64,000 bases of DNA from Candidatus Cloacimonadales bacterium (GTDB taxonomy: Bacteria; Cloacimonadota; Cloacimonadia; Cloacimonadales; JAFGVF01): the NCBI GenBank assembly GCA_963663475.2, contig CAXXJV010000001.1, positions 992,001 through 1,056,000 of the forward strand, written 5' to 3'. Shown one piece after another: positions 1 to 64,000 of this stretch. The notes under the pieces were generated by a model. The model saw only the letters and a program-made list of their open reading frames with translations. It was not told where the DNA came from and made no database searches. Made by a program: the position numbers and the translations under genes. Every line of letters starts with the position of its first letter. Positions within the stretch are counted from its first letter, which is position 1.

Positions 1-203
1 CAGACTTTTTCAAGAATGGGGAGAATCTTTTGGAGATAATGTTATCACTACAGCAATAGTCGACAGATTAGTCCATCATGCTGAAACTATCCTGATCGAT
101 GGAAATAGCTATCGAATGAAAGGAAAAATGTAGAAAAAAATTGTTTACAACAGTGTACCAGTTATGACTTCCAAAAGTGTACCAGTTTAAACTTCCATTG
201 ACA
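1..203 (+). mobile_element. istB: IS21-family element, right end (3' end of istB at 1-133 plus right inverted repeat); extends beyond window start
   Basis: 1-203 is the reverse complement of 24010-24212 except for one substitution in the A-run after the stop; ends in ...GTGTACCAGTTTAAACTTCCATTGACA. Confidence 0.95.
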
Positions 204-240
204 GTTGTACTCAGTCCGAAGAAGTCTATAAGCTACGACT

Positions 241-335
241 GGAGTGAGGGTAGTTGCTCACGAAGAAGCGACTTCCGACAAGTTTCTTGGCCCAAAGTCC
301 CTTGCCTAGTGCTGAGTAACTCTGGTCTGCTCCTT
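241..335 (-). repeat. Diverged copy of GC-rich hairpin repeat (family A)
   Basis: Reverse complement aligns with 14078-14173 and 17955-18050 (shared TAGGCAAGGGACTT, GTCGGAAGTCGCT, GTGAGCAACT). Confidence 0.85.
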
Positions 336-521
336 TTGGTAAAAAGTGACCAATTAATCGTTAACACTGTAAAAAATCTTTAGGATAATTTCAACGCTTT
401 CTAACAATGATAAATCGGCTTTTAAAATAATTCTCAAAATACAAAAAAAAAACTTTACTAAATAGAAGGATATTTACATTTATACTTTAAAAGAGATTTA
501 AATAAAAAATGTGGAGGAACT

Positions 522-2768
522 ATGCCTCAAATGATGAGGAAAATAATGCTAATAGCCATGTTAATGGTCTTTAGTACTATAATCACAGCCCAGACTTCAT
601 TAATAAGAAACATCCGTGTAGAAGGAAATGTTAATATAGATGATTCATTAATTTTAACTGTTTCAAAGGTAAAAATTGGTGATTTCGTTGATTATTCCAA
701 AGTATCTGAAACTATCCAAAGTTTATATGCCTTAGAAGTCTTTAACAATATCTATATCGAAAAAGAAAATATCTCAACAGGTGTTGAGTTAGTTATTAAT
801 GTTGAAGAGTATCCTGTTGTTGAAAGTGTCAAATTCAAAGGCAACAAGAAGTATAGTGATTCTGCATTAAAAGAATTTGTTCTTCTTAGAAAAGGTAGCT
901 ACTATTCCGAGTTTTTGAAAAACAAAGTAAGGAGACAGATAACTCAAAAGTATACAGAAAAAGCTTATAATAATGTAAGCATAGATTATCAGGTAGAAAA
1001 CTTAGATAGTAATAGGGTTAATGTGACAGTACTTATCGATGATGGTGAAAAGATTAGAGTTAATAAAATTACTTTTCATGGGAACAGTGATATCCCTAGT
1101 AAAAAACTTCGTAAGAAGATGAAGACAAAGACAACTAATCTCTTCAGATCTGGTAAGTTTGAACAGGAACAATTTGAAACAGATTTACAAGCAATAGAAG
1201 ACTATTATCAAGAGTTAGGTTATATCAACGCTAAGATAACTAAACATGAAGTAAAGACAGTTGAAGATAGGTTTATCCAAATAGATATTTACCTAAATGA
1301 GGGAGAACAATACAACTACGGAGATGTTCTTGTAACAGGAAATAAATTCTTCACAGAAGAAGAAATTATGGAAGTTCTCGAATTTGACGAAGATGAACCA
1401 TTCAATATGCAAGAATTTAATTCACGTCAAGACCAGATAAGAGAAATGTACTCAGAAGAGGGTTTTATTTATAGCTCTATTGAACCTCAATTAATTATGA
1501 ATGAGGATAAAGTAGATATTCAAATAAATATTGATGAACAAATCAGAGCCAAGGTTAGAAAGATACATATCACTGGTAATCGTGGAACTAAAGAAAAGAT
1601 TATTAGAAGAAAACTAGCTGTTCATCCAGGAGACTTCTTTAAAAGATCACAGATTTTATTAACCCAGCAAAATATCTATAATTTAGGGCTTTTTGAACCT
1701 AATATTGGTATAGAACCTAAACCAATTAATTCTAAAGGTGATGTTGATTTATACTTTAATGTTGAAGATAAAACTTCTGGTTCAGCAAATGGTGGTGTTG
1801 GTTATAATAGTGTGGATGGTTTTGTAGGTCAATTAAGCTTATCTCATAATAATATTATGGGTAATAACTGGCAATCAAGTATATCTTATGAATTCGGTGG
1901 TTCTACTCAGAATGTCCAGTTTAGTTTTACCAACCCTTATACTTTTGATACTAATACTTTAACAGGATTTTCTGTATATAATACAAAAAGAGAATGGGAT
2001 GATTATTATTATGAAATCCTAACTCGTGGTGGATCTGTAAGAATAGGAAGACCTATGAAGTTTATCAACAAAACTCAAGCAATTCTAGCCTATTCTTATT
2101 ACTCAAAAAAATATACTATAACCGATATTGAACAGGTTGAAGCTAATAATAATCAAAGTTTGTTAGAACTTGACCCTTTAGGTTGGAGAAATACCAGCTC
2201 TTTAGGTTTAACTATTTCTAGAGACTCTAGAGATAATGTTTTCTTCCCTACTAAAGGTTCGCAGATAACTATTTATAATGAACTAGCAGGTGGTTTTCTA
2301 GGTGGTAATTTCGATTACTATAAATTCATCTCTCAAGTAAGTTTCTATACTGAAACTTATTACAAATTTGTCTTAAGGAATAAATGGAGATTTGGCTACG
2401 TAACTTCATTCGGGCAATCAGCTTCTGTTCCACCAGATGAAAGATTCTACTTAGGAGGAACTGGTCCTGATGGTATTAGAGGTTATGGAGATAGATCTAT
2501 AGGACCTAGTGATGGTGGTACTAGAGAAATTCTCTATTCTTCCGAACTGGCTTATCCAATTGGGGGAGACCAGCTAACTATTCTTTCCTTCTTAGATGCA
2601 GGAAATAGCTATAACTCACTTAATGATTTTAATTTCTTAGACTTTAAGAAAGGCGCAGGATTTGGTATTAGAATTAGAACGCCAATGGGACTTATTGGCT
2701 TTGATTATGCTTGGTCTTTTGCTAATGAAGAATGGCAGCCTCACTTTCAATTCGGAACTACTTTCTAG
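522..2768 (+). CDS. bamA: Outer membrane protein assembly factor BamA
   Basis: Signal peptide, repeated POTRA-like units (IxVxGN), IRGY loop motif, C-terminal Phe (FQFGTTF); SD GGAGG upstream. Confidence 0.95.
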   Translation: MPQMMRKIMLIAMLMVFSTIITAQTSLIRNIRVEGNVNIDDSLILTVSKVKIGDFVDYSKVSETIQSLYALEVFNNIYIEKENISTGVELVINVEEYPVVESVKFKGNKKYSDSALKEFVLLRKGSYYSEFLKNKVRRQITQKYTEKAYNNVSIDYQVENLDSNRVNVTVLIDDGEKIRVNKITFHGNSDIPSKKLRKKMKTKTTNLFRSGKFEQEQFETDLQAIEDYYQELGYINAKITKHEVKTVEDRFIQIDIYLNEGEQYNYGDVLVTGNKFFTEEEIMEVLEFDEDEPFNMQEFNSRQDQIREMYSEEGFIYSSIEPQLIMNEDKVDIQINIDEQIRAKVRKIHITGNRGTKEKIIRRKLAVHPGDFFKRSQILLTQQNIYNLGLFEPNIGIEPKPINSKGDVDLYFNVEDKTSGSANGGVGYNSVDGFVGQLSLSHNNIMGNNWQSSISYEFGGSTQNVQFSFTNPYTFDTNTLTGFSVYNTKREWDDYYYEILTRGGSVRIGRPMKFINKTQAILAYSYYSKKYTITDIEQVEANNNQSLLELDPLGWRNTSSLGLTISRDSRDNVFFPTKGSQITIYNELAGGFLGGNFDYYKFISQVSFYTETYYKFVLRNKWRFGYVTSFGQSASVPPDERFYLGGTGPDGIRGYGDRSIGPSDGGTREILYSSELAYPIGGDQLTILSFLDAGNSYNSLNDFNFLDFKKGAGFGIRIRTPMGLIGFDYAWSFANEEWQPHFQFGTTF

Positions 2769-2776
2769 AGGTAAAA

Positions 2777-3733
2777 ATGAACTATAAGCATCTGTTTGGA
2801 CCTGTAATCTCAAGGAGATTAGGAGTATCTCTTGGGGTTGATGTTGTACCTTATAAGTATTGCTCAATGAACTGCATATACTGTGAGGTTGGAGCAACTA
2901 CTCATCTTATAAATGAACCAGAAAATTTAGTGGATTTAGACGACGTAATCAAAGAATTAAAAGATTATATTTCTAAAAACCCTAAACTTGATTATATAAC
3001 TTTTTCTGGAGCAGGAGAACCCTTGCTCTACTCAAAAATTGGTCAGTTGATTAATTACATAAAGGAAACTTACCCCCAATATAAGTTGGCTCTAATAACG
3101 AATAGCTCACATCTTAACAGACCAGATATTAGTCAGGATCTATTGAAACTAGATATGATAATGCCATCTTTAGATGCAGTAGATCAAAGCACTTTCCAAG
3201 CTATTAATCGTCCTCATGAAGATATTAAAGTCTCTGAAATTATAAAAAATCTTATAACTTTTAACAAGACCTTCCCAGGTGAAATGTGGCTTGAGATTTT
3301 CTTTGTGCCTGAACTTAATGATTCTCCAGAAGAGTTAGCTAGAATGAGTCAAGTCATTAAAGAAATTAATCCTGAAAGAGTGCAATTAAATGCTCTTGAT
3401 AGACCTGGTACTGAAGCTTGGGTTAGACAGGAAGATAGAATTAAACTAGAAGAGATTAAGGCTTACTTTGAGTCTGCTTTACCTCAAAATATTATGGTTG
3501 AGATTATAAAAAAGGTAGATAAAAAGCTTTATGATGAAAACTCAACTTCTTTAGAAATAGAGGAGAAGATCATTTCAACAATAAAAAGACGACCTTGCAC
3601 AGCTCAAGATATGAGCCAAATGTTTAGTGTTCACATAAATGCGATCAATAAAGTTCTTCATAAATTGATTGAAGAAAAGAAAATAGAAGGTCTGCATCAA
3701 GAAAGAGGCATCTTCTATAAACTCTTAGGATAA
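2777..3733 (+). CDS. Radical SAM protein (TYW1-like subgroup) with C-terminal winged HTH
   Basis: CSMNCIYC (CxxxCxxC), GPVxSRRLGxSLG, SGAGEP; start moved to ATG 2777 after GAGG. Confidence 0.85.
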   Translation: MNYKHLFGPVISRRLGVSLGVDVVPYKYCSMNCIYCEVGATTHLINEPENLVDLDDVIKELKDYISKNPKLDYITFSGAGEPLLYSKIGQLINYIKETYPQYKLALITNSSHLNRPDISQDLLKLDMIMPSLDAVDQSTFQAINRPHEDIKVSEIIKNLITFNKTFPGEMWLEIFFVPELNDSPEELARMSQVIKEINPERVQLNALDRPGTEAWVRQEDRIKLEEIKAYFESALPQNIMVEIIKKVDKKLYDENSTSLEIEEKIISTIKRRPCTAQDMSQMFSVHINAINKVLHKLIEEKKIEGLHQERGIFYKLLG

Positions 3734-3735
3734 TT

Positions 3736-4422
3736 GTGAAAATAAGTGCTATTATAACTGCTGGTGGTTGTGGTAAGAGGTTACCAGGAAAAGTAAAAAA
3801 GCAGTTTCTTCTTTTAGATGATAAGCCAATACTTTTTCATACTATAGAAAGGTTCTTGACAAAAAAAATCATCTCCGAGATTATTATATCTCTGCCACCT
3901 GATGATTATATTCACCAAAGTGAATTGATAAAAGACTGCTATGGTAAGACTAAACTGAAGTTTGTTAAGGGAGGAAAAGAAAGGCAGGATTCTGTCTATA
4001 ATGCCCTATTAGCCTGTGATCCTGATTGTGATATTGTTTTAATACATGATGGAGTTAGACCTTTTTTCGGGTCTGGTCTTATAGAAGAAATGATTAAAGA
4101 AGTTAAAATAGGAAGGGGAGTAATACCTGTAAGCAAGGTGAAATTCACAATTAAAGAATGTGAAGAAGGATTTGTGAGCAGGACTATCCCGAGAGATAAA
4201 TTATATAATGTTCATACACCACAATGTTTTGATTATCAAGACATCTTAGAATTGAACAAACAGATGATGAGAGATGACATACTCTTTACTGATGATGCTT
4301 CCCTATATGAAATGATGGGGCTAGAAGTAAAAACTGTAAGAGAAACTGACTATAACATTAAGATAACAACACAAGAAGATCTTTTATATGCAGAATTCTT
4401 GTTGTCTAAGCTTAAGTATTAA
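3736..4422 (+). CDS. ispD: 2-C-methyl-D-erythritol 4-phosphate cytidylyltransferase
   Basis: AGGxGKR, KQF, GGKERQDSV, IHDGVRP, TDD, NIKITT motifs; GTG start. Confidence 0.93.
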   Translation: MKISAIITAGGCGKRLPGKVKKQFLLLDDKPILFHTIERFLTKKIISEIIISLPPDDYIHQSELIKDCYGKTKLKFVKGGKERQDSVYNALLACDPDCDIVLIHDGVRPFFGSGLIEEMIKEVKIGRGVIPVSKVKFTIKECEEGFVSRTIPRDKLYNVHTPQCFDYQDILELNKQMMRDDILFTDDASLYEMMGLEVKTVRETDYNIKITTQEDLLYAEFLLSKLKY

Positions 4423-4442
4423 AAATTGTATACGGAGATTTA

Positions 4443-7169
4443 ATGAAGAGATTTATTAAGAAGTTTGAAAATAGTAAATTAAATATTCCAATTCCTGTTT
4501 TGGGACTTGGTTGCGGTGTTTTGGGTTTAAGTTTAAATAAGATATCTGTTGATATTGGTAAATATGCATCTACACTACTTAGGGCCTTAGAGTATAGAGG
4601 TTATGATTCTACTGGGGCTGTTTTTCAAAATAAAAAAGATATTACACTATTAAAAGATGTGGGAGCTCCAAGTACTTTAGTAAAAACCCTAGGGATCGAA
4701 AAGCAGGCAGGTAAAATATTTTGTGGTCAAGTTCGTTGGGCAACTTTTGGGCAAGTTGATAAAAAGAACGCCCAACCTCATTGGGTTAAATGTAAAAGGG
4801 AACTCTATGGAGCTCATAATGGTAACATTACTAATACACGTGACTTAAGGGAGTTTTTGTTAGCTGAAGGCCATAATGTTGTTTCTGATAATGATGGGGA
4901 AATGTTGGTTCATACTGTAGAACACTATTTCGATATTGAATTAGGTAAACATAAAGAAGCAGACCAGAATAATGCAGAAATCAGAAAAGAAGCTATGCGT
5001 AAAGCTATTGTACAAGCTGGTAAAAAAGCAGTTGGCTCTTATGCTGCTGTAGTCTGTGATCCTATTACTGAAGTTTCTTGGGCAATTAAATCTGGTTCTT
5101 CTCTCTATTTTGGTATGGGTGAGATTGATGGACACAAGTTTGGTTTAGCTTCCTCAGATTTAACTGCAGTTTTGCGTTTTACTAAAATGCTTGTTAATTT
5201 AAGAGAAGGAGAGTTTGTTGAATATACCTCAGAAGGCTATCAACTTTTTGCTCAAAAACCTCTATGTTTCAAGAAAGTTGGTGAGAAAGATGAGTGTTAT
5301 GAACCAGGTGATAAGATTAAGAAAGAACTTGTTAGATCAAAATTAAGGGCTGAAGACACTGAACTTCTTCCCCAATATGATTATTTCATGGAACAAGAGA
5401 TTCAATCTCAACCTGAATCCACAGGTAAGCTTATCAAGATTTACCAAGGTGGCTCTAACACTGGTAGGAGAATGATAGAATTCTTAAAGAGAGAAGATAT
5501 CTTTACAAGTATAGAAAAACTTTCTCATGATATTGCTAAGGTGGAAGACTTTGAAAAAAAGAAAAAGCATTTTGATAAGTTTTTAAATGATAAAAAATCA
5601 GATGAATATTATGAAAAGGTTAAAGATGGATATCAATCTATCTATGATGTTTTAGTTAAAGAAGATTTTGAAAACAAGTATTTATTCTCTGAAGAGAAAA
5701 ATTTGCTCATTGAGCTTATGAATGGCGGTTTTTCAAAGAAAAAATTACTTATTATCAAGGCATTAGATAGCTATTATGAAGATATAGAAAATAACCTCTA
5801 CCAAAAGAATGTGAATGATTTTATCAAACTTCTTGAAAACACAAAGAAAAATAAAGGTGTAACTTATTCTATAGCCTGTGGTACTTCCTATAACGCTACT
5901 AAGGTTGCTGCCCTTTTCTTTAACGAAATAGCTGGTGTGGAAATTATTCCAATTCTTCCTGGTGATTTCCGAGGTGAGTACTCTAACAGTTTGAAAGATC
6001 ATGATTTAATAATTGGTGTTTCTCAAAGCGGAGAAACAAAAGATTTAATTGATATCTTTAATGATATTGATGCATCAGGTTTAAACATAGGAAAAGTTGT
6101 GGTAGTGAATAATATGAATTCAACTCTTGGACAAGAGAAGAGTGATGTCGCTATTCCTATTCATTGTGGACCAGAAATTGCTGTTCCAGCTACGAAAAGT
6201 TTCATGAATCAACTTACTGTCTTTTATTATCTAGCTATCAAAACAGCTGAAAGAATGTTAGAGCTAGAAAGAGCTACAATGGAAAAAGCAGAAATTTGGG
6301 AAAAAGAACATATAATAGCTTATCGTAAAAAGACTCTTAAAGATATTCCTCTCTTATTGAAGGAAACTATATCAACTACCAAAGAACAAATAACTTATGT
6401 AGCAAACAAAACATATATGGAACCTTCAATGCATTTGCTTGCTACCAAGATATCAGGGGTTGCTTTTGAGGGAGCTTTAAAAATTAGAGAAACTGTGCTT
6501 AACCATACAGAAGGAAGAGAAGCTTCTGAATTCAAACATGGACCTAACACTATTCTAGGAAAAAATACTATATTTGGATTGAAGAATGTTAAAAAATTAC
6601 TCAAAAAGATAAATCTATTACATGATTTAGTAGCAGCAAATGCTGATAAATATAACTTGATCCCAGATGATACTATGGCTTTAAACAAGGCTATTACTAG
6701 TTATATCTTTGATAGAACTTTCCCTTTTAATTTATCAACTAATGCTACAGAACTCTTTAAGAAACTTGTCTCTGAAATAGATTTCTTCGATGAATTATAT
6801 AGAAATTATCCACTTGTATATATTACAGGTCCTGAGGAAAGAGATATTAACTTAACAATATCTCAAATAAATACCCATAAAATTAGAGGAGCAGATACCT
6901 TTATTATTGCTGAAGAGAATGATAAACTTATGGATAATGCTCGCTTGAATCCTTTTGGAGATAGTAAATATTATGGATGGGGTTATATACCTCTACCTAA
7001 AACTGGTGATACATTAATGACTTGTTTCTCAGCATCTATAGCTTTGCAATTGCTTGCTCTAGCTATGAGTATTAAAAAAATGGAATACTTAGATAGATTA
7101 GGCATGGTTGAGCATGGTGTGCACCCTGATGTGCCTAAAAATGTATCAAAATCTATCACTGTTGATTAA
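4443..7169 (+). CDS. glmS: Atypical long glutamine--fructose-6-phosphate aminotransferase (GlmS-like)
   Basis: CG, LEYRGYDS, RWAT, HNG, SQSGETKD, GPEIAVPATK, EGALK, KHGP, C-terminal PKNVSKSITVD; 908 aa with N-terminal extension and insertions. Confidence 0.85.
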   Translation: MKRFIKKFENSKLNIPIPVLGLGCGVLGLSLNKISVDIGKYASTLLRALEYRGYDSTGAVFQNKKDITLLKDVGAPSTLVKTLGIEKQAGKIFCGQVRWATFGQVDKKNAQPHWVKCKRELYGAHNGNITNTRDLREFLLAEGHNVVSDNDGEMLVHTVEHYFDIELGKHKEADQNNAEIRKEAMRKAIVQAGKKAVGSYAAVVCDPITEVSWAIKSGSSLYFGMGEIDGHKFGLASSDLTAVLRFTKMLVNLREGEFVEYTSEGYQLFAQKPLCFKKVGEKDECYEPGDKIKKELVRSKLRAEDTELLPQYDYFMEQEIQSQPESTGKLIKIYQGGSNTGRRMIEFLKREDIFTSIEKLSHDIAKVEDFEKKKKHFDKFLNDKKSDEYYEKVKDGYQSIYDVLVKEDFENKYLFSEEKNLLIELMNGGFSKKKLLIIKALDSYYEDIENNLYQKNVNDFIKLLENTKKNKGVTYSIACGTSYNATKVAALFFNEIAGVEIIPILPGDFRGEYSNSLKDHDLIIGVSQSGETKDLIDIFNDIDASGLNIGKVVVVNNMNSTLGQEKSDVAIPIHCGPEIAVPATKSFMNQLTVFYYLAIKTAERMLELERATMEKAEIWEKEHIIAYRKKTLKDIPLLLKETISTTKEQITYVANKTYMEPSMHLLATKISGVAFEGALKIRETVLNHTEGREASEFKHGPNTILGKNTIFGLKNVKKLLKKINLLHDLVAANADKYNLIPDDTMALNKAITSYIFDRTFPFNLSTNATELFKKLVSEIDFFDELYRNYPLVYITGPEERDINLTISQINTHKIRGADTFIIAEENDKLMDNARLNPFGDSKYYGWGYIPLPKTGDTLMTCFSASIALQLLALAMSIKKMEYLDRLGMVEHGVHPDVPKNVSKSITVD

Positions 7170-7185
7170 TATCTAAAAATAATTC

Positions 7186-7432
7186 TTGACATTTAGTTAA
7201 CTTTATAAACTATAGGTCTAATATTAAAAAATAAATAAAAAGGAGATGCAGAATGATTAACTTAAGCATTAAAAATAATGTTAAATTAAGAAGTAATTAA
7301 TCTGCACTGATACCTTGAAACATATTTAAGTTATGGGATCAGTGGAGTTTGAAAACTATGCTGATCCTATTATTGCGTCAAATTTTACCCGGAATCTTGT
7401 CCAATATGGATTAGCATTCCGGGTTTCTTTTT
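7186..7432 (+). promoter_or_regulatory. Promoter plus ribosome-dependent transcriptional attenuator upstream of hflX
   Basis: TTGACA 7186-7191; uORF; mutually exclusive pairings; terminator CCCGGAAT...ATTCCGGG (7388-7423) followed by a T-rich tract. Confidence 0.72.
7253..7300 (+). CDS. Putative leader peptide MINLSIKNNVKLRSN (uORF of hflX)
   Basis: SD AAGGAG 7 nt upstream of ATG; 15 codons; embedded in alternative hairpins. Confidence 0.7.
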   Translation: MINLSIKNNVKLRSN

Positions 7433-7466
7433 TCCGGGGATTTACTTAGAATAAGAAGGAGAAAAT

Positions 7467-8801
7467 ATGTCTAAAGATAAATTATTAGAAAGTGATAATG
7501 AGATTATTCTTGATCCCAATCAAGCAATATTGATAGGAGTATGCTTACAAAAAGAAGATCTAAATGATAAAGAAAAATCATTAGATGAACTTGAGTTATT
7601 AGCTAAGACAGCTGGACTTCGTTCAGTTTATAAGAGAATACAGAAACGTGATAAAATAGATGGTGGAACTTTCGTAGGAAAGGGTTTTTTACTTGAGATT
7701 AAAGAATTAGCTAAAGAATTAAATGCTGGTTTGATAATCTTTGACAACGAGTTATCACCAACCCAAGGAAGAAATGTGTCTGAGATTCTAGAATTAGAAG
7801 TTAGTGATAGAACAGAGATTATTCTCAACATCTTCCATCATCATGCTCAAACACATGAAGCTGCTTTACAAGTGGAGTTAGCTGAACTGAATTATCAGTT
7901 ACCACGTTTAAAGAAACTGTGGTCTCACTTTGAAGGAAGTAGAGTTGCAGCTAGTGGAGGAAGTCAAGGTGGAGGTTCTGCTGCACGTGGTAGTGGTGAA
8001 ACTCAGCTAGAGCTAGATAAGAGAATTATCAGAAATCAAATAGTAACTATCGAGAAGAAGTTAAAATCTATTATGACTCAAAAAGATACTCAAAGTAAGC
8101 AGAGAGCAAATCTTAAACGGGTATGTTTAGTAGGTTATACTAATGCAGGTAAGTCAACATTATTTAATCAATTAACTGATGCAGGAGTATTAGCTGAAGA
8201 CAAACTTTTTGCTACCTTAGGTTCAACAGTTAGAATGTTGAAGTTAGATAGAGGCAAAGAGATAGTTTTATCAGATACTGTAGGATTCATATCGCAATTA
8301 CCTCACCACCTGGTAGCATCTTTTAGGGCTACACTTAAGGAGGTAACAGAAGCAGATTTACTTTTACATACGGTTGATGTTTCAGATCCTCGATTTGAGT
8401 TTTATATAGCTGAAGTGGAAAAAGTACTTGATTCTATTGGGGCCAAAGATATTAAGAGTCTCTTGGTCTTTAATAAAATTGATAAACTTGAAGCTACAAA
8501 ATTAGCTTTTCTCAGGGATAGATTTCCTCAAGCTGTTTTTATTTCAGCTCTTGATAGTAGTAATATCGAAGTCTTAACTAGTAAAATAGAAAACGAACTT
8601 CATAATTATGCAACATATCAGCTTTTTATTCCCTTTGTGGAACAGAAAAGTGCTTCTGACTTAGAAAAGTTAGGCCAGATAGTTAATAAAAAATATGAAG
8701 CTCAGGGGACAGAGTTTGTTGCAATCTTAAATGAAGAGGATGTTAGATTCTTCAGGAAGTTTTTGAGATATTCTGTTCAAGATTTTTATCCAAATATTTA
8801 G
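7467..8801 (+). CDS. hflX: Ribosome-splitting GTPase HflX (possibly HflXr-like)
   Basis: GYTNAGKS, DTVG, NKID, GETQLE, FDNELSPTQ. Confidence 0.95.
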   Translation: MSKDKLLESDNEIILDPNQAILIGVCLQKEDLNDKEKSLDELELLAKTAGLRSVYKRIQKRDKIDGGTFVGKGFLLEIKELAKELNAGLIIFDNELSPTQGRNVSEILELEVSDRTEIILNIFHHHAQTHEAALQVELAELNYQLPRLKKLWSHFEGSRVAASGGSQGGGSAARGSGETQLELDKRIIRNQIVTIEKKLKSIMTQKDTQSKQRANLKRVCLVGYTNAGKSTLFNQLTDAGVLAEDKLFATLGSTVRMLKLDRGKEIVLSDTVGFISQLPHHLVASFRATLKEVTEADLLLHTVDVSDPRFEFYIAEVEKVLDSIGAKDIKSLLVFNKIDKLEATKLAFLRDRFPQAVFISALDSSNIEVLTSKIENELHNYATYQLFIPFVEQKSASDLEKLGQIVNKKYEAQGTEFVAILNEEDVRFFRKFLRYSVQDFYPNI

Positions 8802-8865
8802 ACTATTCTTAGCAGAATAATGCTGAGATTAAAATAATCTTTAACGTCGTTAATCAATCTACATT

Positions 8866-8907
8866 TAGCTACCTTCATTCAATAATATTGGATGAAGGTA
8901 GTTTTTT
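8866..8907 (+). terminator. Rho-independent terminator after hflX
   Basis: AGCTACCTTCATTCAA...TTGGATGAAGGTAGTT stem followed by T-run. Confidence 0.75.
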
Positions 8908-8979
8908 GCTTGTGAATATATTCTCTTGACGTTTTTTCTTCTCATAAAATTATAAGCTATCAATCATAAGAGGATTAAA

Positions 8980-10434
8980 ATGGAAAAGATTAAAATTGAT
9001 TTATCTAACTTAAGCAAGATATTCCCACAAGAGTTTACAGAAGGTCAAAAAGCTAAAGCTCAGACTCTTTTTCTCAAGAAGTTATCTGAAAAAGCCCACA
9101 GATTTTATGGGGGTAAGATGCAAACACTACCAAAAGCAGGTCTTTATGGCTTCAATTGGTTCAATGTTTGGTATACACCAGGAGTATCACAAGTATCGAC
9201 TACTTTAAGAGATAATCCTATTGAAGCTTATAATATGAGTAACAAGGGCAATCTAGTAGCAGTTGTCTCAGATTCTACTCGTGTTTTAGGTGATGGTGAT
9301 TGTGGTAAGTATGGCGGATTAGGGGTTATGGAAGGTAAGGCTTTTTTAATGAAATATTTAGGTGGCATTGATGCGCTAGCTCTTTGTATTAACAATCGAG
9401 ACAAAGATGGTCAGCCAAATCCTGATAAAGTGATTGATTTTGTAAAAATGCTTGAACCTTCATTTGGGGCAGTTAATTTAGAAGATATTTCTCAACCTAA
9501 TTGCTATAAGGTCTTAGATGAACTAAGAAATGATTGTGAAATTCCTGTTTGGCATGATGATGCTCAAGGTACTGCTTCAGTAACCTTAGCAGGATTAATT
9601 AATGCTTTGAAATTGGCAGATAAAAAGATAGATCAAGTAAAAACAGTATTAATGGGGGCAGGGGCAGCTAACTCTACAATTGCTAAGATTCTCATGACAG
9701 CAGGTATGCCTGGAGAAAACATGGTGATTTTTGATGCTCAAGGAGCTTTATCTACTGAGAGAAATGATTTTGCAGAAGATGCATTATCTTATCGGCAATG
9801 GGAACTCTGTCAAAAAACTAATCCTCATAAAATTAAAGATATTACTAAGGCTATGCAGGGGGCTGATGTACTGATTGCAGTTTCCAAGCCTGGTCCTGAT
9901 ACAGTTAAGCCTGAATGGATTAAGACAATGAGTGAAAAAGCTATTGTTTTTACTTGTGCCAATCCTATTCCTGAAATCTATCCTTATGCAGCTAAAGAGG
10001 CTGGAGCTTACATAGTTGCTACTGGTAGAGGAGACTTTCCTAATCAAGTCAATAATTCACTTGGCTTTCCTGGTATTTTAAAAGGTGCTCTTACTGTTCA
10101 AGCAAGTAAAATTACAGACAATATGGCAATTGCAGCAGCCTATTCATTGGCTAATTATGCAGAGAAAAGGGGTATTACTCCAGACAATATTATCCCCACA
10201 ATGGATGAGACAGAGGTCTTTCCTCAAGAAGCAGCTGATGTTGCTATGCAGGCAATTAAAGATGGAGTAGCTAGAAGACATCTTAGTCATGAAGAGGTCT
10301 TTAATATTGCTAAAAATGACATCCAAGAAGCAAGAGATACCATGAAACTTCTTATGGAACAGGGAATGATAAAGCAGCCACCTTTGGAGATGCTAGAAGA
10401 AGTATTAACATGGACAATCTCGCAGATTAGATAA
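8980..10434 (+). CDS. NAD(P)-dependent malic enzyme
   Basis: YTPGV, VMEGKA, NLEDI, HDDAQGTA, GAGAA, ANPIPEI, TGRGDFPNQVNN. Confidence 0.92.
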   Translation: MEKIKIDLSNLSKIFPQEFTEGQKAKAQTLFLKKLSEKAHRFYGGKMQTLPKAGLYGFNWFNVWYTPGVSQVSTTLRDNPIEAYNMSNKGNLVAVVSDSTRVLGDGDCGKYGGLGVMEGKAFLMKYLGGIDALALCINNRDKDGQPNPDKVIDFVKMLEPSFGAVNLEDISQPNCYKVLDELRNDCEIPVWHDDAQGTASVTLAGLINALKLADKKIDQVKTVLMGAGAANSTIAKILMTAGMPGENMVIFDAQGALSTERNDFAEDALSYRQWELCQKTNPHKIKDITKAMQGADVLIAVSKPGPDTVKPEWIKTMSEKAIVFTCANPIPEIYPYAAKEAGAYIVATGRGDFPNQVNNSLGFPGILKGALTVQASKITDNMAIAAAYSLANYAEKRGITPDNIIPTMDETEVFPQEAADVAMQAIKDGVARRHLSHEEVFNIAKNDIQEARDTMKLLMEQGMIKQPPLEMLEEVLTWTISQIR

Positions 10435-10441
10435 TAAAAAG

Positions 10442-11827
10442 ATGATTAAAGGTTTTCCAAAATTAGCTGTCATAGTCTTTTTGACTATCTTAGTCTTTGC
10501 TCTCTACACTTTACTTATTCCCAAATATAATTATAGTAAGCTGTTTAAGCAGGGTAATGATTCTCTACTAGTTCTTGCTTCAGATATTACTCAAAGAGAC
10601 TCATTACAATCTAGTAAGCTTCAAGAAGAGTCAAAGCCTAAAAAGAAGAAAAAAAAGTATGTTAAGAAAATTAAGCCAGTTTCTTTTGATGAGATTATTG
10701 GTGGAGATAATTTTACTAACATAAAACCATTTTTTTCTAAGTTAAAGAAGCTAGATAAAAATGAGAAGGTAAAAGTCAGAATAGCTTATTTTGGGGATTC
10801 CATTACTGAATCTGATTTAGCAACTAATCGTTTGAGAAGTGTTTGGCAAGATAGTCTTGGAGGTAAAGGTATTGGATTTCTGCCTGCTGTTTCTAAGTTA
10901 AGTCAATATAGGGCATCAATCAAGCATACTTATAGCAATAACTGGAAAGAGTATTCTATAAGCAGAAAGCAAGATAGAGCATATCCTCTGGGTCTCTTTG
11001 GCAATGTTGCGGTTCCCTCTCAAATTAAAATGGATTCTTTAGGGATTGACACTAGTAGTGTCAGTTGGCATTCATTTAGTATGATGGAGGGGAACTGGTT
11101 AGCAAAGCCTACATTAATGGTTTTAAACCCTAAAGCTCCTTTGGAGATTGAATATTTAGCAAATCGAGATACATTAAGAAAAACTATTAAGGTCAGCGAT
11201 AAACTTCAGTTTATTTCTCTTAGTGATTCCTTGTTAAAATACTTATCTATTTCTTACTATCCCCAAGATACTACATATGTATATGGACTTGATTTTAGTG
11301 ATAATAAAGGGATTTATTTAGATAATTACTCACTGAGAGGCAATAAAGGAAATAATTTCCTCTACTTAGAAAAATCTATTCTTGAACAAGCATTTGCCTT
11401 TTTTAATTATGACCTGCTTATCTTACATTATGGTGCTAATGTAACAGACCCAATTATGAAAGATTATAGCTGGTATAGAATCTCGATGAAGAAGAATATC
11501 AGGTATTTGAAAGAGACTTTACAGGAAACACCAATAATTCTATTTAGCGTAGGTGATAGGGGGGCTATGAAAGATTCTTTATGGCTTTCTTCACCTGATT
11601 TACCTTACTTAATCAAAGAACAAAAGAGAATTGCTAAAGACACTGATATTGGTTTCTTCAATGTTTTTACTGCCTTGGGAGGAGAAAATAGTAATGTTAA
11701 ACTGGAAAAAAATAAAATCTTAACTCCAGACCATACTCACTTCACTCGTAAAGGAGCTAGGTATTTTGGAGACTTATTATATAATAAATTTAATGATGAA
11801 TATCTCAAATTCTTGGAAAATAAATGA
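10442..11827 (+). CDS. Membrane-anchored SGNH/GDSL-family O-acetyltransferase or esterase (PatB/AlgX-like)
   Basis: N-terminal TM helix, FGDS, YGAN, DHTH; overlaps MBOAT gene. Confidence 0.75.
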   Translation: MIKGFPKLAVIVFLTILVFALYTLLIPKYNYSKLFKQGNDSLLVLASDITQRDSLQSSKLQEESKPKKKKKKYVKKIKPVSFDEIIGGDNFTNIKPFFSKLKKLDKNEKVKVRIAYFGDSITESDLATNRLRSVWQDSLGGKGIGFLPAVSKLSQYRASIKHTYSNNWKEYSISRKQDRAYPLGLFGNVAVPSQIKMDSLGIDTSSVSWHSFSMMEGNWLAKPTLMVLNPKAPLEIEYLANRDTLRKTIKVSDKLQFISLSDSLLKYLSISYYPQDTTYVYGLDFSDNKGIYLDNYSLRGNKGNNFLYLEKSILEQAFAFFNYDLLILHYGANVTDPIMKDYSWYRISMKKNIRYLKETLQETPIILFSVGDRGAMKDSLWLSSPDLPYLIKEQKRIAKDTDIGFFNVFTALGGENSNVKLEKNKILTPDHTHFTRKGARYFGDLLYNKFNDEYLKFLENK

Positions 11828-13368
11828 TGTTGGATAAAATACTAAACTTTTTTACTTATGATTCTGCCAATCCAATTCAGTTTAATTCACCTGCTTTTTT
11901 AGTTTTCATAAGTCTTGTTTTTATTGGCTATCCTTATGTTGTTAGAAAAATAAAAGTTAGAACTATTTATCTTCTCTTATTTTCTCTCTTTTTCTTTTAT
12001 AAAACTTCAGGAGTATTTTGGCTACTTCTCGTAGGAACAGGCCTGATAAACTTCATATTAGGTAAGTTAATCTACAATAATAGGAAAGATGCTAAAATTT
12101 ATTTAATTCTGAGTATAATCTGGAATCTAGCCTCTCTCTCTTATTTTAAATATACTAATTATGTTATAGATGCCTTTAATGCTATGAGTGGCAGCCAAAT
12201 TAATCCTCTAGATATTGTATTTCCAGCAGGAATATCCTTCTTTACTTTTCAAACAATGAGCTATACTATAGATATTTATCGAAAAAAACTCAAAGCTATT
12301 AATAGTTTTTTGGATTTTGCTTTCTTTGTTAGCTTCTTCCCACAATTAGTTGCTGGCCCTATTGTTCGAGCTGCAGATTTTCTACCCCAGATTAATAAGA
12401 AAAAAACACTATCTAATAAAGATATTTCTCAAGCCCTATTACTTATCTTAAATGGACTCTTCAAGAAAATGTTAATTGCTGATTTCTTGGCTCTCCATTA
12501 TATCCAGAATGTCTTTGCTAACCCTACAGCTTTTGACGGATTTACAAATCTTATAGCTGTTTATGCCTATGCTATTAAAATATATTGCGACTTTTCTGCC
12601 TATTCTGATATGGCTATTGGACTAGCTAAATTATTGGGTTTTAACTTACTAGAAAACTTTAATTTCCCTTATAGAGCTACTTCGGTAAAAGACTTTTGGG
12701 CAAGATGGCATATCTCACTTTCCACTTGGCTACGTGATTATCTCTATATCCCTCTTGGAGGAAATAGGAAAGGTAATGTCTATTTAAACCTCATGATTAC
12801 TATGCTTCTAGGAGGACTTTGGCATGTTAGACCAAATGCCTTTTGGACATATATCACCTGGGGTGCTTTACATGGAATAGCCTTAATTATCCATAGAATA
12901 TGGGCAAAAACTAGTTTAGCTACTTTTATCAACAAGAAACAAGTTCTTTCCCTATCATTAAAACCTCTAGCTTGGTTAATTACTTTTAATTTTATCTGTT
13001 TAACTTGGGTCTTTTTCAGAGCAAATACAGTGTCTAATGCCTGGGTTATGCTTACAGCAATTTTTTCAGATTTATCCTTACAGCAATTTTCTTATTGGTT
13101 GGGGGAATACAGAATTGTCGCTATTATTCTCTTAATTAGCTATATTCTTCACTTCCTACCTACTAGTATAGATCTTAAACTGTCTAAGGAAATTAGCAAA
13201 TTAGGACTTATTGCACATGTAATAATCCTGTCCCTCTCTCTAATTATCCTCAGCGAATTCCAAAGATTTGAGAAAGCTTTTGCTAGTTTCTCTAGGGTAA
13301 ATAATGAAGAAAATATCCAAGAAGAGAGTGAATATAAGGTCCAGCAATTTGAATACTACAAGTTTTAA
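11824..13368 (+). CDS. MBOAT-family O-acyltransferase (AlgI/PatA-like)
   Basis: GISFFTFQ, FFPQLVAGPIVR, DFSAYSDMAIG, RWHISLSTWLRDY, GLWH. Confidence 0.92.
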   Translation: MMLDKILNFFTYDSANPIQFNSPAFLVFISLVFIGYPYVVRKIKVRTIYLLLFSLFFFYKTSGVFWLLLVGTGLINFILGKLIYNNRKDAKIYLILSIIWNLASLSYFKYTNYVIDAFNAMSGSQINPLDIVFPAGISFFTFQTMSYTIDIYRKKLKAINSFLDFAFFVSFFPQLVAGPIVRAADFLPQINKKKTLSNKDISQALLLILNGLFKKMLIADFLALHYIQNVFANPTAFDGFTNLIAVYAYAIKIYCDFSAYSDMAIGLAKLLGFNLLENFNFPYRATSVKDFWARWHISLSTWLRDYLYIPLGGNRKGNVYLNLMITMLLGGLWHVRPNAFWTYITWGALHGIALIIHRIWAKTSLATFINKKQVLSLSLKPLAWLITFNFICLTWVFFRANTVSNAWVMLTAIFSDLSLQQFSYWLGEYRIVAIILLISYILHFLPTSIDLKLSKEISKLGLIAHVIILSLSLIILSEFQRFEKAFASFSRVNNEENIQEESEYKVQQFEYYKF

Positions 13369-13391
13369 AGCCCTTAATAATGGGCTTTTTT
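13367..13391 (+). terminator. Terminator after MBOAT gene
   Basis: AAAGCCC...GGGCTTT followed by T-run. Confidence 0.7.
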
Positions 13392-13398
13392 AATAAAA

Positions 13399-13425
13399 TT
13401 AGCAGTCTTTTAAAAATTCTGCTAA
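13399..13425 (+). promoter_or_regulatory. CIRCE-like (HrcA) operator upstream of hsp20
   Basis: TTAGCAGTC-N9-TTCTGCTAA versus consensus TTAGCACTC-N9-GAGTGCTAA; followed by TTGCAT-17-TATATT. Confidence 0.65.
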
Positions 13426-13511
13426 TTTTTATTTGCATTATCCTAATCTTTGATTATATTACTAGTGTAATTAAAGAAAATAATAAAAAAAACTAAAGAT
13501 TAGGAGGAAAT

Positions 13512-13916
13512 ATGAACTTCTTAAAAACTAGAAATTATATGCCAAGCTGGTCATTGTTTGATGAGTTACTAAACAGCTTTGAAGCTGATGATGCAAGAAG
13601 AATGGCTCTTGATATTATTGAAAATGAAAAAGAGTTTGTAATCAAGGCTGATCTTCCTGGATTTGATAAAAAAGATATTAAGGTTTCTGTAAAGAATAAT
13701 CAATTAACTATTGAAGCTGAGAAGAATGTTGAAAACAAAGTTGAAAGTGGAACTATTCACAGAGAAGAAAGATTCTCAGGTAAATATATGAGAACTTTAT
13801 CACTTCCTGAAAACTGTGTTAGCAATAATATCTCAGCAAAATTGGAAAATGGGGTTCTTGATCTTATAATTAGGAAAAAAGAGATTGAACCTGCTAAACA
13901 AATTACTATCGATTAA
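13512..13916 (+). CDS. Hsp20/alpha-crystallin small heat shock protein
   Basis: DLPGFDKKDI, ERFSGKYMRTLSLP, AKLENGVL; SD AGGAGG. Confidence 0.93.
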   Translation: MNFLKTRNYMPSWSLFDELLNSFEADDARRMALDIIENEKEFVIKADLPGFDKKDIKVSVKNNQLTIEAEKNVENKVESGTIHREERFSGKYMRTLSLPENCVSNNISAKLENGVLDLIIRKKEIEPAKQITID

Positions 13917-13949
13917 CTCTCCTATCAAAAGTAAATAAGCTAAGAATAG

Positions 13950-13979
13950 AAAGCCCTGGTTGCGACTAGGGCTTTTTTT
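13950..13979 (+). terminator. Terminator after hsp20
   Basis: AAAGCCCTGGT...ACTAGGGCTTT followed by T-run. Confidence 0.75.
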
Positions 13980-14076
13980 AGGCTCAAGTTCAAGTCTGGT
14001 GGGAATAATATAGGAAAATGAGAATATTTCATTACAATATTGATTCATCAAAAATCCCTGACTTGAACTTGAGCCT
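13980..14076. repeat. MITE-like element (family B, short form) with 17-bp terminal inverted repeats
   Basis: AGGCTCAAGTTCAAGTC...GACTTGAACTTGAGCCT; further copies at 17588-17953 and (reverse, partial) about 57645-57868. Confidence 0.85.
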
Positions 14077-14077
14077 C

Positions 14078-14173
14078 CTTTTTGTTGGAGACCGGAGTTC
14101 CTCAGCCGTAGGCAAGGGACTTCGGGTGAAGAGTGTCGGAAGTCGCTACTCCGTGAGCAACTCCCGTCACTCT
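14078..14173. repeat. GC-rich hairpin repeat (family A)
   Basis: Identical to 17955-18050; diverged copy at 241-335 and fragment near 58000-58040. Confidence 0.9.
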
Positions 14174-14262
14174 ATCTGCCTTTAGCAAGAATGAAAAATT
14201 AAAGAAGAAGGATTTCTGCATCTCCCAATTATTTAAGCTAAACTGGAAATTTAATCGTGATT

Positions 14263-14453
14263 CTAACTTGCTAGACTTTAACCCAAATGATACAGTAGAC
14301 CTTTGCGAATAGCAGAATCTTCTTTTGCTAAAGTAAGATCCATAATTTCTCCGAATATATGAAATATATGCGTCAAAATTCTGTAAGCTATTTTGCTAAA
14401 AGAATCTGCACTCTTCACTAAAGTTCTTCTAAACTATCTGGGCTAAAGGCATA
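14263..14453. repeat. Dispersed intergenic repeat (family D)
   Basis: CAGTAGA(C/T)CTTTGCGAATAGCAGAATCTTCTTTTGC shared with 57588-57630; related segments at 33429-33450 and (reverse) 52480-52590. Confidence 0.75.
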
Positions 14454-14529
14454 GTCACCATAAATATTAACTAATAATTGACATGAAAAATATTTTAATT
14501 ATACTATAAATAGTATGATAGGAGAAAAT

Positions 14530-14982
14530 ATGGAAACTGTTAATTATTTAGATATAGATAGATTTATGGGGGATTGGTATGTTATTGCCATAATCCCAAA
14601 TTTTATAGAGAAGTATGCATGTAATGGAATAGAAAGTTATAAACGTGGGAGAGGCAATAAGATAGAAATAACCTATACTTTCTTTAATAAAAAGCTGGGT
14701 CGCAAAAAGGTAATGCACCCTAAAGGCGAGATTTATAACAGGACCTCAAATGCAGAGTGGCGAGTGCAATTTATCTGGCCACTAAAATTTCCCTATTTAG
14801 TTCTCGATTTGGCCGATGATTATCGATATACTTCTATTGGGCTACCTAACAAGAAATTTGTTTGGATTATGAGTAGGACACCTCAAATGAGTGAAAATGA
14901 TTATGCTAATGCGCTAAAGAAGCTTGCAAACTTAACTTATGATGTGGGAAAAATTCAGAAAATGGAGCAGATATGGGACTAG
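14530..14982 (+). CDS. Lipocalin family protein (Blc-like, no signal peptide)
   Basis: GDWY lipocalin motif, VQFIWP, DDY, WIMSRTP; start after GGAG. Confidence 0.88.
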   Translation: METVNYLDIDRFMGDWYVIAIIPNFIEKYACNGIESYKRGRGNKIEITYTFFNKKLGRKKVMHPKGEIYNRTSNAEWRVQFIWPLKFPYLVLDLADDYRYTSIGLPNKKFVWIMSRTPQMSENDYANALKKLANLTYDVGKIQKMEQIWD

Positions 14983-16760
14983 CCAATCTCAAAATTAGTT
15001 ATCTTGATGGGGTAAGGTTTTATAATGCTTTTATAGCTGGAGGTCATGCCTTAATAAAAGAAAAATCATATCTAAACCAAATAAATGTTTTTCCGGTAGC
15101 AGATGCAGATACTGGGACAAACTTAGTTACTACTTTTAATGCAATCATTAATAAATCTCAGAAATATCCTTCTCTAAAAGATACTATTCAATCAATATCT
15201 GATTCGGCTCTAATGGGAGCTAGGGGAAATTCAGGAATCATCTTTGCCCAGTTTTTGGTAGGCCTCAGTAAAGAATTAGGGGATGCTTGTTCCATCACTA
15301 TTGATAAGTTTGCTGAAAGTGCAATTAGGGCAATGACTCATGTCTATGATTCCATTTCAGAACCAGTGGAAGGAACAATTCTCACAGTAATGCAAGCTTG
15401 GTCTCAAGCGATCAAGAGCTATAGCTCTTTTTCACAAGATTATATTCCTGTCCTTACCTCAGCATATTCAGTTGCTCAAGAGGCCTTAAAAGAGACACCT
15501 AATCAGCTTGCTCTTCTTAAAGAAGCTGGTGTTGTAGATGCAGGAGCTCAAGGATTTGTAAGTTTTCTTTCAGGAATAATGGATTTTATTACTTCAGGAA
15601 CAATTAAAGGTCTTGAACAAGATATTCCTAGAAACAATCAAGAAGACATACTTAATCATGATTTGCTTGATAATACAGGTTATCGTTATTGCACAGAAGC
15701 AGTTATTTCGGAATGTAAGCTTGATCTTAAGCAATTTAAAGCTAGATTTAAAAATCATGGTTCGTCATTAATTATTGCAGGTAGCAAGACTAAGATGCAT
15801 CTGCATATCCATACTGATAGACCTGATGAATTCTTCAATGAAGTTAAAGATATTGCTAATATTGAAGATATTAAAGTAGATGATATGTTTAGACAATTTC
15901 AGATTAACCATAAACGGAAATATTCCATAGGGATAGTAACCGATTCTGCCTGTGATTTACCAAGAGATATAATCGAAAAATATCAAATTCAAGAAATAGC
16001 TTTTGGCATTAATTTTGGTAAAAATTTATTCTTAGATAAACAAACTATTACTTCAGATAATTTTTATTACCTCTTAGAGCATGATAGAAATCATCCAGTA
16101 AGTTCTCAGCCAAGTCCTAAAGCAATAGAAAGTATTTATGAGATGATGAATAATAATTACCAACATACCTTTGCTATTCATATATCTAAAGAGCTATCAG
16201 GTCTATATTCATCTGCAAAAAATTTGTCTAAAAAATTTGATAAAGTTGAAGTCATAAATAGTAAACACTTATCAGGAAGTTTAGGCTTACTTGTCTTAAG
16301 ATTAGCTATTGAAATAGATAAAGGAAGAGATTATTTCCAAATAAAAGCAGACCTTCCCCAATGGATTAGTAAAACTAAAATTTTAACTGATATAAATACC
16401 TTAAAATATTTTGTAAGGGGTGGAAGAATTTCAACTTTAAAAGGATTTGCAGCCCAAATGCTAAACATTAAACCAATAATTTCCCTTGATGAAAACGGTA
16501 AGGGCATAGCTATTGGAAAATCTCATAGTAGAAAACAGAATATGAAGACTATTATTTCCAAAATTACAGACTTTGCAGAGGGAGGGAAAGTCTGGAATTA
16601 TGCAATTCTCCATGCTAAGGCTCCTCAGCGAGCCAAAGAATATGCAGATAAGTTAACTTTAATTCTTAAGAAAGAACCTGCTTTCACCTTAGCAATCTCT
16701 CCAGTAATTGGAGTGCATAATGGTATAGGTTCAGTGGCTGTTTGTATTATGCTAGAATAA
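14973..16760 (+). CDS. DAK2-DegV fusion (fatty acid kinase FakA/FakB-like)
   Basis: LNQINVFPVADADTGTN, GARGNSG, PVEGTILTV, VVDAG; DegV part TDSACDLP, SSQPSP, GGRI, IKPI. Confidence 0.9.
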   Translation: MGLANLKISYLDGVRFYNAFIAGGHALIKEKSYLNQINVFPVADADTGTNLVTTFNAIINKSQKYPSLKDTIQSISDSALMGARGNSGIIFAQFLVGLSKELGDACSITIDKFAESAIRAMTHVYDSISEPVEGTILTVMQAWSQAIKSYSSFSQDYIPVLTSAYSVAQEALKETPNQLALLKEAGVVDAGAQGFVSFLSGIMDFITSGTIKGLEQDIPRNNQEDILNHDLLDNTGYRYCTEAVISECKLDLKQFKARFKNHGSSLIIAGSKTKMHLHIHTDRPDEFFNEVKDIANIEDIKVDDMFRQFQINHKRKYSIGIVTDSACDLPRDIIEKYQIQEIAFGINFGKNLFLDKQTITSDNFYYLLEHDRNHPVSSQPSPKAIESIYEMMNNNYQHTFAIHISKELSGLYSSAKNLSKKFDKVEVINSKHLSGSLGLLVLRLAIEIDKGRDYFQIKADLPQWISKTKILTDINTLKYFVRGGRISTLKGFAAQMLNIKPIISLDENGKGIAIGKSHSRKQNMKTIISKITDFAEGGKVWNYAILHAKAPQRAKEYADKLTLILKKEPAFTLAISPVIGVHNGIGSVAVCIMLE

Positions 16761-16799
16761 TCCCAAATAGTGATTATATTCAAGGAATAAGGAGATAAT

Positions 16800-17579
16800 A
16801 TGGTAGATTTACTTATGGCAAATGCAATTCTTATACTTAGCTTTTTTACTTTGCTATTTATTTTAGCTTTGATCAAAAAAGATAACTCAATAGTAGATAT
16901 TGCTTGGGGAATGGGTTTCATTTTAGTTAGTCTTTTCACCCTCTATATGCAAGCTTCTGATAACAAGAGATTCCACTTGCTGGTAGTTTTGATATTAATC
17001 TGGGGCTTGCGCTTATCCTTTTATATCTTAGCTAGAAATCGAGGGAAAAAAGAAGATTTTCGTTATGCTCAATGGCGAAGAGATTGGGGAAGATTCTGGA
17101 TTATCAGAAGTTTTGTTCAAGTATTTATGCTTCAAGCCTTCTTCTTATTAACAATAGTCTATCCCCTTTTAATGGTTTCTCAAAGCACTTTTACTAGCTT
17201 TACTCTTCTTGATCTTGTAGGTGTGGCGCTATGGCTACTTGGTTTTCTTTTCCAAGCTCTAGGAGATTATCAGAAATCTGCCTTTAAGAAAAACTCTGCT
17301 AATAAGGGCAAGATTATGCAGTCAGGACTATGGCGATATAGTAGACACCCCAATTATTTCGGAGAATCTGCTATGTGGTGGGGAATATTTATCATCACTT
17401 TAAATATCAAGCACGGTATTTATGCTATATTTAGTCCTGCTATTATTACATTTCTTCTCCTTTTTGTCTCTGGTATCCCCCTCTTAGAAAAGAGATATAA
17501 AAATAATGCTGACTTTCAAGATTATAAAAAAAGGACCAGTGCCTTTATTCCCTGGTTTCCTAAAAAGTTGAATAACTGA
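16800..17579 (+). CDS. DUF1295 / steroid 5-alpha-reductase-like membrane protein
   Basis: [36 protein letters not shown]. Confidence 0.88.
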
Positions 17580-17587
17580 CTTCTTTT

Positions 17588-17953
17588 GGCTCAAATTAAA
17601 GTCTGGTGGGAATAATATAGGGAAATGAGAATATTTCATTACTATATTGATTTATCAAAAATCCCTGAAAGGGATAAAATAATTTAGCCCAGGGTAAGAT
17701 GCTGAAAGTATCGCAACCCTGGTTAATGATGGCTAGCCCAAAGATATTACCCTGTAAGGGTTTAATAAAATGATAAATAATATATTATTGTATAAGTCTA
17801 TGGTATATATGATGTTATTTAACCCTTTCAGGGTTAGGCTTTGTTTTTCATTACCAGTACCCAGGCTTGCATTCCCTTCAGGAATTTAACCCGGGCTAAA
17901 CTATTTATCCCCTTTAGGGATTTAAGACTTATCCCTGACTTGAACTTGAGCCT
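17588..17953. repeat. MITE-like element (family B, long form) containing a 270-bp REP-pair segment (family C)
   Basis: Same ends as 13980-14076; extra segment bounded by the direct repeat ATCCCTGA (17661-17668, 17931-17938); contains CCCT-N2-3-AGGG palindromes. Confidence 0.85.
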
Positions 17954-17954
17954 G

Positions 17955-18050
17955 CTTTTTGTTGGAGACCGGAGTTCCTCAGCCGTAGGCAAGGGACTTC
18001 GGGTGAAGAGTGTCGGAAGTCGCTACTCCGTGAGCAACTCCCGTCACTCT
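17955..18050. repeat. GC-rich hairpin repeat (family A)
   Basis: Identical to 14078-14173. Confidence 0.9.
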
Positions 18051-18385
18051 TCATATAATCTTACTTGCAACTTTCTATTATTCAAGCAATATGCTATAAT
18101 GAAAGTCTTTTATTTACAACCAGACTTGAACAAGAGTCTAAAATGGCTAGAGATAAAGAGATTTACCTGTGATTGAAGTCCTTTAACTAAGCTCATTATT
18201 GTGTGTAAAATTTACTACAATTATTCTAACAAATCATCAAGATAAATTTATCGAATTAAAAAACTTGCAAAATTTTAAAGACTCATTTATTTGGGGACTA
18301 ATAGAATATCTTATAAAATAAAATACATTTACCAAGATAATTATTTAGAGAATTATAAAATATTAAAAAAATATTGGGAGAAAAG

Positions 18386-19714
18386 ATGAGTTTAAAAACA
18401 TTTATGGGTGGAGCACATCCTCATGATTTTAAAGAGTTTTCAAAAGATGCTTTCATCGAAGAATTTCCCCTCCCTAAAAAGGTAATTATTCAATTATCTC
18501 AGCACATTGGTGCTCCTTCAAAACCAATAGTAAAAGTTGGTGATGAAGTTAAAACAGGACAAGTAATAGCAGAAGCAGGTGGATTTGTTTCCATACCTAT
18601 GCATTCTTCTATTACCGGGAAAGTAACAAAGATTGCGAAGTTTCCACACCCAACTGGAAATAGTCAGATGGCTATTGAAATAACAGGTGATGGAAAAACA
18701 GATGAATGGGTAGAGCTAATAGATGAGAAGGATTACTTATCGCTTAGTTCAGAAGAGATGAAAAAGAGAATACTTGAAGCAGGTGTTTGTGGGATGGGAG
18801 GAGCAGGATTTCCTACTCATGTAAAGCTTTCCCCACCAGCAGACAAACCAATAGACACAGTAATTCTCAATGGTGTAGAGTGCGAGCCATTCCTTACAGC
18901 TGATTACAGGATAATGTTAGAGCAAGCAGAGGACATAATAAAGGGACTCAAGGCTATCATGAAGATAGTCAAGGCAGAGAGAGGTATAATAGGAATAGAG
19001 TCTAACAAGCCAGATGCGATAAAGCACATATCTAATTTAGTTAGCAAAGAGAGTAATATTGAAGTAGTTTCTTTAAAGGTTAAGTATCCCCAAGGGGCAG
19101 AGAAACAGCTTATTTATGCTTCTACCAAACGCAAGGTACCAAACAAGGGTGGACTTCCTATGGAAGCAAAAGTAGTGGTTCAGAATGTTGGAACTGCTAT
19201 TGCTGTCTATGAAGCTATTGCCAAGAAGAAGCCATTAATAGAGAGGGTAATCACTGTTACTGGTAGAATAGTAAAAAATCCTAAGAACTACCGGGCAAGG
19301 ATAGGAACATTATATTCTGAATTATTAGAAGTTTCTGGTGGTGTTAGTGAAGAGATAGGTTCAGTAATTTCTGGCGGACCTATGATGGGATTTGCAATTC
19401 CAACTTTAGAAACCCCAATGACTAAAGGTTCTTCTGGTTTATTATTATTCAACAAAAAGCAAGCCAAGCGTAATCAAGAACAAAATTGTATTTCCTGTGC
19501 TGGTTGTGTCAATGTATGCCCAATGAATCTTATTCCTAATATGATAGTAAGAGGAACAAAGTATAGCGATTGGGCAATGACAGAAAAGGCAGGTGCAATG
19601 GATTGTATGCGTTGTGGAACTTGTGCTTATGTATGTCCTGCTAACATTAATATTCTTCAGTATGTAGATATAGCTAAGGCGAAAATCTTTGAAGAAAGAA
19701 AAAAGTCTAAATAG
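18386..19714 (+). CDS. rnfC: Rnf complex subunit C
   Basis: QHIGAP, GMGGAGFPTHVK, NGVECEP, YPQGAEKQLI, GGPMMG, two CxxCxxCxxxCP motifs. Confidence 0.95.
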   Translation: MSLKTFMGGAHPHDFKEFSKDAFIEEFPLPKKVIIQLSQHIGAPSKPIVKVGDEVKTGQVIAEAGGFVSIPMHSSITGKVTKIAKFPHPTGNSQMAIEITGDGKTDEWVELIDEKDYLSLSSEEMKKRILEAGVCGMGGAGFPTHVKLSPPADKPIDTVILNGVECEPFLTADYRIMLEQAEDIIKGLKAIMKIVKAERGIIGIESNKPDAIKHISNLVSKESNIEVVSLKVKYPQGAEKQLIYASTKRKVPNKGGLPMEAKVVVQNVGTAIAVYEAIAKKKPLIERVITVTGRIVKNPKNYRARIGTLYSELLEVSGGVSEEIGSVISGGPMMGFAIPTLETPMTKGSSGLLLFNKKQAKRNQEQNCISCAGCVNVCPMNLIPNMIVRGTKYSDWAMTEKAGAMDCMRCGTCAYVCPANINILQYVDIAKAKIFEERKKSK

Positions 19715-19723
19715 GAGTGAATA

Positions 19724-20812
19724 ATGTCGAATAATATATATAAAGTATCCCCTGCTCCTCATTTACACGAGCATCAATCAACTTCTAATATCATGTGGAT
19801 GGTAGTAATTGCCTTACTTCCTGCTTTAGGAGTCGGAACTTATTTTTATGGAATAAAAGCTTTTTTACTAACACTAGTTGGAGGATTAGTAGCTGTTGTT
19901 TGTGAAGCTTTGATACAGAAATGGAGAAAAGTGCCAATTACTATTTCTGATGGTTCAGCCTTTCTGACAGGTCTTTTAGTTTCCTTTAATATTCATGCAA
20001 ATGCTCCTTATTGGTTACCTATTGTTGGTTCTATATTTGCTATTGCAGTGGGAAAACAAGTCTTTGGTGGTTTAGGAAATAATCCTTTAAATCCTGCTCT
20101 ATTAGGAAGAGCCTTCTTACTTGCTTCTTGGCCTACTCTCATGACTGATGGTTGGAAGCATACTATAAAAAATTCTATTTCTGGTATTTCAGAAACAACT
20201 ATGGCTAATGTGCAAAATATGTCTAACATTGCCTACACTAAGATTACTTCTGCTACTCCTTTAAATGTCATTAAATCTATTAGGGATGTTGAAATGTTCA
20301 CTGATGCTAGTGATCCTGCTTTAGTGCAAGATACTATTTTTAATGGTTTACTTGACTGGACATCTTTGGGAAATCTTTTAACTGGAAATATTGGTGGTTG
20401 TATTGGTGAAGTTTCTGCCCTTGCTCTTATCATTGGAGGAATCTTCTTAATGGCTAAACATATTATTGATTGGAGAATACCTTTCTCTTATGTGGGAAGT
20501 GTCTTTGTACTTGCTTGGGCTTTTGGTGGTATGAATGGTCTTTTCTCTGCAGGAATCCAACTTCCTCTTTTTCATATTCTTTCTGGTGGACTCATGCTGG
20601 GTGCTTTCTTTATGGCAACAGACTATGTATCAACGCCAGTTACTAAGCGAGGAAGAATAATCTTTGGTTTGGGTTGTGGAGTCTTGACTATTACTATCAG
20701 GCTGGTTGGTGGTTATCCAGAGGGTGTATCTTACTCTATCCTCTTGATGAACCTTGCTACTCCACTTATTGATAAATGGACTATGCCTAAAGCTTTCGGA
20801 GAGGTGAAATAA
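19724..20812 (+). CDS. rnfD: Rnf complex subunit D
   Basis: FGGLGNNPLNPAL, TSATPL (FMN site), GCIGEVS, FFMATD, GGYPEG. Confidence 0.95.
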   Translation: MSNNIYKVSPAPHLHEHQSTSNIMWMVVIALLPALGVGTYFYGIKAFLLTLVGGLVAVVCEALIQKWRKVPITISDGSAFLTGLLVSFNIHANAPYWLPIVGSIFAIAVGKQVFGGLGNNPLNPALLGRAFLLASWPTLMTDGWKHTIKNSISGISETTMANVQNMSNIAYTKITSATPLNVIKSIRDVEMFTDASDPALVQDTIFNGLLDWTSLGNLLTGNIGGCIGEVSALALIIGGIFLMAKHIIDWRIPFSYVGSVFVLAWAFGGMNGLFSAGIQLPLFHILSGGLMLGAFFMATDYVSTPVTKRGRIIFGLGCGVLTITIRLVGGYPEGVSYSILLMNLATPLIDKWTMPKAFGEVK

Positions 20813-21381
20813 TGAAATATTATCTTAAATTAGGTCTTATTTTATTTGTAACTTGTGCCATTGCTACTGGAATCTTAGCATATTTGAATGGCTTAACTGC
20901 TCCTATGATTAAAGACGTTAAGGATAAAGAAGCTAAAGAAGCTAGATTAGAAGTTACTAAAGTGGATGAAAATGATTCAAATGATTATAGTTTCCAAGCT
21001 AAATTCTTGCAACTTGATATCAAGGGTGATTCACTTTATTATTATGTTGCCTATGACCAAAATAATGACAAGGTTGGATACGTTCTTACTGCGACTAAGT
21101 ACGGCTATTCTTCCAATGTTAAGACTGTTGTGGGACTTACTCAAGATTTCAAAATAAAGAAGATTAAAGTGATTGACCAAGCAGAAACTCCTGGACTTGG
21201 TGCTAAATGTGTTAACCCTGATTTTGCTCCTCGCTTTGCTAACTTAGGACTTGATGATCTTAAAGTTGATAAAGATGGAGGAAAGATTCAATCTATTACT
21301 GGTGCTACAATTACTACAAGAACTATCAGCAATTCAATCAAAGAATCTCTGCAACTTCTTAGGGAAAAGGAGGCTAACTAA
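20812..21381 (+). CDS. rnfG: Rnf complex subunit G
   Basis: N-terminal TM helix, ETPGLG, ITGAT FMN motif. Confidence 0.93.
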   Translation: MKYYLKLGLILFVTCAIATGILAYLNGLTAPMIKDVKDKEAKEARLEVTKVDENDSNDYSFQAKFLQLDIKGDSLYYYVAYDQNNDKVGYVLTATKYGYSSNVKTVVGLTQDFKIKKIKVIDQAETPGLGAKCVNPDFAPRFANLGLDDLKVDKDGGKIQSITGATITTRTISNSIKESLQLLREKEAN

Positions 21382-21980
21382 TGACTGCTATGAAAGAATT
21401 TACTAAAGGATTCATCAAGGAAAACCCTGTTTTTATCTTGGTTTTAGGTATGTGTCCTACTTTGGCTGTTACCTCTTCTGTTAAGGATGCTTTAGGAATG
21501 GGGCTATCTGCTACTTTCGTTCTGCTTTGCTCCAATATAATAGTTTCTTTAATCAAGGGAATCGTGCCTACTAAAATCAGAATTCCTATGTTTATCGTGG
21601 TGATTGCTACCTTCGTGACTATCGTTGATATGGCTATGGCAGCTTTCATGCCTCCACTTCATAAATCATTAGGACTCTTCATTCCTCTAATAGTGGTGAA
21701 TTGTATTATCCTTGGAAGAGCTGAAGCTTTTGCTTCAAAAAATAATATCTTTATGTCTATTATGGATGCTTTAGGAATGGGACTTGGCTTTACCTTTGCT
21801 TTGGTAGTGCTTGGTGCTATCAGAGAAATTCTTGGTGCAGGAAAATTCCTTGGAATACCTGTCCTTCCTCAAGCCTACCAAGACAATCCTATGTTGGTTG
21901 CTATTCTTGCTCCAGGTGCATTCATTACACTAGGTTTCATTTTAGCTGTTATTAATCTACTTAACAAAAGGGGTAAATAA
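21381..21980 (+). CDS. rnfE: Rnf complex subunit E
   Basis: LGMCPTLAVT, IPLIVVNCIILGRAE. Confidence 0.95.
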   Translation: MTAMKEFTKGFIKENPVFILVLGMCPTLAVTSSVKDALGMGLSATFVLLCSNIIVSLIKGIVPTKIRIPMFIVVIATFVTIVDMAMAAFMPPLHKSLGLFIPLIVVNCIILGRAEAFASKNNIFMSIMDALGMGLGFTFALVVLGAIREILGAGKFLGIPVLPQAYQDNPMLVAILAPGAFITLGFILAVINLLNKRGK

Positions 21981-22579
21981 TGGAATTTTTAAGTCAAATT
22001 ATGATCATGGCTGTCGGTGCCATATTTATAAATAACTTCGTTTTAGCTAAGTTTCTTGGAATCTGTCCTTACCTTGGTGTTTCCAAAAAGTTGGATTCTG
22101 CTTTGGGTATGGGAATGGCTGTTATCTTTGTCATGACAATGGCTTCAGCTTTCACTTGGCTAATTCAAACTTATCTGCTGGTTCCTTTTAATATTGAATA
22201 CTTGCAGACTATTGCCTTTATTCTTACAATCGCTTCTTTAGTGCAATTTGTGGAAATGGTCATTCAAAAGAATGCTCCTGCCCTCTATAAATCACTGGGT
22301 GTTTTCCTTCCTCTTATCACTACCAATTGTGCAGTTCTTGGTGTGGCTATTCTTAACCTGACTGCTGATAACGGACTTCCTTATAACTTCGGTTTCTCTA
22401 TTCTTAATGGTTTCTTCTCGGGTGTAGGATTTACTCTTGTGCTTGTGTTGATGGCTGGAATTAGAGAAAAACTCGAATACGCTGAACTTCCTGCTTCCAT
22501 GAAAGGTATGCCTATTGCCCTTATTATTGCTGGCTCTATGGCTCTTGCTTTTCTTGGTTTTGCCGGACTTAAGTTTTAA
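21980..22579 (+). CDS. rnfA: Rnf complex subunit A
   Basis: FLGICP, LPLITTNCAVLG. Confidence 0.95.
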   Translation: MEFLSQIMIMAVGAIFINNFVLAKFLGICPYLGVSKKLDSALGMGMAVIFVMTMASAFTWLIQTYLLVPFNIEYLQTIAFILTIASLVQFVEMVIQKNAPALYKSLGVFLPLITTNCAVLGVAILNLTADNGLPYNFGFSILNGFFSGVGFTLVLVLMAGIREKLEYAELPASMKGMPIALIIAGSMALAFLGFAGLKF

Positions 22580-22597
22580 GGTCAATAAGGAGATATT

Positions 22598-23590
22598 ATG
22601 TTAGAAAGTATTTTAGTTCCCATTGGTGTTGTTGGAGGATTAGGGCTTCTTTATGGACTTGGCTTGGCTGTTGCTTCTAAGAAATTCCATGTGGAAGTTG
22701 ATGCAAGAGTTGAACAGATTATGGAAGTTTTACCCGGTGCTAATTGTGGTGCTTGTGGAAAGCCTGGATGTGCTGGCTATGCAGAAGCTATCGTAAATGA
22801 AGGTGCTCCTATTAATGCTTGTGCTCCTGGAGGTGCCGATACAGTTGCTATGATTGCTGGGATTATGGGTCAGACTGCTTCTGCAGGTGAAAAGAAAGTT
22901 GCTTATATTCATTGTGCTTCTGGTGGGAGAAAAACTACAAAACTTAAGTATGAATATCAGGGGATTGAGACATGTAAGGCAGCGGTGAATGTGTCTTCAG
23001 GTCCTAATCTTTGTACATATGGTTGTGTAGGATTGAATGATTGTTTTGAGGCATGCCCATTTGATGCTATTATAATAGATGAGGATAATCAAAGAATTAT
23101 AGATGAAGATAAATGTACTGCTTGTGGGGCATGTGTTAAGGCTTGTCCACGGAATCTAATTGAGCTTATACCTGAAAGTAAGATAGTAAGAATAGACTGT
23201 TCTTCTCACGATTTTGGTGCTGTTCCGAAGCAGGTTTGTGGTGCAGGACATCCTTGTATCGGTTGTGGGATATGTGCTAAGAATTGTCCTGTTGATGCTA
23301 TTAGTATGGAAGGGCAGTTGGCAGTAATCGATTATGAGAAGTGTATTAATTGTGGAATCTGTGCGACAAAATGTCCGACAAAGGCAATTGAAGATGCTCT
23401 TAAAGGAATGCGTAAGAAAGCTGAAATAATCGATGAGAAGTGTATCGGCTGTACTATTTGTGCGAAGAAATGCCCAGTTGGAGCTATCACTGGTAATCTT
23501 AAAGAAGTTCATCATGTTGACCAAGATAAATGCGTTGGCTGTGGTATCTGCGAGGAGAAATGCCCTAAAGATGCTATTGTGATGAAGTGA
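22598..23590 (+). CDS. rnfB: Rnf complex subunit B (polyferredoxin type)
   Basis: LPGANCGACGKPGC plus several CxxCxxCxxxCP ferredoxin motifs. Confidence 0.95.
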   Translation: MLESILVPIGVVGGLGLLYGLGLAVASKKFHVEVDARVEQIMEVLPGANCGACGKPGCAGYAEAIVNEGAPINACAPGGADTVAMIAGIMGQTASAGEKKVAYIHCASGGRKTTKLKYEYQGIETCKAAVNVSSGPNLCTYGCVGLNDCFEACPFDAIIIDEDNQRIIDEDKCTACGACVKACPRNLIELIPESKIVRIDCSSHDFGAVPKQVCGAGHPCIGCGICAKNCPVDAISMEGQLAVIDYEKCINCGICATKCPTKAIEDALKGMRKKAEIIDEKCIGCTICAKKCPVGAITGNLKEVHHVDQDKCVGCGICEEKCPKDAIVMK

Positions 23591-23602
23591 AAAAAGAAAG
23601 AT

Positions 23603-23676
23603 TCACACGAAGACACGAAGTCACGAAGGAATTGAGAATTGAGAAGTGAGAGTTGAGAATTGAGAATTGAGAATTA
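23603..23676. repeat. Short tandem repeats (CACGAAG units and TTGAGAA heptamers)
   Basis: CACACGAAGACACGAAGTCACGAAG followed by about six (T)TGAGAA units; same motifs at 29112-29184. Confidence 0.8.
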
Positions 23677-23743
23677 CTGGGAAGATGGACATCTTTGTTC
23701 CGCAAATAAAATAATAATAGAAAAATAATAAATACTTAAAATG

Positions 23744-23780
23744 AAACCCCTTCTGCTTTTAGAGGGGGTTGCTTTTTTTT
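23744..23780 (+). terminator. Terminator after rnf operon
   Basis: AACCCCTTCT...AGAGGGGGTT followed by T8. Confidence 0.7.
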
Positions 23781-24079
23781 GGGGATGGTTTTATAATAAA
23801 AAGGATCTCTTTTAAGTAGAGTGGGTACTACTATAATACTAAAAAAATACTAGAATTTTTAGATTTCGTTTTTACACAGTCTGTCCCGCGACACAATAAC
23901 GTAAGCACTTGATTTCTGCATAAACGCGGGCTGGAATCCCGCGACCCAAATACGGGCAGACTTTTAGCAAGCTAATTTTTTCCTAAACTCTGTGTAACTC
24001 TGTGGTCTCTGTCAATGGAAGTTTAAACTGGTACACTTTTGGAAGTCATAACTGGTACACTGTTGTAAACATTTTTTTT

Positions 24080-24808
24080 CTACATTTTTCCTTTCATTCG
24101 ATAGCTATTTCCATCGATCAGGATAGTTTCAGCATGATGGACTAATCTGTCGACTATTGCTGTAGTGATAACATTATCTCCAAAAGATTCTCCCCATTCT
24201 TGAAAAAGTCTGTTTGAGGTTATTATGACTGATCTGAATTCATAAAGTTCATTAACAAGCTTAAAGAATAAACTTGCATTAACTGCCTTAATAGGTAAAT
24301 ATCCTATTTCATCAATAATGATTAAATCATTTTTTACTAATTTAGATATCCACTTTTTAAAATCATTTTCATTATTGGCTATAATCATTTCATCGATTAA
24401 TTCATTCATATTGTAAAATATTACCTTGTATCCTTTCAAAATAGCTTCATATCCCAAGGCAATAGATATATGCGTCTTACCAACCCCTGGAGGTCCCATT
24501 AATATTTTGTTTTCTCTGTTATCGATCCAATTAAACTCCTTCCACTCTGTTATCATTCTTTTAGTTACTGAATGCTGATATTTAAAATCGAACTCATCAA
24601 AATTCTTTAATATTGGGAAATTTGCCCTTCTTAATTGCAAAGATATCAATGTCTGATTTCTGCTATTGCATTCATTTTCAATAACATAAGATAAAAAACT
24701 AAGATATGATAATTCTTTATCTTGTGCATATTTTAAATATGATTCTAAATTATTAATTGTATGTCTGCATCTAATTCTTAATAAATTTTTCCTTAAATTT
24801 TCTATCAT
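24080..24808 (-). CDS. istB: IS21 helper ATPase IstB
   Basis: GPPGVGKTH, IIDEIGY, ITSN, AIVDRLVHH, GNSYR. Confidence 0.96.
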   Translation of the reverse strand: MIENLRKNLLRIRCRHTINNLESYLKYAQDKELSYLSFLSYVIENECNSRNQTLISLQLRRANFPILKNFDEFDFKYQHSVTKRMITEWKEFNWIDNRENKILMGPPGVGKTHISIALGYEAILKGYKVIFYNMNELIDEMIIANNENDFKKWISKLVKNDLIIIDEIGYLPIKAVNASLFFKLVNELYEFRSVIITSNRLFQEWGESFGDNVITTAIVDRLVHHAETILIDGNSYRMKGKM

Positions 24809-26286
24809 TTTATTATCCTATCATATATTGATAAATCTCTTTGAATTAAAGATTTTTTAGTGTTTTCTTGATTGTATGAATTAGCCTTTTTGATGTTTAG
24901 CAATTTGTATTTTTTGTTTTCTTCATTAACTATACTTTCAATTTTAGTTGCTCTTATATCTTCTAATTTAAGAACTTTGGAAATTATTATTGACCAATTA
25001 AGATGTTTATTATTATTAATAAATTTAAGTAATGCTAAAAGTTGCTCTCTTGGATTTTTGCTGTTGTTTGAAATAAGAGAATCTAGCAAAATGGAGATAT
25101 TAATCTTATTGGGGAATAATGCCTTAATTTCTTCTTTTAATTTCTCAATTGTTTGAGAATAATCGATATAATGACATTGAGATATAATAGGTCTTCTTTT
25201 TTCTTGTGATAATCTGTGAGAAGCAACTTTTTTTCTACTCTTAGTATCTAATATTTCCAAAGAAGTTCCATTCTCTCTTACATATACACTCTTTTGCTGA
25301 TAGAGATAAGGTACAGAATATTTATTTCTTTTCCAGGATATTAATCCTGTTTTATCTACTTTTCTAAGTTCTTCGATATATAAATTATAGGATCTAAGGA
25401 TCTTCTCTTCTTCTTTAAACATATTGCGTGGAGTTTCATTTAAGGAACTGTGAATTCGATTATTAACCTCTTCAAACCAATCTTTTGCTCTAACTCTTAC
25501 TTCTGACAAACCACTAAAAACTTCACCATAAAGAAAATCTTCTTTTACTTCTCTAACTGCTCTTTCAACTAATCCCTTACTCTCAGGATCATAACCCTCA
25601 CAAGAATATGGATTTATTGATAGATTGTTCATAAATTGGAAAAACTTACTATTATAAGTAACCTCTCTATATATTTCTTTGATTACTACTAGTTTTGTTT
25701 GATCATAAATCATTGTCTCTGGTATATATCCGTAATATTCAAAACATTCTTTATGAGCACTAATAAAATCATCTGTATTATATGGCTTAAACTGGAAATG
25801 CACAAAAGTCATTCTTGAATAGCAATATTTAAACACGCAAAAATATATCTTTTTCCGCTCTTTATTTGATAGTTTAATATAACATTCTCCAGGATCTACT
25901 TGCATCTGAATCCCTGGCTTATAACTTACGACTTTGTAATATCTTTTTGTTGGTAGTTCTAAGCTCTCTTTAATTCTTTTAGAAAAATTAAAAAAACCTC
26001 TTTGACTTATCTGTAAATCTTCATAATCTCTCTTAAATATTTTGTATAATTTGCTTAGTCTCATCTTTGGATTTGATGATATTTTCTGAGTTATTGCTTC
26101 TCTGTGAACTTCTAAAACACTCGGTCTTCTAACTTTTGTTAAAAGCTCTTCTACTTCATTATCAGGTACATTTAAATAGCGTAAAACAGTTGTTTTAGAT
26201 ACTTTTAACTGCTTGGCTATATCTCTTACACTATTACCTGCTTTGCTTAACGACTTGATTGCATGATACACTTTGGCTCCTTTCAT
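24805..26286 (-). CDS. istA: IS21 transposase IstA
   Basis: N-terminal HTH; DDE-type QVD, YDQ, KGLVER; YSVP. Confidence 0.95.
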   Translation of the reverse strand: MKGAKVYHAIKSLSKAGNSVRDIAKQLKVSKTTVLRYLNVPDNEVEELLTKVRRPSVLEVHREAITQKISSNPKMRLSKLYKIFKRDYEDLQISQRGFFNFSKRIKESLELPTKRYYKVVSYKPGIQMQVDPGECYIKLSNKERKKIYFCVFKYCYSRMTFVHFQFKPYNTDDFISAHKECFEYYGYIPETMIYDQTKLVVIKEIYREVTYNSKFFQFMNNLSINPYSCEGYDPESKGLVERAVREVKEDFLYGEVFSGLSEVRVRAKDWFEEVNNRIHSSLNETPRNMFKEEEKILRSYNLYIEELRKVDKTGLISWKRNKYSVPYLYQQKSVYVRENGTSLEILDTKSRKKVASHRLSQEKRRPIISQCHYIDYSQTIEKLKEEIKALFPNKINISILLDSLISNNSKNPREQLLALLKFINNNKHLNWSIIISKVLKLEDIRATKIESIVNEENKKYKLLNIKKANSYNQENTKKSLIQRDLSIYDRIIK

Positions 26287-26378
26287 ATTGTCTCCAGGAA
26301 TTTTTACTTTTTTACTCCTGAAAACTGTACCAGATTAAACTGCCATTTGTGTACCAGTTTAAACTTCCATCTACAGTC

Positions 26379-26604
26379 TCTGTGTTAAGGATCTTTTTCT
26401 TCTCTCTTTTTTTGCTTTGAGCAAAAAGTAATTCGTGAAATTCGTCTTAATTCGTGTTAATTTGTGTAAAGAATCTTCCTTCTTAAAACTCTGTGAACTC
26501 TGTGTTAAGAATCTTCTATCTTCTCTCTTTTTTTTGCTTTTAGCAAAAAGTAATTCGTGAAATTCGTGAAATCCGTGGATAGATTATTTCTTTTTACACA
26601 GTCT
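26379..26604. repeat. Duplicated ~67-bp unit plus TTCGTG 9-bp-period repeats
   Basis: CTGTGTTAAG...GCAAAAAGTAATTCGTGAAATTCGT occurs twice (about 26380 and 26500); ends in TTTTTACACAGTCTG, also at 23869-23883 and reverse at 33666-33680. Confidence 0.8.
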
Positions 26605-26866
26605 GCGTCCACCTTCCGATAAAAGAGGCTTCATTGCCTAATTACAGCAATTTTTACTTATAGACATTTGATATTTTTTATTCAAAACCCACTCTACTTT
26701 GCAGAGAGTCTTAAAATTTTATTGCATCACTTGGTTAAAATAAAGGAAACCAAATATCATAAACCAAAAAATAATTGACAGATAATTATTGAATGCACAT
26801 AATAGTTTTTATATAACATAACTACTCTACCCAAGTTAAACTTAGAGCTTTAGTAATGAGGTTAAA

Positions 26867-27475
26867 ATGAGATACTTAAAATATGCTTTCTTAATTGTTT
26901 TATATTATGTTCTCTTTTCTTTTGCAATTCAATATAAGTTAATCGCTAGCAAGATTAACATATCTGACTTATTTCTCTTTATAATGACATTTATATTATT
27001 AAGTATCTTCTACTATTTTTACTTAAATAAAAAGATTAGGTTTTGGCAGGTGTTTGCTCATGAAATATCTCATATGCTATTCGCTCTCCTATTTTTTAGA
27101 AAAATTACCAGTTTTGTAGTTGCAGAGAATTCTGGCACAGTAGCATATCAAGGGAAGGGAAATTGGATAATTACTTTGGCACCCTATACATTTCCCTTAG
27201 TAACGCTAGTTCTTCTTGCCTTTTCAATAATTGGTAATTTCTATACTATTCCTCATAAAATTATAATCACGATTTCTTATTCTCTTTATTTCTTCAGACT
27301 TATCCAAGATTTCTCATGGTCTCAATCTGATGTTGAAAGAGCAGGAAGAGTGTTTTCCACACTCTGGGTACTTGGGATAAATATCGTAATTTTCCTTTTT
27401 ATATTCTTTTATCTTCAAAACAATTTTGATTTCATTCTTAAACTAACAAAGGGATTTATTCCAAAATTCATCTAA
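26867..27475 (+). CDS. Membrane metallopeptidase, M50B-like
   Basis: Multiple TM segments, HEISH (HExxH), ITLAPY, SD; upstream TTGACA-17-CATAAT. Confidence 0.75.
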   Translation: MRYLKYAFLIVLYYVLFSFAIQYKLIASKINISDLFLFIMTFILLSIFYYFYLNKKIRFWQVFAHEISHMLFALLFFRKITSFVVAENSGTVAYQGKGNWIITLAPYTFPLVTLVLLAFSIIGNFYTIPHKIIITISYSLYFFRLIQDFSWSQSDVERAGRVFSTLWVLGINIVIFLFIFFYLQNNFDFILKLTKGFIPKFI

Positions 27476-27482
27476 GGAGGAT

Positions 27483-27788
27483 ATGATGAACTATCGTTAC
27501 GATTTAACTTTAGAAGAAACAGGTATTCTTGCCCTGGAAGATTTAGACCTTTTAGCAGAATATAATATCGAGACTCTGGAGCAACTTCTTGGTGCTACAA
27601 ATGGTTTGCAAAATATTGAAATTTTCAATGAGATGGATAATAAAAACCACAAAATTGATTCATTGCTAAAGCTTGTCCCTCAGATAATCTTGGAAAAGTA
27701 CCGGAGATTTGAGGATAAAAAAACTAGAGGCTTATTACTTGATGGGGAAGAAGAAGCAGATTTGGAGGATGATAATGAAAGAGAATGA
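27483..27788 (+). CDS. Small acidic hypothetical protein (helix-hairpin-helix-like motif)
   Basis: SD AGGAGG; motif LAEYNIETLEQLLGATN; acidic tail. Confidence 0.7.
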   Translation: MMNYRYDLTLEETGILALEDLDLLAEYNIETLEQLLGATNGLQNIEIFNEMDNKNHKIDSLLKLVPQIILEKYRRFEDKKTRGLLLDGEEEADLEDDNERE

Positions 27789-29079
27789 TAATGTTTATAA
27801 TTTACTAAGTGAAGTTAATAAAAATAATGCTAGAAAATATGCTAATTCTTTAAAAAAGTATAACATTCATACTATTGGTCAATTATATGGAGCTTTAAAT
27901 CCTCTTCTACCAAAAATTAATGCAGATCAGGTTAAAGAAAAAGCCTTAGCCGCTAATTACTTAAAATCAATTGAAAAAGTAAGTAGTCATGAATATCAAG
28001 TAACTACTTTAAAGAAAATTATTAAAGCTCCTACAGCAGAAATAGATAAAATAAATAAGCTCTTAAATAAGGTTAAACTCCCTGTTAATGCCTTGAAAAA
28101 CAATAAATCAGTTCTATCTTTAGGATGTAAAAATTCAAAATATAACTTTAGGACAAGTTTTTGGTCTCAGAATCCAATTCCCCATGAGAGAGGGCAAGGA
28201 CTTTTCTTAGTTCCTAATTATTCAAATGCTGGAAGTGTCTTTAATCAAGGTCAACGTGGTACATGCGTTGCTAATGCAACTGTTACCCTCCTTGATTATT
28301 TAACTAAAGAAAACTATTCCCGTCAGTTTCTTTACCACCAATGTAAAATGCTTGATGGAAGTCCCAATACGGGAGGAACTTATTTAAAAATTGCAGCAAA
28401 AGTCTTATCCTGGGAAATGCTAAAAGACTACGGTTGTCCAGGTGAAAGAGCTTGGGAATATAACCCTTTTGAAGATTCAACTGAGCATCAAGGACCACCA
28501 CCTGAGAAAAGCTTTCATGGCCAACGATTTGTTGGTAAACAAGTAGCTTATGTAAGAGAAAGCAATTCGATAAAAGATATTATAACCCTCCTATCTGGTA
28601 GCAATGTAGCCAAACCTCTTCCTGTAGTAATTGGTGTTACCCTTTATTCATCATTCAATAATTACTCTTCACAACGAACTGGTTGGATAACTATGCCTTT
28701 ACCAGGAGAAACAATTATTGGTGGACATGCAATGTTAATAGTTGGTTTTGATCAAGAAAAGAAACTCTTCTTGGTCAGAAATAGTTGGGGATATGATTGG
28801 GCTGTAGAAAATGAATGGGGATATCCAGGTCATGCTATAATCCCCTATGCTTATATCAAAAAATACCTCCATGCAGGATTTTCTCTTACTCAGCATGATA
28901 CAGACTACTTTAATCTAGCTGAAAAAGACAGGTTATATAACAAAAAAATAAAGTTGGAATCTGGTCAATTAGCTGCATCAAAAAGAATTTCACCCACACG
29001 AAAAAAGACAAAAAAAACAGTTAAAAAGACTAGTAAAAAGAAAAAGAAAGGATTTTTTGAAAGATTGTTTCATAAATAA
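27775..29079 (+). CDS. Papain-like C1 cysteine peptidase, cytoplasmic
   Basis: QGQRGTC, GGHAMLIVG, RNSWG catalytic motifs; start at ATG 27775 after GGAGG; Lys-rich tail. Confidence 0.88.
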   Translation: MKENDNVYNLLSEVNKNNARKYANSLKKYNIHTIGQLYGALNPLLPKINADQVKEKALAANYLKSIEKVSSHEYQVTTLKKIIKAPTAEIDKINKLLNKVKLPVNALKNNKSVLSLGCKNSKYNFRTSFWSQNPIPHERGQGLFLVPNYSNAGSVFNQGQRGTCVANATVTLLDYLTKENYSRQFLYHQCKMLDGSPNTGGTYLKIAAKVLSWEMLKDYGCPGERAWEYNPFEDSTEHQGPPPEKSFHGQRFVGKQVAYVRESNSIKDIITLLSGSNVAKPLPVVIGVTLYSSFNNYSSQRTGWITMPLPGETIIGGHAMLIVGFDQEKKLFLVRNSWGYDWAVENEWGYPGHAIIPYAYIKKYLHAGFSLTQHDTDYFNLAEKDRLYNKKIKLESGQLAASKRISPTRKKTKKTVKKTSKKKKKGFFERLFHK

Positions 29080-29498
29080 TAGGGGGAAATTGTTATTAGC
29101 AAATAAAGGATAATTGAGAATTGAGATAACTGGGAACGCTTGCATCTTGAAGGCATAAAAGAGATCTCACACGAAGACACGAAGATGATTTAATGATCTC
29201 AATAATATTGAGCTTAAGAATGAAAAAAATGAAGTTTTCTTATTTCACCAGGGTCATTTCATAGCTTTATTTTGCTTATTTTATCTTTCCAATATTTAGT
29301 TGCTTAAAATAAGAGTCAAGTAAATAAATTAATTTAGTCAATTATTTTAAAACATGTTGCAAAACTTTCTTTTTTTGTTCATTTTTGTATATTATCTAAA
29401 TCTATTTCACTAATATTTTTCTTCTTACAAAAAACCTTGACACATATCTCCCTCTTGCTACAATAATTAAAATATTGTTTAATAAGGAAGCATTCATT

Positions 29499-30614
29499 AT
29501 GAGACCTTTTCTCTTAATAATCATTATTGTTCTAGCGATCTCATCTTTAGCTGGTCAAGCTATCTCAGCAGTCTGGGTATTACCCTGGGATTTAGTTAGA
29601 GAAAGTTCTATAGATTCAGTACTTGCAAATCTCCAAGCAAATGGACAAAATACCCTACTAGCAGAAGTCCGCTACAGGGCAGATGCTATCTACACCCCTA
29701 ATAAAAGAGTCAATGATTATAACAATTTAGATGTTCGTTCTCACATTATGAAGGCTTCTGATTTTGATGCTTTAGAATATCTTTTACAAGAAGCGAGTAA
29801 ATATAATATCAAAGTTCATGCTTGGATAACTACCTTTGTTGTAACAGGACATGATTTATCTAAACTACCTGAAAATCATATTTATTTCAAGCATCCTGAA
29901 TGGATAACAACTGATTTATATGGAAATATAATGCCCTTAACAAGTGCTGAAGGTTACTTCTTAGACCCAGGTATTCCTGAGGTTAGGCAATATACTATGA
30001 ATGTAATAAATGACTTGCTATTAAACTATCCTAAGCTTGCAGGACTTCACTTAGATTATATTCGTTACCCTGGTGAAGATTATGGATTTAATCCTTTAGC
30101 TATAAGAGAATATGAGTCAGACTTCCTAAAATCTACCTATGGTTCTAGAATGCTCTGGAAGGAATCAATCATAACAAACTTTGTTTCCCAAGTTTATAGC
30201 AGAATTAAGGAGCTAAATCCTAGATTAGAGTTAAGTGCTGCTGTGATAGCAGATAAAGTTAAAGGCAGAGCAAAGTATTCGCAGAACTGGCAAGAATGGC
30301 TTGATAAAGGTATTATTGATAAAGTTTATATGATGGCTTATACTAAGGATGATGCAACTTTAGCTCGTCAGCTAGATGATTATACATTACAGGCTCATAA
30401 GGATAAGATTGTTGTTGGTTTAAGGGCATGGGATGATGGACAAACAGTCTATCCTGCTCAAGCAATAACTTCAAAGATTCAACTTTCCAGACAAAGAGCT
30501 TTTAATAATGTAGCACTTTTTAGTTATGGTGGTATCATGGCTAGAAACAACTGGATTAATTTAAGAGATTTTTATGTAAAAGAAAGAGCAAACATTCAAG
30601 AGAAAGAGAGATAA
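29499..30614 (+). CDS. Secreted glycoside hydrolase-like protein (GHL10/DUF187)
   Basis: Signal peptide, VHAW, HPEW, LDPGIPEV, GLHLDYIRYP, QNWQEW. Confidence 0.85.
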   Translation: MRPFLLIIIIVLAISSLAGQAISAVWVLPWDLVRESSIDSVLANLQANGQNTLLAEVRYRADAIYTPNKRVNDYNNLDVRSHIMKASDFDALEYLLQEASKYNIKVHAWITTFVVTGHDLSKLPENHIYFKHPEWITTDLYGNIMPLTSAEGYFLDPGIPEVRQYTMNVINDLLLNYPKLAGLHLDYIRYPGEDYGFNPLAIREYESDFLKSTYGSRMLWKESIITNFVSQVYSRIKELNPRLELSAAVIADKVKGRAKYSQNWQEWLDKGIIDKVYMMAYTKDDATLARQLDDYTLQAHKDKIVVGLRAWDDGQTVYPAQAITSKIQLSRQRAFNNVALFSYGGIMARNNWINLRDFYVKERANIQEKER

Positions 30615-30616
30615 AC

Positions 30617-33424
30617 ATGAGAAATAAATTATTTTTAATAGATGGAACAGCCTTAATTTACAGGGCTTACTTTGCCTTTATTCGTAATCCTTTGTTTAAT
30701 AGTAAAGGGCAGAACACTTCTGCCATATATGGTGTTATAAACTCTTTCTTAAAGATTATAGAAGAGTATCAACCTCATTATGTCATGGTTTCTTTTGATC
30801 GTAAAGAAAAGACTTTTAGGCATGAGATGGATGAGAATTATAAGGCTAATCGTCCTCCTATGCCAGATGATTTGGTGGAACAGATTGAACCAGTTAAGCA
30901 GTTTTTCAAACTAATTAATATTCCAGAAATCTCCCTAGCAGGTTATGAAGCTGATGATGTTATTGGAACATTTGCTGAGCATTTCAAAGACCAAGCAGAT
31001 GTTTATATTGTTAGTGGAGATAAGGATTTTGCCCAAATAGTACAGCCTCATGTTTATTTACTTGACCCCTTTAAAAACAAGCTTATGGATGAGGAAGCTG
31101 TTAAAGAAAAATATGGAATTGAGGCAAGTCAGTTTATAAATTATCTAGCAATAGTAGGAGATTCAGCAGATAATATCCCAGGTGTGAAGGGTTTAGGTCC
31201 TAAAGCAGCAGAGAAGCTACTTACTCAGTTCAAAGATCTTGATGATATCTATGCTAATTTGGAAAGTCAGAAAGGGGCTACTCTAAAAAAGCTTAGTGAA
31301 CAGAAAGAAAATGCTTACCAGTCTTATGAATTAGCTAAAATTGATTTACATGTTCCTGTAGAGATTCCTCCTATGACATCTCTTGTCTGCTGTCTAAATA
31401 ATTCTGCTAGCTTGAAAGACTTCTTTGATGATTTTGAGTTAAATAATTTAAAGAAAAAACTAATGGCAGTTATTCCTCTGGAAGAAAGTAGTGATTCTGT
31501 TAGCAAAGATGAAGAAAACAAGACTCAGGATGCTGATAATGATGACTACTATGAACAAGCTTTACTTTTTGAAGATGATAAAGCTCAAGTCAATAAAGCA
31601 AGTAGTCTCAATCAGGATAAAGAACTCGAATTTGAAGCAATTCAGATTAAGTCACTTGACCACTTGCAAACTGTTTTAGATGCTAATGATTCTCAGATTA
31701 TTGCCTTAGACACTGAAACAACTTCTTTAGATACTCAAACTGCTGACCTGGTAGGTATCTCTTTTGCTTATTCAGAACACACAGCTTATTATATCCCTTT
31801 AAATCATTTTGCCTCTGATAATCTTGCTCAGAAAGATATTCTCTCAATTTTAAATAAGTATCTGCAGGATAAAGTGATTATCGGTCATAATCTCAAATAT
31901 GATTTAGAAGTCTTAGAATATCAAGGTTTAATACTCTCAAACTCAGTTTTTGATACTATGATTGCCAGTTTTCTCTTAGATCCTACAAATGATGGTAACT
32001 CACTTGATAAATGTATGTTGAGAGAATTTGACTATTCTATGCAAGCTATAACAGAACTAATTGGTAAGGGAAAAGACCAAAAGTCCTTTGAACTTGTTTC
32101 CATTCAAGATGCTACTTTCTATGCTGCGGAAGATGCTTGGGCTAGCTACAAATTATATCAAATCTATAAAGAAAGTATTGCCCTTCAGTCTCTTGCAAAA
32201 CTTTTCTATGAAATAGAAATTCCTCTTATTCAGGCTATTAAAAAAATGGAGATGAATGGAGCTTATATTGATAAAGAATTTCTGAGAAAGCTATCAGAAG
32301 AAGTCAATGAAAAGATAAACAAACTTGTCTCTCAAATCTATAATATTGCAGGTTATCAATTTAACCTAAATTCCACTCAACAATTAGCTAAACTTCTCTT
32401 TGAAGAAATGGAAATTCCCCCAGTTAAAAAAACTAAAAAAGGCTTTTCTACAGATGTGACAGTTCTAGAAACATTGGCACCAGATTATCAAGTCGTAAGA
32501 CTAATGTTAGAATACCGACAGTTAGCAAAACTAGAATCAACTTATATATCTGCTTTACCAAAACTGATTAACGAAAAGAGTCAACGAATCCATTCTAGTT
32601 TTAATCAAATCGGAGCTTCCACTGGCAGACTATCTTCTACTAACCCAAACTTGCAAAATATTCCTATTAGAACAGAAATGGGGAGTAAAATAAGACAAGC
32701 CTTTGTTCCTCAAGATGAAGATTCTCTTATCCTCGCTGCTGATTACTCTCAAATTGAACTAAGACTTTTAGCTATTTTTTCTGGCGATTCCGTCTTGATA
32801 GATACCTTTAATAATAATGGCGATATCCATAGGTCCACTGCTGGTCTAATCTATAATAAGTCTGCTGAAGAAATTACTCCTGAAGAAAGAAGGTCTGCTA
32901 AAACAATTAACTTTGGTATTATTTATGGTATGGGTGCCCAAAAGCTCTCTAAAGAACTTAATATTAGCCAAAAAGAGGCTAAAGAATTTATTAGCCACTA
33001 TTTCACAACCTTCCCTACTATCAAAAACTTCATGAACGAGATGGTAGAAAAAGCTAGAAATTACGGCTATTGTGAAACTATTAGCGGAAGAAAGTTATTC
33101 CTTCCTGGAATGAAATCCTCTAATAAAAGACTAGTTAGTGAAGCTGAACGAGTTGCTGTGAATATGCCTATCCAAGGATCTGCTGCTGATGTGATAAAGA
33201 TTGCTATGAGCAATATCCATGCTAAGATTAAAGATAATCCTGATATTAAAATGATTATCCAAGTTCATGATGAACTGGTCTTTGAAGTTAAAAAAACTGC
33301 TTTGGACAAAATGAAAGAACTTATTAAGGAAGAAATGGAAAATGCCTTGCCTGAAGAATACAGCAAAATTGTTAAACTTTCAGTGGATATTGGAGTTGGT
33401 GATAACTGGCTACAAGCTCATTAA
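30617..33424 (+). CDS. polA: DNA polymerase I
   Basis: 5'-3' exonuclease (IDG, YKANR, EADD), 3'-5' exonuclease (DTET), polymerase motifs DYSQIELR, KTINFGIIYG, QVHDE. Confidence 0.98.
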   Translation: MRNKLFLIDGTALIYRAYFAFIRNPLFNSKGQNTSAIYGVINSFLKIIEEYQPHYVMVSFDRKEKTFRHEMDENYKANRPPMPDDLVEQIEPVKQFFKLINIPEISLAGYEADDVIGTFAEHFKDQADVYIVSGDKDFAQIVQPHVYLLDPFKNKLMDEEAVKEKYGIEASQFINYLAIVGDSADNIPGVKGLGPKAAEKLLTQFKDLDDIYANLESQKGATLKKLSEQKENAYQSYELAKIDLHVPVEIPPMTSLVCCLNNSASLKDFFDDFELNNLKKKLMAVIPLEESSDSVSKDEENKTQDADNDDYYEQALLFEDDKAQVNKASSLNQDKELEFEAIQIKSLDHLQTVLDANDSQIIALDTETTSLDTQTADLVGISFAYSEHTAYYIPLNHFASDNLAQKDILSILNKYLQDKVIIGHNLKYDLEVLEYQGLILSNSVFDTMIASFLLDPTNDGNSLDKCMLREFDYSMQAITELIGKGKDQKSFELVSIQDATFYAAEDAWASYKLYQIYKESIALQSLAKLFYEIEIPLIQAIKKMEMNGAYIDKEFLRKLSEEVNEKINKLVSQIYNIAGYQFNLNSTQQLAKLLFEEMEIPPVKKTKKGFSTDVTVLETLAPDYQVVRLMLEYRQLAKLESTYISALPKLINEKSQRIHSSFNQIGASTGRLSSTNPNLQNIPIRTEMGSKIRQAFVPQDEDSLILAADYSQIELRLLAIFSGDSVLIDTFNNNGDIHRSTAGLIYNKSAEEITPEERRSAKTINFGIIYGMGAQKLSKELNISQKEAKEFISHYFTTFPTIKNFMNEMVEKARNYGYCETISGRKLFLPGMKSSNKRLVSEAERVAVNMPIQGSAADVIKIAMSNIHAKIKDNPDIKMIIQVHDELVFEVKKTALDKMKELIKEEMENALPEEYSKIVKLSVDIGVGDNWLQAH

Positions 33425-33536
33425 TTAAAATAATGCAGTAGATCTTTGAGAATAGGAGAAAGTGTAATTTTTTCTAAAAATTTACTGCACTAATTGGGCT
33501 AGACTTAGAGGTATGTCTCTTGATTCATCATTTACT

Positions 33537-33593
33537 CTTCCTTTACAGTCTTTCGATGAAACACGGACTTTCATCGAAAGACTGTAAAGGAAG
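33537..33593. repeat. Long perfect palindrome (family E)
   Basis: 25-bp arms CTTCCTTTACAGTCTTTCGATGAAA with 7-nt loop; second copy at 57903-57983. Confidence 0.9.
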
Positions 33594-33903
33594 GGTATGG
33601 GATGGATAGGGGAAATTATTGGCAATTTCTCTTTGAGGGTGAACAGATTTATCGGAGGGGAGGACCAGACTGTGTAAAAAGAAATAGCCTATCCACGGAT
33701 ATCATTTCGTAAACTCCTGCTGAAGTCCAAAATTGATATTTGTACAATCTCTACTTACTTAACTCTTTATTATATTTTATTATCTTGATGGTTTTTTTTC
33801 ACCATTTAGTTAGATTATCTAGATATTTGAGTAAATGCCTTATAGATATTAATAAGCATACTAAATCATTTTTGAGTCTCTATAGACATTGCAGGCTATG
33901 AAA

Positions 33904-34101
33904 TTACTGCATGTGATAAATATATTTTACCCTATCAACCTAGACTATAATTAAATCTTCTTCATTTTCATATACAACTTCAAATCTGCTTGAACTTAAG
34001 TCTAAATTATGAATTTCTGGTAATTTCATAAAATCTGCTTGACTTTCTGGTAACAATGTCTTAATAAGTAACAATAATAATACTATTGAATATTTCTTCA
34101 T
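33904..34101 (-). CDS. Small putatively secreted protein, interrupted by in-frame TAG at codon 54
   Basis: SD AGGAGG 6 nt upstream; MKKYSIVLLLLLIKTLLPESQADFMKLPEIHNLDLSSSRFEVVYENEEDLIIV*VDRVKYIYHMQ; missing from ORF track. Confidence 0.55.
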
Positions 34102-34194
34102 AATATTCCTCCTAATATATTAACTGTTAGGAGCTTTTTTACATAGAAATATTGCATAAGAGGTTGATTTACTATATATTACAAAGGATTAGTT

Positions 34195-35175
34195 ATGGAA
34201 GATATTTATAATGAAATATTTCATAAAGCAAAAATAATTGCTCTTAGATACATTGCTGATGAAAATATAGCTGAAGAGATTGCTCAGTTAACTTTGATTC
34301 AATATTACTTTAATGAAAAGAACATCTTGCGTGAAAAAAGAACAAATTGGATATTTAAAGTCTCAAAAAACTTCTGTATGAATCATTTCAATAGTAATAA
34401 TAAACAAGCAAAACTATATAGAGAATTAATGATTGAGCAAGTGCAGTATCATGATAATTCTGAGAAACAAAAAGTTAAAAATAATTCTAAATATAATGAG
34501 GATAACTTTAGTTTAGATAACTATGATTTCTTATCTGTTGAAGATAAAAAGATACTAAATAAGTATTTATATGTTACTTCAAATATAAAAAAGCTTAGTC
34601 AAGATTTTAAAATTAAAGAAATGACTTTACGTAATAAAATTAGAAACTTGTTAAAGGAAATTGAATTTTTTCATCTACTTGAAAGAAAAGTAATTGGATT
34701 TGAAACAATCCCTGGCACAAAATTCCATTACAATATAAGAAACTGTCTCAGAAAAATTACTAGTTCATTAAACAGTAATAATATAAATTTACTGGTTGGT
34801 TATTTTAAATCATGCAAAATTAATGATGGTATTGACTCAATAAATATACAAGAAATAAAAAGCTATAAGATTCGTTTCGACTCAGATAGTTCTTATAATT
34901 TAATTATAGCATATATAGATTTTTCTAACAACTTAAAGTTTTTTGACATTAAGTTTAAATTGACTGATAACTTTTCAATTCATATTTTAGAGTTTCCTAG
35001 ATTTCCTAAAAAGGTTTATAGATTTAACGAAAAGTATGTTGATGAGACAACAAACATCAATATTTTACAAGACCAAAAAGGAGTTTATAATAATATATAT
35101 GGGACTCCAGATTTATTAGTAAGAAATAAAATTGCTAAAATATGCCAGATTGGTGAAAAGCTTAAGAATGATTGA
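34195..35175 (+). CDS. ECF-like sigma-70 factor with long C-terminal extension
   Basis: Sigma2-like AEEIAQ...NWIFKVSKNFCMN, sigma4-like LSVEDKKIL...TLRNKIR, then about 165 extra residues. Confidence 0.6.
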   Translation: MEDIYNEIFHKAKIIALRYIADENIAEEIAQLTLIQYYFNEKNILREKRTNWIFKVSKNFCMNHFNSNNKQAKLYRELMIEQVQYHDNSEKQKVKNNSKYNEDNFSLDNYDFLSVEDKKILNKYLYVTSNIKKLSQDFKIKEMTLRNKIRNLLKEIEFFHLLERKVIGFETIPGTKFHYNIRNCLRKITSSLNSNNINLLVGYFKSCKINDGIDSINIQEIKSYKIRFDSDSSYNLIIAYIDFSNNLKFFDIKFKLTDNFSIHILEFPRFPKKVYRFNEKYVDETTNINILQDQKGVYNNIYGTPDLLVRNKIAKICQIGEKLKND

Positions 35176-35280
35176 TATATAAACTTATTTATCTGATAAT
35201 AAAAGTTACTTGTTTTACGAGTAGTTTATTATTAAACTGTGCAACATAGTCCAGGTGGTTAACTTAAATATTAAATAAAA

Positions 35281-35306
35281 TAGGGTAAACTTATAAGATT
35301 ACCCTA
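35281..35306 (-). terminator. Terminator between convergent genes
   Basis: TAGGGTAA...TTACCCTA hairpin flanked by A/T tracts. Confidence 0.6.
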
Positions 35307-35321
35307 AAAAAATGCAAAGCA

Positions 35322-36389
35322 TTATTCACCCGACCTGACCAATCTAAAACCGATCATATTGTAGCCCTGATCTTCTTCATAACTAGCTCTGCTAGTAACA
35401 CGAGCGTTATATTCGGTTAACTCATTTCTCCCGCCTCTGTTGATTTTCCTTCCAAAAGAACCTCCTATTGGATTTGTTACTGGAAAATCTGGATAATTTG
35501 TGCTGTAATCATTACACATTTCTCTAACATTTCCGCTCATATCATATATACCCAGAGAGTTAGGCTTTTTAGCTCCAACAACATGCAAGCCGCTATCAAC
35601 TTTATTAGCCCAATTACTTGTCCAAGCAACTTCAGTAAAATCATCTGAACCCGAATATAAGAAATCAGGTATATTGGTTCCACCTCTTGCAGCATATTCC
35701 CATTCTGCTTCTGTTGGCAGTCTATAGCCGTTAGCAGTTAAATCACATCCCCAATGATTTGATATTTCATGATAACACTGATTCAGCCCTTCTCTTTCAC
35801 TCAATCTATTGCAAAACACTATTGCATCAACCCAAGACATATTATTAGCAGGATAGAATGGGTTTACATAGCTTGTATCAGAAGGGTTTATATCCATAAC
35901 AGATTCATATTCTAATTGAGTTAGCTCATAATTACTTATATAAAATGCACTTAAAGTAACTTCATGAATTGGTAATTCAAACTCAGTTCCTTCGCCTCTA
36001 GTATCACCCATCATGAATGTCCCACCAGGGACATATATCATTTCTTTTTGAAATAATACATATGTCTCCCTGATAACTTCACTACTAGTATATCCATCTT
36101 TAAAGCCCTTTATTTTAATATCTCTGGTTGTACTAATTTTCATGGGAGAATCAAAGACGTTAGACTCATTTGTTGGATCAGTACCGTTTATAGTAAACCT
36201 TATAATGGCTCCTTCCGTATCACAGTTTACTTCTAGGAAAAATTCATTAGCAAAACTTCCTCCATTTACTGAGAAAGTAGGATTAGCTACAATCTTTGGC
36301 CCTGTTGGGCTAGAATTATCATCACTACAACTTAATACAATTAGGAAAATGAAACAAGTAATAATAATTTTCAAAATAGTTTTTATCAT
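35322..36389 (-). CDS. Lipoprotein with Fn3-associated/chitobiase-like domain and FGE-sulfatase (SUMF1, CLec-fold) domain
   Basis: Lipobox VLSC; IRFTINGTDPT; GGTFMMG, RLPTEAEWEYAARGG, YDMSGNV, GFRLVR; start at 36389 after GGAG. Confidence 0.88.
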   Translation of the reverse strand: MIKTILKIIITCFIFLIVLSCSDDNSSPTGPKIVANPTFSVNGGSFANEFFLEVNCDTEGAIIRFTINGTDPTNESNVFDSPMKISTTRDIKIKGFKDGYTSSEVIRETYVLFQKEMIYVPGGTFMMGDTRGEGTEFELPIHEVTLSAFYISNYELTQLEYESVMDINPSDTSYVNPFYPANNMSWVDAIVFCNRLSEREGLNQCYHEISNHWGCDLTANGYRLPTEAEWEYAARGGTNIPDFLYSGSDDFTEVAWTSNWANKVDSGLHVVGAKKPNSLGIYDMSGNVREMCNDYSTNYPDFPVTNPIGGSFGRKINRGGRNELTEYNARVTSRASYEEDQGYNMIGFRLVRSGE

Positions 36390-36417
36390 TAGTAACTCCT
36401 TTATTTTTATTGTTCTT

Positions 36418-37353
36418 CTATTGCTCATATTTATAGTAGAGATAGCGACTTCCATCTGGAGAGATAACAGCAGAGGACCCATTTTTTCTAAGCAATGACT
36501 CACCAGAACTATTTATTTCATGTAATATTATACCTTCATTACAGGTGTATAGAACTGTATCTCCTATACTTGAAATTGAAACTGTATTTGACTCTATTTG
36601 CATTGAACTAAGGGTTGTATATGTAAAATCATTACCTATAATTTCCATCATTTCACATCTACCATTATATTTGTAAACGAAGCGATTTCTGTCTGAGTTA
36701 TAATTCTTGATTTCTCCATGTGGAGCAAGAATTGTAATTTCGGAAGAAGCTAAATCTATTGATTTAATTGTGGAATCAACATAATCCTTAAAATAGATTT
36801 TATCACCAAATTGAGAAAATACTGGTTTACCAAAATTTAATACATCAAGCTCCTTTATAATGGACTTATCTTGAATATTTATTATTGATATTTTGTGTTC
36901 ATTTGAAACAGTCAAGTAATTATCATCTTTAGATATATTTATGAATGTGCTACAAACTGAATCGATAATTGTTTTAATTCCATTATTACTTAAGGTTAAT
37001 TCTATTACTGAGCATAAATTATTTTTCTCTGCAATGCAGTAATAAAGGGAACCATCACTTTTAAAACAACTTGAATGTATTCTATATTCTTCTGGCATGA
37101 AAGTACCATAATCAAACCCGTTTAGGCTAGCATATTTTATTCCATCTGTGACCTTAGTCCCATCTATAGTGAATCTAGCGTTTGTGAAGTAGTTTTGGTT
37201 ATAACTTGATGTAGCTATTTGACAATTAAAACCATTTAATTTACAAGTGTATAAATTAGTAACCCAGGGACCATCATTTGGGTCAGGTTGAGATAAACAA
37301 GCACCAAGAAAAAACATAATTGCCACTAATAATATCTTTAGAATAACTTTCAT
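36418..37353 (-). CDS. Lipoprotein, beta-propeller (TolB-like) repeats
   Basis: Lipobox LGAC; PVFSQFGDKIYF, ISPDGSRYLY. Confidence 0.7.
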   Translation of the reverse strand: MKVILKILLVAIMFFLGACLSQPDPNDGPWVTNLYTCKLNGFNCQIATSSYNQNYFTNARFTIDGTKVTDGIKYASLNGFDYGTFMPEEYRIHSSCFKSDGSLYYCIAEKNNLCSVIELTLSNNGIKTIIDSVCSTFINISKDDNYLTVSNEHKISIINIQDKSIIKELDVLNFGKPVFSQFGDKIYFKDYVDSTIKSIDLASSEITILAPHGEIKNYNSDRNRFVYKYNGRCEMMEIIGNDFTYTTLSSMQIESNTVSISSIGDTVLYTCNEGIILHEINSSGESLLRKNGSSAVISPDGSRYLYYKYEQ

Positions 37354-37370
37354 TTTACCTTCCTATTGTT

Positions 37371-38330
37371 TTAATGTTTTTCGGTGCTATAATAAAAAAG
37401 TTCAGTCCCATTAGGTGATATGTAAACTATTCTTGGTGAAATTTCTATTTCTGATATTAGTAGCCCAGTAGAATCATATATTTCTACCTTGGAGGTTTTT
37501 GAACTTATATAATCACCAGAGCTATTTATTGTTGGAGTAAAAGCACGCCCACAGCCTCCAATAGATGATACTGTCCAATCATCATTATCAATTTCAATTA
37601 AACGACATTCACCAACTGCATATATGACAAACTTGGTGTTGTTTTTATCATGAGAATATAAATTTCCAAAATAACCTTTATCTTCTATCTCTTCAGTTAA
37701 AATATTATACGACATAATCAAGTTTCCAGAATATTTCTTATAGTAAATATAGTTATCGTCATTTGATATTACGGGGTATCCTACGTCTTTTAGTACAATA
37801 TCTTTAACAATGATATTTTCTTCAATATCATAGATATAACTTCTCAGAGTATTATGTAAAAGTAATCTCTCCTCGCTATGAAACATTGATACTGTTGCAT
37901 AATCTAATGTATCAATCAAAGTATCTAGTTCAAAAGAGCTTAAATCTATTTTAACTAATTTATATCTTTTACCTTTAACTGTACAATACATAGAATTAAA
38001 ATTATTTGTATAACAATAACTAATCATCAGCAATGAGTCAGGTAATAACTTCACGCTATTAGAACCATCTCTATCCATTACAATATTACCATTTGTTATT
38101 CTTGTACCGTCATATGAGAATCTCAATGCATTTGCTTTATCATCAGTATAACTTTCAGGAATATAGTTGTACTCAAACTCCCATTTAACAATTTTATCTT
38201 CACTACCATCAATGTTTATAGATTTTAGACAATTATAAGAAACCTCTTTATCATCTGGTTTAAAGAGATTGCATCCAATAATTATGCTCATAATAAGCAA
38301 GAGAACAGTAATGCTAGTGGTTCTTTTCAT
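37371..38330 (-). CDS. Lipoprotein, beta-propeller (TolB-like) repeats; paralog of neighbour
   Basis: Lipobox IIGC; RFSYDGTRITNG versus neighbour RFTIDGTKVTDG; ISPNGTELFY. Confidence 0.7.
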   Translation of the reverse strand: MKRTTSITVLLLIMSIIIGCNLFKPDDKEVSYNCLKSINIDGSEDKIVKWEFEYNYIPESYTDDKANALRFSYDGTRITNGNIVMDRDGSNSVKLLPDSLLMISYCYTNNFNSMYCTVKGKRYKLVKIDLSSFELDTLIDTLDYATVSMFHSEERLLLHNTLRSYIYDIEENIIVKDIVLKDVGYPVISNDDNYIYYKKYSGNLIMSYNILTEEIEDKGYFGNLYSHDKNNTKFVIYAVGECRLIEIDNDDWTVSSIGGCGRAFTPTINSSGDYISSKTSKVEIYDSTGLLISEIEISPRIVYISPNGTELFYYSTEKH

Positions 38331-38510
38331 CCTACCTCCTTAATAATGTTTTTTATAGTATGAACTTGATCCATTCATGGAAAACTTATCATTTAACAAT
38401 TAGTCTGCAACATATCATACTATTAACGAGCTTAATTCATGATTACATGGAAATGCTCGTTAACTTAATATTAAATAGCTATTTATGAAATAATAGCGAA
38501 TTTACTTGCT

Positions 38511-38630
38511 TTAATTTTCATCCTTTTTTATATACCATAAGAATTCTTCTAACAAATTACTAAACTGTTTAGCTTGTTTACTTCTAGGGTCATATTTTAT
38601 AACAGATAATCAACAACGGGGCTTTTTCCA
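38511..38630 (-). pseudogene. Relic fragment of a second parA 3' end
   Basis: Translates to SVIKYDPRSKQAKQFSNLLEEF, matching the ParA C-terminus SVIEYDPKSKQAKEFTNLLSKF. Confidence 0.75.
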
Positions 38631-38663
38631 ACTCTTTAAATATCTAAGTTAGAATTATTTTTT

Positions 38664-39239
38664 CTAATCTTTAAAATTATCTAAAATTTCAGTTAGCTTA
38701 TTTTGTAGCTCTTTTAATTCCTGAGGGATTTTGTTTAAGCTTAAAGTCCTAGTGATAGATGTTCTATTTTTCCAAACTACTTTAGCAAGCTTATCTTGAG
38801 TATATTCATACTCGTCAATCATGGTTTGTAGGGCATCAGCTTCTTCAAATGGGTCCAAGTCTTCGCGGACTAAATTCTCAATTAAAGATATTTCAAGAGC
38901 ATTCCCTTGAGTTAGGATGGCAGGGATTTTCTCTAGTCCTGCTAATTCAGAAGCTCTTAAACGCCTTTCGCCAGAAACTAATACTACCTTATTATCATCT
39001 TTTCTAACAACAATAGGTTGAATAGCCCCATGTCTCTTTATTGATTCTGCTAATTCTTTTAAGCTTTCTTCAGCGAGTTCTTTTCGAGGCTGATAAGGGT
39101 TATCTTTAATTATATCTAGAGGAATAGAATATATATTACTATCTTCTCTTGATAGATCTATATATTGAGATAATTTTACTGTTTTAGAAGCTGTTCTTTT
39201 TTTGGCTGACGTCTTTATACTGTAGTTTTTATTTCCCAT
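38664..39239 (-). CDS. ParB/Spo0J-family protein, C-terminally truncated
   Basis: NPYQPRK, IQPIVVR, GERRLRA, ENLVREDL, HTH; only 191 aa. Confidence 0.8.
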   Translation of the reverse strand: MGNKNYSIKTSAKKRTASKTVKLSQYIDLSREDSNIYSIPLDIIKDNPYQPRKELAEESLKELAESIKRHGAIQPIVVRKDDNKVVLVSGERRLRASELAGLEKIPAILTQGNALEISLIENLVREDLDPFEEADALQTMIDEYEYTQDKLAKVVWKNRTSITRTLSLNKIPQELKELQNKLTEILDNFKD

Positions 39240-39991
39240 TTTCTACTCTCTTTAAAAAATTTCGATAACAAGTTAGTGAACTCTTTTGCTTGCTTGCTTT
39301 TGGGATCGTATTCAATAACAGATTCGTTGTTTACAGGACTCTCTTCAACAACAAATCCTCCATGGATCAATGTGTCAAAAACGTTAGTGTGGTAGTCTTC
39401 TCTTAACACTTCTTCAATTTCTGTACCCATTACGGCTTTTCTACCCTCAACTAAGCTAAGTAGTATTCCAACAATTCTAAGATTGTTATTAAATCTGCGT
39501 TTAGTCTTTTCTACAGACTCAAAGAGGTCTCTTAACCCTTCTAGGGCAAATGGGGCAGGTTTAGTTGGGATAAGAACTAAATCAGAAGCATTTAATGCCA
39601 CATGATTTAAATAACCAAATGAAGGTAAGCAGTCAATAATAATAAAGTCATAATCTTTTTTAATCGTTTCTAAACCTTCTTTTAGCATAGAGATGACATC
39701 TAGATATCCATCTGATACTTTAGACAATCGAATATTTGCTCCAATGAGATGCAGGTTCTTGCTAATTATTTGGGGGACCAGGTTGGGAGAATCTCCATTA
39801 TAAAAGTCTTTTACGTCAGCTGTCATCTTGGTGGAGTCTTCTAGAAAAGCACTTGTCAGATTTCCTTGAGTATCATTATCTATTGCTAATATTTTAATCC
39901 CTTTATTAGGTAACCCCTTCGCCAGGTTAAAGGCTATGGTTGTTTTACTAACCCCACCTTTTTGGTTAATTACTGAAATTATTTTACTCAT
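39215..39991 (-). CDS. ParA/Soj-family ATPase, degenerate motifs
   Basis: NQKGGVSKTT (Walker A Gly replaced by Ser), DNDTQGN, IIDCLP. Confidence 0.85.
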   Translation of the reverse strand: MSKIISVINQKGGVSKTTIAFNLAKGLPNKGIKILAIDNDTQGNLTSAFLEDSTKMTADVKDFYNGDSPNLVPQIISKNLHLIGANIRLSKVSDGYLDVISMLKEGLETIKKDYDFIIIDCLPSFGYLNHVALNASDLVLIPTKPAPFALEGLRDLFESVEKTKRRFNNNLRIVGILLSLVEGRKAVMGTEIEEVLREDYHTNVFDTLIHGGFVVEESPVNNESVIEYDPKSKQAKEFTNLLSKFFKESRKWEIKTTV

Positions 39992-40486
39992 TGTTCCCCT
40001 TTATGAATAATATTAAACCAAACTTACATTTATTCAAATTTATTGCAAGGAATTTATCTTTTTTGATAGAAGGCTCTGCTGTTTAGTTGAATTAAAGTAA
40101 TTATTCTAGATTAATGGGTTATAGAGTAAAGGGTTTATCTCAGGAAAAAAGAAAAGCTATAATGAATAACTATAAGAATGTGCAAGCTGGTACATTCAAA
40201 AAAAGTAAGAATTTTTTGAATATTTGTAGTTTTTTATAAATTTCCCACAACTATGTTTAGGATTTTCTTATCTTTCAAAAGATTTTATCATCCTTTTTTT
40301 TTACAGTAGATATATTATTGTATTTCAACTTAATACAATATTTCTATAAAATGTCATAATGATATATATCAAATTAACTTCTTAACAGATATACAGCTTT
40401 CTATAAGTTGGAAATCGAATGATGACTAAATCATTAAAAGATATTTAAAAAGTTAATCGAGTGAGCAAGAGTGAAACATAAAAATC

Positions 40487-41247
40487 TTACCAACCAGTCA
40501 CTAACAGCCTTCTGGCGGCTTTAATCCCACAATTTTGATAATGATTGTATGCTTCAGCAGCTTTTTCTGCTACTTGTGCATCTGTTTGATTTAACAACCA
40601 CACATCGATTGACCATTTAATAGTATATGCCTCAGGTGCCATCAAGTTAGTAGTCCAGACTAAAGGATTAGCACCAGAATCAAAGAGATATTCTGCAAAA
40701 TACTTCTGACTAGCACAAGCTAAGATAATTGCGTCTATCTCTTTATCATTTTGTTGGAAAGTTGGCTCAATATGAAAGTCCATAAGACCGTTATGCCCTA
40801 TATAAGCAACTAAATTCGATTTACCACCAAACTTAAGAGTTGATGATTGAAAAGTTACTTCAGTTTCAAAGGCTGCATTACAGGCATAAAGAAAATCTAA
40901 AGTTGTCTGCTTAATCTCTTTTCCATCATAAGCATCAGCTAAAAGATAGGTATTTGTTGTCTTATGCTTAAAGAAAGCTCTTTCGAGAATAATATCTGTA
41001 GGATTATTGTAAGTTTCTACTAATGTCCACTCTTTACTATTCTTGAAATATGTTTTAATTCCATAGCCACACCCCCAGTATAGATTATTTTTTGGGTCCT
41101 GACCGTTACCAATACCCTTTGGGACTGGAACAATTCCTTGATTCACATTATCACAAGTGCTACAAAAATATGTATAGTTTGTAATCTATTTGCTGATAAT
41201 TCCAATAAGTTCAATAATAATAGTATAAATGTAATTGTGTATTTCAT
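40487..41247 (-). pseudogene. Frameshifted secreted hypothetical protein
   Basis: Upstream frame MKYTITFILLLLNLLELSANRLQTIHIFVAL joins CDNVNQGIVPVP if one T is restored near 41155. Confidence 0.65.
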
Positions 41248-41449
41248 TAAACCCCTTTTTAAAAGCTAAATTATATATATAATTATAAATGTTGAATTAT
41301 CATGTCAAGATATTTTGTTGTATGCTGTGCATTCCTGCTAGGGAGACTGTTCAACCATCAAGCCATTCTTCCCGTTTTTACTTTTAGCAAAAGGTAAAGT
41401 CCCCTTAAAAATTAAAGAGGACTTATGGAGATTTCAATGAGATTTTATC

Positions 41450-42583
41450 TTATTTGTTTAGTATTTCTTTTGCTTTATCAGCATTGCTTGAACTAACGAG
41501 AATTATAGGGCCAGTACAACCCATACCTGTTTCAGCATAGATGTTTTCTTGCCAAAGTTTTTGGCAAGCATCTTCAATTTCTAAGATATCAATACCAGAT
41601 ATTTGATAAGTAACAATCTCTTTTGCAGGTACTTGAATAATAGCATTAGACTTAGCTTTTTGCCCACAATGTAGCTTTAACAGGTCATTTAGTCCTGCTT
41701 TATTAGCTAGAGCAATTTCAGCACAATTAATTTTCATAATCTTATTAGTAGCAGATTTGGCACAGTAGCTTAAAGCACTAACTATCAAAGGAGCTCCAGA
41801 AGCTCTAGAAATAATGTTAATTAGATTAACACTACTATCTTCATTTGTTGGTAAACCAGGACCATAGCCAGAACCACTTGTTTCATAGTTACCACCACTA
41901 GTAAAGGCAGATAAGACTTTGATAAGTAGATTACCTGTTAGTGAATCACATACCATAATATCAGGTGTTCCCATCAGCAAATCATTACCTCGCATCACAC
42001 AACCACCATCAGCCCTAGCAGAAGTAGCAAAGTTTATATCATAGCCATTTGTCTTTAAATCTGTTAATAATTTTTCTACTTGTCTGGCTCCTTCAATATT
42101 AAGGATACCTACTTTTGGTTGTTCGATTCCATTTGCCTTAGCAGTTGCAATAGCAATAATAGTGTTTTTTACCATTGCTTCAACTCGGTTAATGGCTGTA
42201 GTTCCAGTAGTTGTGGCAATATACATTTCTTTTCCTAGACCAGGAGTAATAACTTTACCTACTGTGGAAACTCCGATAGGAAAGTCATAATGCAAAGTAA
42301 CTGCACCATCAATTTTATTATCAGTAAATAGTTTATTCATGATAGCATGAGCAGCTTCTAAGCTGTCTGCTTGATAATGTTCAAAATCACCTAGCTTTTT
42401 GCCAATAAGGACAGGTGTATATTCTTTTAGGTTAAAATTGCTAACTACTTGCTCCCAAATTTTATCATCATGCTCACTCCCAATAGTAGTCAAGGCAATC
42501 TTAACTTTGGGTGCATAATTGCCAGATAAAATATCATCAGCTATCTGGTTAAAGCTTTGGGCTATAACTTGCTTAGTTTTCAT
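41450..42583 (-). CDS. grdD: Glycine reductase complex component C, alpha subunit (PlsX-like)
   Basis: VTLHYDFPIGVSTVG, RGNDLL, SRASGAP, ETGMGCTGP. Confidence 0.93.
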   Translation of the reverse strand: MKTKQVIAQSFNQIADDILSGNYAPKVKIALTTIGSEHDDKIWEQVVSNFNLKEYTPVLIGKKLGDFEHYQADSLEAAHAIMNKLFTDNKIDGAVTLHYDFPIGVSTVGKVITPGLGKEMYIATTTGTTAINRVEAMVKNTIIAIATAKANGIEQPKVGILNIEGARQVEKLLTDLKTNGYDINFATSARADGGCVMRGNDLLMGTPDIMVCDSLTGNLLIKVLSAFTSGGNYETSGSGYGPGLPTNEDSSVNLINIISRASGAPLIVSALSYCAKSATNKIMKINCAEIALANKAGLNDLLKLHCGQKAKSNAIIQVPAKEIVTYQISGIDILEIEDACQKLWQENIYAETGMGCTGPIILVSSSNADKAKEILNK

Positions 42584-42585
42584 TA

Positions 42586-44124
42586 TTAAACCTCTTGTTC
42601 ATTTGTTAATAACTCAGCAGTCTTCTTCATAGCCTGTGCTATCATAATTTTAATTTCATCTTTATCAATATGGTTATCTTCTTTTGCTTGGAGGCCAGGA
42701 TTCTTTTCAATAACCAGTGAGATTCCGTCAAAGAGATTAGTCATCCTTCCTAAGAAAAGAGAACCTTTACCAATAACCATAAAATTATCATAATCTCCTG
42801 CGAGAAGATGCTTTCTCCCATGACCAATAATAGGGACTCCAGAAGGAATATGTCCTTGGGTAGGAGCGAAGCCTTGGTAGCCATGTTCTTCAACAAATTT
42901 AGGCATGTCTTTTCTGTCTAATTGACCAGATTTTACTGCTAAAGCCCCAATCATTTTGATATTTTGGGTTGGTACGTCACCAGCTCCTGCAGGAAGAGTC
43001 ATTTCAGGAATTTGCATTTCAGCTGAGAATTTATTAATATCAGGAATTTTTTTACCAATTTTAGCTAAAGGATCTAGAACAAGAGCGGTAGTTACAGCTT
43101 GGGGAGAGGAGCCATGTCCTACTGTATGGCTACCTACAGAATCAGTTCTAATAATTGGATTTATGCCATCATTCTCACTGATTAGGATAGCAAAAGTTCC
43201 CAGAACATCTTCGAGAATTGGCATGTCTTTTTTTACATGGTCTTTACCATTCATTCCTAGTTTAGCTGTAGCTCCACCAGCCAAAATTACAACATTTTTG
43301 AAGATACCACTTTGGACAAGAGAGGCTGCATTTACAAGAGAATGAGTAGGAGCAGCACAGAATCCACGCATATCAACGCCAGTAGCATTTTTTAAGCCAA
43401 CAACTTCTGCGATAGATTTAGCAAGGTTTCCTCCACCACGCTGGTTTTGGTCTCCAATAGCTTCTTCAGAACACTCAATTACATAGGCTATATCATCAGT
43501 GTTAAGGTCTTTAACCAGATGTAGTAGTGCTAAGACACCAGAAGCTTTTACTGCAAGGTTTTCTAACATATAGTGAGATGATAAATTAGGGTCACTTTTA
43601 TGAGCATCAAGAACGCAAGCGACTAATTGACCTTTTTCATAAAGACCTTGGGCATTGTCAGCAAGATAGCTTTCAAGTTCAGTTTTTTCTATTCCATCTT
43701 TAATTTTATCAGTAAAGTTCTTTAATAATTCATGTTTACTAAATTTCTCTTTGATTCTCTGGGCAAAAGTACTTTCTAATTTTACTAGGTCAAAAACATC
43801 AGAGATTTGGATAAGGCCATAAAAAAGATCTTGAGGTAGAATTTCTCCAAAGAGTCCTTGCGGATTTGCATCTTTATCATAGTTGGCATACCAAGGTTTA
43901 GGAGCACTAGCTAAATCTTCAGGAGTCATGTTACCAATATAAGTTTGATAAGGGGCATAACCAACAACTTCCGCAAAGGAACGAAGATTAGATTCTAAAT
44001 TTTTTACATAATCAGAATTAGGATTCTTGCTTCTTTCGTTAGTTTGAGTTGTTCCATTATGAATCAACATATCAGGAGTATGCACTAGGGCATAAGCAGT
44101 CTTTTTTATAACAGGGAAATTCAT
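42586..44124 (-). CDS. grdC: Glycine reductase complex component C, beta subunit (FabH-like)
   Basis: ECSEEAIGDQNQRGGGN, RGFCAAP, APTQGHIPSG, GKGSLFLGRMTNLFDG. Confidence 0.94.
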   Translation of the reverse strand: MNFPVIKKTAYALVHTPDMLIHNGTTQTNERSKNPNSDYVKNLESNLRSFAEVVGYAPYQTYIGNMTPEDLASAPKPWYANYDKDANPQGLFGEILPQDLFYGLIQISDVFDLVKLESTFAQRIKEKFSKHELLKNFTDKIKDGIEKTELESYLADNAQGLYEKGQLVACVLDAHKSDPNLSSHYMLENLAVKASGVLALLHLVKDLNTDDIAYVIECSEEAIGDQNQRGGGNLAKSIAEVVGLKNATGVDMRGFCAAPTHSLVNAASLVQSGIFKNVVILAGGATAKLGMNGKDHVKKDMPILEDVLGTFAILISENDGINPIIRTDSVGSHTVGHGSSPQAVTTALVLDPLAKIGKKIPDINKFSAEMQIPEMTLPAGAGDVPTQNIKMIGALAVKSGQLDRKDMPKFVEEHGYQGFAPTQGHIPSGVPIIGHGRKHLLAGDYDNFMVIGKGSLFLGRMTNLFDGISLVIEKNPGLQAKEDNHIDKDEIKIMIAQAMKKTAELLTNEQEV

Positions 44125-44157
44125 TTATTAATCCTCACTATATATTTTTTGTTTGGA

Positions 44158-44185
44158 CTGGGCTGTAAGCAATCTCACAGCCCAG
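44158..44185. other. Intercistronic stem-loop between grdB and grdC
   Basis: CTGGGCTGT...ACAGCCCAG; no U-tract on the coding (minus) strand. Confidence 0.6.
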
Positions 44186-44192
44186 ATTTTTA

Positions 44193-45494
44193 TTATTTTT
44201 CAAAGATAGTTTGCTCACTTATCTCAGTTTGTAAGGCTTCTAAAGCTCTTTCAACAAGAGAATAACGTAATTCATATTCCTTATCTTTACTTAGGTTAGG
44301 ATCACCTAATGGATGTGGGATAGCCACAGTAGGTAAGATTCTATTAGCTCCGACAGTAAGAGATATTGGAGTAATAGTACACATGTGAACTACTGGCAAT
44401 AATCTTTCAATTTCTTTAACTAACGTTGCACCGCAACGAGTACAAGTTCCTCATGTAGAGGTTAGAATAACAGCGCTAACACCATCTGCAACTAGCTCTT
44501 TAGCAATTTCAGCACCCCATTTCTTGGCATCAGCAACAGCAGTACCGTTACCAGTAGTAGAGTAGAAGTAATTATGGAGTGAAGCAATTTTACCTTCTTT
44601 AACCATGTTTCTAAGAACATCTACAGGGATTACCCTATCACTGTCTTGGTTAGCATAAGTTGGGTCGTAACCACCATGAGCTGTCTCGTATGTATCAGCA
44701 GTCAAATCACTAACACCAGTGATATCATATTTTCCATACTTTGAAGCACTAGATGATTCGATGTGGTCTGGATTACCTTTTGGAACAATTCCTCCCGAGG
44801 TAACAATAGCAATTTTTGCCTGTGTGATATTCTCTACTGGAGCATGTGGTTCTACACTATCAAAAAGAGGCATTGGAAACTCTGTAGTAAAGTCTTCATT
44901 ACGAAGTTTTTTAACTAAGAGATCAACAGCTCTAGCAGAGCCTCTTTTGTCTGCGAAATAATTAACTCTGATACCACGTGGAATATAGCCTTCAGCTTGT
45001 GGATTTCCAATCTCTTCTTTGTTGATAATCTTTTTTAAGAACTTTCCTAAGGCTGGGAGAGCTTTTCTCATGCCAGCAGCACTATTGCTTGTTTCTAGAA
45101 TGTAAGCATCTTTAACAAACATTTCTACACCAGGATTCTCAGGGTACATGGCTGTGACAACTGGAATGCCCAATTCGTTCTTAACCGCTTGGCAAATAGC
45201 TCCGCAAGCAACACCATATCTTCCTGCATTAAAAGCAGGACCTGCAACAAAGATATCAGGGTTATATTTCTTAATCATTGTGATGATTTCAGCTTTAGCT
45301 TGTTCCATGTTTTCATTGAAATAGGTATCACCACATATCACTGTTGCAACTATCTCTGCCTGTCCCTTCAACTGGCTATTTAAACCTAATCCAGGACCTA
45401 CAAAACCTTGTCTTACTTCAGGTTTATGATTGGCAAATTCTTCTCCACCAATTCCTCCATAGAATTGATTTATATAATGTACAATTTTAATCAA
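44193..45494 (-). CDS. grdB: Glycine reductase selenoprotein B (Sec at TGA 44451-44453, codon 348)
   Basis: ORFs 44451-45494 and 44193-44399 join in frame through TGA giving LTST-U-GTCTRCGAT (UxxCxxC); SECIS-like hairpin CGTTGC-GGT-GCAACG at 44424-44438. Confidence 0.95.
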
Positions 45495-45530
45495 TTTTAA
45501 CTCCTTGATTAAATAAGTGAAATACTTTAC

Positions 45531-45998
45531 CTAAGCAGAACAACTGCTTCTGATTGCATCCATCTCATCACAAATAGCTTCAACATCTAATACCATTTCC
45601 ATCATTCCACATTGGTCGTCATAGACTTGTGGATCGCAATTGTCCTTGATAATAGGCTCAACTACATGGTAAACAGGAAGATCTAAAGCAATGCCAGCAA
45701 GTGGGCCAGCAAATGTAGGGTCTCCAGTGAGAACTGTTTCAGCAGCCAATCCAGCAGCTTCAGCTTCAGCTCCACCTAGAATTACAACTAAATTGTCTTT
45801 TCCTTCTTTTTCTGCAAAATCTTTAACTCTTTTTTGGATCTCCAGATCCATGGCTCCAGCCGCTGTTCAAACAAAGCATTCTGTTGAAGCAAAAATAACT
45901 TCCGCTCCTAATGTTTTTACAACTTCAGCTATAGCAGGTCCTGGTATTCCATCTCTATCACCAATTACTATTGCTTTTTTACCTTTGAATTCTTGCAT
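45531..45998 (-). CDS. grdA: Glycine reductase selenoprotein A (Sec at TGA 45867-45869, codon 44)
   Basis: [22 protein letters not shown]...[16 protein letters not shown] (CxxU); SECIS-like hairpin TGGATC-TGGA-GATCCA at 45835-45850. Confidence 0.95.
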
Positions 45999-46018
45999 TT
46001 TATTATTCTCCTTTATTA

Positions 46019-47305
46019 TTAATATCCTTTGGCACTTAAATTATGAAAGCCAACCTCTGATGTAGAACCTGTAATAAGTTGAATTTCTGCTTCAATAGAA
46101 CCATCTTCTCTTAAGGAACCTTGGTGGCCACCTGCTATCTTATGAGCTGCTTCTGGATGACCAATGACCCTTTGCATTGGCTTTAATACTATCACCTGAT
46201 TAGCATTACCCCCTGTAACAACGGCATCGCCTGCTGGGGTTGAATCTGCTAAAGATTGTGACCCACCATCTTGGCCAGCATATTCATCAGTCATTAAAAC
46301 TGTCTTGATACCTTTGGCTGAGATCTTATTACAGTTCATAACTAAGTCAGCATCAGGATTACCAAAGCCTTCTTCAGAAATTATGACTGCGTCTGCACCC
46401 ATAAACTCAACTAATTTAGCTGTCATATCAGAAGATCTTTTCTTATCTGCTAAATAAACATTTTCGTTTGTAATCACCACTCCTAAGAAATTATATTCCT
46501 TACCATGAAGAGCATATAAATCTTCAATTATTGGATGATTTTGATGGACATAGGTAGGATTTTTATCACAGGCAGAAACACAGTTTCCACTCAAAACAGC
46601 ACCATCAAAGACCTCAGTTGGATAGATTATGCTAGGTATGATTTTTTTAACATCTACTCCATAAACATAAGTATCGTGAAGTAATCCTTGACTCTGTAGC
46701 ATATAGACATAGACTACTTTGGGAAGGTCAGGATATTGGGCTGCTTGCTCTAATAGAGGTTTTGTCTCAAAAGTAGTAATTTGATCAGGCTCTAGATCTT
46801 TAGCAAGTTTTCCTAACCAGGAAGCAGCATTTAATCCAATTAAACGAACAGCTTCTTCATGCTCATGAGCATCAATACCATCTATTGGCTCACAAGTAAT
46901 TACCAGGTTGTTTAGCTTAGAGAATGGAGTGTATTTAGCCCCTTCCCCTGCCATGTCAATTATCCCTTCTTGGAATCCTACAATCCTACCTGTTGTTACA
47001 ACTGCCATACCCTTTAAGACATGAGTTCTTCCTGAACCAACTGTATCTACAGGACCTATCATACCAGGGAAGATAGTTCCAGATCCAGATACTTTTACCC
47101 GTGGCTCAATAACATCTTTAACTGGGATGATTCTGATGTCTTCACCAGGCTTAGCAATATCCAGAGCAAGGGACTTTATTCTCATATCAGTAGATAATTC
47201 AGTCAGCATTTCTTCCTTATTAATATAAAGAATACCTTGGTCAATTCTAGTTGTTTCAGAAAACTGAATATCTTTTATCTCGATTTTTCCAATTTCTAGT
47301 TTCAT
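46019..47305 (-). CDS. grdE: Glycine reductase component B proprotein
   Basis: [47 protein letters not shown]; start at ATG 47305. Confidence 0.92.
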
Positions 47306-47318
47306 TTGCTTATCTCGC

Positions 47319-47654
47319 TTATAGATTTTTATAAATTGCTGCAATAAAGCTGTCTATGTTATCAATATCCTCATCAATTTCATCTGGAGAAATTCTCCCC
47401 ATAATATCACCTTGAGAATAGATAATCATTGCTGGTAAACCCATAACTTTCTGACTAATAGCAAGTCTACGAGCTCCCTTAATATTCAAACTTGCGAATT
47501 TGATTTTATCACTATATTTAGCTTCTAACTCGTGCACTCCTGGCATAAGCTCTTTACAAATTTCACAACCATCACTCCAAAAATCAACAAATACAGCCTT
47601 GTCTTTACATTCAAGAACTTGGGCTTCAAAATTGTCTTTTGTTAATTCAATCAT
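47319..47654 (-). CDS. trxA: Thioredoxin of the glycine reductase system
   Basis: VDFWSDGCEIC, RRLAISQKVMGLP. Confidence 0.88.
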   Translation of the reverse strand: MIELTKDNFEAQVLECKDKAVFVDFWSDGCEICKELMPGVHELEAKYSDKIKFASLNIKGARRLAISQKVMGLPAMIIYSQGDIMGRISPDEIDEDIDNIDSFIAAIYKNL

Positions 47655-47665
47655 GATTTCTCCTT

Positions 47666-47941
47666 TTATATTATTTTACTTAAATCATTTAAGTTGTTTG
47701 AAGTCACTATTTTCTTTATCTCTCCCTTCTCTATTCTTAGAATAGTTGGAATGTTGGTGATACCATACTTAGAAGCTAGCCTCTGATTCTTATAAGCATC
47801 AATTTTAACTAACTTTGTCGATGTTTGTTTAGCATGAATCTTTTCTAAATCAGAAATTGCTTGCATACTGTTAGAATCAATCGGACTCCAGAAGGCTACT
47901 AAGACAGGATCTGCACTATCTCTAACTTTCTTATTCCAATT
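47666..47941 (-). pseudogene. Cys-less thioredoxin-like domain separated from TrxB by an in-frame TAA
   Basis: Same frame as trxB: ...EKYIEEE*NWNKKVRDSADPVLVAFWSP...YGITNIPT. Confidence 0.7.
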
Positions 47942-48874
47942 TTACTCTTCCTCAATATACTTTTCTGCCACAACTGCTGCTACAGCACCGTCGCCAGCTG
48001 CAGTTACTACCTGACGTAAAACCTTATCAGTTACGTCACCACAAGCAAAAATACCAGGAATGTTTGTCTCCATTCTTTCATTTACTTTGATATATTTCTG
48101 AGGACTTAACTCAATTAAACCTTCAACAAAAGTGGAACGAGGAACTGTTCCTACAAACATAAATACTCCATCACAAGCAAACTTACTTTCTTGGCCTGTT
48201 TTTACATTCTTAAGCATGACGTGATCAACCATATCCTCTCCACCAATCTCTGATAGAGTTGAATTCCAGATAAATTCAATTTTTTCATTCTCCATTGCTT
48301 TCTCTTGAGCAACTTTATCTGCATCCATTATGCCTTGGTCATGGATTACTATCATGGTTACTTTATTGACAAACTTAGTTAAGTATATTGCCTCTTCCAC
48401 TGCTGTATTACCATTTCCTACTACAACAATATCTAAATCTTCAAAAAAATCTGCATCACAAGTAGCACAATAGCTTACCCCTCTTCCTCTGAAGGTATTT
48501 TCACCTCTAATTCCTAAAACTCTAGGTTCTGCTCCACTTGCTATGATTAGAGTTTTACTCACAAAAGTCTTGTCTTTAGTTATGATTCTCTTTAAAAAAC
48601 CACCATCTTCCAACTCTACTTTTTCTACCTTGCCCTTGGTAAATTCAACACCAAATTTATCACAATGTTCTTTGAATTTATCCATTATTTCAGGTCCAGA
48701 AGCAGATGGGAAACCTGGATAATTTTCCATCTCACTGGTAGTAGCTGCTTGGCCACCTGTCTTTCTCTTCTGCTCAATAACTAATGTCCTCATCTTAGCA
48801 CGAGCGGCGTATATGGCAGCTGATAAGCCACCTGGTCCACCACCAACAATTATTGTATCATAAATCTTTTCCAT
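47942..48874 (-). CDS. trxB: Thioredoxin-disulfide reductase
   Basis: GGGPGG, ENYPG, GVSYCATCD, GNGNTAVEE, GDV, TAAGDG. Confidence 0.95.
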   Translation of the reverse strand: MEKIYDTIIVGGGPGGLSAAIYAARAKMRTLVIEQKRKTGGQAATTSEMENYPGFPSASGPEIMDKFKEHCDKFGVEFTKGKVEKVELEDGGFLKRIITKDKTFVSKTLIIASGAEPRVLGIRGENTFRGRGVSYCATCDADFFEDLDIVVVGNGNTAVEEAIYLTKFVNKVTMIVIHDQGIMDADKVAQEKAMENEKIEFIWNSTLSEIGGEDMVDHVMLKNVKTGQESKFACDGVFMFVGTVPRSTFVEGLIELSPQKYIKVNERMETNIPGIFACGDVTDKVLRQVVTAAGDGAVAAVVAEKYIEEE

Positions 48875-48886
48875 TAGAACTCCCTT

Positions 48887-49261
48887 CTATTCCATCGCTT
48901 TTAATATTAAATCATAATCAATAGTCTGATAATCTCTGAGGATTTCTTGGTCTCGAATTTCTACAGGCCTATCAGTAAGGAACTTAACATAACTTGCTTT
49001 AGCTTGTTCAATTAATTCTATTGATTCAAAATCAATCCTATTTGCAGGTCCATCGGAAACAACTATAGTCCGGTAGAGTGTTTCATTTGGTTTTAAAGAA
49101 CTATGTAGGGGATGGGTTAATAATTTATAATTCTTATGGAGTAAATCTCTTACCTTGACTATTATTTCAAGGGCAGATATATCTCTATAATCAACTTGCA
49201 ACGAGCTAATATTTAACTCTTTGAACATTGGGTTATTAGTTATTATAATACCTTTTTTCAT
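48887..49261 (-). CDS. grdX: GrdX protein
   Basis: IITNNP, LLTHPLHSSLKPNET, DYQTIDYDLI; first gene of grd operon. Confidence 0.88.
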   Translation of the reverse strand: MKKGIIITNNPMFKELNISSLQVDYRDISALEIIVKVRDLLHKNYKLLTHPLHSSLKPNETLYRTIVVSDGPANRIDFESIELIEQAKASYVKFLTDRPVEIRDQEILRDYQTIDYDLILKAME

Positions 49262-49330
49262 TTTGTCCCCTATTATAAAATGATTAATGAGTAATTATTA
49301 CTCAATATTACTTAATATAATTATATATAT

Positions 49331-49346
49331 TGCATATATCGTGCCA
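49331..49346 (-). promoter_or_regulatory. Sigma-54 (-24/-12) promoter of the grd operon
   Basis: TGGCACGATATATGCA on minus strand (GG-N10-GC), 70 nt upstream of grdX. Confidence 0.82.
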
Positions 49347-49528
49347 AAAATATTAAAATAAGATTATTCTACTTTCTGATAATTAGGGATATTAAAGATA
49401 GTGCTAAAACTTGTGATATCATGCTATGTGAGAGTTATACTTGCAGGAATAAAGAGGGAAAATTATTTACATAGAATAATTTATTAGAGATTATAATAGC
49501 GAAAAAGTAAGAAGATTGGTATAGGATA

Positions 49529-49563
49529 TGGGTAAATAATACCCAATGAGGATTAAATACCCA
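49529..49563. promoter_or_regulatory. Tandem enhancer (UAS) palindromes for a sigma-54 activator
   Basis: TGGGTA-N5-TACCCA (49529-49545) and TGAGGA-N5-TACCCA (49547-49563), about 190-210 bp upstream of the -24 box. Confidence 0.65.
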
Positions 49564-49579
49564 CTTAAAAATAGGGAAA

Positions 49580-50914
49580 TTACTTATTCTGATTCAAATC
49601 AAGCTTCTTTCTCAGGGTTTTTCGATCAATAGAAAGAATCTCAGCAGCTTTAGATTTATTACCTCCAGTAAATTCTAAGACTCTTAGTATGTGTTCTATT
49701 TCTACCTCTTCAAGTGTCTTAAGAATATCACTAGATTCTTTAAGATTAGTTTTCATATAGTCTGGTAAATCGCTTTTAGTTATTAAACCATCATCATCGA
49801 AAACTATAAGTCTCTGGATAATATTCTCCAACTCTCTAACGTTACCAGGCCATTTATAATTTTTAAGCATTTGCAAGACTCCGTCATCAAATTGAGGAAC
49901 TTGTTTATTAAATTCACGGGCGAATTTAGAAGCAAACCAAGAGCTTAATTGCAGGATATCGTTGCCTCTATCTCTGAGAGGAGGAAGGTCTATTGAGATA
50001 ATATTAAGTCTGTAATAGAGGTCTTCTCTAAATTTTCCAAGTTTAACAAGTTGAGCTAAGTTTTTATTAGTAGCAGCTAATATTCTCACATCAATTTTTA
50101 CAGGTTTATTAGCACCGACCATATAGAATTCTTTTTCTTGGAGAACTCGTAATAGTTTAAGTTGGAGCATTGTAGAGGTTTCAGAAATTTCATCAAGAAA
50201 TATTGTTCCCTTATTAGCAGAATGGAAAAAGCCTTCTTTGGTATGGTCTGCTCCAGTGAAAGAACCTTTAATATGGCCAAAGAGTTCGCTCTCTAGGAGA
50301 GATTCTGGTATAGCTCCACAGTTAATGGGTACAAAGGGGGCAGAAGCTCTATAGCCACTGTAGTGAATTGCTCTGGCAACTAATTCTTTACCAGTACCTG
50401 ATTCACCATTAATAATTATTGTAGAGTTGATAGAGCAAGTTTTTTCGATAATCTTAAAGATGCTTTGCATTTCTTGGGAAGAGCCTATAATACCAAACTT
50501 TTCCCCAATTTTAGACAGGGTTGGGTTTTCTAAAGATTCTCTGTCGTTAAGTTTGTTAAGAACTTCCTCAACACTTTTTAAGAGCTCTTCAGAAGTAAAG
50601 GGTTTGGCTAAATAATTTTCAGCTCCAGCTTTGACTGCTTGCACAGCTGAATCAATAGTAGGATAATCTGTAATAATCATTGCTTGAGTTTTAGGGTGGT
50701 GTTCATTGACATATTTGACCACATCTAAGCCATTAATTTCTGGTATCTGCAAGCCAGTAATGAGCAAGTTTATCTTCAGTTCAGTTAGAATTTCACGGGC
50801 TAAGGAGAAGGTTGTAGTTGTATAGACTTGGTAACCTTTACGAACTAAGTTTCTTTTAATTATTTCTAGTGTTTTTTGGTTATCATCAAAGATAAGGATA
50901 CTTGCATTATTCAT
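49580..50914 (-). CDS. NtrC-family sigma-54 activator with aspartate-less receiver domain
   Basis: Receiver FDD...ITG54LQIP...T82D83...K104P; AAA+ GESGTGKE, GSFTGA, FLDEI, FREDLYYRL, WPGNVREL; Fis-type HTH. Confidence 0.92.
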   Translation of the reverse strand: MNNASILIFDDNQKTLEIIKRNLVRKGYQVYTTTTFSLAREILTELKINLLITGLQIPEINGLDVVKYVNEHHPKTQAMIITDYPTIDSAVQAVKAGAENYLAKPFTSEELLKSVEEVLNKLNDRESLENPTLSKIGEKFGIIGSSQEMQSIFKIIEKTCSINSTIIINGESGTGKELVARAIHYSGYRASAPFVPINCGAIPESLLESELFGHIKGSFTGADHTKEGFFHSANKGTIFLDEISETSTMLQLKLLRVLQEKEFYMVGANKPVKIDVRILAATNKNLAQLVKLGKFREDLYYRLNIISIDLPPLRDRGNDILQLSSWFASKFAREFNKQVPQFDDGVLQMLKNYKWPGNVRELENIIQRLIVFDDDGLITKSDLPDYMKTNLKESSDILKTLEEVEIEHILRVLEFTGGNKSKAAEILSIDRKTLRKKLDLNQNK

Positions 50915-52415
50915 TAGTTACCTCTTTATGAACAGGGAATTGGAGGGTGAAAATAGTGCCATTACCTGGGGATGATTGGAATGAGATAGAACCACCATTT
51001 GCTTCGATAAGGTCTTTAGCTACAGAAAGACCGATACCTGTACCAATATTTTCTTTTTTGGTTGAGAATAAGGGATTGAAAATCTTGTGTTTTACTCCTG
51101 GGTCAATACCTATACCATTATCTGAAACTGTAATAATAACATCATTATCGTTTAGTTCACTTGTAATTTCTATCAAGCCAGTTTTATTCTTAATAGCTTG
51201 TTCTGCATTTAGCAGGATATTGATAAGTATCTGATGAAACTGAGATGGATCAATTAAGATAGAAGGTAGGTTAGGATGTAAATATAGTTTGATACTTATA
51301 TCTTTTCTATTGGATCGAGCTTGGACAAGCATCAAGGCAGATTTAATATTCTGATTTACATCAACTCTTTCAAGTTTACTAGCAACTTCACCTGAAAAGT
51401 GCATCAGTTTCTTGATAATATCACGAGCAGATAGGGAAGCATTAATAATCCTGTTAAGATCTTTTTTAGCATAGTCATCTAGGCTATCATTAGTAGAAAG
51501 TAACTGGGAGAAACCTAGAATATCATTGAGAGGTTCATTGAGCTGAATTGCTACACCAGAAGTTAGCTGACCTAAAGTAGCTAATCTATCAGTATGACGT
51601 AATTGCTTGAAATATTGAGTGTTTGATGTATTGGAAAATTTATTTTCAATAATATGATTTAGTTCTTGAGCAATATCTTTGATTAGTTCTTTCTCAACTT
51701 GGAGGAAGGGGTATTCTGCCTGGGAGAGTATTTCTTGGGGATAAGTAATTTCTAAGAAGCCAACAATTTGCTTATTTAATACCAGGTCAGTCTTCATAGA
51801 AAGAATACTTTCCATAAAGTTTTTGGTAGCAACTAAATGATTACAACATTTTATTCTTGCTTGGGCTAAGTGGTTAAAAGTCCAGGTTGAAGCAATTACC
51901 ACAACAGCTTTTTCCAGAAATTGTTCAAGAGAAATATCCGGAACAAGGGCTAGTGATTTAATTTTATAAAGACAGATAATTTCTTTTGCTCTTTGAATTT
52001 GAATAAACTTAGAGAAGAGTGTATCTAGCATGAGGAAAATGAAGGTGCAAATAGAATCGATTTCTTGGCTAGTGCATTTATTATTTATCAAGATATTGAA
52101 ATCATTTTCTTGCTGGTAACTCTTTGTAATTAATCTTAAAGAGGGATTAAGAGCTAATATTTCTTTAATGGAGATGTTTTTCAAAGAATTATAATGGTTA
52201 TTGTTGTCAAGATTATCTATACTTAAAAACCAATTCCTGCTTAAATACTCACTTTTGATAAAATAGTTACCTATCCTGTAAATAAGTACACTATCTGAAT
52301 AGAGGAGGTTATCTTCTAGTACCTTATGTACATATCTAAGATAAGAGCGATAACTCTTATTGTTCTCGCTCTTATTGTTTAATTCTAATATTATTTTCTC
52401 AAGTTTTGATATCAT
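50907..52415 (-). CDS. Cytoplasmic sensor histidine kinase-like protein lacking the H-box His
   Basis: H-box GVAIQLNEPL (canonical AHELNxPL); intact N, G1, F, G2 boxes (NAEQA, DNGIGI, FSTK, GTGIGL); no TM segments. Confidence 0.88.
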   Translation of the reverse strand: MISKLEKIILELNNKSENNKSYRSYLRYVHKVLEDNLLYSDSVLIYRIGNYFIKSEYLSRNWFLSIDNLDNNNHYNSLKNISIKEILALNPSLRLITKSYQQENDFNILINNKCTSQEIDSICTFIFLMLDTLFSKFIQIQRAKEIICLYKIKSLALVPDISLEQFLEKAVVVIASTWTFNHLAQARIKCCNHLVATKNFMESILSMKTDLVLNKQIVGFLEITYPQEILSQAEYPFLQVEKELIKDIAQELNHIIENKFSNTSNTQYFKQLRHTDRLATLGQLTSGVAIQLNEPLNDILGFSQLLSTNDSLDDYAKKDLNRIINASLSARDIIKKLMHFSGEVASKLERVDVNQNIKSALMLVQARSNRKDISIKLYLHPNLPSILIDPSQFHQILINILLNAEQAIKNKTGLIEITSELNDNDVIITVSDNGIGIDPGVKHKIFNPLFSTKKENIGTGIGLSVAKDLIEANGGSISFQSSPGNGTIFTLQFPVHKEVTNE

Positions 52416-52591
52416 GGATTTAGTTAATTATAGCTTCTTAAATCCGTCAAGTACTCTTTAGCCCAAATTGTAGTAGGCTTTTGTGAATAGCTAAGTATCT
52501 GCACTCTTTATTAAACCCTAATTGTGCTATTCAGCAGAGATCTAATGCATTATTTTGGGTTAAAGTCCTACTAGATCATTGAGAGTTAGTA

Positions 52592-54010
52592 TTACAAGGA
52601 TTTCTTATGAAAGGCAAGTCCTATCTTAGGGTTAGTTATTGAATTTGGACCAGCTATACAGCCACCTTCACAAGCCATTACTTCCATGAAATTAGTGTCT
52701 AATTTCCCCTCAAGAAAAGCCTTAATTCTAAGTCTCGTCTTTTTATCAATACCATTGATAATTTCTGCTTTAAAATCTGCATCTGCTGGAAGATTTAACT
52801 GGATTGCTTGACTAACCCCTTGGCTAACTGCAAAGTTACGTGCAGGAGAAGAACCTGTAAGACTAGGATGCTCTGCTGGTAAATCATTCATTTGTATGTC
52901 ACTAGCAGCTAACATAGCTCCAACCTCTTCAAAAGAAATAACATAATCAGTGTTGGGGTCTGATAATGCTTCACATTTTTTTGCAATACAAGGTCCGATA
53001 AAAACACTGATAGAGTCTGCATCTCTTCTTTTAACCTCCTGGGAAGTATATTTCATAGGAGACAGGGTTGTTGAAACAAATTCAAGTTTGTCTGCTTGAT
53101 GCTTTTCTATATAGTTAACATAGGCAGGACAGCAGGAAGAGGTTAAGGCTGGTTTGCGGATTTGAGATAGTTCTAACCATTCATGAGCTTCTTTTTGACC
53201 TGTTTCTATAGCTCCGTAAGCTACTTCAACTACCTCTGAAAAACCTAACTTTAAAAGGCCTGAAATTATCTTTTCGTAGGCAAGAGTAAACTGGCCAGCT
53301 ATAGCTGGAGCAATCATTGCTACTAGTTTTTTCCCTTTTTTTAATTGCTTTATAACAAAGGGCATTTGTGATTTTTCAAAGATAGCACCAAAAGGACAAG
53401 CATTCATGCATTTACCACAAAAAATACACTTAGTGAAATCAATTTTTGCTATACCATTCTCATCTTTAGAGATAGCATCAACAGGGCAGACTTCTTGGCA
53501 GGGGACAGGTATATAAGTTATGGCATGATAAGGGCAGGCTTCTAGGCATTTCCCACAGTTTTTGCAAAGTTCAGCATCTATTTCTGTATGCCCATTCTTA
53601 AAAGATATTGCTTTAGCAGGACAGTTCATCATGCAGGGTCTGGCTACACAGGCTCGGCAAGCATTGGTTACGAAATAGCTATTTTTTGAACAAGCAGAAC
53701 AGCCCTCGTTTAGTACAGTTAAAAAATTAGCATCAATTTGAGGTTGGTCTAATCTCTCTTCTGCAAATTCTTTAATACTTTTTAATTCATCATCTTCCTC
53801 GTAGCCTACACCAAAACAAGCTAAGGCTGCTGATCTAGTCACAGCTCTTTCTTTATAAATACAGCATCTAATGGAAGATTGACTACCTTTAGGTGTCATC
53901 ATAACTGGTAGTTTGTTTAATTCACTTAGGTCTCTATCATTTAAGAGAATGTCAGCAATTCTAACTTTTAGATCTCTTCTTAATAAGATAGTATTATTTA
54001 TCTGAAACAT
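52592..54010 (-). CDS. Monomeric [FeFe]-hydrogenase with ferredoxin domains (group B / HfsD-like)
   Basis: H-cluster motifs TSSCCP, GPCIAKKCE, EVMACEGGCIAGP; IRCCIYKER; several CxxCxxCxxxCP. Confidence 0.9.
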   Translation of the reverse strand: MFQINNTILLRRDLKVRIADILLNDRDLSELNKLPVMMTPKGSQSSIRCCIYKERAVTRSAALACFGVGYEEDDELKSIKEFAEERLDQPQIDANFLTVLNEGCSACSKNSYFVTNACRACVARPCMMNCPAKAISFKNGHTEIDAELCKNCGKCLEACPYHAITYIPVPCQEVCPVDAISKDENGIAKIDFTKCIFCGKCMNACPFGAIFEKSQMPFVIKQLKKGKKLVAMIAPAIAGQFTLAYEKIISGLLKLGFSEVVEVAYGAIETGQKEAHEWLELSQIRKPALTSSCCPAYVNYIEKHQADKLEFVSTTLSPMKYTSQEVKRRDADSISVFIGPCIAKKCEALSDPNTDYVISFEEVGAMLAASDIQMNDLPAEHPSLTGSSPARNFAVSQGVSQAIQLNLPADADFKAEIINGIDKKTRLRIKAFLEGKLDTNFMEVMACEGGCIAGPNSITNPKIGLAFHKKSL

Positions 54011-54012
54011 GA

Positions 54013-54276
54013 TTACTCCTTGATATTGAAAATACTGTTAAGGTAGGCTATTAGCTTATCAACATTGGCTTGACAGAGTAAGTGGTCACCTACCATAACG
54101 AAGGGTGCACTAGAAGCTGCGTATTCTTTACAATTACCTAAGCAAGGAGAACCATAAATTTCAACTTGATTATTATATCTTTCTTCAATCTCTTTTTTGT
54201 AAATTAATATTTCTGAAGAACCCATTAAATGACAAGTCGTTCCACAACATACTGTTATTCTTATTTGATTTTCCAT
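54013..54276 (-). CDS. Thioredoxin-like [2Fe-2S] ferredoxin (NuoE-like)
   Basis: VCCGTTCHLMG...CLGNC...APFV. Confidence 0.82.
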   Translation of the reverse strand: MENQIRITVCCGTTCHLMGSSEILIYKKEIEERYNNQVEIYGSPCLGNCKEYAASSAPFVMVGDHLLCQANVDKLIAYLNSIFNIKE

Positions 54277-54288
54277 TTTATCCTCTCA

Positions 54289-55485
54289 CTATACAAAGTT
54301 TATTTTTACATCTTTTAAATATCTATCTTCCAAGACTTTTCCAATTCGCCTAATAGTATTACGTCTAATACCTAGCTCAATAGGCATGTTAGGGTCTTGA
54401 TGGGCATCATTAATTTTAGTCCCAACATAAAAATCTATAATATCACTGCTCAAGAATAGTTTGACTAACTTAGTTGCCCCATTATCAATTTTAATGTTCT
54501 CTATAAATTCTTTACTTTTTAAGTACTTCAAGCTTTCTCCCATTGTTATCATTCCCTCAGTAACTAAGTCTATACCTGACATAAAGGAAGAACAGGGAAC
54601 AATAGGATCTAAAGTAGAAATATCAACCTCAACATCTCTATTGAGTTGTCTTGCTAATATTTTAGCTGTAGTTCCTCCACAAATAGCTTTTTTACCTTGG
54701 TAACTGTTAAGAATTTCAGCTAAATATTCATCCTTGTCAGGGTTGATGGGAGGACCAGTTAAAACTACTAGTTTTCTAGGCTTACGAATATTTATGACAC
54801 AGCAGGTAATATCATCTTGGGCTTTGTAATTACTATTGGCAGAAGCATGTTCTACAATTTCTTGGGCAAAACTTCTGGCTGATAAATTTGGGTATTTCTT
54901 AACTAGAAATTGAGCAAAATCTTTAACATTCTCTATCCCCCAACCTAAGGGGTAGGCATTTGACCCCATACCTGATTGGTTAACACCATCGGAGAAGAAA
55001 ATCAATTTGTCACCTAATTCTAGCTGAAAATTGGACATGTTTATGGTATATTTCCGTTTGATATTTTCTATTTTTCCTTGATAGCTTTTTATATAAGGAT
55101 CCATCAACTTATCACCCCTAAGCAAGATAAAAGGAGGATTGTCATAATCAACAATACTGCACTTGCCTTGATAATCAATATCGACTATAGTAAATGTTGC
55201 ATAACTTATTTTGCGAATACTATCTACAGGAAGGGTATTCATTATTGTTTCAGCAGCCTTAATAATATCATACTTATTGCAAGAGTAGGTTAAAGCCATT
55301 TTGGCTGTCATAGAAGAAATAACATTGGCTCTGACTCCGCTACCTAGTCCATCTGAAAGAGTTGCTATTATGCGTTTATCATCCTTAACCTTTGTGCTTA
55401 GAAAGGTATCTCCACAGACCTTTTGTCCATATTTAAACTTCTGAACATAATCTACTTCTATAAAGAAATTATTATTTATCTGCAT
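54289..55485 (-). CDS. SpoIIE/PP2C-family serine phosphatase (HfsC-like)
   Basis: CGD, LSDGLGSG, FSDG, DDIT, CGGTT, DLVTEG. Confidence 0.9.
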   Translation of the reverse strand: MQINNNFFIEVDYVQKFKYGQKVCGDTFLSTKVKDDKRIIATLSDGLGSGVRANVISSMTAKMALTYSCNKYDIIKAAETIMNTLPVDSIRKISYATFTIVDIDYQGKCSIVDYDNPPFILLRGDKLMDPYIKSYQGKIENIKRKYTINMSNFQLELGDKLIFFSDGVNQSGMGSNAYPLGWGIENVKDFAQFLVKKYPNLSARSFAQEIVEHASANSNYKAQDDITCCVINIRKPRKLVVLTGPPINPDKDEYLAEILNSYQGKKAICGGTTAKILARQLNRDVEVDISTLDPIVPCSSFMSGIDLVTEGMITMGESLKYLKSKEFIENIKIDNGATKLVKLFLSSDIIDFYVGTKINDAHQDPNMPIELGIRRNTIRRIGKVLEDRYLKDVKINFV

Positions 55486-55494
55486 AACTACTAC

Positions 55495-57216
55495 CTAATC
55501 AGAAACATTTTCAGTTTTATCAATACCAGAGACATCTATAATAGAATTTAAGGCTATCTCAACTTCTGCTGCATTTTCTCCTAAAAGAAAGGCTATTTTC
55601 TGAACCATATCTAAATTCTTGTTAATTACATTTTTTGCCTGACTTATTGTATGGCCTCTAGCTACTGAGGGAAGAGTAATATCTTGGAGAACAGCTCCAA
55701 CTAATTCATGCTTCTCAATAGAGAATATAGATATTTTTAAATACTTTTCTCCATAACGTAATTCCTTATCTAAAATATCATTACCTTTATCAAGAACTTG
55801 CTTAAACATGCCAGTAAAAGATATCATTTTATCTAATCTGGCTCCATCTAAATCAATTGCATCTGTAGCGAATTGCTCATCTAGACCTAAGATTTTAAAG
55901 AAATTATCATTTGTTTCTTGAATAATCATCTCTTTATCAACAATTATAACTCCAGAAGGCATGGTTCTAAAAAGGGCAGAAGCTTTTTTCTGGGCTAATT
56001 TTCTTAAGTAAGAAACACACATGGAAGCTTCAGCTTTCCCCTCAATTATAGCTTGAGCAAATTCACGACAGGTATTATAGCCACAACCACCACAATTTTT
56101 TTCGTCTTCAGGGCGATTCTTTCCTATTTTGCGAAAAACTTCAGTAATAGTCATTTCTTTATTAATATTATTAGTCAGTTCAATATGTTTATAAGCTTGG
56201 CTAATATCTAATTGAGCTGGTCTTTCTGTCTTTTTTCCAATATATTTATTCTGATTTAAAATATCGATTTCTTTAAGTAAATAGGATTTATCTTTAAAAC
56301 AGGCAGGTCCATTAATACAACCACCTTTGCAAGCAAGAGTCTCCAAGAATATGTTGTTAGTGAGTCCTTTTGCTATCAAGTCATTGAAGAGTTTGCATAT
56401 ATCATCAGTGCCAGAAATAGAGTAACATTGATAGTCACTAGTTTTACTTAGAGCAAGAGTATTAATCATACCCCCTTCCACAGGATAGAGACTTCCCTCC
56501 TGGGCACAAGTTGGTAAGAAATCACAATTATTCTCAGCCTCTAAATGATAAGGATCTATCTTTGAATCTGCAAAGAACTTGTGTAAATCTTTGAAGGTTA
56601 TAGCTAAATCTAAGAGGTCTTGGTGATTATCTGATTCCACTTTTTTAGAAATGCAAGGACCAATAAAAGCAATTAAGTAGTCTGGACCAAAATGCTTTTT
56701 TAAGATTCTGCAATGGGCTAATAAGGGTGAATCTATAGGTATTAAAGAAGAAACTAGCTGAGGGTAATATTTCTCAATTAGTTCTACGATTGTAGGACAG
56801 GCTGTAGAAATCTGAATCCCTTTACTAGTACTTAAATACTGAGTTAAGCTACTGTTTACCTCTTCTGCTCCCAAAGCTGTTTCGGAAACATGGCTTATAC
56901 CTAATTTCTTGAGGCCAGAAATTAGTTTTTCCTTGGGTAAATTAGGAAACTCACTTTTCCAAGAAGGGGCTAAAGAGATTATTATTTTTGCATTTCTTGA
57001 TAAGAGAAGTTTTAATTTAGACAGATCATCTCTGATACTCTTGGCATTAACAGGGCAAATATCAACGCAATGACCACAGTGAATGCAGAGTTCAGGAATA
57101 ATAGAAGCATGATGATTTTCAACTTTGATAGCTTTTACTGGACAGCCTCTCACACACTTATAACAGTCTTGGCACTCAGCAAATTTAGTAAATACAGGTA
57201 AATTATTAGGGTTCAT
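55495..57216 (-). CDS. Putative sensory [FeFe]-hydrogenase with C-terminal FeS and PAS domains (group C, HydS/HfsB-like)
   Basis: Two N-terminal 4Fe-4S motifs; STACP, GPCISKKVE, ETLACKGGCINGP; NCGGCGYNTC; PAS-like MPSGVIIVD; IAFLLGE. Confidence 0.9.
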   Translation of the reverse strand: MNPNNLPVFTKFAECQDCYKCVRGCPVKAIKVENHHASIIPELCIHCGHCVDICPVNAKSIRDDLSKLKLLLSRNAKIIISLAPSWKSEFPNLPKEKLISGLKKLGISHVSETALGAEEVNSSLTQYLSTSKGIQISTACPTIVELIEKYYPQLVSSLIPIDSPLLAHCRILKKHFGPDYLIAFIGPCISKKVESDNHQDLLDLAITFKDLHKFFADSKIDPYHLEAENNCDFLPTCAQEGSLYPVEGGMINTLALSKTSDYQCYSISGTDDICKLFNDLIAKGLTNNIFLETLACKGGCINGPACFKDKSYLLKEIDILNQNKYIGKKTERPAQLDISQAYKHIELTNNINKEMTITEVFRKIGKNRPEDEKNCGGCGYNTCREFAQAIIEGKAEASMCVSYLRKLAQKKASALFRTMPSGVIIVDKEMIIQETNDNFFKILGLDEQFATDAIDLDGARLDKMISFTGMFKQVLDKGNDILDKELRYGEKYLKISIFSIEKHELVGAVLQDITLPSVARGHTISQAKNVINKNLDMVQKIAFLLGENAAEVEIALNSIIDVSGIDKTENVSD

Positions 57217-57218
57217 GA

Positions 57219-57476
57219 CTAGTCCTCATTTAAAATTTTTTCGACTAAATTAATTAGATTATAATAGTCTATTTCGTGAAATATTTCACCGTTTATTTTG
57301 ATGTTTGGACCATCTTTGCATAAACCTTCGCACAAATTTCCTTGTAGAAAGACTCTGTCTCCTAAGTTGTGTTCTTCAATATAAGATTTTAATCTTTCAA
57401 GAGTTTCCCTGTTACCTCTAGGATAACAAGAACTTCCCATGCAGATACTAATATTTATATCTTTCTTATTAGGCAT
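57219..57476 (-). CDS. Thioredoxin-like [2Fe-2S] ferredoxin (HfsA-like)
   Basis: ICMGSSCYPRG...LCEGLCKDGPN. Confidence 0.87.
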   Translation of the reverse strand: MPNKKDINISICMGSSCYPRGNRETLERLKSYIEEHNLGDRVFLQGNLCEGLCKDGPNIKINGEIFHEIDYYNLINLVEKILNED

Positions 57477-57576
57477 AATTCCACCTCTCTTTAATAGATA
57501 TAAATATATCGATTAAAATATAGCTTTATGTGTCAAGTTTTATTTCTTCTTTTTTGGAAATATTCTCAAAGAGATT

Positions 57577-58040
57577 GTTAAACCCCGAATAATGCAGTAG
57601 ATCTTTGCGAATAGCAGAATCTTCTTTTGCATAAGCAAGCTACATTATTTATCATTTTATTAAACCCTTACTGGGTAATATCTTTGGGCTAGCCATCATT
57701 ACCCAGGCTTGCGATACTTTGAATCTTCGCTAAAGCTACGCCTTCACAAGTCAGCATCTTACCCTGGGCTAAATTATTTTATCCCTTCCAGGGATTTTTG
57801 ATGAATCAATATAGTAATGAAATTTTCTCATTTTCCTATATTATTCCCACCAGACTTGAATTTGAGCCAAAATTACTGAGAAAAAACTATATTATTCTCT
57901 ATTCATCCTTAATCCTTCCTTTACAGTCTTTCGATGAAACTGGGACTTTCATCGAAAGACTGTAAAGGAAGGATTAGGGATGATAAGGGTATTGATAAGA
58001 CTGGTCTTCCTCAATCCTAGGTAAGGGACTTGGGGCGAAC
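57577..58040. repeat. Mosaic of repeat families D, C/B (reverse), E and a family A fragment
   Basis: 57588-57630 matches 14285-14328; 57645-57868 is the reverse complement of 17588-17780 with a 31-nt insert; palindrome 57903-57983; CCTCA...TAGGTAAGGGACTT near 58009-58031. Confidence 0.85.
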
Positions 58041-58148
58041 AAAAAATAATTTCTCCCTTCCAGGGTTAAGATAAAGCTTTAGCTAATATATACAGGGGCT
58101 AACGAAACTTGCCTCTATCATAGTTTTTTTGAAACAAAAGCTTTCTAA

Positions 58149-59294
58149 TTAAGTATTAACTAATAATTTGATAAATAAACTATTAATAGGTCCAGTTCTA
58201 ATAGACTTTTCCCAAACAGGTTTAATCTTCAGGGCGTTAATAAGATTGGGGTGGCCAGTCAAAATATAGACTTGGCAGTTGACGCATTTCTCTTTCAAGA
58301 AGTTCCCTAAGTCTTTGTAAAGTTCTCTTAAGGTATCTTGGTCATCATATTTATTGCCATAAGGGGGATTGATAATAATAGTGCAATCTTTAATAAATTT
58401 AATATCTTTGAAGTTTCTATTTTCTACAATTACTCGATCTCCGTAGGGAAGTTTAGCTAAGTTTTCTTTGGTTGCTACCACAGCAGTAGGGGAGATGTCA
58501 TTGGCAAAGATGAGATGTTTAGGTAGGGGTCTTTTATTACTTTCAATCTCTTCTTTAACTTGGTCCCAGAGTTTTTTATTAAAATTAGGTAGTCTTTTCA
58601 GGTTATTATTTTCTTTGAGTAAGTCATTAGGAAGTTTGCAGTAGTTAAGAATAGCTTCCCCAAGGAAAGTACCTGAGCCACACATAAAGTCTAGCAATTT
58701 AGTAGAACCATCCCAGTCAGTTTCTCTGAGAAGGGCAGCTGCAATAGTTTCTTGAATAGAAGATTTAACACTTTGAGTTTTGTAGCCTCTTTTGTGCATG
58801 GAAGCTCCAGTTAAATCTAGACTAATAGTAGCCTTGTTGTTATCTATATGCAGGTTAAATAGTATATCAGGGTCTTTTAGGGTAAAGTTTGGTCTTCTAT
58901 CGTGTTTGAGAATAAACTGGTTACAGATAGCATCTTTCATAACTTGGCCAGCATAGAGAGAATTGTTGATAATAGAATCTTTTACATTAGAGACAATGCC
59001 AAAAGTTTCATCAACATTAAATAATTGAGACCAGTGGATATCTTTGTAGGTAAGAATGCCTAAGTATTTAGGCGAGAAACAATCGAATTTGACAAGAGGT
59101 GCTAGGATTCTTTGGCAAGTTTTAGCCATTAAGATTATGGTATATAGGCTTTTGTCATCTGCAGTGAAATGACAGCCACCACTGGTAATTTCAATATTTG
59201 TAGCTCCAAGTTCAGAGAGTTCTTTTTTTACTAAGATTTCTAATGATCCAGTTATTTGGGCGAAATAACGGTTTTTTTTTCTATATTCAAACAT
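58149..59294 (-). CDS. THUMP-domain rRNA methyltransferase (RlmL-like)
   Basis: MHKRGY, ETIAAALL, DFMCGSGT, NPPYG. Confidence 0.87.
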   Translation of the reverse strand: MFEYRKKNRYFAQITGSLEILVKKELSELGATNIEITSGGCHFTADDKSLYTIILMAKTCQRILAPLVKFDCFSPKYLGILTYKDIHWSQLFNVDETFGIVSNVKDSIINNSLYAGQVMKDAICNQFILKHDRRPNFTLKDPDILFNLHIDNNKATISLDLTGASMHKRGYKTQSVKSSIQETIAAALLRETDWDGSTKLLDFMCGSGTFLGEAILNYCKLPNDLLKENNNLKRLPNFNKKLWDQVKEEIESNKRPLPKHLIFANDISPTAVVATKENLAKLPYGDRVIVENRNFKDIKFIKDCTIIINPPYGNKYDDQDTLRELYKDLGNFLKEKCVNCQVYILTGHPNLINALKIKPVWEKSIRTGPINSLFIKLLVNT

Positions 59295-59303
59295 TATAAT
59301 TCC

Positions 59304-60245
59304 TTATTTTAAATTATTTTCTTCAAGATATTTTGTGCTAAGCTCATAGAATTTAGCTTTATCTAATAGGGGGAGGAGGTTAGCAAGTATTTCTTCTTTA
59401 TTATCAAAACTATTTGCCAAGTATTTCCAGATATTTTTCATTCTACCAAGTATATAGAAATCATTATCTGAATAAGACTCAAAAGCTGAAAAGAGGTCTT
59501 TATGCCAGTTTAGGAGTTTACTTTTACAGATAATAGATTTCTTCCCGCCTTTAACATACCAAGCTAGGAAGGGGTTCATTAAGATACCTCGACCAAGCAT
59601 CCAGCTATTGATAGTTGGGAAGCGTTTTTGGAGTTTATGAAAGTGGTCTATGGTGAAAATATCTCCACTATAAGTTATTGGGTGTTTTAATTCTGTGATA
59701 GCATCAGCAATAACATCTAGATTAACTTGGTCCTCGTACATTTGTATAGCAGTTCGAGGATGGATAATGATATTCTTTATTGGGTAATTATTAAGTACTT
59801 TAATCAAGTGATTGAACTCAGAATGATGAAAACGTCCTGCTCGGAACTTAACTGATAATTCTTGTTTTTTTAGTTTGGAAAAAATATCATTTAAGATTCT
59901 GTCAATCTGGTCTGGATAATTGAGAAGTCCTGCTCCCCTTCCCTTATTCATAATTATTTTAGCAGGACAGGCCAGATTAAGATTAATCTCATTGTATCCC
60001 CAATAATAGAGAAATTCACTGGCTTTTAAGAATGATTCTTGATTATGATTAAGGAGTTGAGGAACTATAGGCATCCTTTGATCAACAGGGTGTAAATCAG
60101 TAAAAGACTTCTTGGAAATCTTACTATTATCAGATAAGCTAATAAAGGGTGCTATGGCATAATCAAAATAGGGAAAGTGTTTTTGATAAACATTTCTAAA
60201 TTTACAATCTGTTATAGCTAGCAAAGGTGCCATTACTAAATCCAT
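59304..60245 (-). CDS. tRNA-dihydrouridine synthase family protein
   Basis: AP...TD, NLNLACP, GAGLL, IHPRT, SGDI, MLGRG. Confidence 0.87.
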   Translation of the reverse strand: MDLVMAPLLAITDCKFRNVYQKHFPYFDYAIAPFISLSDNSKISKKSFTDLHPVDQRMPIVPQLLNHNQESFLKASEFLYYWGYNEINLNLACPAKIIMNKGRGAGLLNYPDQIDRILNDIFSKLKKQELSVKFRAGRFHHSEFNHLIKVLNNYPIKNIIIHPRTAIQMYEDQVNLDVIADAITELKHPITYSGDIFTIDHFHKLQKRFPTINSWMLGRGILMNPFLAWYVKGGKKSIICKSKLLNWHKDLFSAFESYSDNDFYILGRMKNIWKYLANSFDNKEEILANLLPLLDKAKFYELSTKYLEENNLK

Positions 60246-60387
60246 TTTTTCTCCAATCTGATATAAAAATTACTTAATACCATTATAAATAACAAATGTT
60301 TTTCGTTAAGTAATTTTTTCTATTTTACAAATATTCTTTAAGAGTTAGCAGGATTATTCTTGATGGATAATCTTGTAGATGGGGAGC

Positions 60388-61158
60388 TTAACTCTTTTTC
60401 TGCAAGTTAATTAAGGCATTATTGGGTAAGAATATTTCAATAATTCCTGAAGAATAGGGGCCTATGGAATATTGAGGAAAAGTTAATAGAATACCATCTT
60501 TAGTGAAGTTCCAAATTTTCAGTAGATCTGGAGATGCTTTTACTTGGTCGTCGAAGATAACTATATTATTTTTCAGACAGTAGTCTGTGCAATATTCTGC
60601 CAATTTATCTAAGTTAAGATTTTTAATTTTATCAGCTAGTTTATAGGATTTAAAGTTAACAAGGTCAAAGTTAAAGTGTTTAACGGAAGTATTACCATGA
60701 GCACCTCCAGTAAATTCATAGTTAAGAAGTTTCAAGGATAGTTCAGTTTGGGATTGATAGACAATATCGAATGACCATTTTTGAATATAAGGGAAATTTT
60801 GATAGAATTCATCTTTAACTTTATCACGGTTGTAGAAGGCATCGATAAAGGCTTTTATTTTTCCTGATCTATATTCTGAAATGACTTTACCAACGAATTG
60901 TTGTTCTGCTTCTGACATAAGGGGGAAGGTGATAGTTTGTACAAAGATAGTATCTTGGGAATTCACTTGGATAAAATCTTCATTTAAGATAAGTCGTTTA
61001 GGAGCAGTAAGTGGATTTTGAATTGATTTCTTAGCAGGGTAAGAAATGTCTGTTTTAGGGGTTTTCAAACTAGTATTTTTATTGCTTATTCCCAGCATAT
61101 TCATAGTTGCGAATAAGAAGACAAGTGATATTATTAAGATTTTATGAGTTTTTAACAT
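60388..61158 (-). CDS. Exported DUF3298 (PdaC/RsiV-like) protein
   Basis: Signal peptide, FTGGAHG, FPQYSIGPYSSG. Confidence 0.8.
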   Translation of the reverse strand: MLKTHKILIISLVFLFATMNMLGISNKNTSLKTPKTDISYPAKKSIQNPLTAPKRLILNEDFIQVNSQDTIFVQTITFPLMSEAEQQFVGKVISEYRSGKIKAFIDAFYNRDKVKDEFYQNFPYIQKWSFDIVYQSQTELSLKLLNYEFTGGAHGNTSVKHFNFDLVNFKSYKLADKIKNLNLDKLAEYCTDYCLKNNIVIFDDQVKASPDLLKIWNFTKDGILLTFPQYSIGPYSSGIIEIFLPNNALINLQKKS

Positions 61159-61236
61159 AAGATTATTCCTTTTTTTGTGTTATGTATAATTATAAGATAA
61201 GCTAAAATATTAAGTTTGCAATTAATATATCAATAA

Positions 61237-61998
61237 TTACTGATTTAGTCTAAGATGTGAATAATAATCAGAAACTTGATCAGTGGATATTTGACAAGCT
61301 TTTTCAAGATTAGCGTATTTGAGTAAATTACAAGCCACTGCAGAAGCAAAAAAACAACCAGTTCCATGAGAATAATTTAGTTTGTTTTTGGCTTTGGTAA
61401 AGAGTTTTTGATTATTAGAAGTAATCAAGTATTCTTTTATTTCAAGATCATCTTTACTAGCAAAATGGCCACCTTTGATATAAACACTACATTTTGTTTG
61501 TTCAAGCAATAATTGACCAGCAGAAATAGCATCTTGGTAAGATGTAATCTTGGTATTGGTCAGTAATTCAAGTTCTCTTTTATTAGGGGTAAGAAGATTG
61601 GCTCTTTTAATCAGATTTGTGTAAACAGCTATATCTTCTTTTTCAATAAAGGCTTTTCCTTTAGTAGGAGAAAGAACAGGGTCGATAACCAGAGGAATAT
61701 CAGGATAATCTAATAACAATTCTGTGATAAGTTTGGCTATTTCAAGAGAACAAAGAGCTCCGATTTTAATGATTCCTAGTGGGAAAGAAGTAATATTTTT
61801 GAGAAATTGTTCTTTAATTGTTTCCAGGGCAAGGGGGTAAATCTTATCAAGCCCAGAAAAGTTTTGTACAGTTATTCCAGTAACAACAGATAGTCCCCAA
61901 AAGCCCAATCTATCAGCTACTTTTAAATCTTGTTGGATACCTGCTCCCCCTGAATTATCAGAAGCAGCAATTGTCATAAAATATCTTTTATCATACAT
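61237..61998 (-). CDS. thiD: Hydroxymethylpyrimidine/phosphomethylpyrimidine kinase
   Basis: SDNSGGAGIQQD, IDPV, LTPN, KGGH, HGTGC. Confidence 0.88.
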   Translation of the reverse strand: MYDKRYFMTIAASDNSGGAGIQQDLKVADRLGFWGLSVVTGITVQNFSGLDKIYPLALETIKEQFLKNITSFPLGIIKIGALCSLEIAKLITELLLDYPDIPLVIDPVLSPTKGKAFIEKEDIAVYTNLIKRANLLTPNKRELELLTNTKITSYQDAISAGQLLLEQTKCSVYIKGGHFASKDDLEIKEYLITSNNQKLFTKAKNKLNYSHGTGCFFASAVACNLLKYANLEKACQISTDQVSDYYSHLRLNQ

Positions 61999-62000
61999 GA

Positions 62001-62780
62001 TTAATTCTCCTCGATAGAAGATTCAATAGTGAGTTGATTAAAGTTTGGATAAACTACTTGGTAGAGGTAGAGTCCGTTTGGGGGAGAAGTAAAAATAATA
62101 TTTTGATTACCACTCTTAGCTTCTAAAAGTTCATTTATCATAGTTGGAGGGTAGTCATTATGGGAGAAAGAAACAAGGGTTCCCACCAAACGTCTTACCA
62201 TATTATGGAGAAATCTGTTAGCTGAAATATAGAAGATAATATCATTAGCTTTTGTGACTAGATCAAATCTGGTAAGATTACAGACAGTGTTAGGAATTTG
62301 GGGGTTTGGTTTGCAGAAAGAGGCAAAGTCTTTTTCTCCTAAAAGATAGGGGATAGTTTCTTGCATTTTTGAAACATCAAGTTTTTGGTAAGGTATAAAG
62401 CTTTTATAGAGTCTATTAAAGGGATTTTTCTGACGCGTTAAGATATATTTATAGGATCTGGAAGTAGCTGAAAAGCGAGCATGGAGTTGGTCTGAAATTT
62501 GATGTACTTCAGTTACTCTGACAGAATCTGGAAGCTTAGTTCTCAGGGCTAGGCGAATCTGTTGACTTGTCATATTAACAGGGAAATAGAAATGGGCATA
62601 TTGACTAATAGCGTGCACACCTGTGTCTGTTCTGCCTGAACCAACAATAGAAACTTTATCTTTAGCAATTTTAGAAAGAGCTAATTCTAATACTTCCTGA
62701 ACAGAAATTCCATTAGGTTGGATTTGCCAGCCATGGTAACAAGAACCATCATAGGCTACTTTGATAAGATATTTCTGCAT
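62001..62780 (-). CDS. truA: tRNA pseudouridine(38-40) synthase
   Basis: YDGSCYHGWQ, GRTDTGVHA, HARF, FLHNMVR, GLYL. Confidence 0.95.
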   Translation of the reverse strand: MQKYLIKVAYDGSCYHGWQIQPNGISVQEVLELALSKIAKDKVSIVGSGRTDTGVHAISQYAHFYFPVNMTSQQIRLALRTKLPDSVRVTEVHQISDQLHARFSATSRSYKYILTRQKNPFNRLYKSFIPYQKLDVSKMQETIPYLLGEKDFASFCKPNPQIPNTVCNLTRFDLVTKANDIIFYISANRFLHNMVRRLVGTLVSFSHNDYPPTMINELLEAKSGNQNIIFTSPPNGLYLYQVVYPNFNQLTIESSIEEN

Positions 62781-63460
62781 ATTTCCTCACAGTTAGACCA
62801 ATAAAGGATTCCTAAAATAATTATCATAAAAATTATGATAAGGTTTTCTTTCCAATAAAAAGGTCTATAATTAATTACTCTTAGTTCTTCATTAGTTTGA
62901 TCTTTAGTTTCAGGAACTCTTAACATAGTGTTTAGGAATACTTGAATAAAGAGATTAAGAAATGAAGAGCGTTGGGGAAAGAGTTTATCATAGCTTTCAA
63001 TAAATTTACTAACTAATTTAATAGTAGAGATTAAAAAGAAGTTGAAATGGTGAAAGAAGGAGTCAATTTTTCGGGAAAGGCGATTAACTCCCAAGCTGAA
63101 AGTAGCAGAATAGACATCAGATAGGTAAGACTGTAGATTGGTGCTATCTTTCAGCCAGACTATAAGTAAGAGATAGCAAAGTAGTTTGCCAACAAACTTT
63201 AAGGCCGATTCAATATCGTTAGTGAAAATAAAATCCAGAACTAAATATGCAATAAGCATATAGGAGACTTTTGATAGAATCTTTAGCCAGGAGTTTCTGA
63301 TTGAGCCTTTCAAAAGGAGTAAGAGTATTCCTGAAGCTACAAATCCAGCCACATAAAGAGATTCTTTATTAATTACCATAATAGCAAAGATAATAAGTAA
63401 TAGCTTTACAAAGATATTGATTTTAAAGGAAAAAGTCTCCTGTTTTAAATTTGATGGCAT
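62756..63460 (-). CDS. Membrane protein, possibly ECF transporter T-component-like
   Basis: Several TM segments with a cytoplasmic helical C-terminal part; position upstream of truA. Confidence 0.45.
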   Translation of the reverse strand: MPSNLKQETFSFKINIFVKLLLIIFAIMVINKESLYVAGFVASGILLLLLKGSIRNSWLKILSKVSYMLIAYLVLDFIFTNDIESALKFVGKLLCYLLLIVWLKDSTNLQSYLSDVYSATFSLGVNRLSRKIDSFFHHFNFFLISTIKLVSKFIESYDKLFPQRSSFLNLFIQVFLNTMLRVPETKDQTNEELRVINYRPFYWKENLIIIFMIIILGILYWSNCEEICRNILSK

Positions 63461-64000
63461 TACTTACGAATAGCTCCAGTGTTTTGAAATGGTGGCTGAT
63501 CATTTAGAATATTATCTCTTTCTTCTGCTTCTGCTTTCTCTTTCTCTTCTATCTCTTTTTCTTTTTCTTCATCTAGCTTTTCTTTGTCACTATCATCAAC
63601 GACCGATTTGTCTTCCTGATCAGACTCAGCTTCACTAGTTTTTTCAGGAAGGTCAAACTCAAGATTATCTAGTTTATTAATTTTATTGTTAGAAAAGAAT
63701 ACTTGTACCCACTGATTTTGATCTTGATTTAGGCTATAATTATCTTGCAAGTCTTTAAAATATTGTCTAGCCGCAAGAGTATCATCTTTAGTATAATAAA
63801 GATAGCCTAGTGCCATTTTAGCTTTAATAATTTCTTGGCTTTCTAGTGTATCTAAAACAGCTTCTAATAAGACAATTGAAGTGTCAGGATCTGTAAGTAG
63901 GTATTTACTTGCTTCTTGATATTTTTGGATAGAGATTTCTTTACTTAAACTTGTTAGTTTTAGACTTCCCTTTTCCAGATAATTGAGTAGGGTGTAAGTG
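63460..64000 (-). CDS. C-terminal part of a larger (TPR-like) protein; extends beyond window end
   Basis: Frame is open from 63999 to 63460; AKMALGYLYY...ARQYF TPR-like segment, acidic tail. Confidence 0.6.
   Translation of the reverse strand, partial: TYTLLNYLEKGSLKLTSLSKEISIQKYQEASKYLLTDPDTSIVLLEAVLDTLESQEIIKAKMALGYLYYTKDDTLAARQYFKDLQDNYSLNQDQNQWVQVFFSNNKINKLDNLEFDLPEKTSEAESDQEDKSVVDDSDKEKLDEEKEKEIEEKEKAEAEERDNILNDQPPFQNTGAIRK

Follow-up and report, generated by a model that had tools for sequence, protein, structure and literature searches.

A sensor kinase homolog without its acceptor histidine and a sigma-54 activator without its acceptor aspartate beside a glycine reductase operon in Cloacimonadota

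The locus

The window analysed here, by which we mean the whole stretch of DNA, is 64,000 nt of contig CAXXJV010000001.1 (assembly GCA_963663475.2, positions 992,001-1,056,000) from Candidatus Cloacimonadales bacterium. Its minus strand carries a sensor kinase homolog and a sigma-54 activator, whose genes overlap by 8 nt (ATGAATAA), followed by a glycine reductase operon. An earlier note on this DNA, made from the sequence alone, had described both frames as full length, and the open reading frame calls agree. The features, with the evidence for each, are listed below.

50907-52415, minus strand: His-less sensor kinase homolog (pseudo-histidine kinase), 502 aa, cytoplasmic; open reading frame, Pfam HisKA and HATPase_c, 10 orthologs
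51630-52415, minus strand: sensor region, residues 1-262, two GAF-like alpha/beta domains; AlphaFold2 model and Foldseek
51381-51629, minus strand: DHp (HisKA) domain, residues 263-345; Pfam HisKA and conservation of helix 1
51543-51548, minus strand: Ile290-Gln291 codons where the family has His-Glu; sequence read
50910-51380, minus strand: CA (HATPase_c) domain with complete N, G1, F and G2 boxes, residues 346-502; HATPase_c, 80.9 bits
49580-50914, minus strand: sigma-54 enhancer-binding protein of 444 aa whose receiver lacks the acceptor Asp; open reading frame, Pfam domains, orthologs
50555-50914, minus strand: pseudo-receiver domain, residues 1-120; Response_reg, 77.6 bits
50753-50755, minus strand: Gly54 codon (GGC) at the phospho-acceptor Asp position; sequence read
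50666-50668, minus strand: Asp83 codon (GAT) at T+1; sequence read, in the predicted kinase interface
49733-50491, minus strand: AAA+ sigma-54 interaction domain and lid, residues 142-394; Sigma54_activat, 228 bits, and AAA_lid_14, 84 bits
49601-49717, minus strand: Fis-type HTH, residues 400-438; HTH_8, 47.6 bits
49529-49564, minus strand: candidate upstream activator sites, a TGGGTA repeat and a TGGGTA-N5-TACCCA palindrome; sequence, in a block conserved with ortholog G104
49331-49346, minus strand: candidate -24/-12 (sigma-54-type) promoter, TGGCAC-N5-ATGCA; one mismatch to consensus, about 70 nt before grdX
41450-49261, minus strand: glycine/sarcosine reductase operon grdX-trxB-trxA-grdE-grdA(Sec)-grdB(Sec)-grdC-grdD, presumably what the pair controls; NCBIfam

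The kinase homolog matches HisKA over residues 281-341 with 31.4 bits (cut-off 26.9). A Pfam scan of the sensor region (residues 1-262) gave no match. In its AlphaFold2 model (mean pLDDT 88), a long helix (residues 116-156) joins the two GAF-like domains and carries Cys148, which is invariant in two alignments (24/24 and 23/23 sequences). The best Foldseek matches are the tandem GAF modules of PDE5/6, phytochrome GAF-PHY and CyaB2, with E-values from 2.7e-5 to 1e-3. The H-box region, on the minus strand at 51572-51525, translates as G-Q-L-T-S-G-V-A-I-Q-L-N-E-P-L-N, its Ile encoded by ATT (51546-51548) and the following Gln by CAG (51543-51545). The acidic residue directly after the H-box histidine has a catalytic role.

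The activator combines Response_reg, Sigma54_activat, AAA_lid_14 and HTH_8 domains; like the kinase homolog, it is predicted to be soluble. The closest solved receiver is that of Aquifex NtrC1 (1zy2, 1ny5), and in the alignment to it G54 falls on the phospho-Asp and D83 on the T+1 Gly. The minus strand at 50770-50654 reads ...L-I-T-G-L-Q-I-P... and then ...I-I-T-D-Y-P-T. In an alignment of 18 activators D11, T82 and K104 are invariant and D10 is nearly so, and none of the four is among the clade-specific changes. The residues of Walker A, the xFTGA loop (here GSFTGA) and Walker B are also invariant. A review of atypical receivers defines a pseudo-receiver as a match to the receiver profile that lacks at least one of five active-site residues (PMC12632262); with its Response_reg match and a Gly at the acceptor Asp, this domain is one by that definition.

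Downstream of the activator, the candidate promoter lies within a 45-nt block that is identical in G104. The palindrome occupies 49529-49545; both the promoter and the activator-site candidates sit in blocks conserved with G104, while the remaining spacer has diverged. The genome encodes RpoN (346.8 bits). The sigma-54 promoter with upstream sites that the earlier note had claimed stands as a set of conserved candidates, against which must be set a sigma-70-like match (TTGGCA-16-TATAAT) overlapping the -24/-12 site. In the operon itself, in-frame TGA codons are read as selenocysteine in GrdA (U43) and GrdB (U348), and the order of the grd genes is the same in G104. The pair and grdE were found in the same 3/7 genomes of the genus. 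Together with the conserved blocks, this co-occurrence backs the link to glycine reductase drawn in the note, and the pair probably switches on these neighbouring genes. Our literature search found no case of a sigma-54 activator of grd, and the term glycine reductase is absent from a paper on the Clostridiales sigma-54 regulon. As described in PMC7438776, the grd operon of Clostridioides difficile is not transcribed from a -24/-12 promoter.

Upstream of the kinase lie a SpoIIE-type PP2C gene (54289-55485) and hydrogenase-like genes. A partner switch involving them was considered and rejected, since these genes are absent upstream of the kinase in ortholog G105 and so fall outside the conserved unit.

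Orthologs, ancestry and selection

The degenerate clade comprises ten kinases (46-100% identical) and ten activators. We compared it with canonical sets of 14 aligned kinases, of 27 kinases and 26 activators (26 pairs), and of 30 activators. Comparisons at the DNA level rest on three orthologous contigs that hold both genes; seven of the orthologs are metagenomic, and P0005/P0123, P0006/P0124, P0008/P0122 and P0010/P0129 are presumed pairs, matched by the equal length of their contigs. A protein search with the most divergent member as query returned the same ten clusters and no further clade members. A first genome scan gave one clade locus (L001, the same contig as G104), and among 80 loci of a metagenome scan only L055 belongs to the clade, being the G105 contig again.

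Close orthologs share the substitutions, which the note had named as a point to check. The acceptor His is found in none of the ten kinases, compared with 14/14 and 27/27 canonical relatives. Position 290 is free within the clade (I, T, S, N or M), while Gln291 is fixed (10/10) where 14/14 canonical relatives have Glu. The rest of DHp helix 1 is nearly invariant, and N399, N403, D432, G434, G436, F446, F450, G458, T459, G460, G462 and L463 of the ATP-binding boxes are identical in all ten kinases. In the activators, position 54 is Gly in 10/10 (Asp in 30/30 canonical relatives) and position 83 is Asp in 10/10 (Gly in 30/30). The codons and motifs that the note had read, including the ATT and Glu-to-Gln changes, the intact N, G1, F and G2 boxes, the Gly and Asp of the receiver, its remaining active-site residues (D10 nearly invariant), the AAA+ motifs and the HTH, were all recovered.

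Two further changes in the DHp domain mark the clade, L339 to His in 9/10 kinases and R342 to Gly in 10/10. The exception at 339 is P0010, the most divergent ortholog, whose DHp has no His at all (Ile339, Asn274, Asn290) and whose Pfam HisKA match is gone. His339 and His274 were rejected as a general alternative acceptor because P0010 lacks both.

The substitutions also recur in independent data. Contigs from three runs of three different studies each span 49203-52500 in one piece, at word depths of 64.5, 104.6 and 43.6. They differ from the window at 15, 15 and 29 positions, none of them in codons 290, 291, 54 or 83, and have no indels. Since they are present in every ortholog found, the substitutions are more than chance.

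Matched loss of His and Asp was seen in 3/3 contigs with both genes readable and in 0/26 canonical pairs, in line with the co-occurrence that the note had proposed to look for. In the tree, the degenerate activators group together as a single clade (SH-aLRT 100) inside the canonical family, and all 27-30 more distant homologs examined are canonical. The canonical family adjoins glutamate dehydrogenase genes, not grd, and 6/16 loci have a -24/-12 site with 0 or 1 mismatch downstream of the activator. The tree and these loci show a single origin of the pair from a canonical His/Asp system, one that other Cloacimonadota carry next to a glutamate dehydrogenase gene and a sigma-54-type promoter. 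Because the matched loss is then a single event on one branch, its co-occurrence carries no statistical weight for correlated evolution.

Synonymous sites are saturated among all three DNA orthologs (pS 0.73-0.85), so the dN/dS analysis proper was dropped and only bounds and dN ratios are usable; read in this way, dN/dS is about 0.04-0.1 where computable. The kinase has a dN of 0.15-0.28 and the activator one of 0.06-0.09, no stops or frameshifts were seen in the 10 orthologs, and gene overlap and order are retained in 3/3 contigs. Both genes are under purifying selection. However, measured against the AAA+ domain of its partner, the kinase transmitter (DHp and CA) changes 3-6 times faster than its canonical counterparts do. 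The dN ratios to AAA+ are 2.8-4.8 for DHp and 4.2-5.9 for CA, whereas six canonical pairs give 0.5-1.3 and 0.6-2.0. Where the activators are still 74 per cent identical, the kinases have dropped to 46 per cent. The rate difference points to partial relaxation of the transmitter and could mean a fading role for the kinase. The sequence checks that the note had named (close orthologs, co-occurrence, selection and support from independent data) all came out in its favour, with the cautions that the loss counts as one event and that the kinase is partly relaxed.

Predicted docking and known systems

We folded the kinase with the receiver domain, a check that the note had suggested. The predicted complex shows canonical docking with an ipSAE of 0.64 (runs 0.66, 0.64, 0.64), compared with 0.00 for the best control; the ipSAE mark is reached by 58 of 80 solved complexes and by 2 of 110 mismatched pairs. 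The runs have at least 87 per cent of contacts in common, and partner pLDDT is at least 83. Predicted contacts join kinase residues 290, 293-305, 308 and 327-338 to receiver helix 1 and residues 83-86 and 104-108. Interface positions are invariant more often than others in both the DHp domain (12/18 vs 25/65 elsewhere) and the receiver (13/16 vs 63/104 elsewhere). The docking prediction may nonetheless reflect memory of solved kinase-receiver complexes, and it covers docking to the receiver.

One comparison is with the canonical sisters in other Cloacimonadota, which are 35-39 per cent identical in the kinase and 50-61 per cent in the activator. They have the same domain order, the same gene order and overlap, the sensor helix with Cys148, and a sigma-54-type promoter after the activator. 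They differ in keeping His-Glu (27/27 kinases) and Asp54 and Gly83 (26/26 activators), and none of 16 loci lies beside grd.

In DivL of Caulobacter, the acceptor His is replaced by Tyr. In this pseudo-histidine kinase, the DHp/CA module has been reused for binding a response regulator and sensing which state it is in (PMC4211667), a likeness to the kinase homolog here, for which such binding is predicted. DivK, the partner of DivL, is an ordinary receiver that other kinases phosphorylate, whereas the partner here has lost its Asp as well and is encoded in the same operon.

NifL, known from Azotobacter and Klebsiella, is a kinase-like protein that does not phosphorylate; it binds ADP and restrains NifA, a sigma-54 activator, through stoichiometric contact, and the two genes are co-expressed (PMC12998190). 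At the sequence level, the pair described here resembles NifL-NifA in joining a kinase-like protein, with the acceptor absent and the ATP boxes intact, to a sigma-54 activator. The differences are several. NifA carries a GAF domain in place of a receiver and is gripped by NifL at the AAA+ domain, whereas our activator has a receiver-like domain and the contact predicted from the receiver alone is classical DHp-receiver docking. NifL senses through PAS-FAD and the kinase homolog through GAF-like domains, and no sequence relationship was found between the two beyond their general kinase family.

An aspartate-less receiver is known from another sigma-54 activator, FleQ, and the review of this class reports that pseudo-receivers are enriched in acidic residues in the beta3-alpha3 and beta4-alpha4 loops, including T+1 (PMC12632262). 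In 74 per cent of receivers T+1 is a small residue (Ala or Gly) that gives access to the site. The domain here shares the receiver fold, the missing Asp and the acidic T+1. According to the same review, pseudo-receivers usually also lose DD2, T or K, and most of those described are orphans, with only CmrT and FrzS among 20 having partners. Here, in contrast, only the Asp is missing from the five residues, Asp and Gly have cleanly swapped places between adjacent strands, and the operon also encodes a cognate pseudo-kinase. Our literature search found no case of a matched His-less/Asp-less pair.

Interpretation and alternatives

Our main reading, to which we give a probability of about 0.6, is a degenerate NtrC-type pair in which His-to-Asp phosphotransfer is dead and which still works as a pair by direct binding, much as NifL and NifA do. 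The kinase homolog retains a tandem GAF-like sensor, the four-helix-bundle region of DHp and a nucleotide-binding CA domain, having given up the acceptor His and adjacent Glu. The activator retains the receiver fold and four of five active-site residues, with Asp changed to Gly and the T+1 Gly to Asp. Asp83 might enter the Mg/Thr/Lys pocket and either replace the phosphoryl group or plug the site, leaving the receiver locked in one fixed state. Control would then shift to stoichiometric binding of the receiver by the DHp/CA module of the pseudo-kinase at the old docking surface. The GAF-like sensor would set this binding, probably jointly with ATP or ADP in the CA domain, and binding would restrain or release assembly of the AAA+ ring. 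Upstream of grdX, the ring would then activate sigma-54 RNA polymerase at the promoter, turning glycine reductase on. Signalling by contact, ATP/ADP dependence and Asp83 as a phosphomimic, all put forward in the earlier note, are what we infer of the mechanism, and overall that interpretation is partly supported.

It is unlikely that phosphorylation persists through non-canonical residues, with a CA domain that still uses ATP. The donor could be His339, at the top of DHp helix 2 and level with the old His, or a Ser/Thr, and the receiving site Asp83, Thr53 or Thr82; alternatively, the kinase could now phosphorylate Ser or Thr, with the PP2C phosphatase encoded nearby undoing the reaction. Non-canonical acceptors have precedent: in CheY D57N, Ser56 next to the mutated site can take up the phosphoryl group. 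The invariant ATP boxes leave room for some catalysis, D10, D11, T82 and K104 are kept, His339 and Gly342 are new in the clade, and residue 338 belongs to the predicted receiver interface. However, the catalytic Glu is Gln in every clade kinase, and P0129, the presumed partner of P0010 with its His-free DHp, keeps both G54 and D83. The PP2C gene is not part of the conserved unit. Receiver geometry (PMC12632262) places T+1 at the mouth of the active site, the donor's entry, so in-line attack by Asp83 looks sterically unlikely.

We consider it quite unlikely that the two proteins are uncoupled, the activator being constitutive or otherwise controlled (by expression level or another ligand) and the kinase being a slowly decaying relic or having a new, unrelated job. 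The rapid evolution of the transmitter, the drop in kinase identity and the loss of the HisKA match in P0010 all fit this view. Against it, stops and frameshifts would be expected in a relic once synonymous sites are saturated, but the ten orthologs have neither, along with low dN/dS. DHp helix 1, save for position 290, and the ATP boxes have also been conserved, the gene overlap and order persist, and the predicted docking surface is more conserved than other DHp positions.

Improbable, in our estimate, is that the phosphosites have moved and not been lost. The acceptor Asp would have passed from strand 3 to the next strand (the G54/D83 exchange), while the donor His would have shifted from helix 1 to the matching level of helix 2 (L339H in 9/10 kinases), giving a re-registered phosphotransfer pair. 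In another version, acetyl phosphate, the product of glycine reductase (PMC12674515), would load Asp83, and the His-less kinase would serve solely as a signal-controlled phosphatase or a binder. Were this version true, it would create a product-feedback loop on grd. Finally, sequencing or assembly errors and fresh pseudogenes have virtually no chance of explaining the substitutions, given the same codons without indels in contigs of three other studies (word depth 44-105) and the same changes in ten orthologs from separate assemblies.

A 2025 review calls the on/off switching of pseudo-receivers a mystery, and gives His as absent in 0.9 per cent of HisKA domains and Asp in 2.0 per cent of receivers (PMC12632262). 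The locus offers a natural case of an operon whose two partner proteins are both degenerate and whose likely target promoter is known, with canonical sisters at 35-61 per cent identity available for swaps. It makes testable whether the kinase-receiver docking surface alone can carry a signal, whether an Asp on a neighbouring strand can stand in for a phosphoryl group, and how a two-component system could become a NifL-NifA-like partner switch. Cloacimonadota are amino-acid fermenters of digesters and wastewater, and the pair is a first candidate regulator of glycine reductase in the phylum.

The kinase, the activator and their signature residues

As the earlier note had proposed, the pair is encoded by two overlapping full-length frames; they lie on the minus strand and have 8 nt in common (ATGAATAA):

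50907-52415, minus strand: kinase, 502 aa
49580-50914, minus strand: activator, 444 aa

The kinase matches Pfam HisKA (31.4 bits, cut-off 26.9) and HATPase_c, and the activator matches Response_reg, Sigma54_activat, AAA_lid_14 and HTH_8. The nearest NCBIfam families are AtoS/ZraS and NtrC/AtoC, respectively, all under their equivalog cut-offs. The residue readings made earlier also hold. The H-box, said to lack its His, reads G-V-A-I-Q-L-N-E-P-L (ATT at 51546-51548, minus strand, with CAG adjoining), and the receiver has Gly for Asp54 in I-T-G-L-Q-I-P (GGC, 50753-50755, minus strand) and Asp at T+1, the residue after the conserved Thr, in I-I-T-D-Y-P (GAT, 50666-50668, minus strand). Aligned to the closest solved receiver, that of Aquifex NtrC1 (1zy2, 1ny5), G54 falls on the phospho-Asp and D83 on the Gly following the conserved Thr. 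Three runs, each from a different other study, support the substitutions: their contigs (word depth 64.5, 104.6 and 43.6) each span 49203-52500 unbroken, with 15, 15 and 29 differences from the window, none in a signature codon, and no indels.

Pfam gave no match for kinase residues 1-262. An AlphaFold2 model of this sensor region (23 sequences; mean pLDDT 88, pTM 0.76) has two alpha/beta domains with a connecting helix (116-156), and its best Foldseek matches are the tandem GAF modules of PDE5/6, phytochrome GAF-PHY and CyaB2 (E 2.7e-5 to 1e-3). Cys148 (window 51972-51974), in the helix motif K-E-L-x-C-L-Y between the GAF-like domains, is invariant in 24/24 and 23/23 kinases, degenerate and canonical alike, and is a candidate sensor ligand or redox site. 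The sigma-54 contact loop of the activator (residues 217-222, window 50248-50265) reads GSFTGA in eight of nine clade activators, and GAFTGA in P0129 and in canonical relatives.

Distribution, origin and constraint

Of 8000 candidates scored in a protein search with the kinase, 376 passed E ≤ 0.001. The best ten (P0001-P0010) match 89-100% of the query at 46-100% identity, and a second group matches about 71% of it at 35-39%. For an alignment we combined the ten with 14 second-group proteins out of 21 (omitting P0016, P0018, P0022, P0024, P0027, P0029 and P0030). The close orthologs do not keep the His: position 290 is I, T, S, T, T, T, N, M, N and N in the ten clade members, followed by Gln in all ten, where the 14 canonical kinases have His and Glu. 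No DHp His is common to the ten, and P0010 has none at all in this domain. The clade further differs from the canonical kinases by R342G, C368S, H467K, F449L and T451S (each 10/10) and by L339H and H473N (each 9/10). The residues of the N, G1, F and G2 boxes do not vary in either set.

For the activator, 19 of the 261 candidates from a receiver-only search reached E ≤ 1e-10, and 18 of these were aligned (P0137 was omitted). I-T-G-L and I-T-D-[YF]-P are shared by all nine with 74-100% identity; those at 56% or less are canonical. Only 14 positions are specific to the clade when ten of its activators are compared with 30 canonical ones. D54G and G83D, each in 10/10 against 0/30, are the two radical changes among them and form a reciprocal exchange. 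Among the 18 aligned activators D11, T82 and K104 do not vary and D10 hardly does, and the clade-specific set contains none of the four.

The two losses coincide. Homologs of the kinase at E ≤ 1e-40 occur in 83 of 232 Cloacimonadota genomes; among the best 30 places read, three are His-less (genomes G000, G104 and G105 of a single genus, the last two at 78% and 66%) and the remaining 27 read A-H-E. An activator lies downstream in 29 of these loci, with one contig stopping before it, and G54 and D83 occur together in the same three loci as the His-less kinases; in the remaining 26, Asp and Gly occupy these positions. In a quick maximum-likelihood tree of 40 activators, the eight degenerate rows form one clade (SH-aLRT 100) on a stem of 0.48 changes per column, sister (97) to a canonical group (families f12, f17 and f6), and one change suffices for the degenerate label. 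We did not find a close paralog of either protein in the same genome; the next best matches are 32% (kinase) and 46% (activator, confined to the AAA+ part). From the tree, the matched loss is one historical event in a canonical ancestor, and because it is a single event, co-occurrence by itself is no statistical evidence of coupling.

Neither gene is decaying neutrally, as the earlier note had argued. Across three orthologs read as DNA, on which these figures rest, synonymous differences are saturated (proportion 0.73-0.85), dN reaches 0.15-0.28 in the kinase and 0.06-0.09 in the activator, and dN/dS is 0.02-0.11 where dS is computable; all ten clade kinases have an open reading frame. Scaled to its partner's AAA+ domain, the degenerate kinase is under weaker constraint than canonical kinases, which fits a loss of catalytic constraints with the fold, nucleotide site and partner surface retained.

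dN ratios relative to the AAA+ domain (three degenerate pairs; six canonical pairs)
DHp/AAA+: 3.1, 2.8, 4.8; 0.5-1.3
CA/AAA+: 4.4, 4.2, 5.9; 0.6-2.0
Receiver/AAA+: 1.3-2.7; 0.9-1.4

We also folded the receiver (residues 1-125) together with two copies of DHp-CA (residues 263-502) as a dimer. The complex scored ipSAE 0.64 (runs 0.66, 0.64 and 0.64), and the best of three controls scored 0.00. The mark is attained by 58 of the 80 solved complexes and by 2 of the 110 mismatched pairs. At least 87% of contacts recur between the runs, with partner pLDDT of at least 83. The predicted contacts (kinase 290, 293-305, 308 and 327-338; receiver helix 1 (12-25), 83-86 and 104-108) are the classical kinase-receiver ones. 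Since kinase-receiver complexes have already been solved, this pass may be memory, and it indicates likeness to known complexes rather than binding. Independently of the folding score, the predicted interface is conserved above its surroundings in the clade, with 12/18 DHp positions invariant against 25/65 elsewhere in the domain, and 13/16 receiver positions against 63/104. Position 290 is the sole hypervariable one, and the signature changes (290, 291, 54 and 83) all lie at or adjoining the centre of the predicted surface.

The glycine reductase operon and its setting

The grd genes and the candidate promoter elements follow the pair:

49320-49347, minus strand: sigma-70-like TTGGCA-16-TATAAT, 11/12 match
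49332-49346, minus strand: -24/-12 candidate TGGCAC-N5-ATGCA, one mismatch to consensus, in the 318-nt spacer
downstream of the pair, minus strand: grdX, trxB, trxA, grdE, grdA, grdB, grdC, grdD (NCBIfam)

GrdA and GrdB each have one in-frame TGA, which reads as selenocysteine. For the sigma-54 promoter and UAS reported earlier, the candidates are the -24/-12 site and two upstream TGGGTA elements, one within a TGGGTA-N5-TACCCA palindrome, and rpoN is present in the genome. Because the sigma-70-like match overlaps the -24/-12 site, the grdX promoter is a candidate for either class. Aligned to G104, the promoter and TGGGTA elements lie in conserved blocks (45 identical bases around the promoter) and the rest of the spacer is diverged and of unequal length; the conserved block spans both readings.

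The DNA context of the degenerate pair comes from three loci. G104 has kinase through grdD in the same order on one contig, and the G105 contig stops within the activator. GrdE (E ≤ 1e-60) occurs in 8 of the 232 genomes from the phylum and, within the genus, in exactly the three pair-bearing genomes; four other genus members (96-100% complete) have neither pair nor GrdE. In four other grd-bearing Cloacimonadota (G102, G142, G138 and G202), no such pair adjoins grdX, and the 500 nt before this gene hold no -24/-12-like site in any of the four. Upstream of grdX in the first three (loci L148, L149 and L150), repeated TATCGATAA-like elements flank a TTGACA box where the -24/-12 site would be, which suggests a different, repressor-type control.

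The segment at about 33500-52500, with the pair and the grd operon, is missing at this locus in a same-genus genome, G107, where homologs of window 18.4-23.6 kb, in inverted order, come immediately after the hydrogenase-like gene. It includes a ParB-like gene (38664-39239), and a ParA gene (39215-39991) has no match in any of the four genus members without the pair; the segment may be an island or integrated element. Four genes lie directly upstream of the kinase (52592-57216), presumably a sensory-hydrogenase signalling cluster:

55495-57216, minus strand: Fe-hydrogenase-like protein, 573 aa, extra C-terminal region
54289-55485, minus strand: SpoIIE-type PP2C phosphatase
54013-54276, minus strand: Cys-rich protein, 87 aa
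52592-54010, minus strand: second Fe-hydrogenase-like protein, several 4Fe-4S motifs

The last is kept at 80-81% in three of the four genus members without the pair and is absent upstream of the kinase in G105.

A proposed switch without phosphotransfer

Judged from the sequences, the acceptor His and Asp are absent, both genes are selected, the docking surface and ATP site are conserved, and linkage to grd is tight. We propose that Asp83, on the neighbouring strand, would fill the pocket lined by D10, D11, T82 and K104 and fix the receiver in one state. The pseudo-kinase would bind this receiver through the old docking surface, as set by the GAF-like sensor and the nucleotide in the CA domain, and binding would decide AAA+ ring assembly. 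The NtrC1 receiver represses ring assembly until phosphorylated. By homology to NtrC1, a phosphomimic receiver would make the activator always on and the pseudo-kinase an anti-activator, much as NifL acts on NifA (PMC12998190). The sign may also be the opposite, with binding by the pseudo-kinase activating.

According to PMC12632262, about 80% of DD2 residues in pseudo-receivers are non-acidic and the conserved T and K fall to about 65%. Unlike these, the activator unusually keeps all four other active-site residues, which argues that its pocket is still used. The same review puts HisKA domains that lack His at 0.9% and receivers that lack Asp at 2.0%, and just two of its 20 atypical regulators are not orphans. 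There is precedent for pseudo-kinases (DivL, NifL) and for aspartate-less receivers (FleQ and others). Searches of the literature outside subscription journals and supplements turned up no account of an operon whose cognate partners both lack their sites, or of the D/T+1 exchange. We therefore rate the pair as a probable counterpart of NifL-NifA that contains a receiver and has a clear sister group of canonical pairs.

No grd gene lies near the His-containing homologs in 16 loci, within the 16.5-17 kb fetched. In the two with annotated neighbours (L038 and L043), the pair adjoins a Glu/Leu/Phe/Val dehydrogenase gene and PPDK_N-domain proteins, and ORFs of like size recur in L037, L040 and L051. 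The large PPDK_N (ATP-grasp-like) proteins (L038 9230-14978, L043 815-3760) include one fused to a nucleotidyltransferase domain, followed by a metallophosphoesterase. In 6 of the 16 loci a -24/-12 site (at most one mismatch) follows the activator on its own strand at a distance of 170-320 nt. The kinase-activator family thus resembles a sigma-54 switch controlling amino-acid catabolism, which a single lineage would have rewired to grd.
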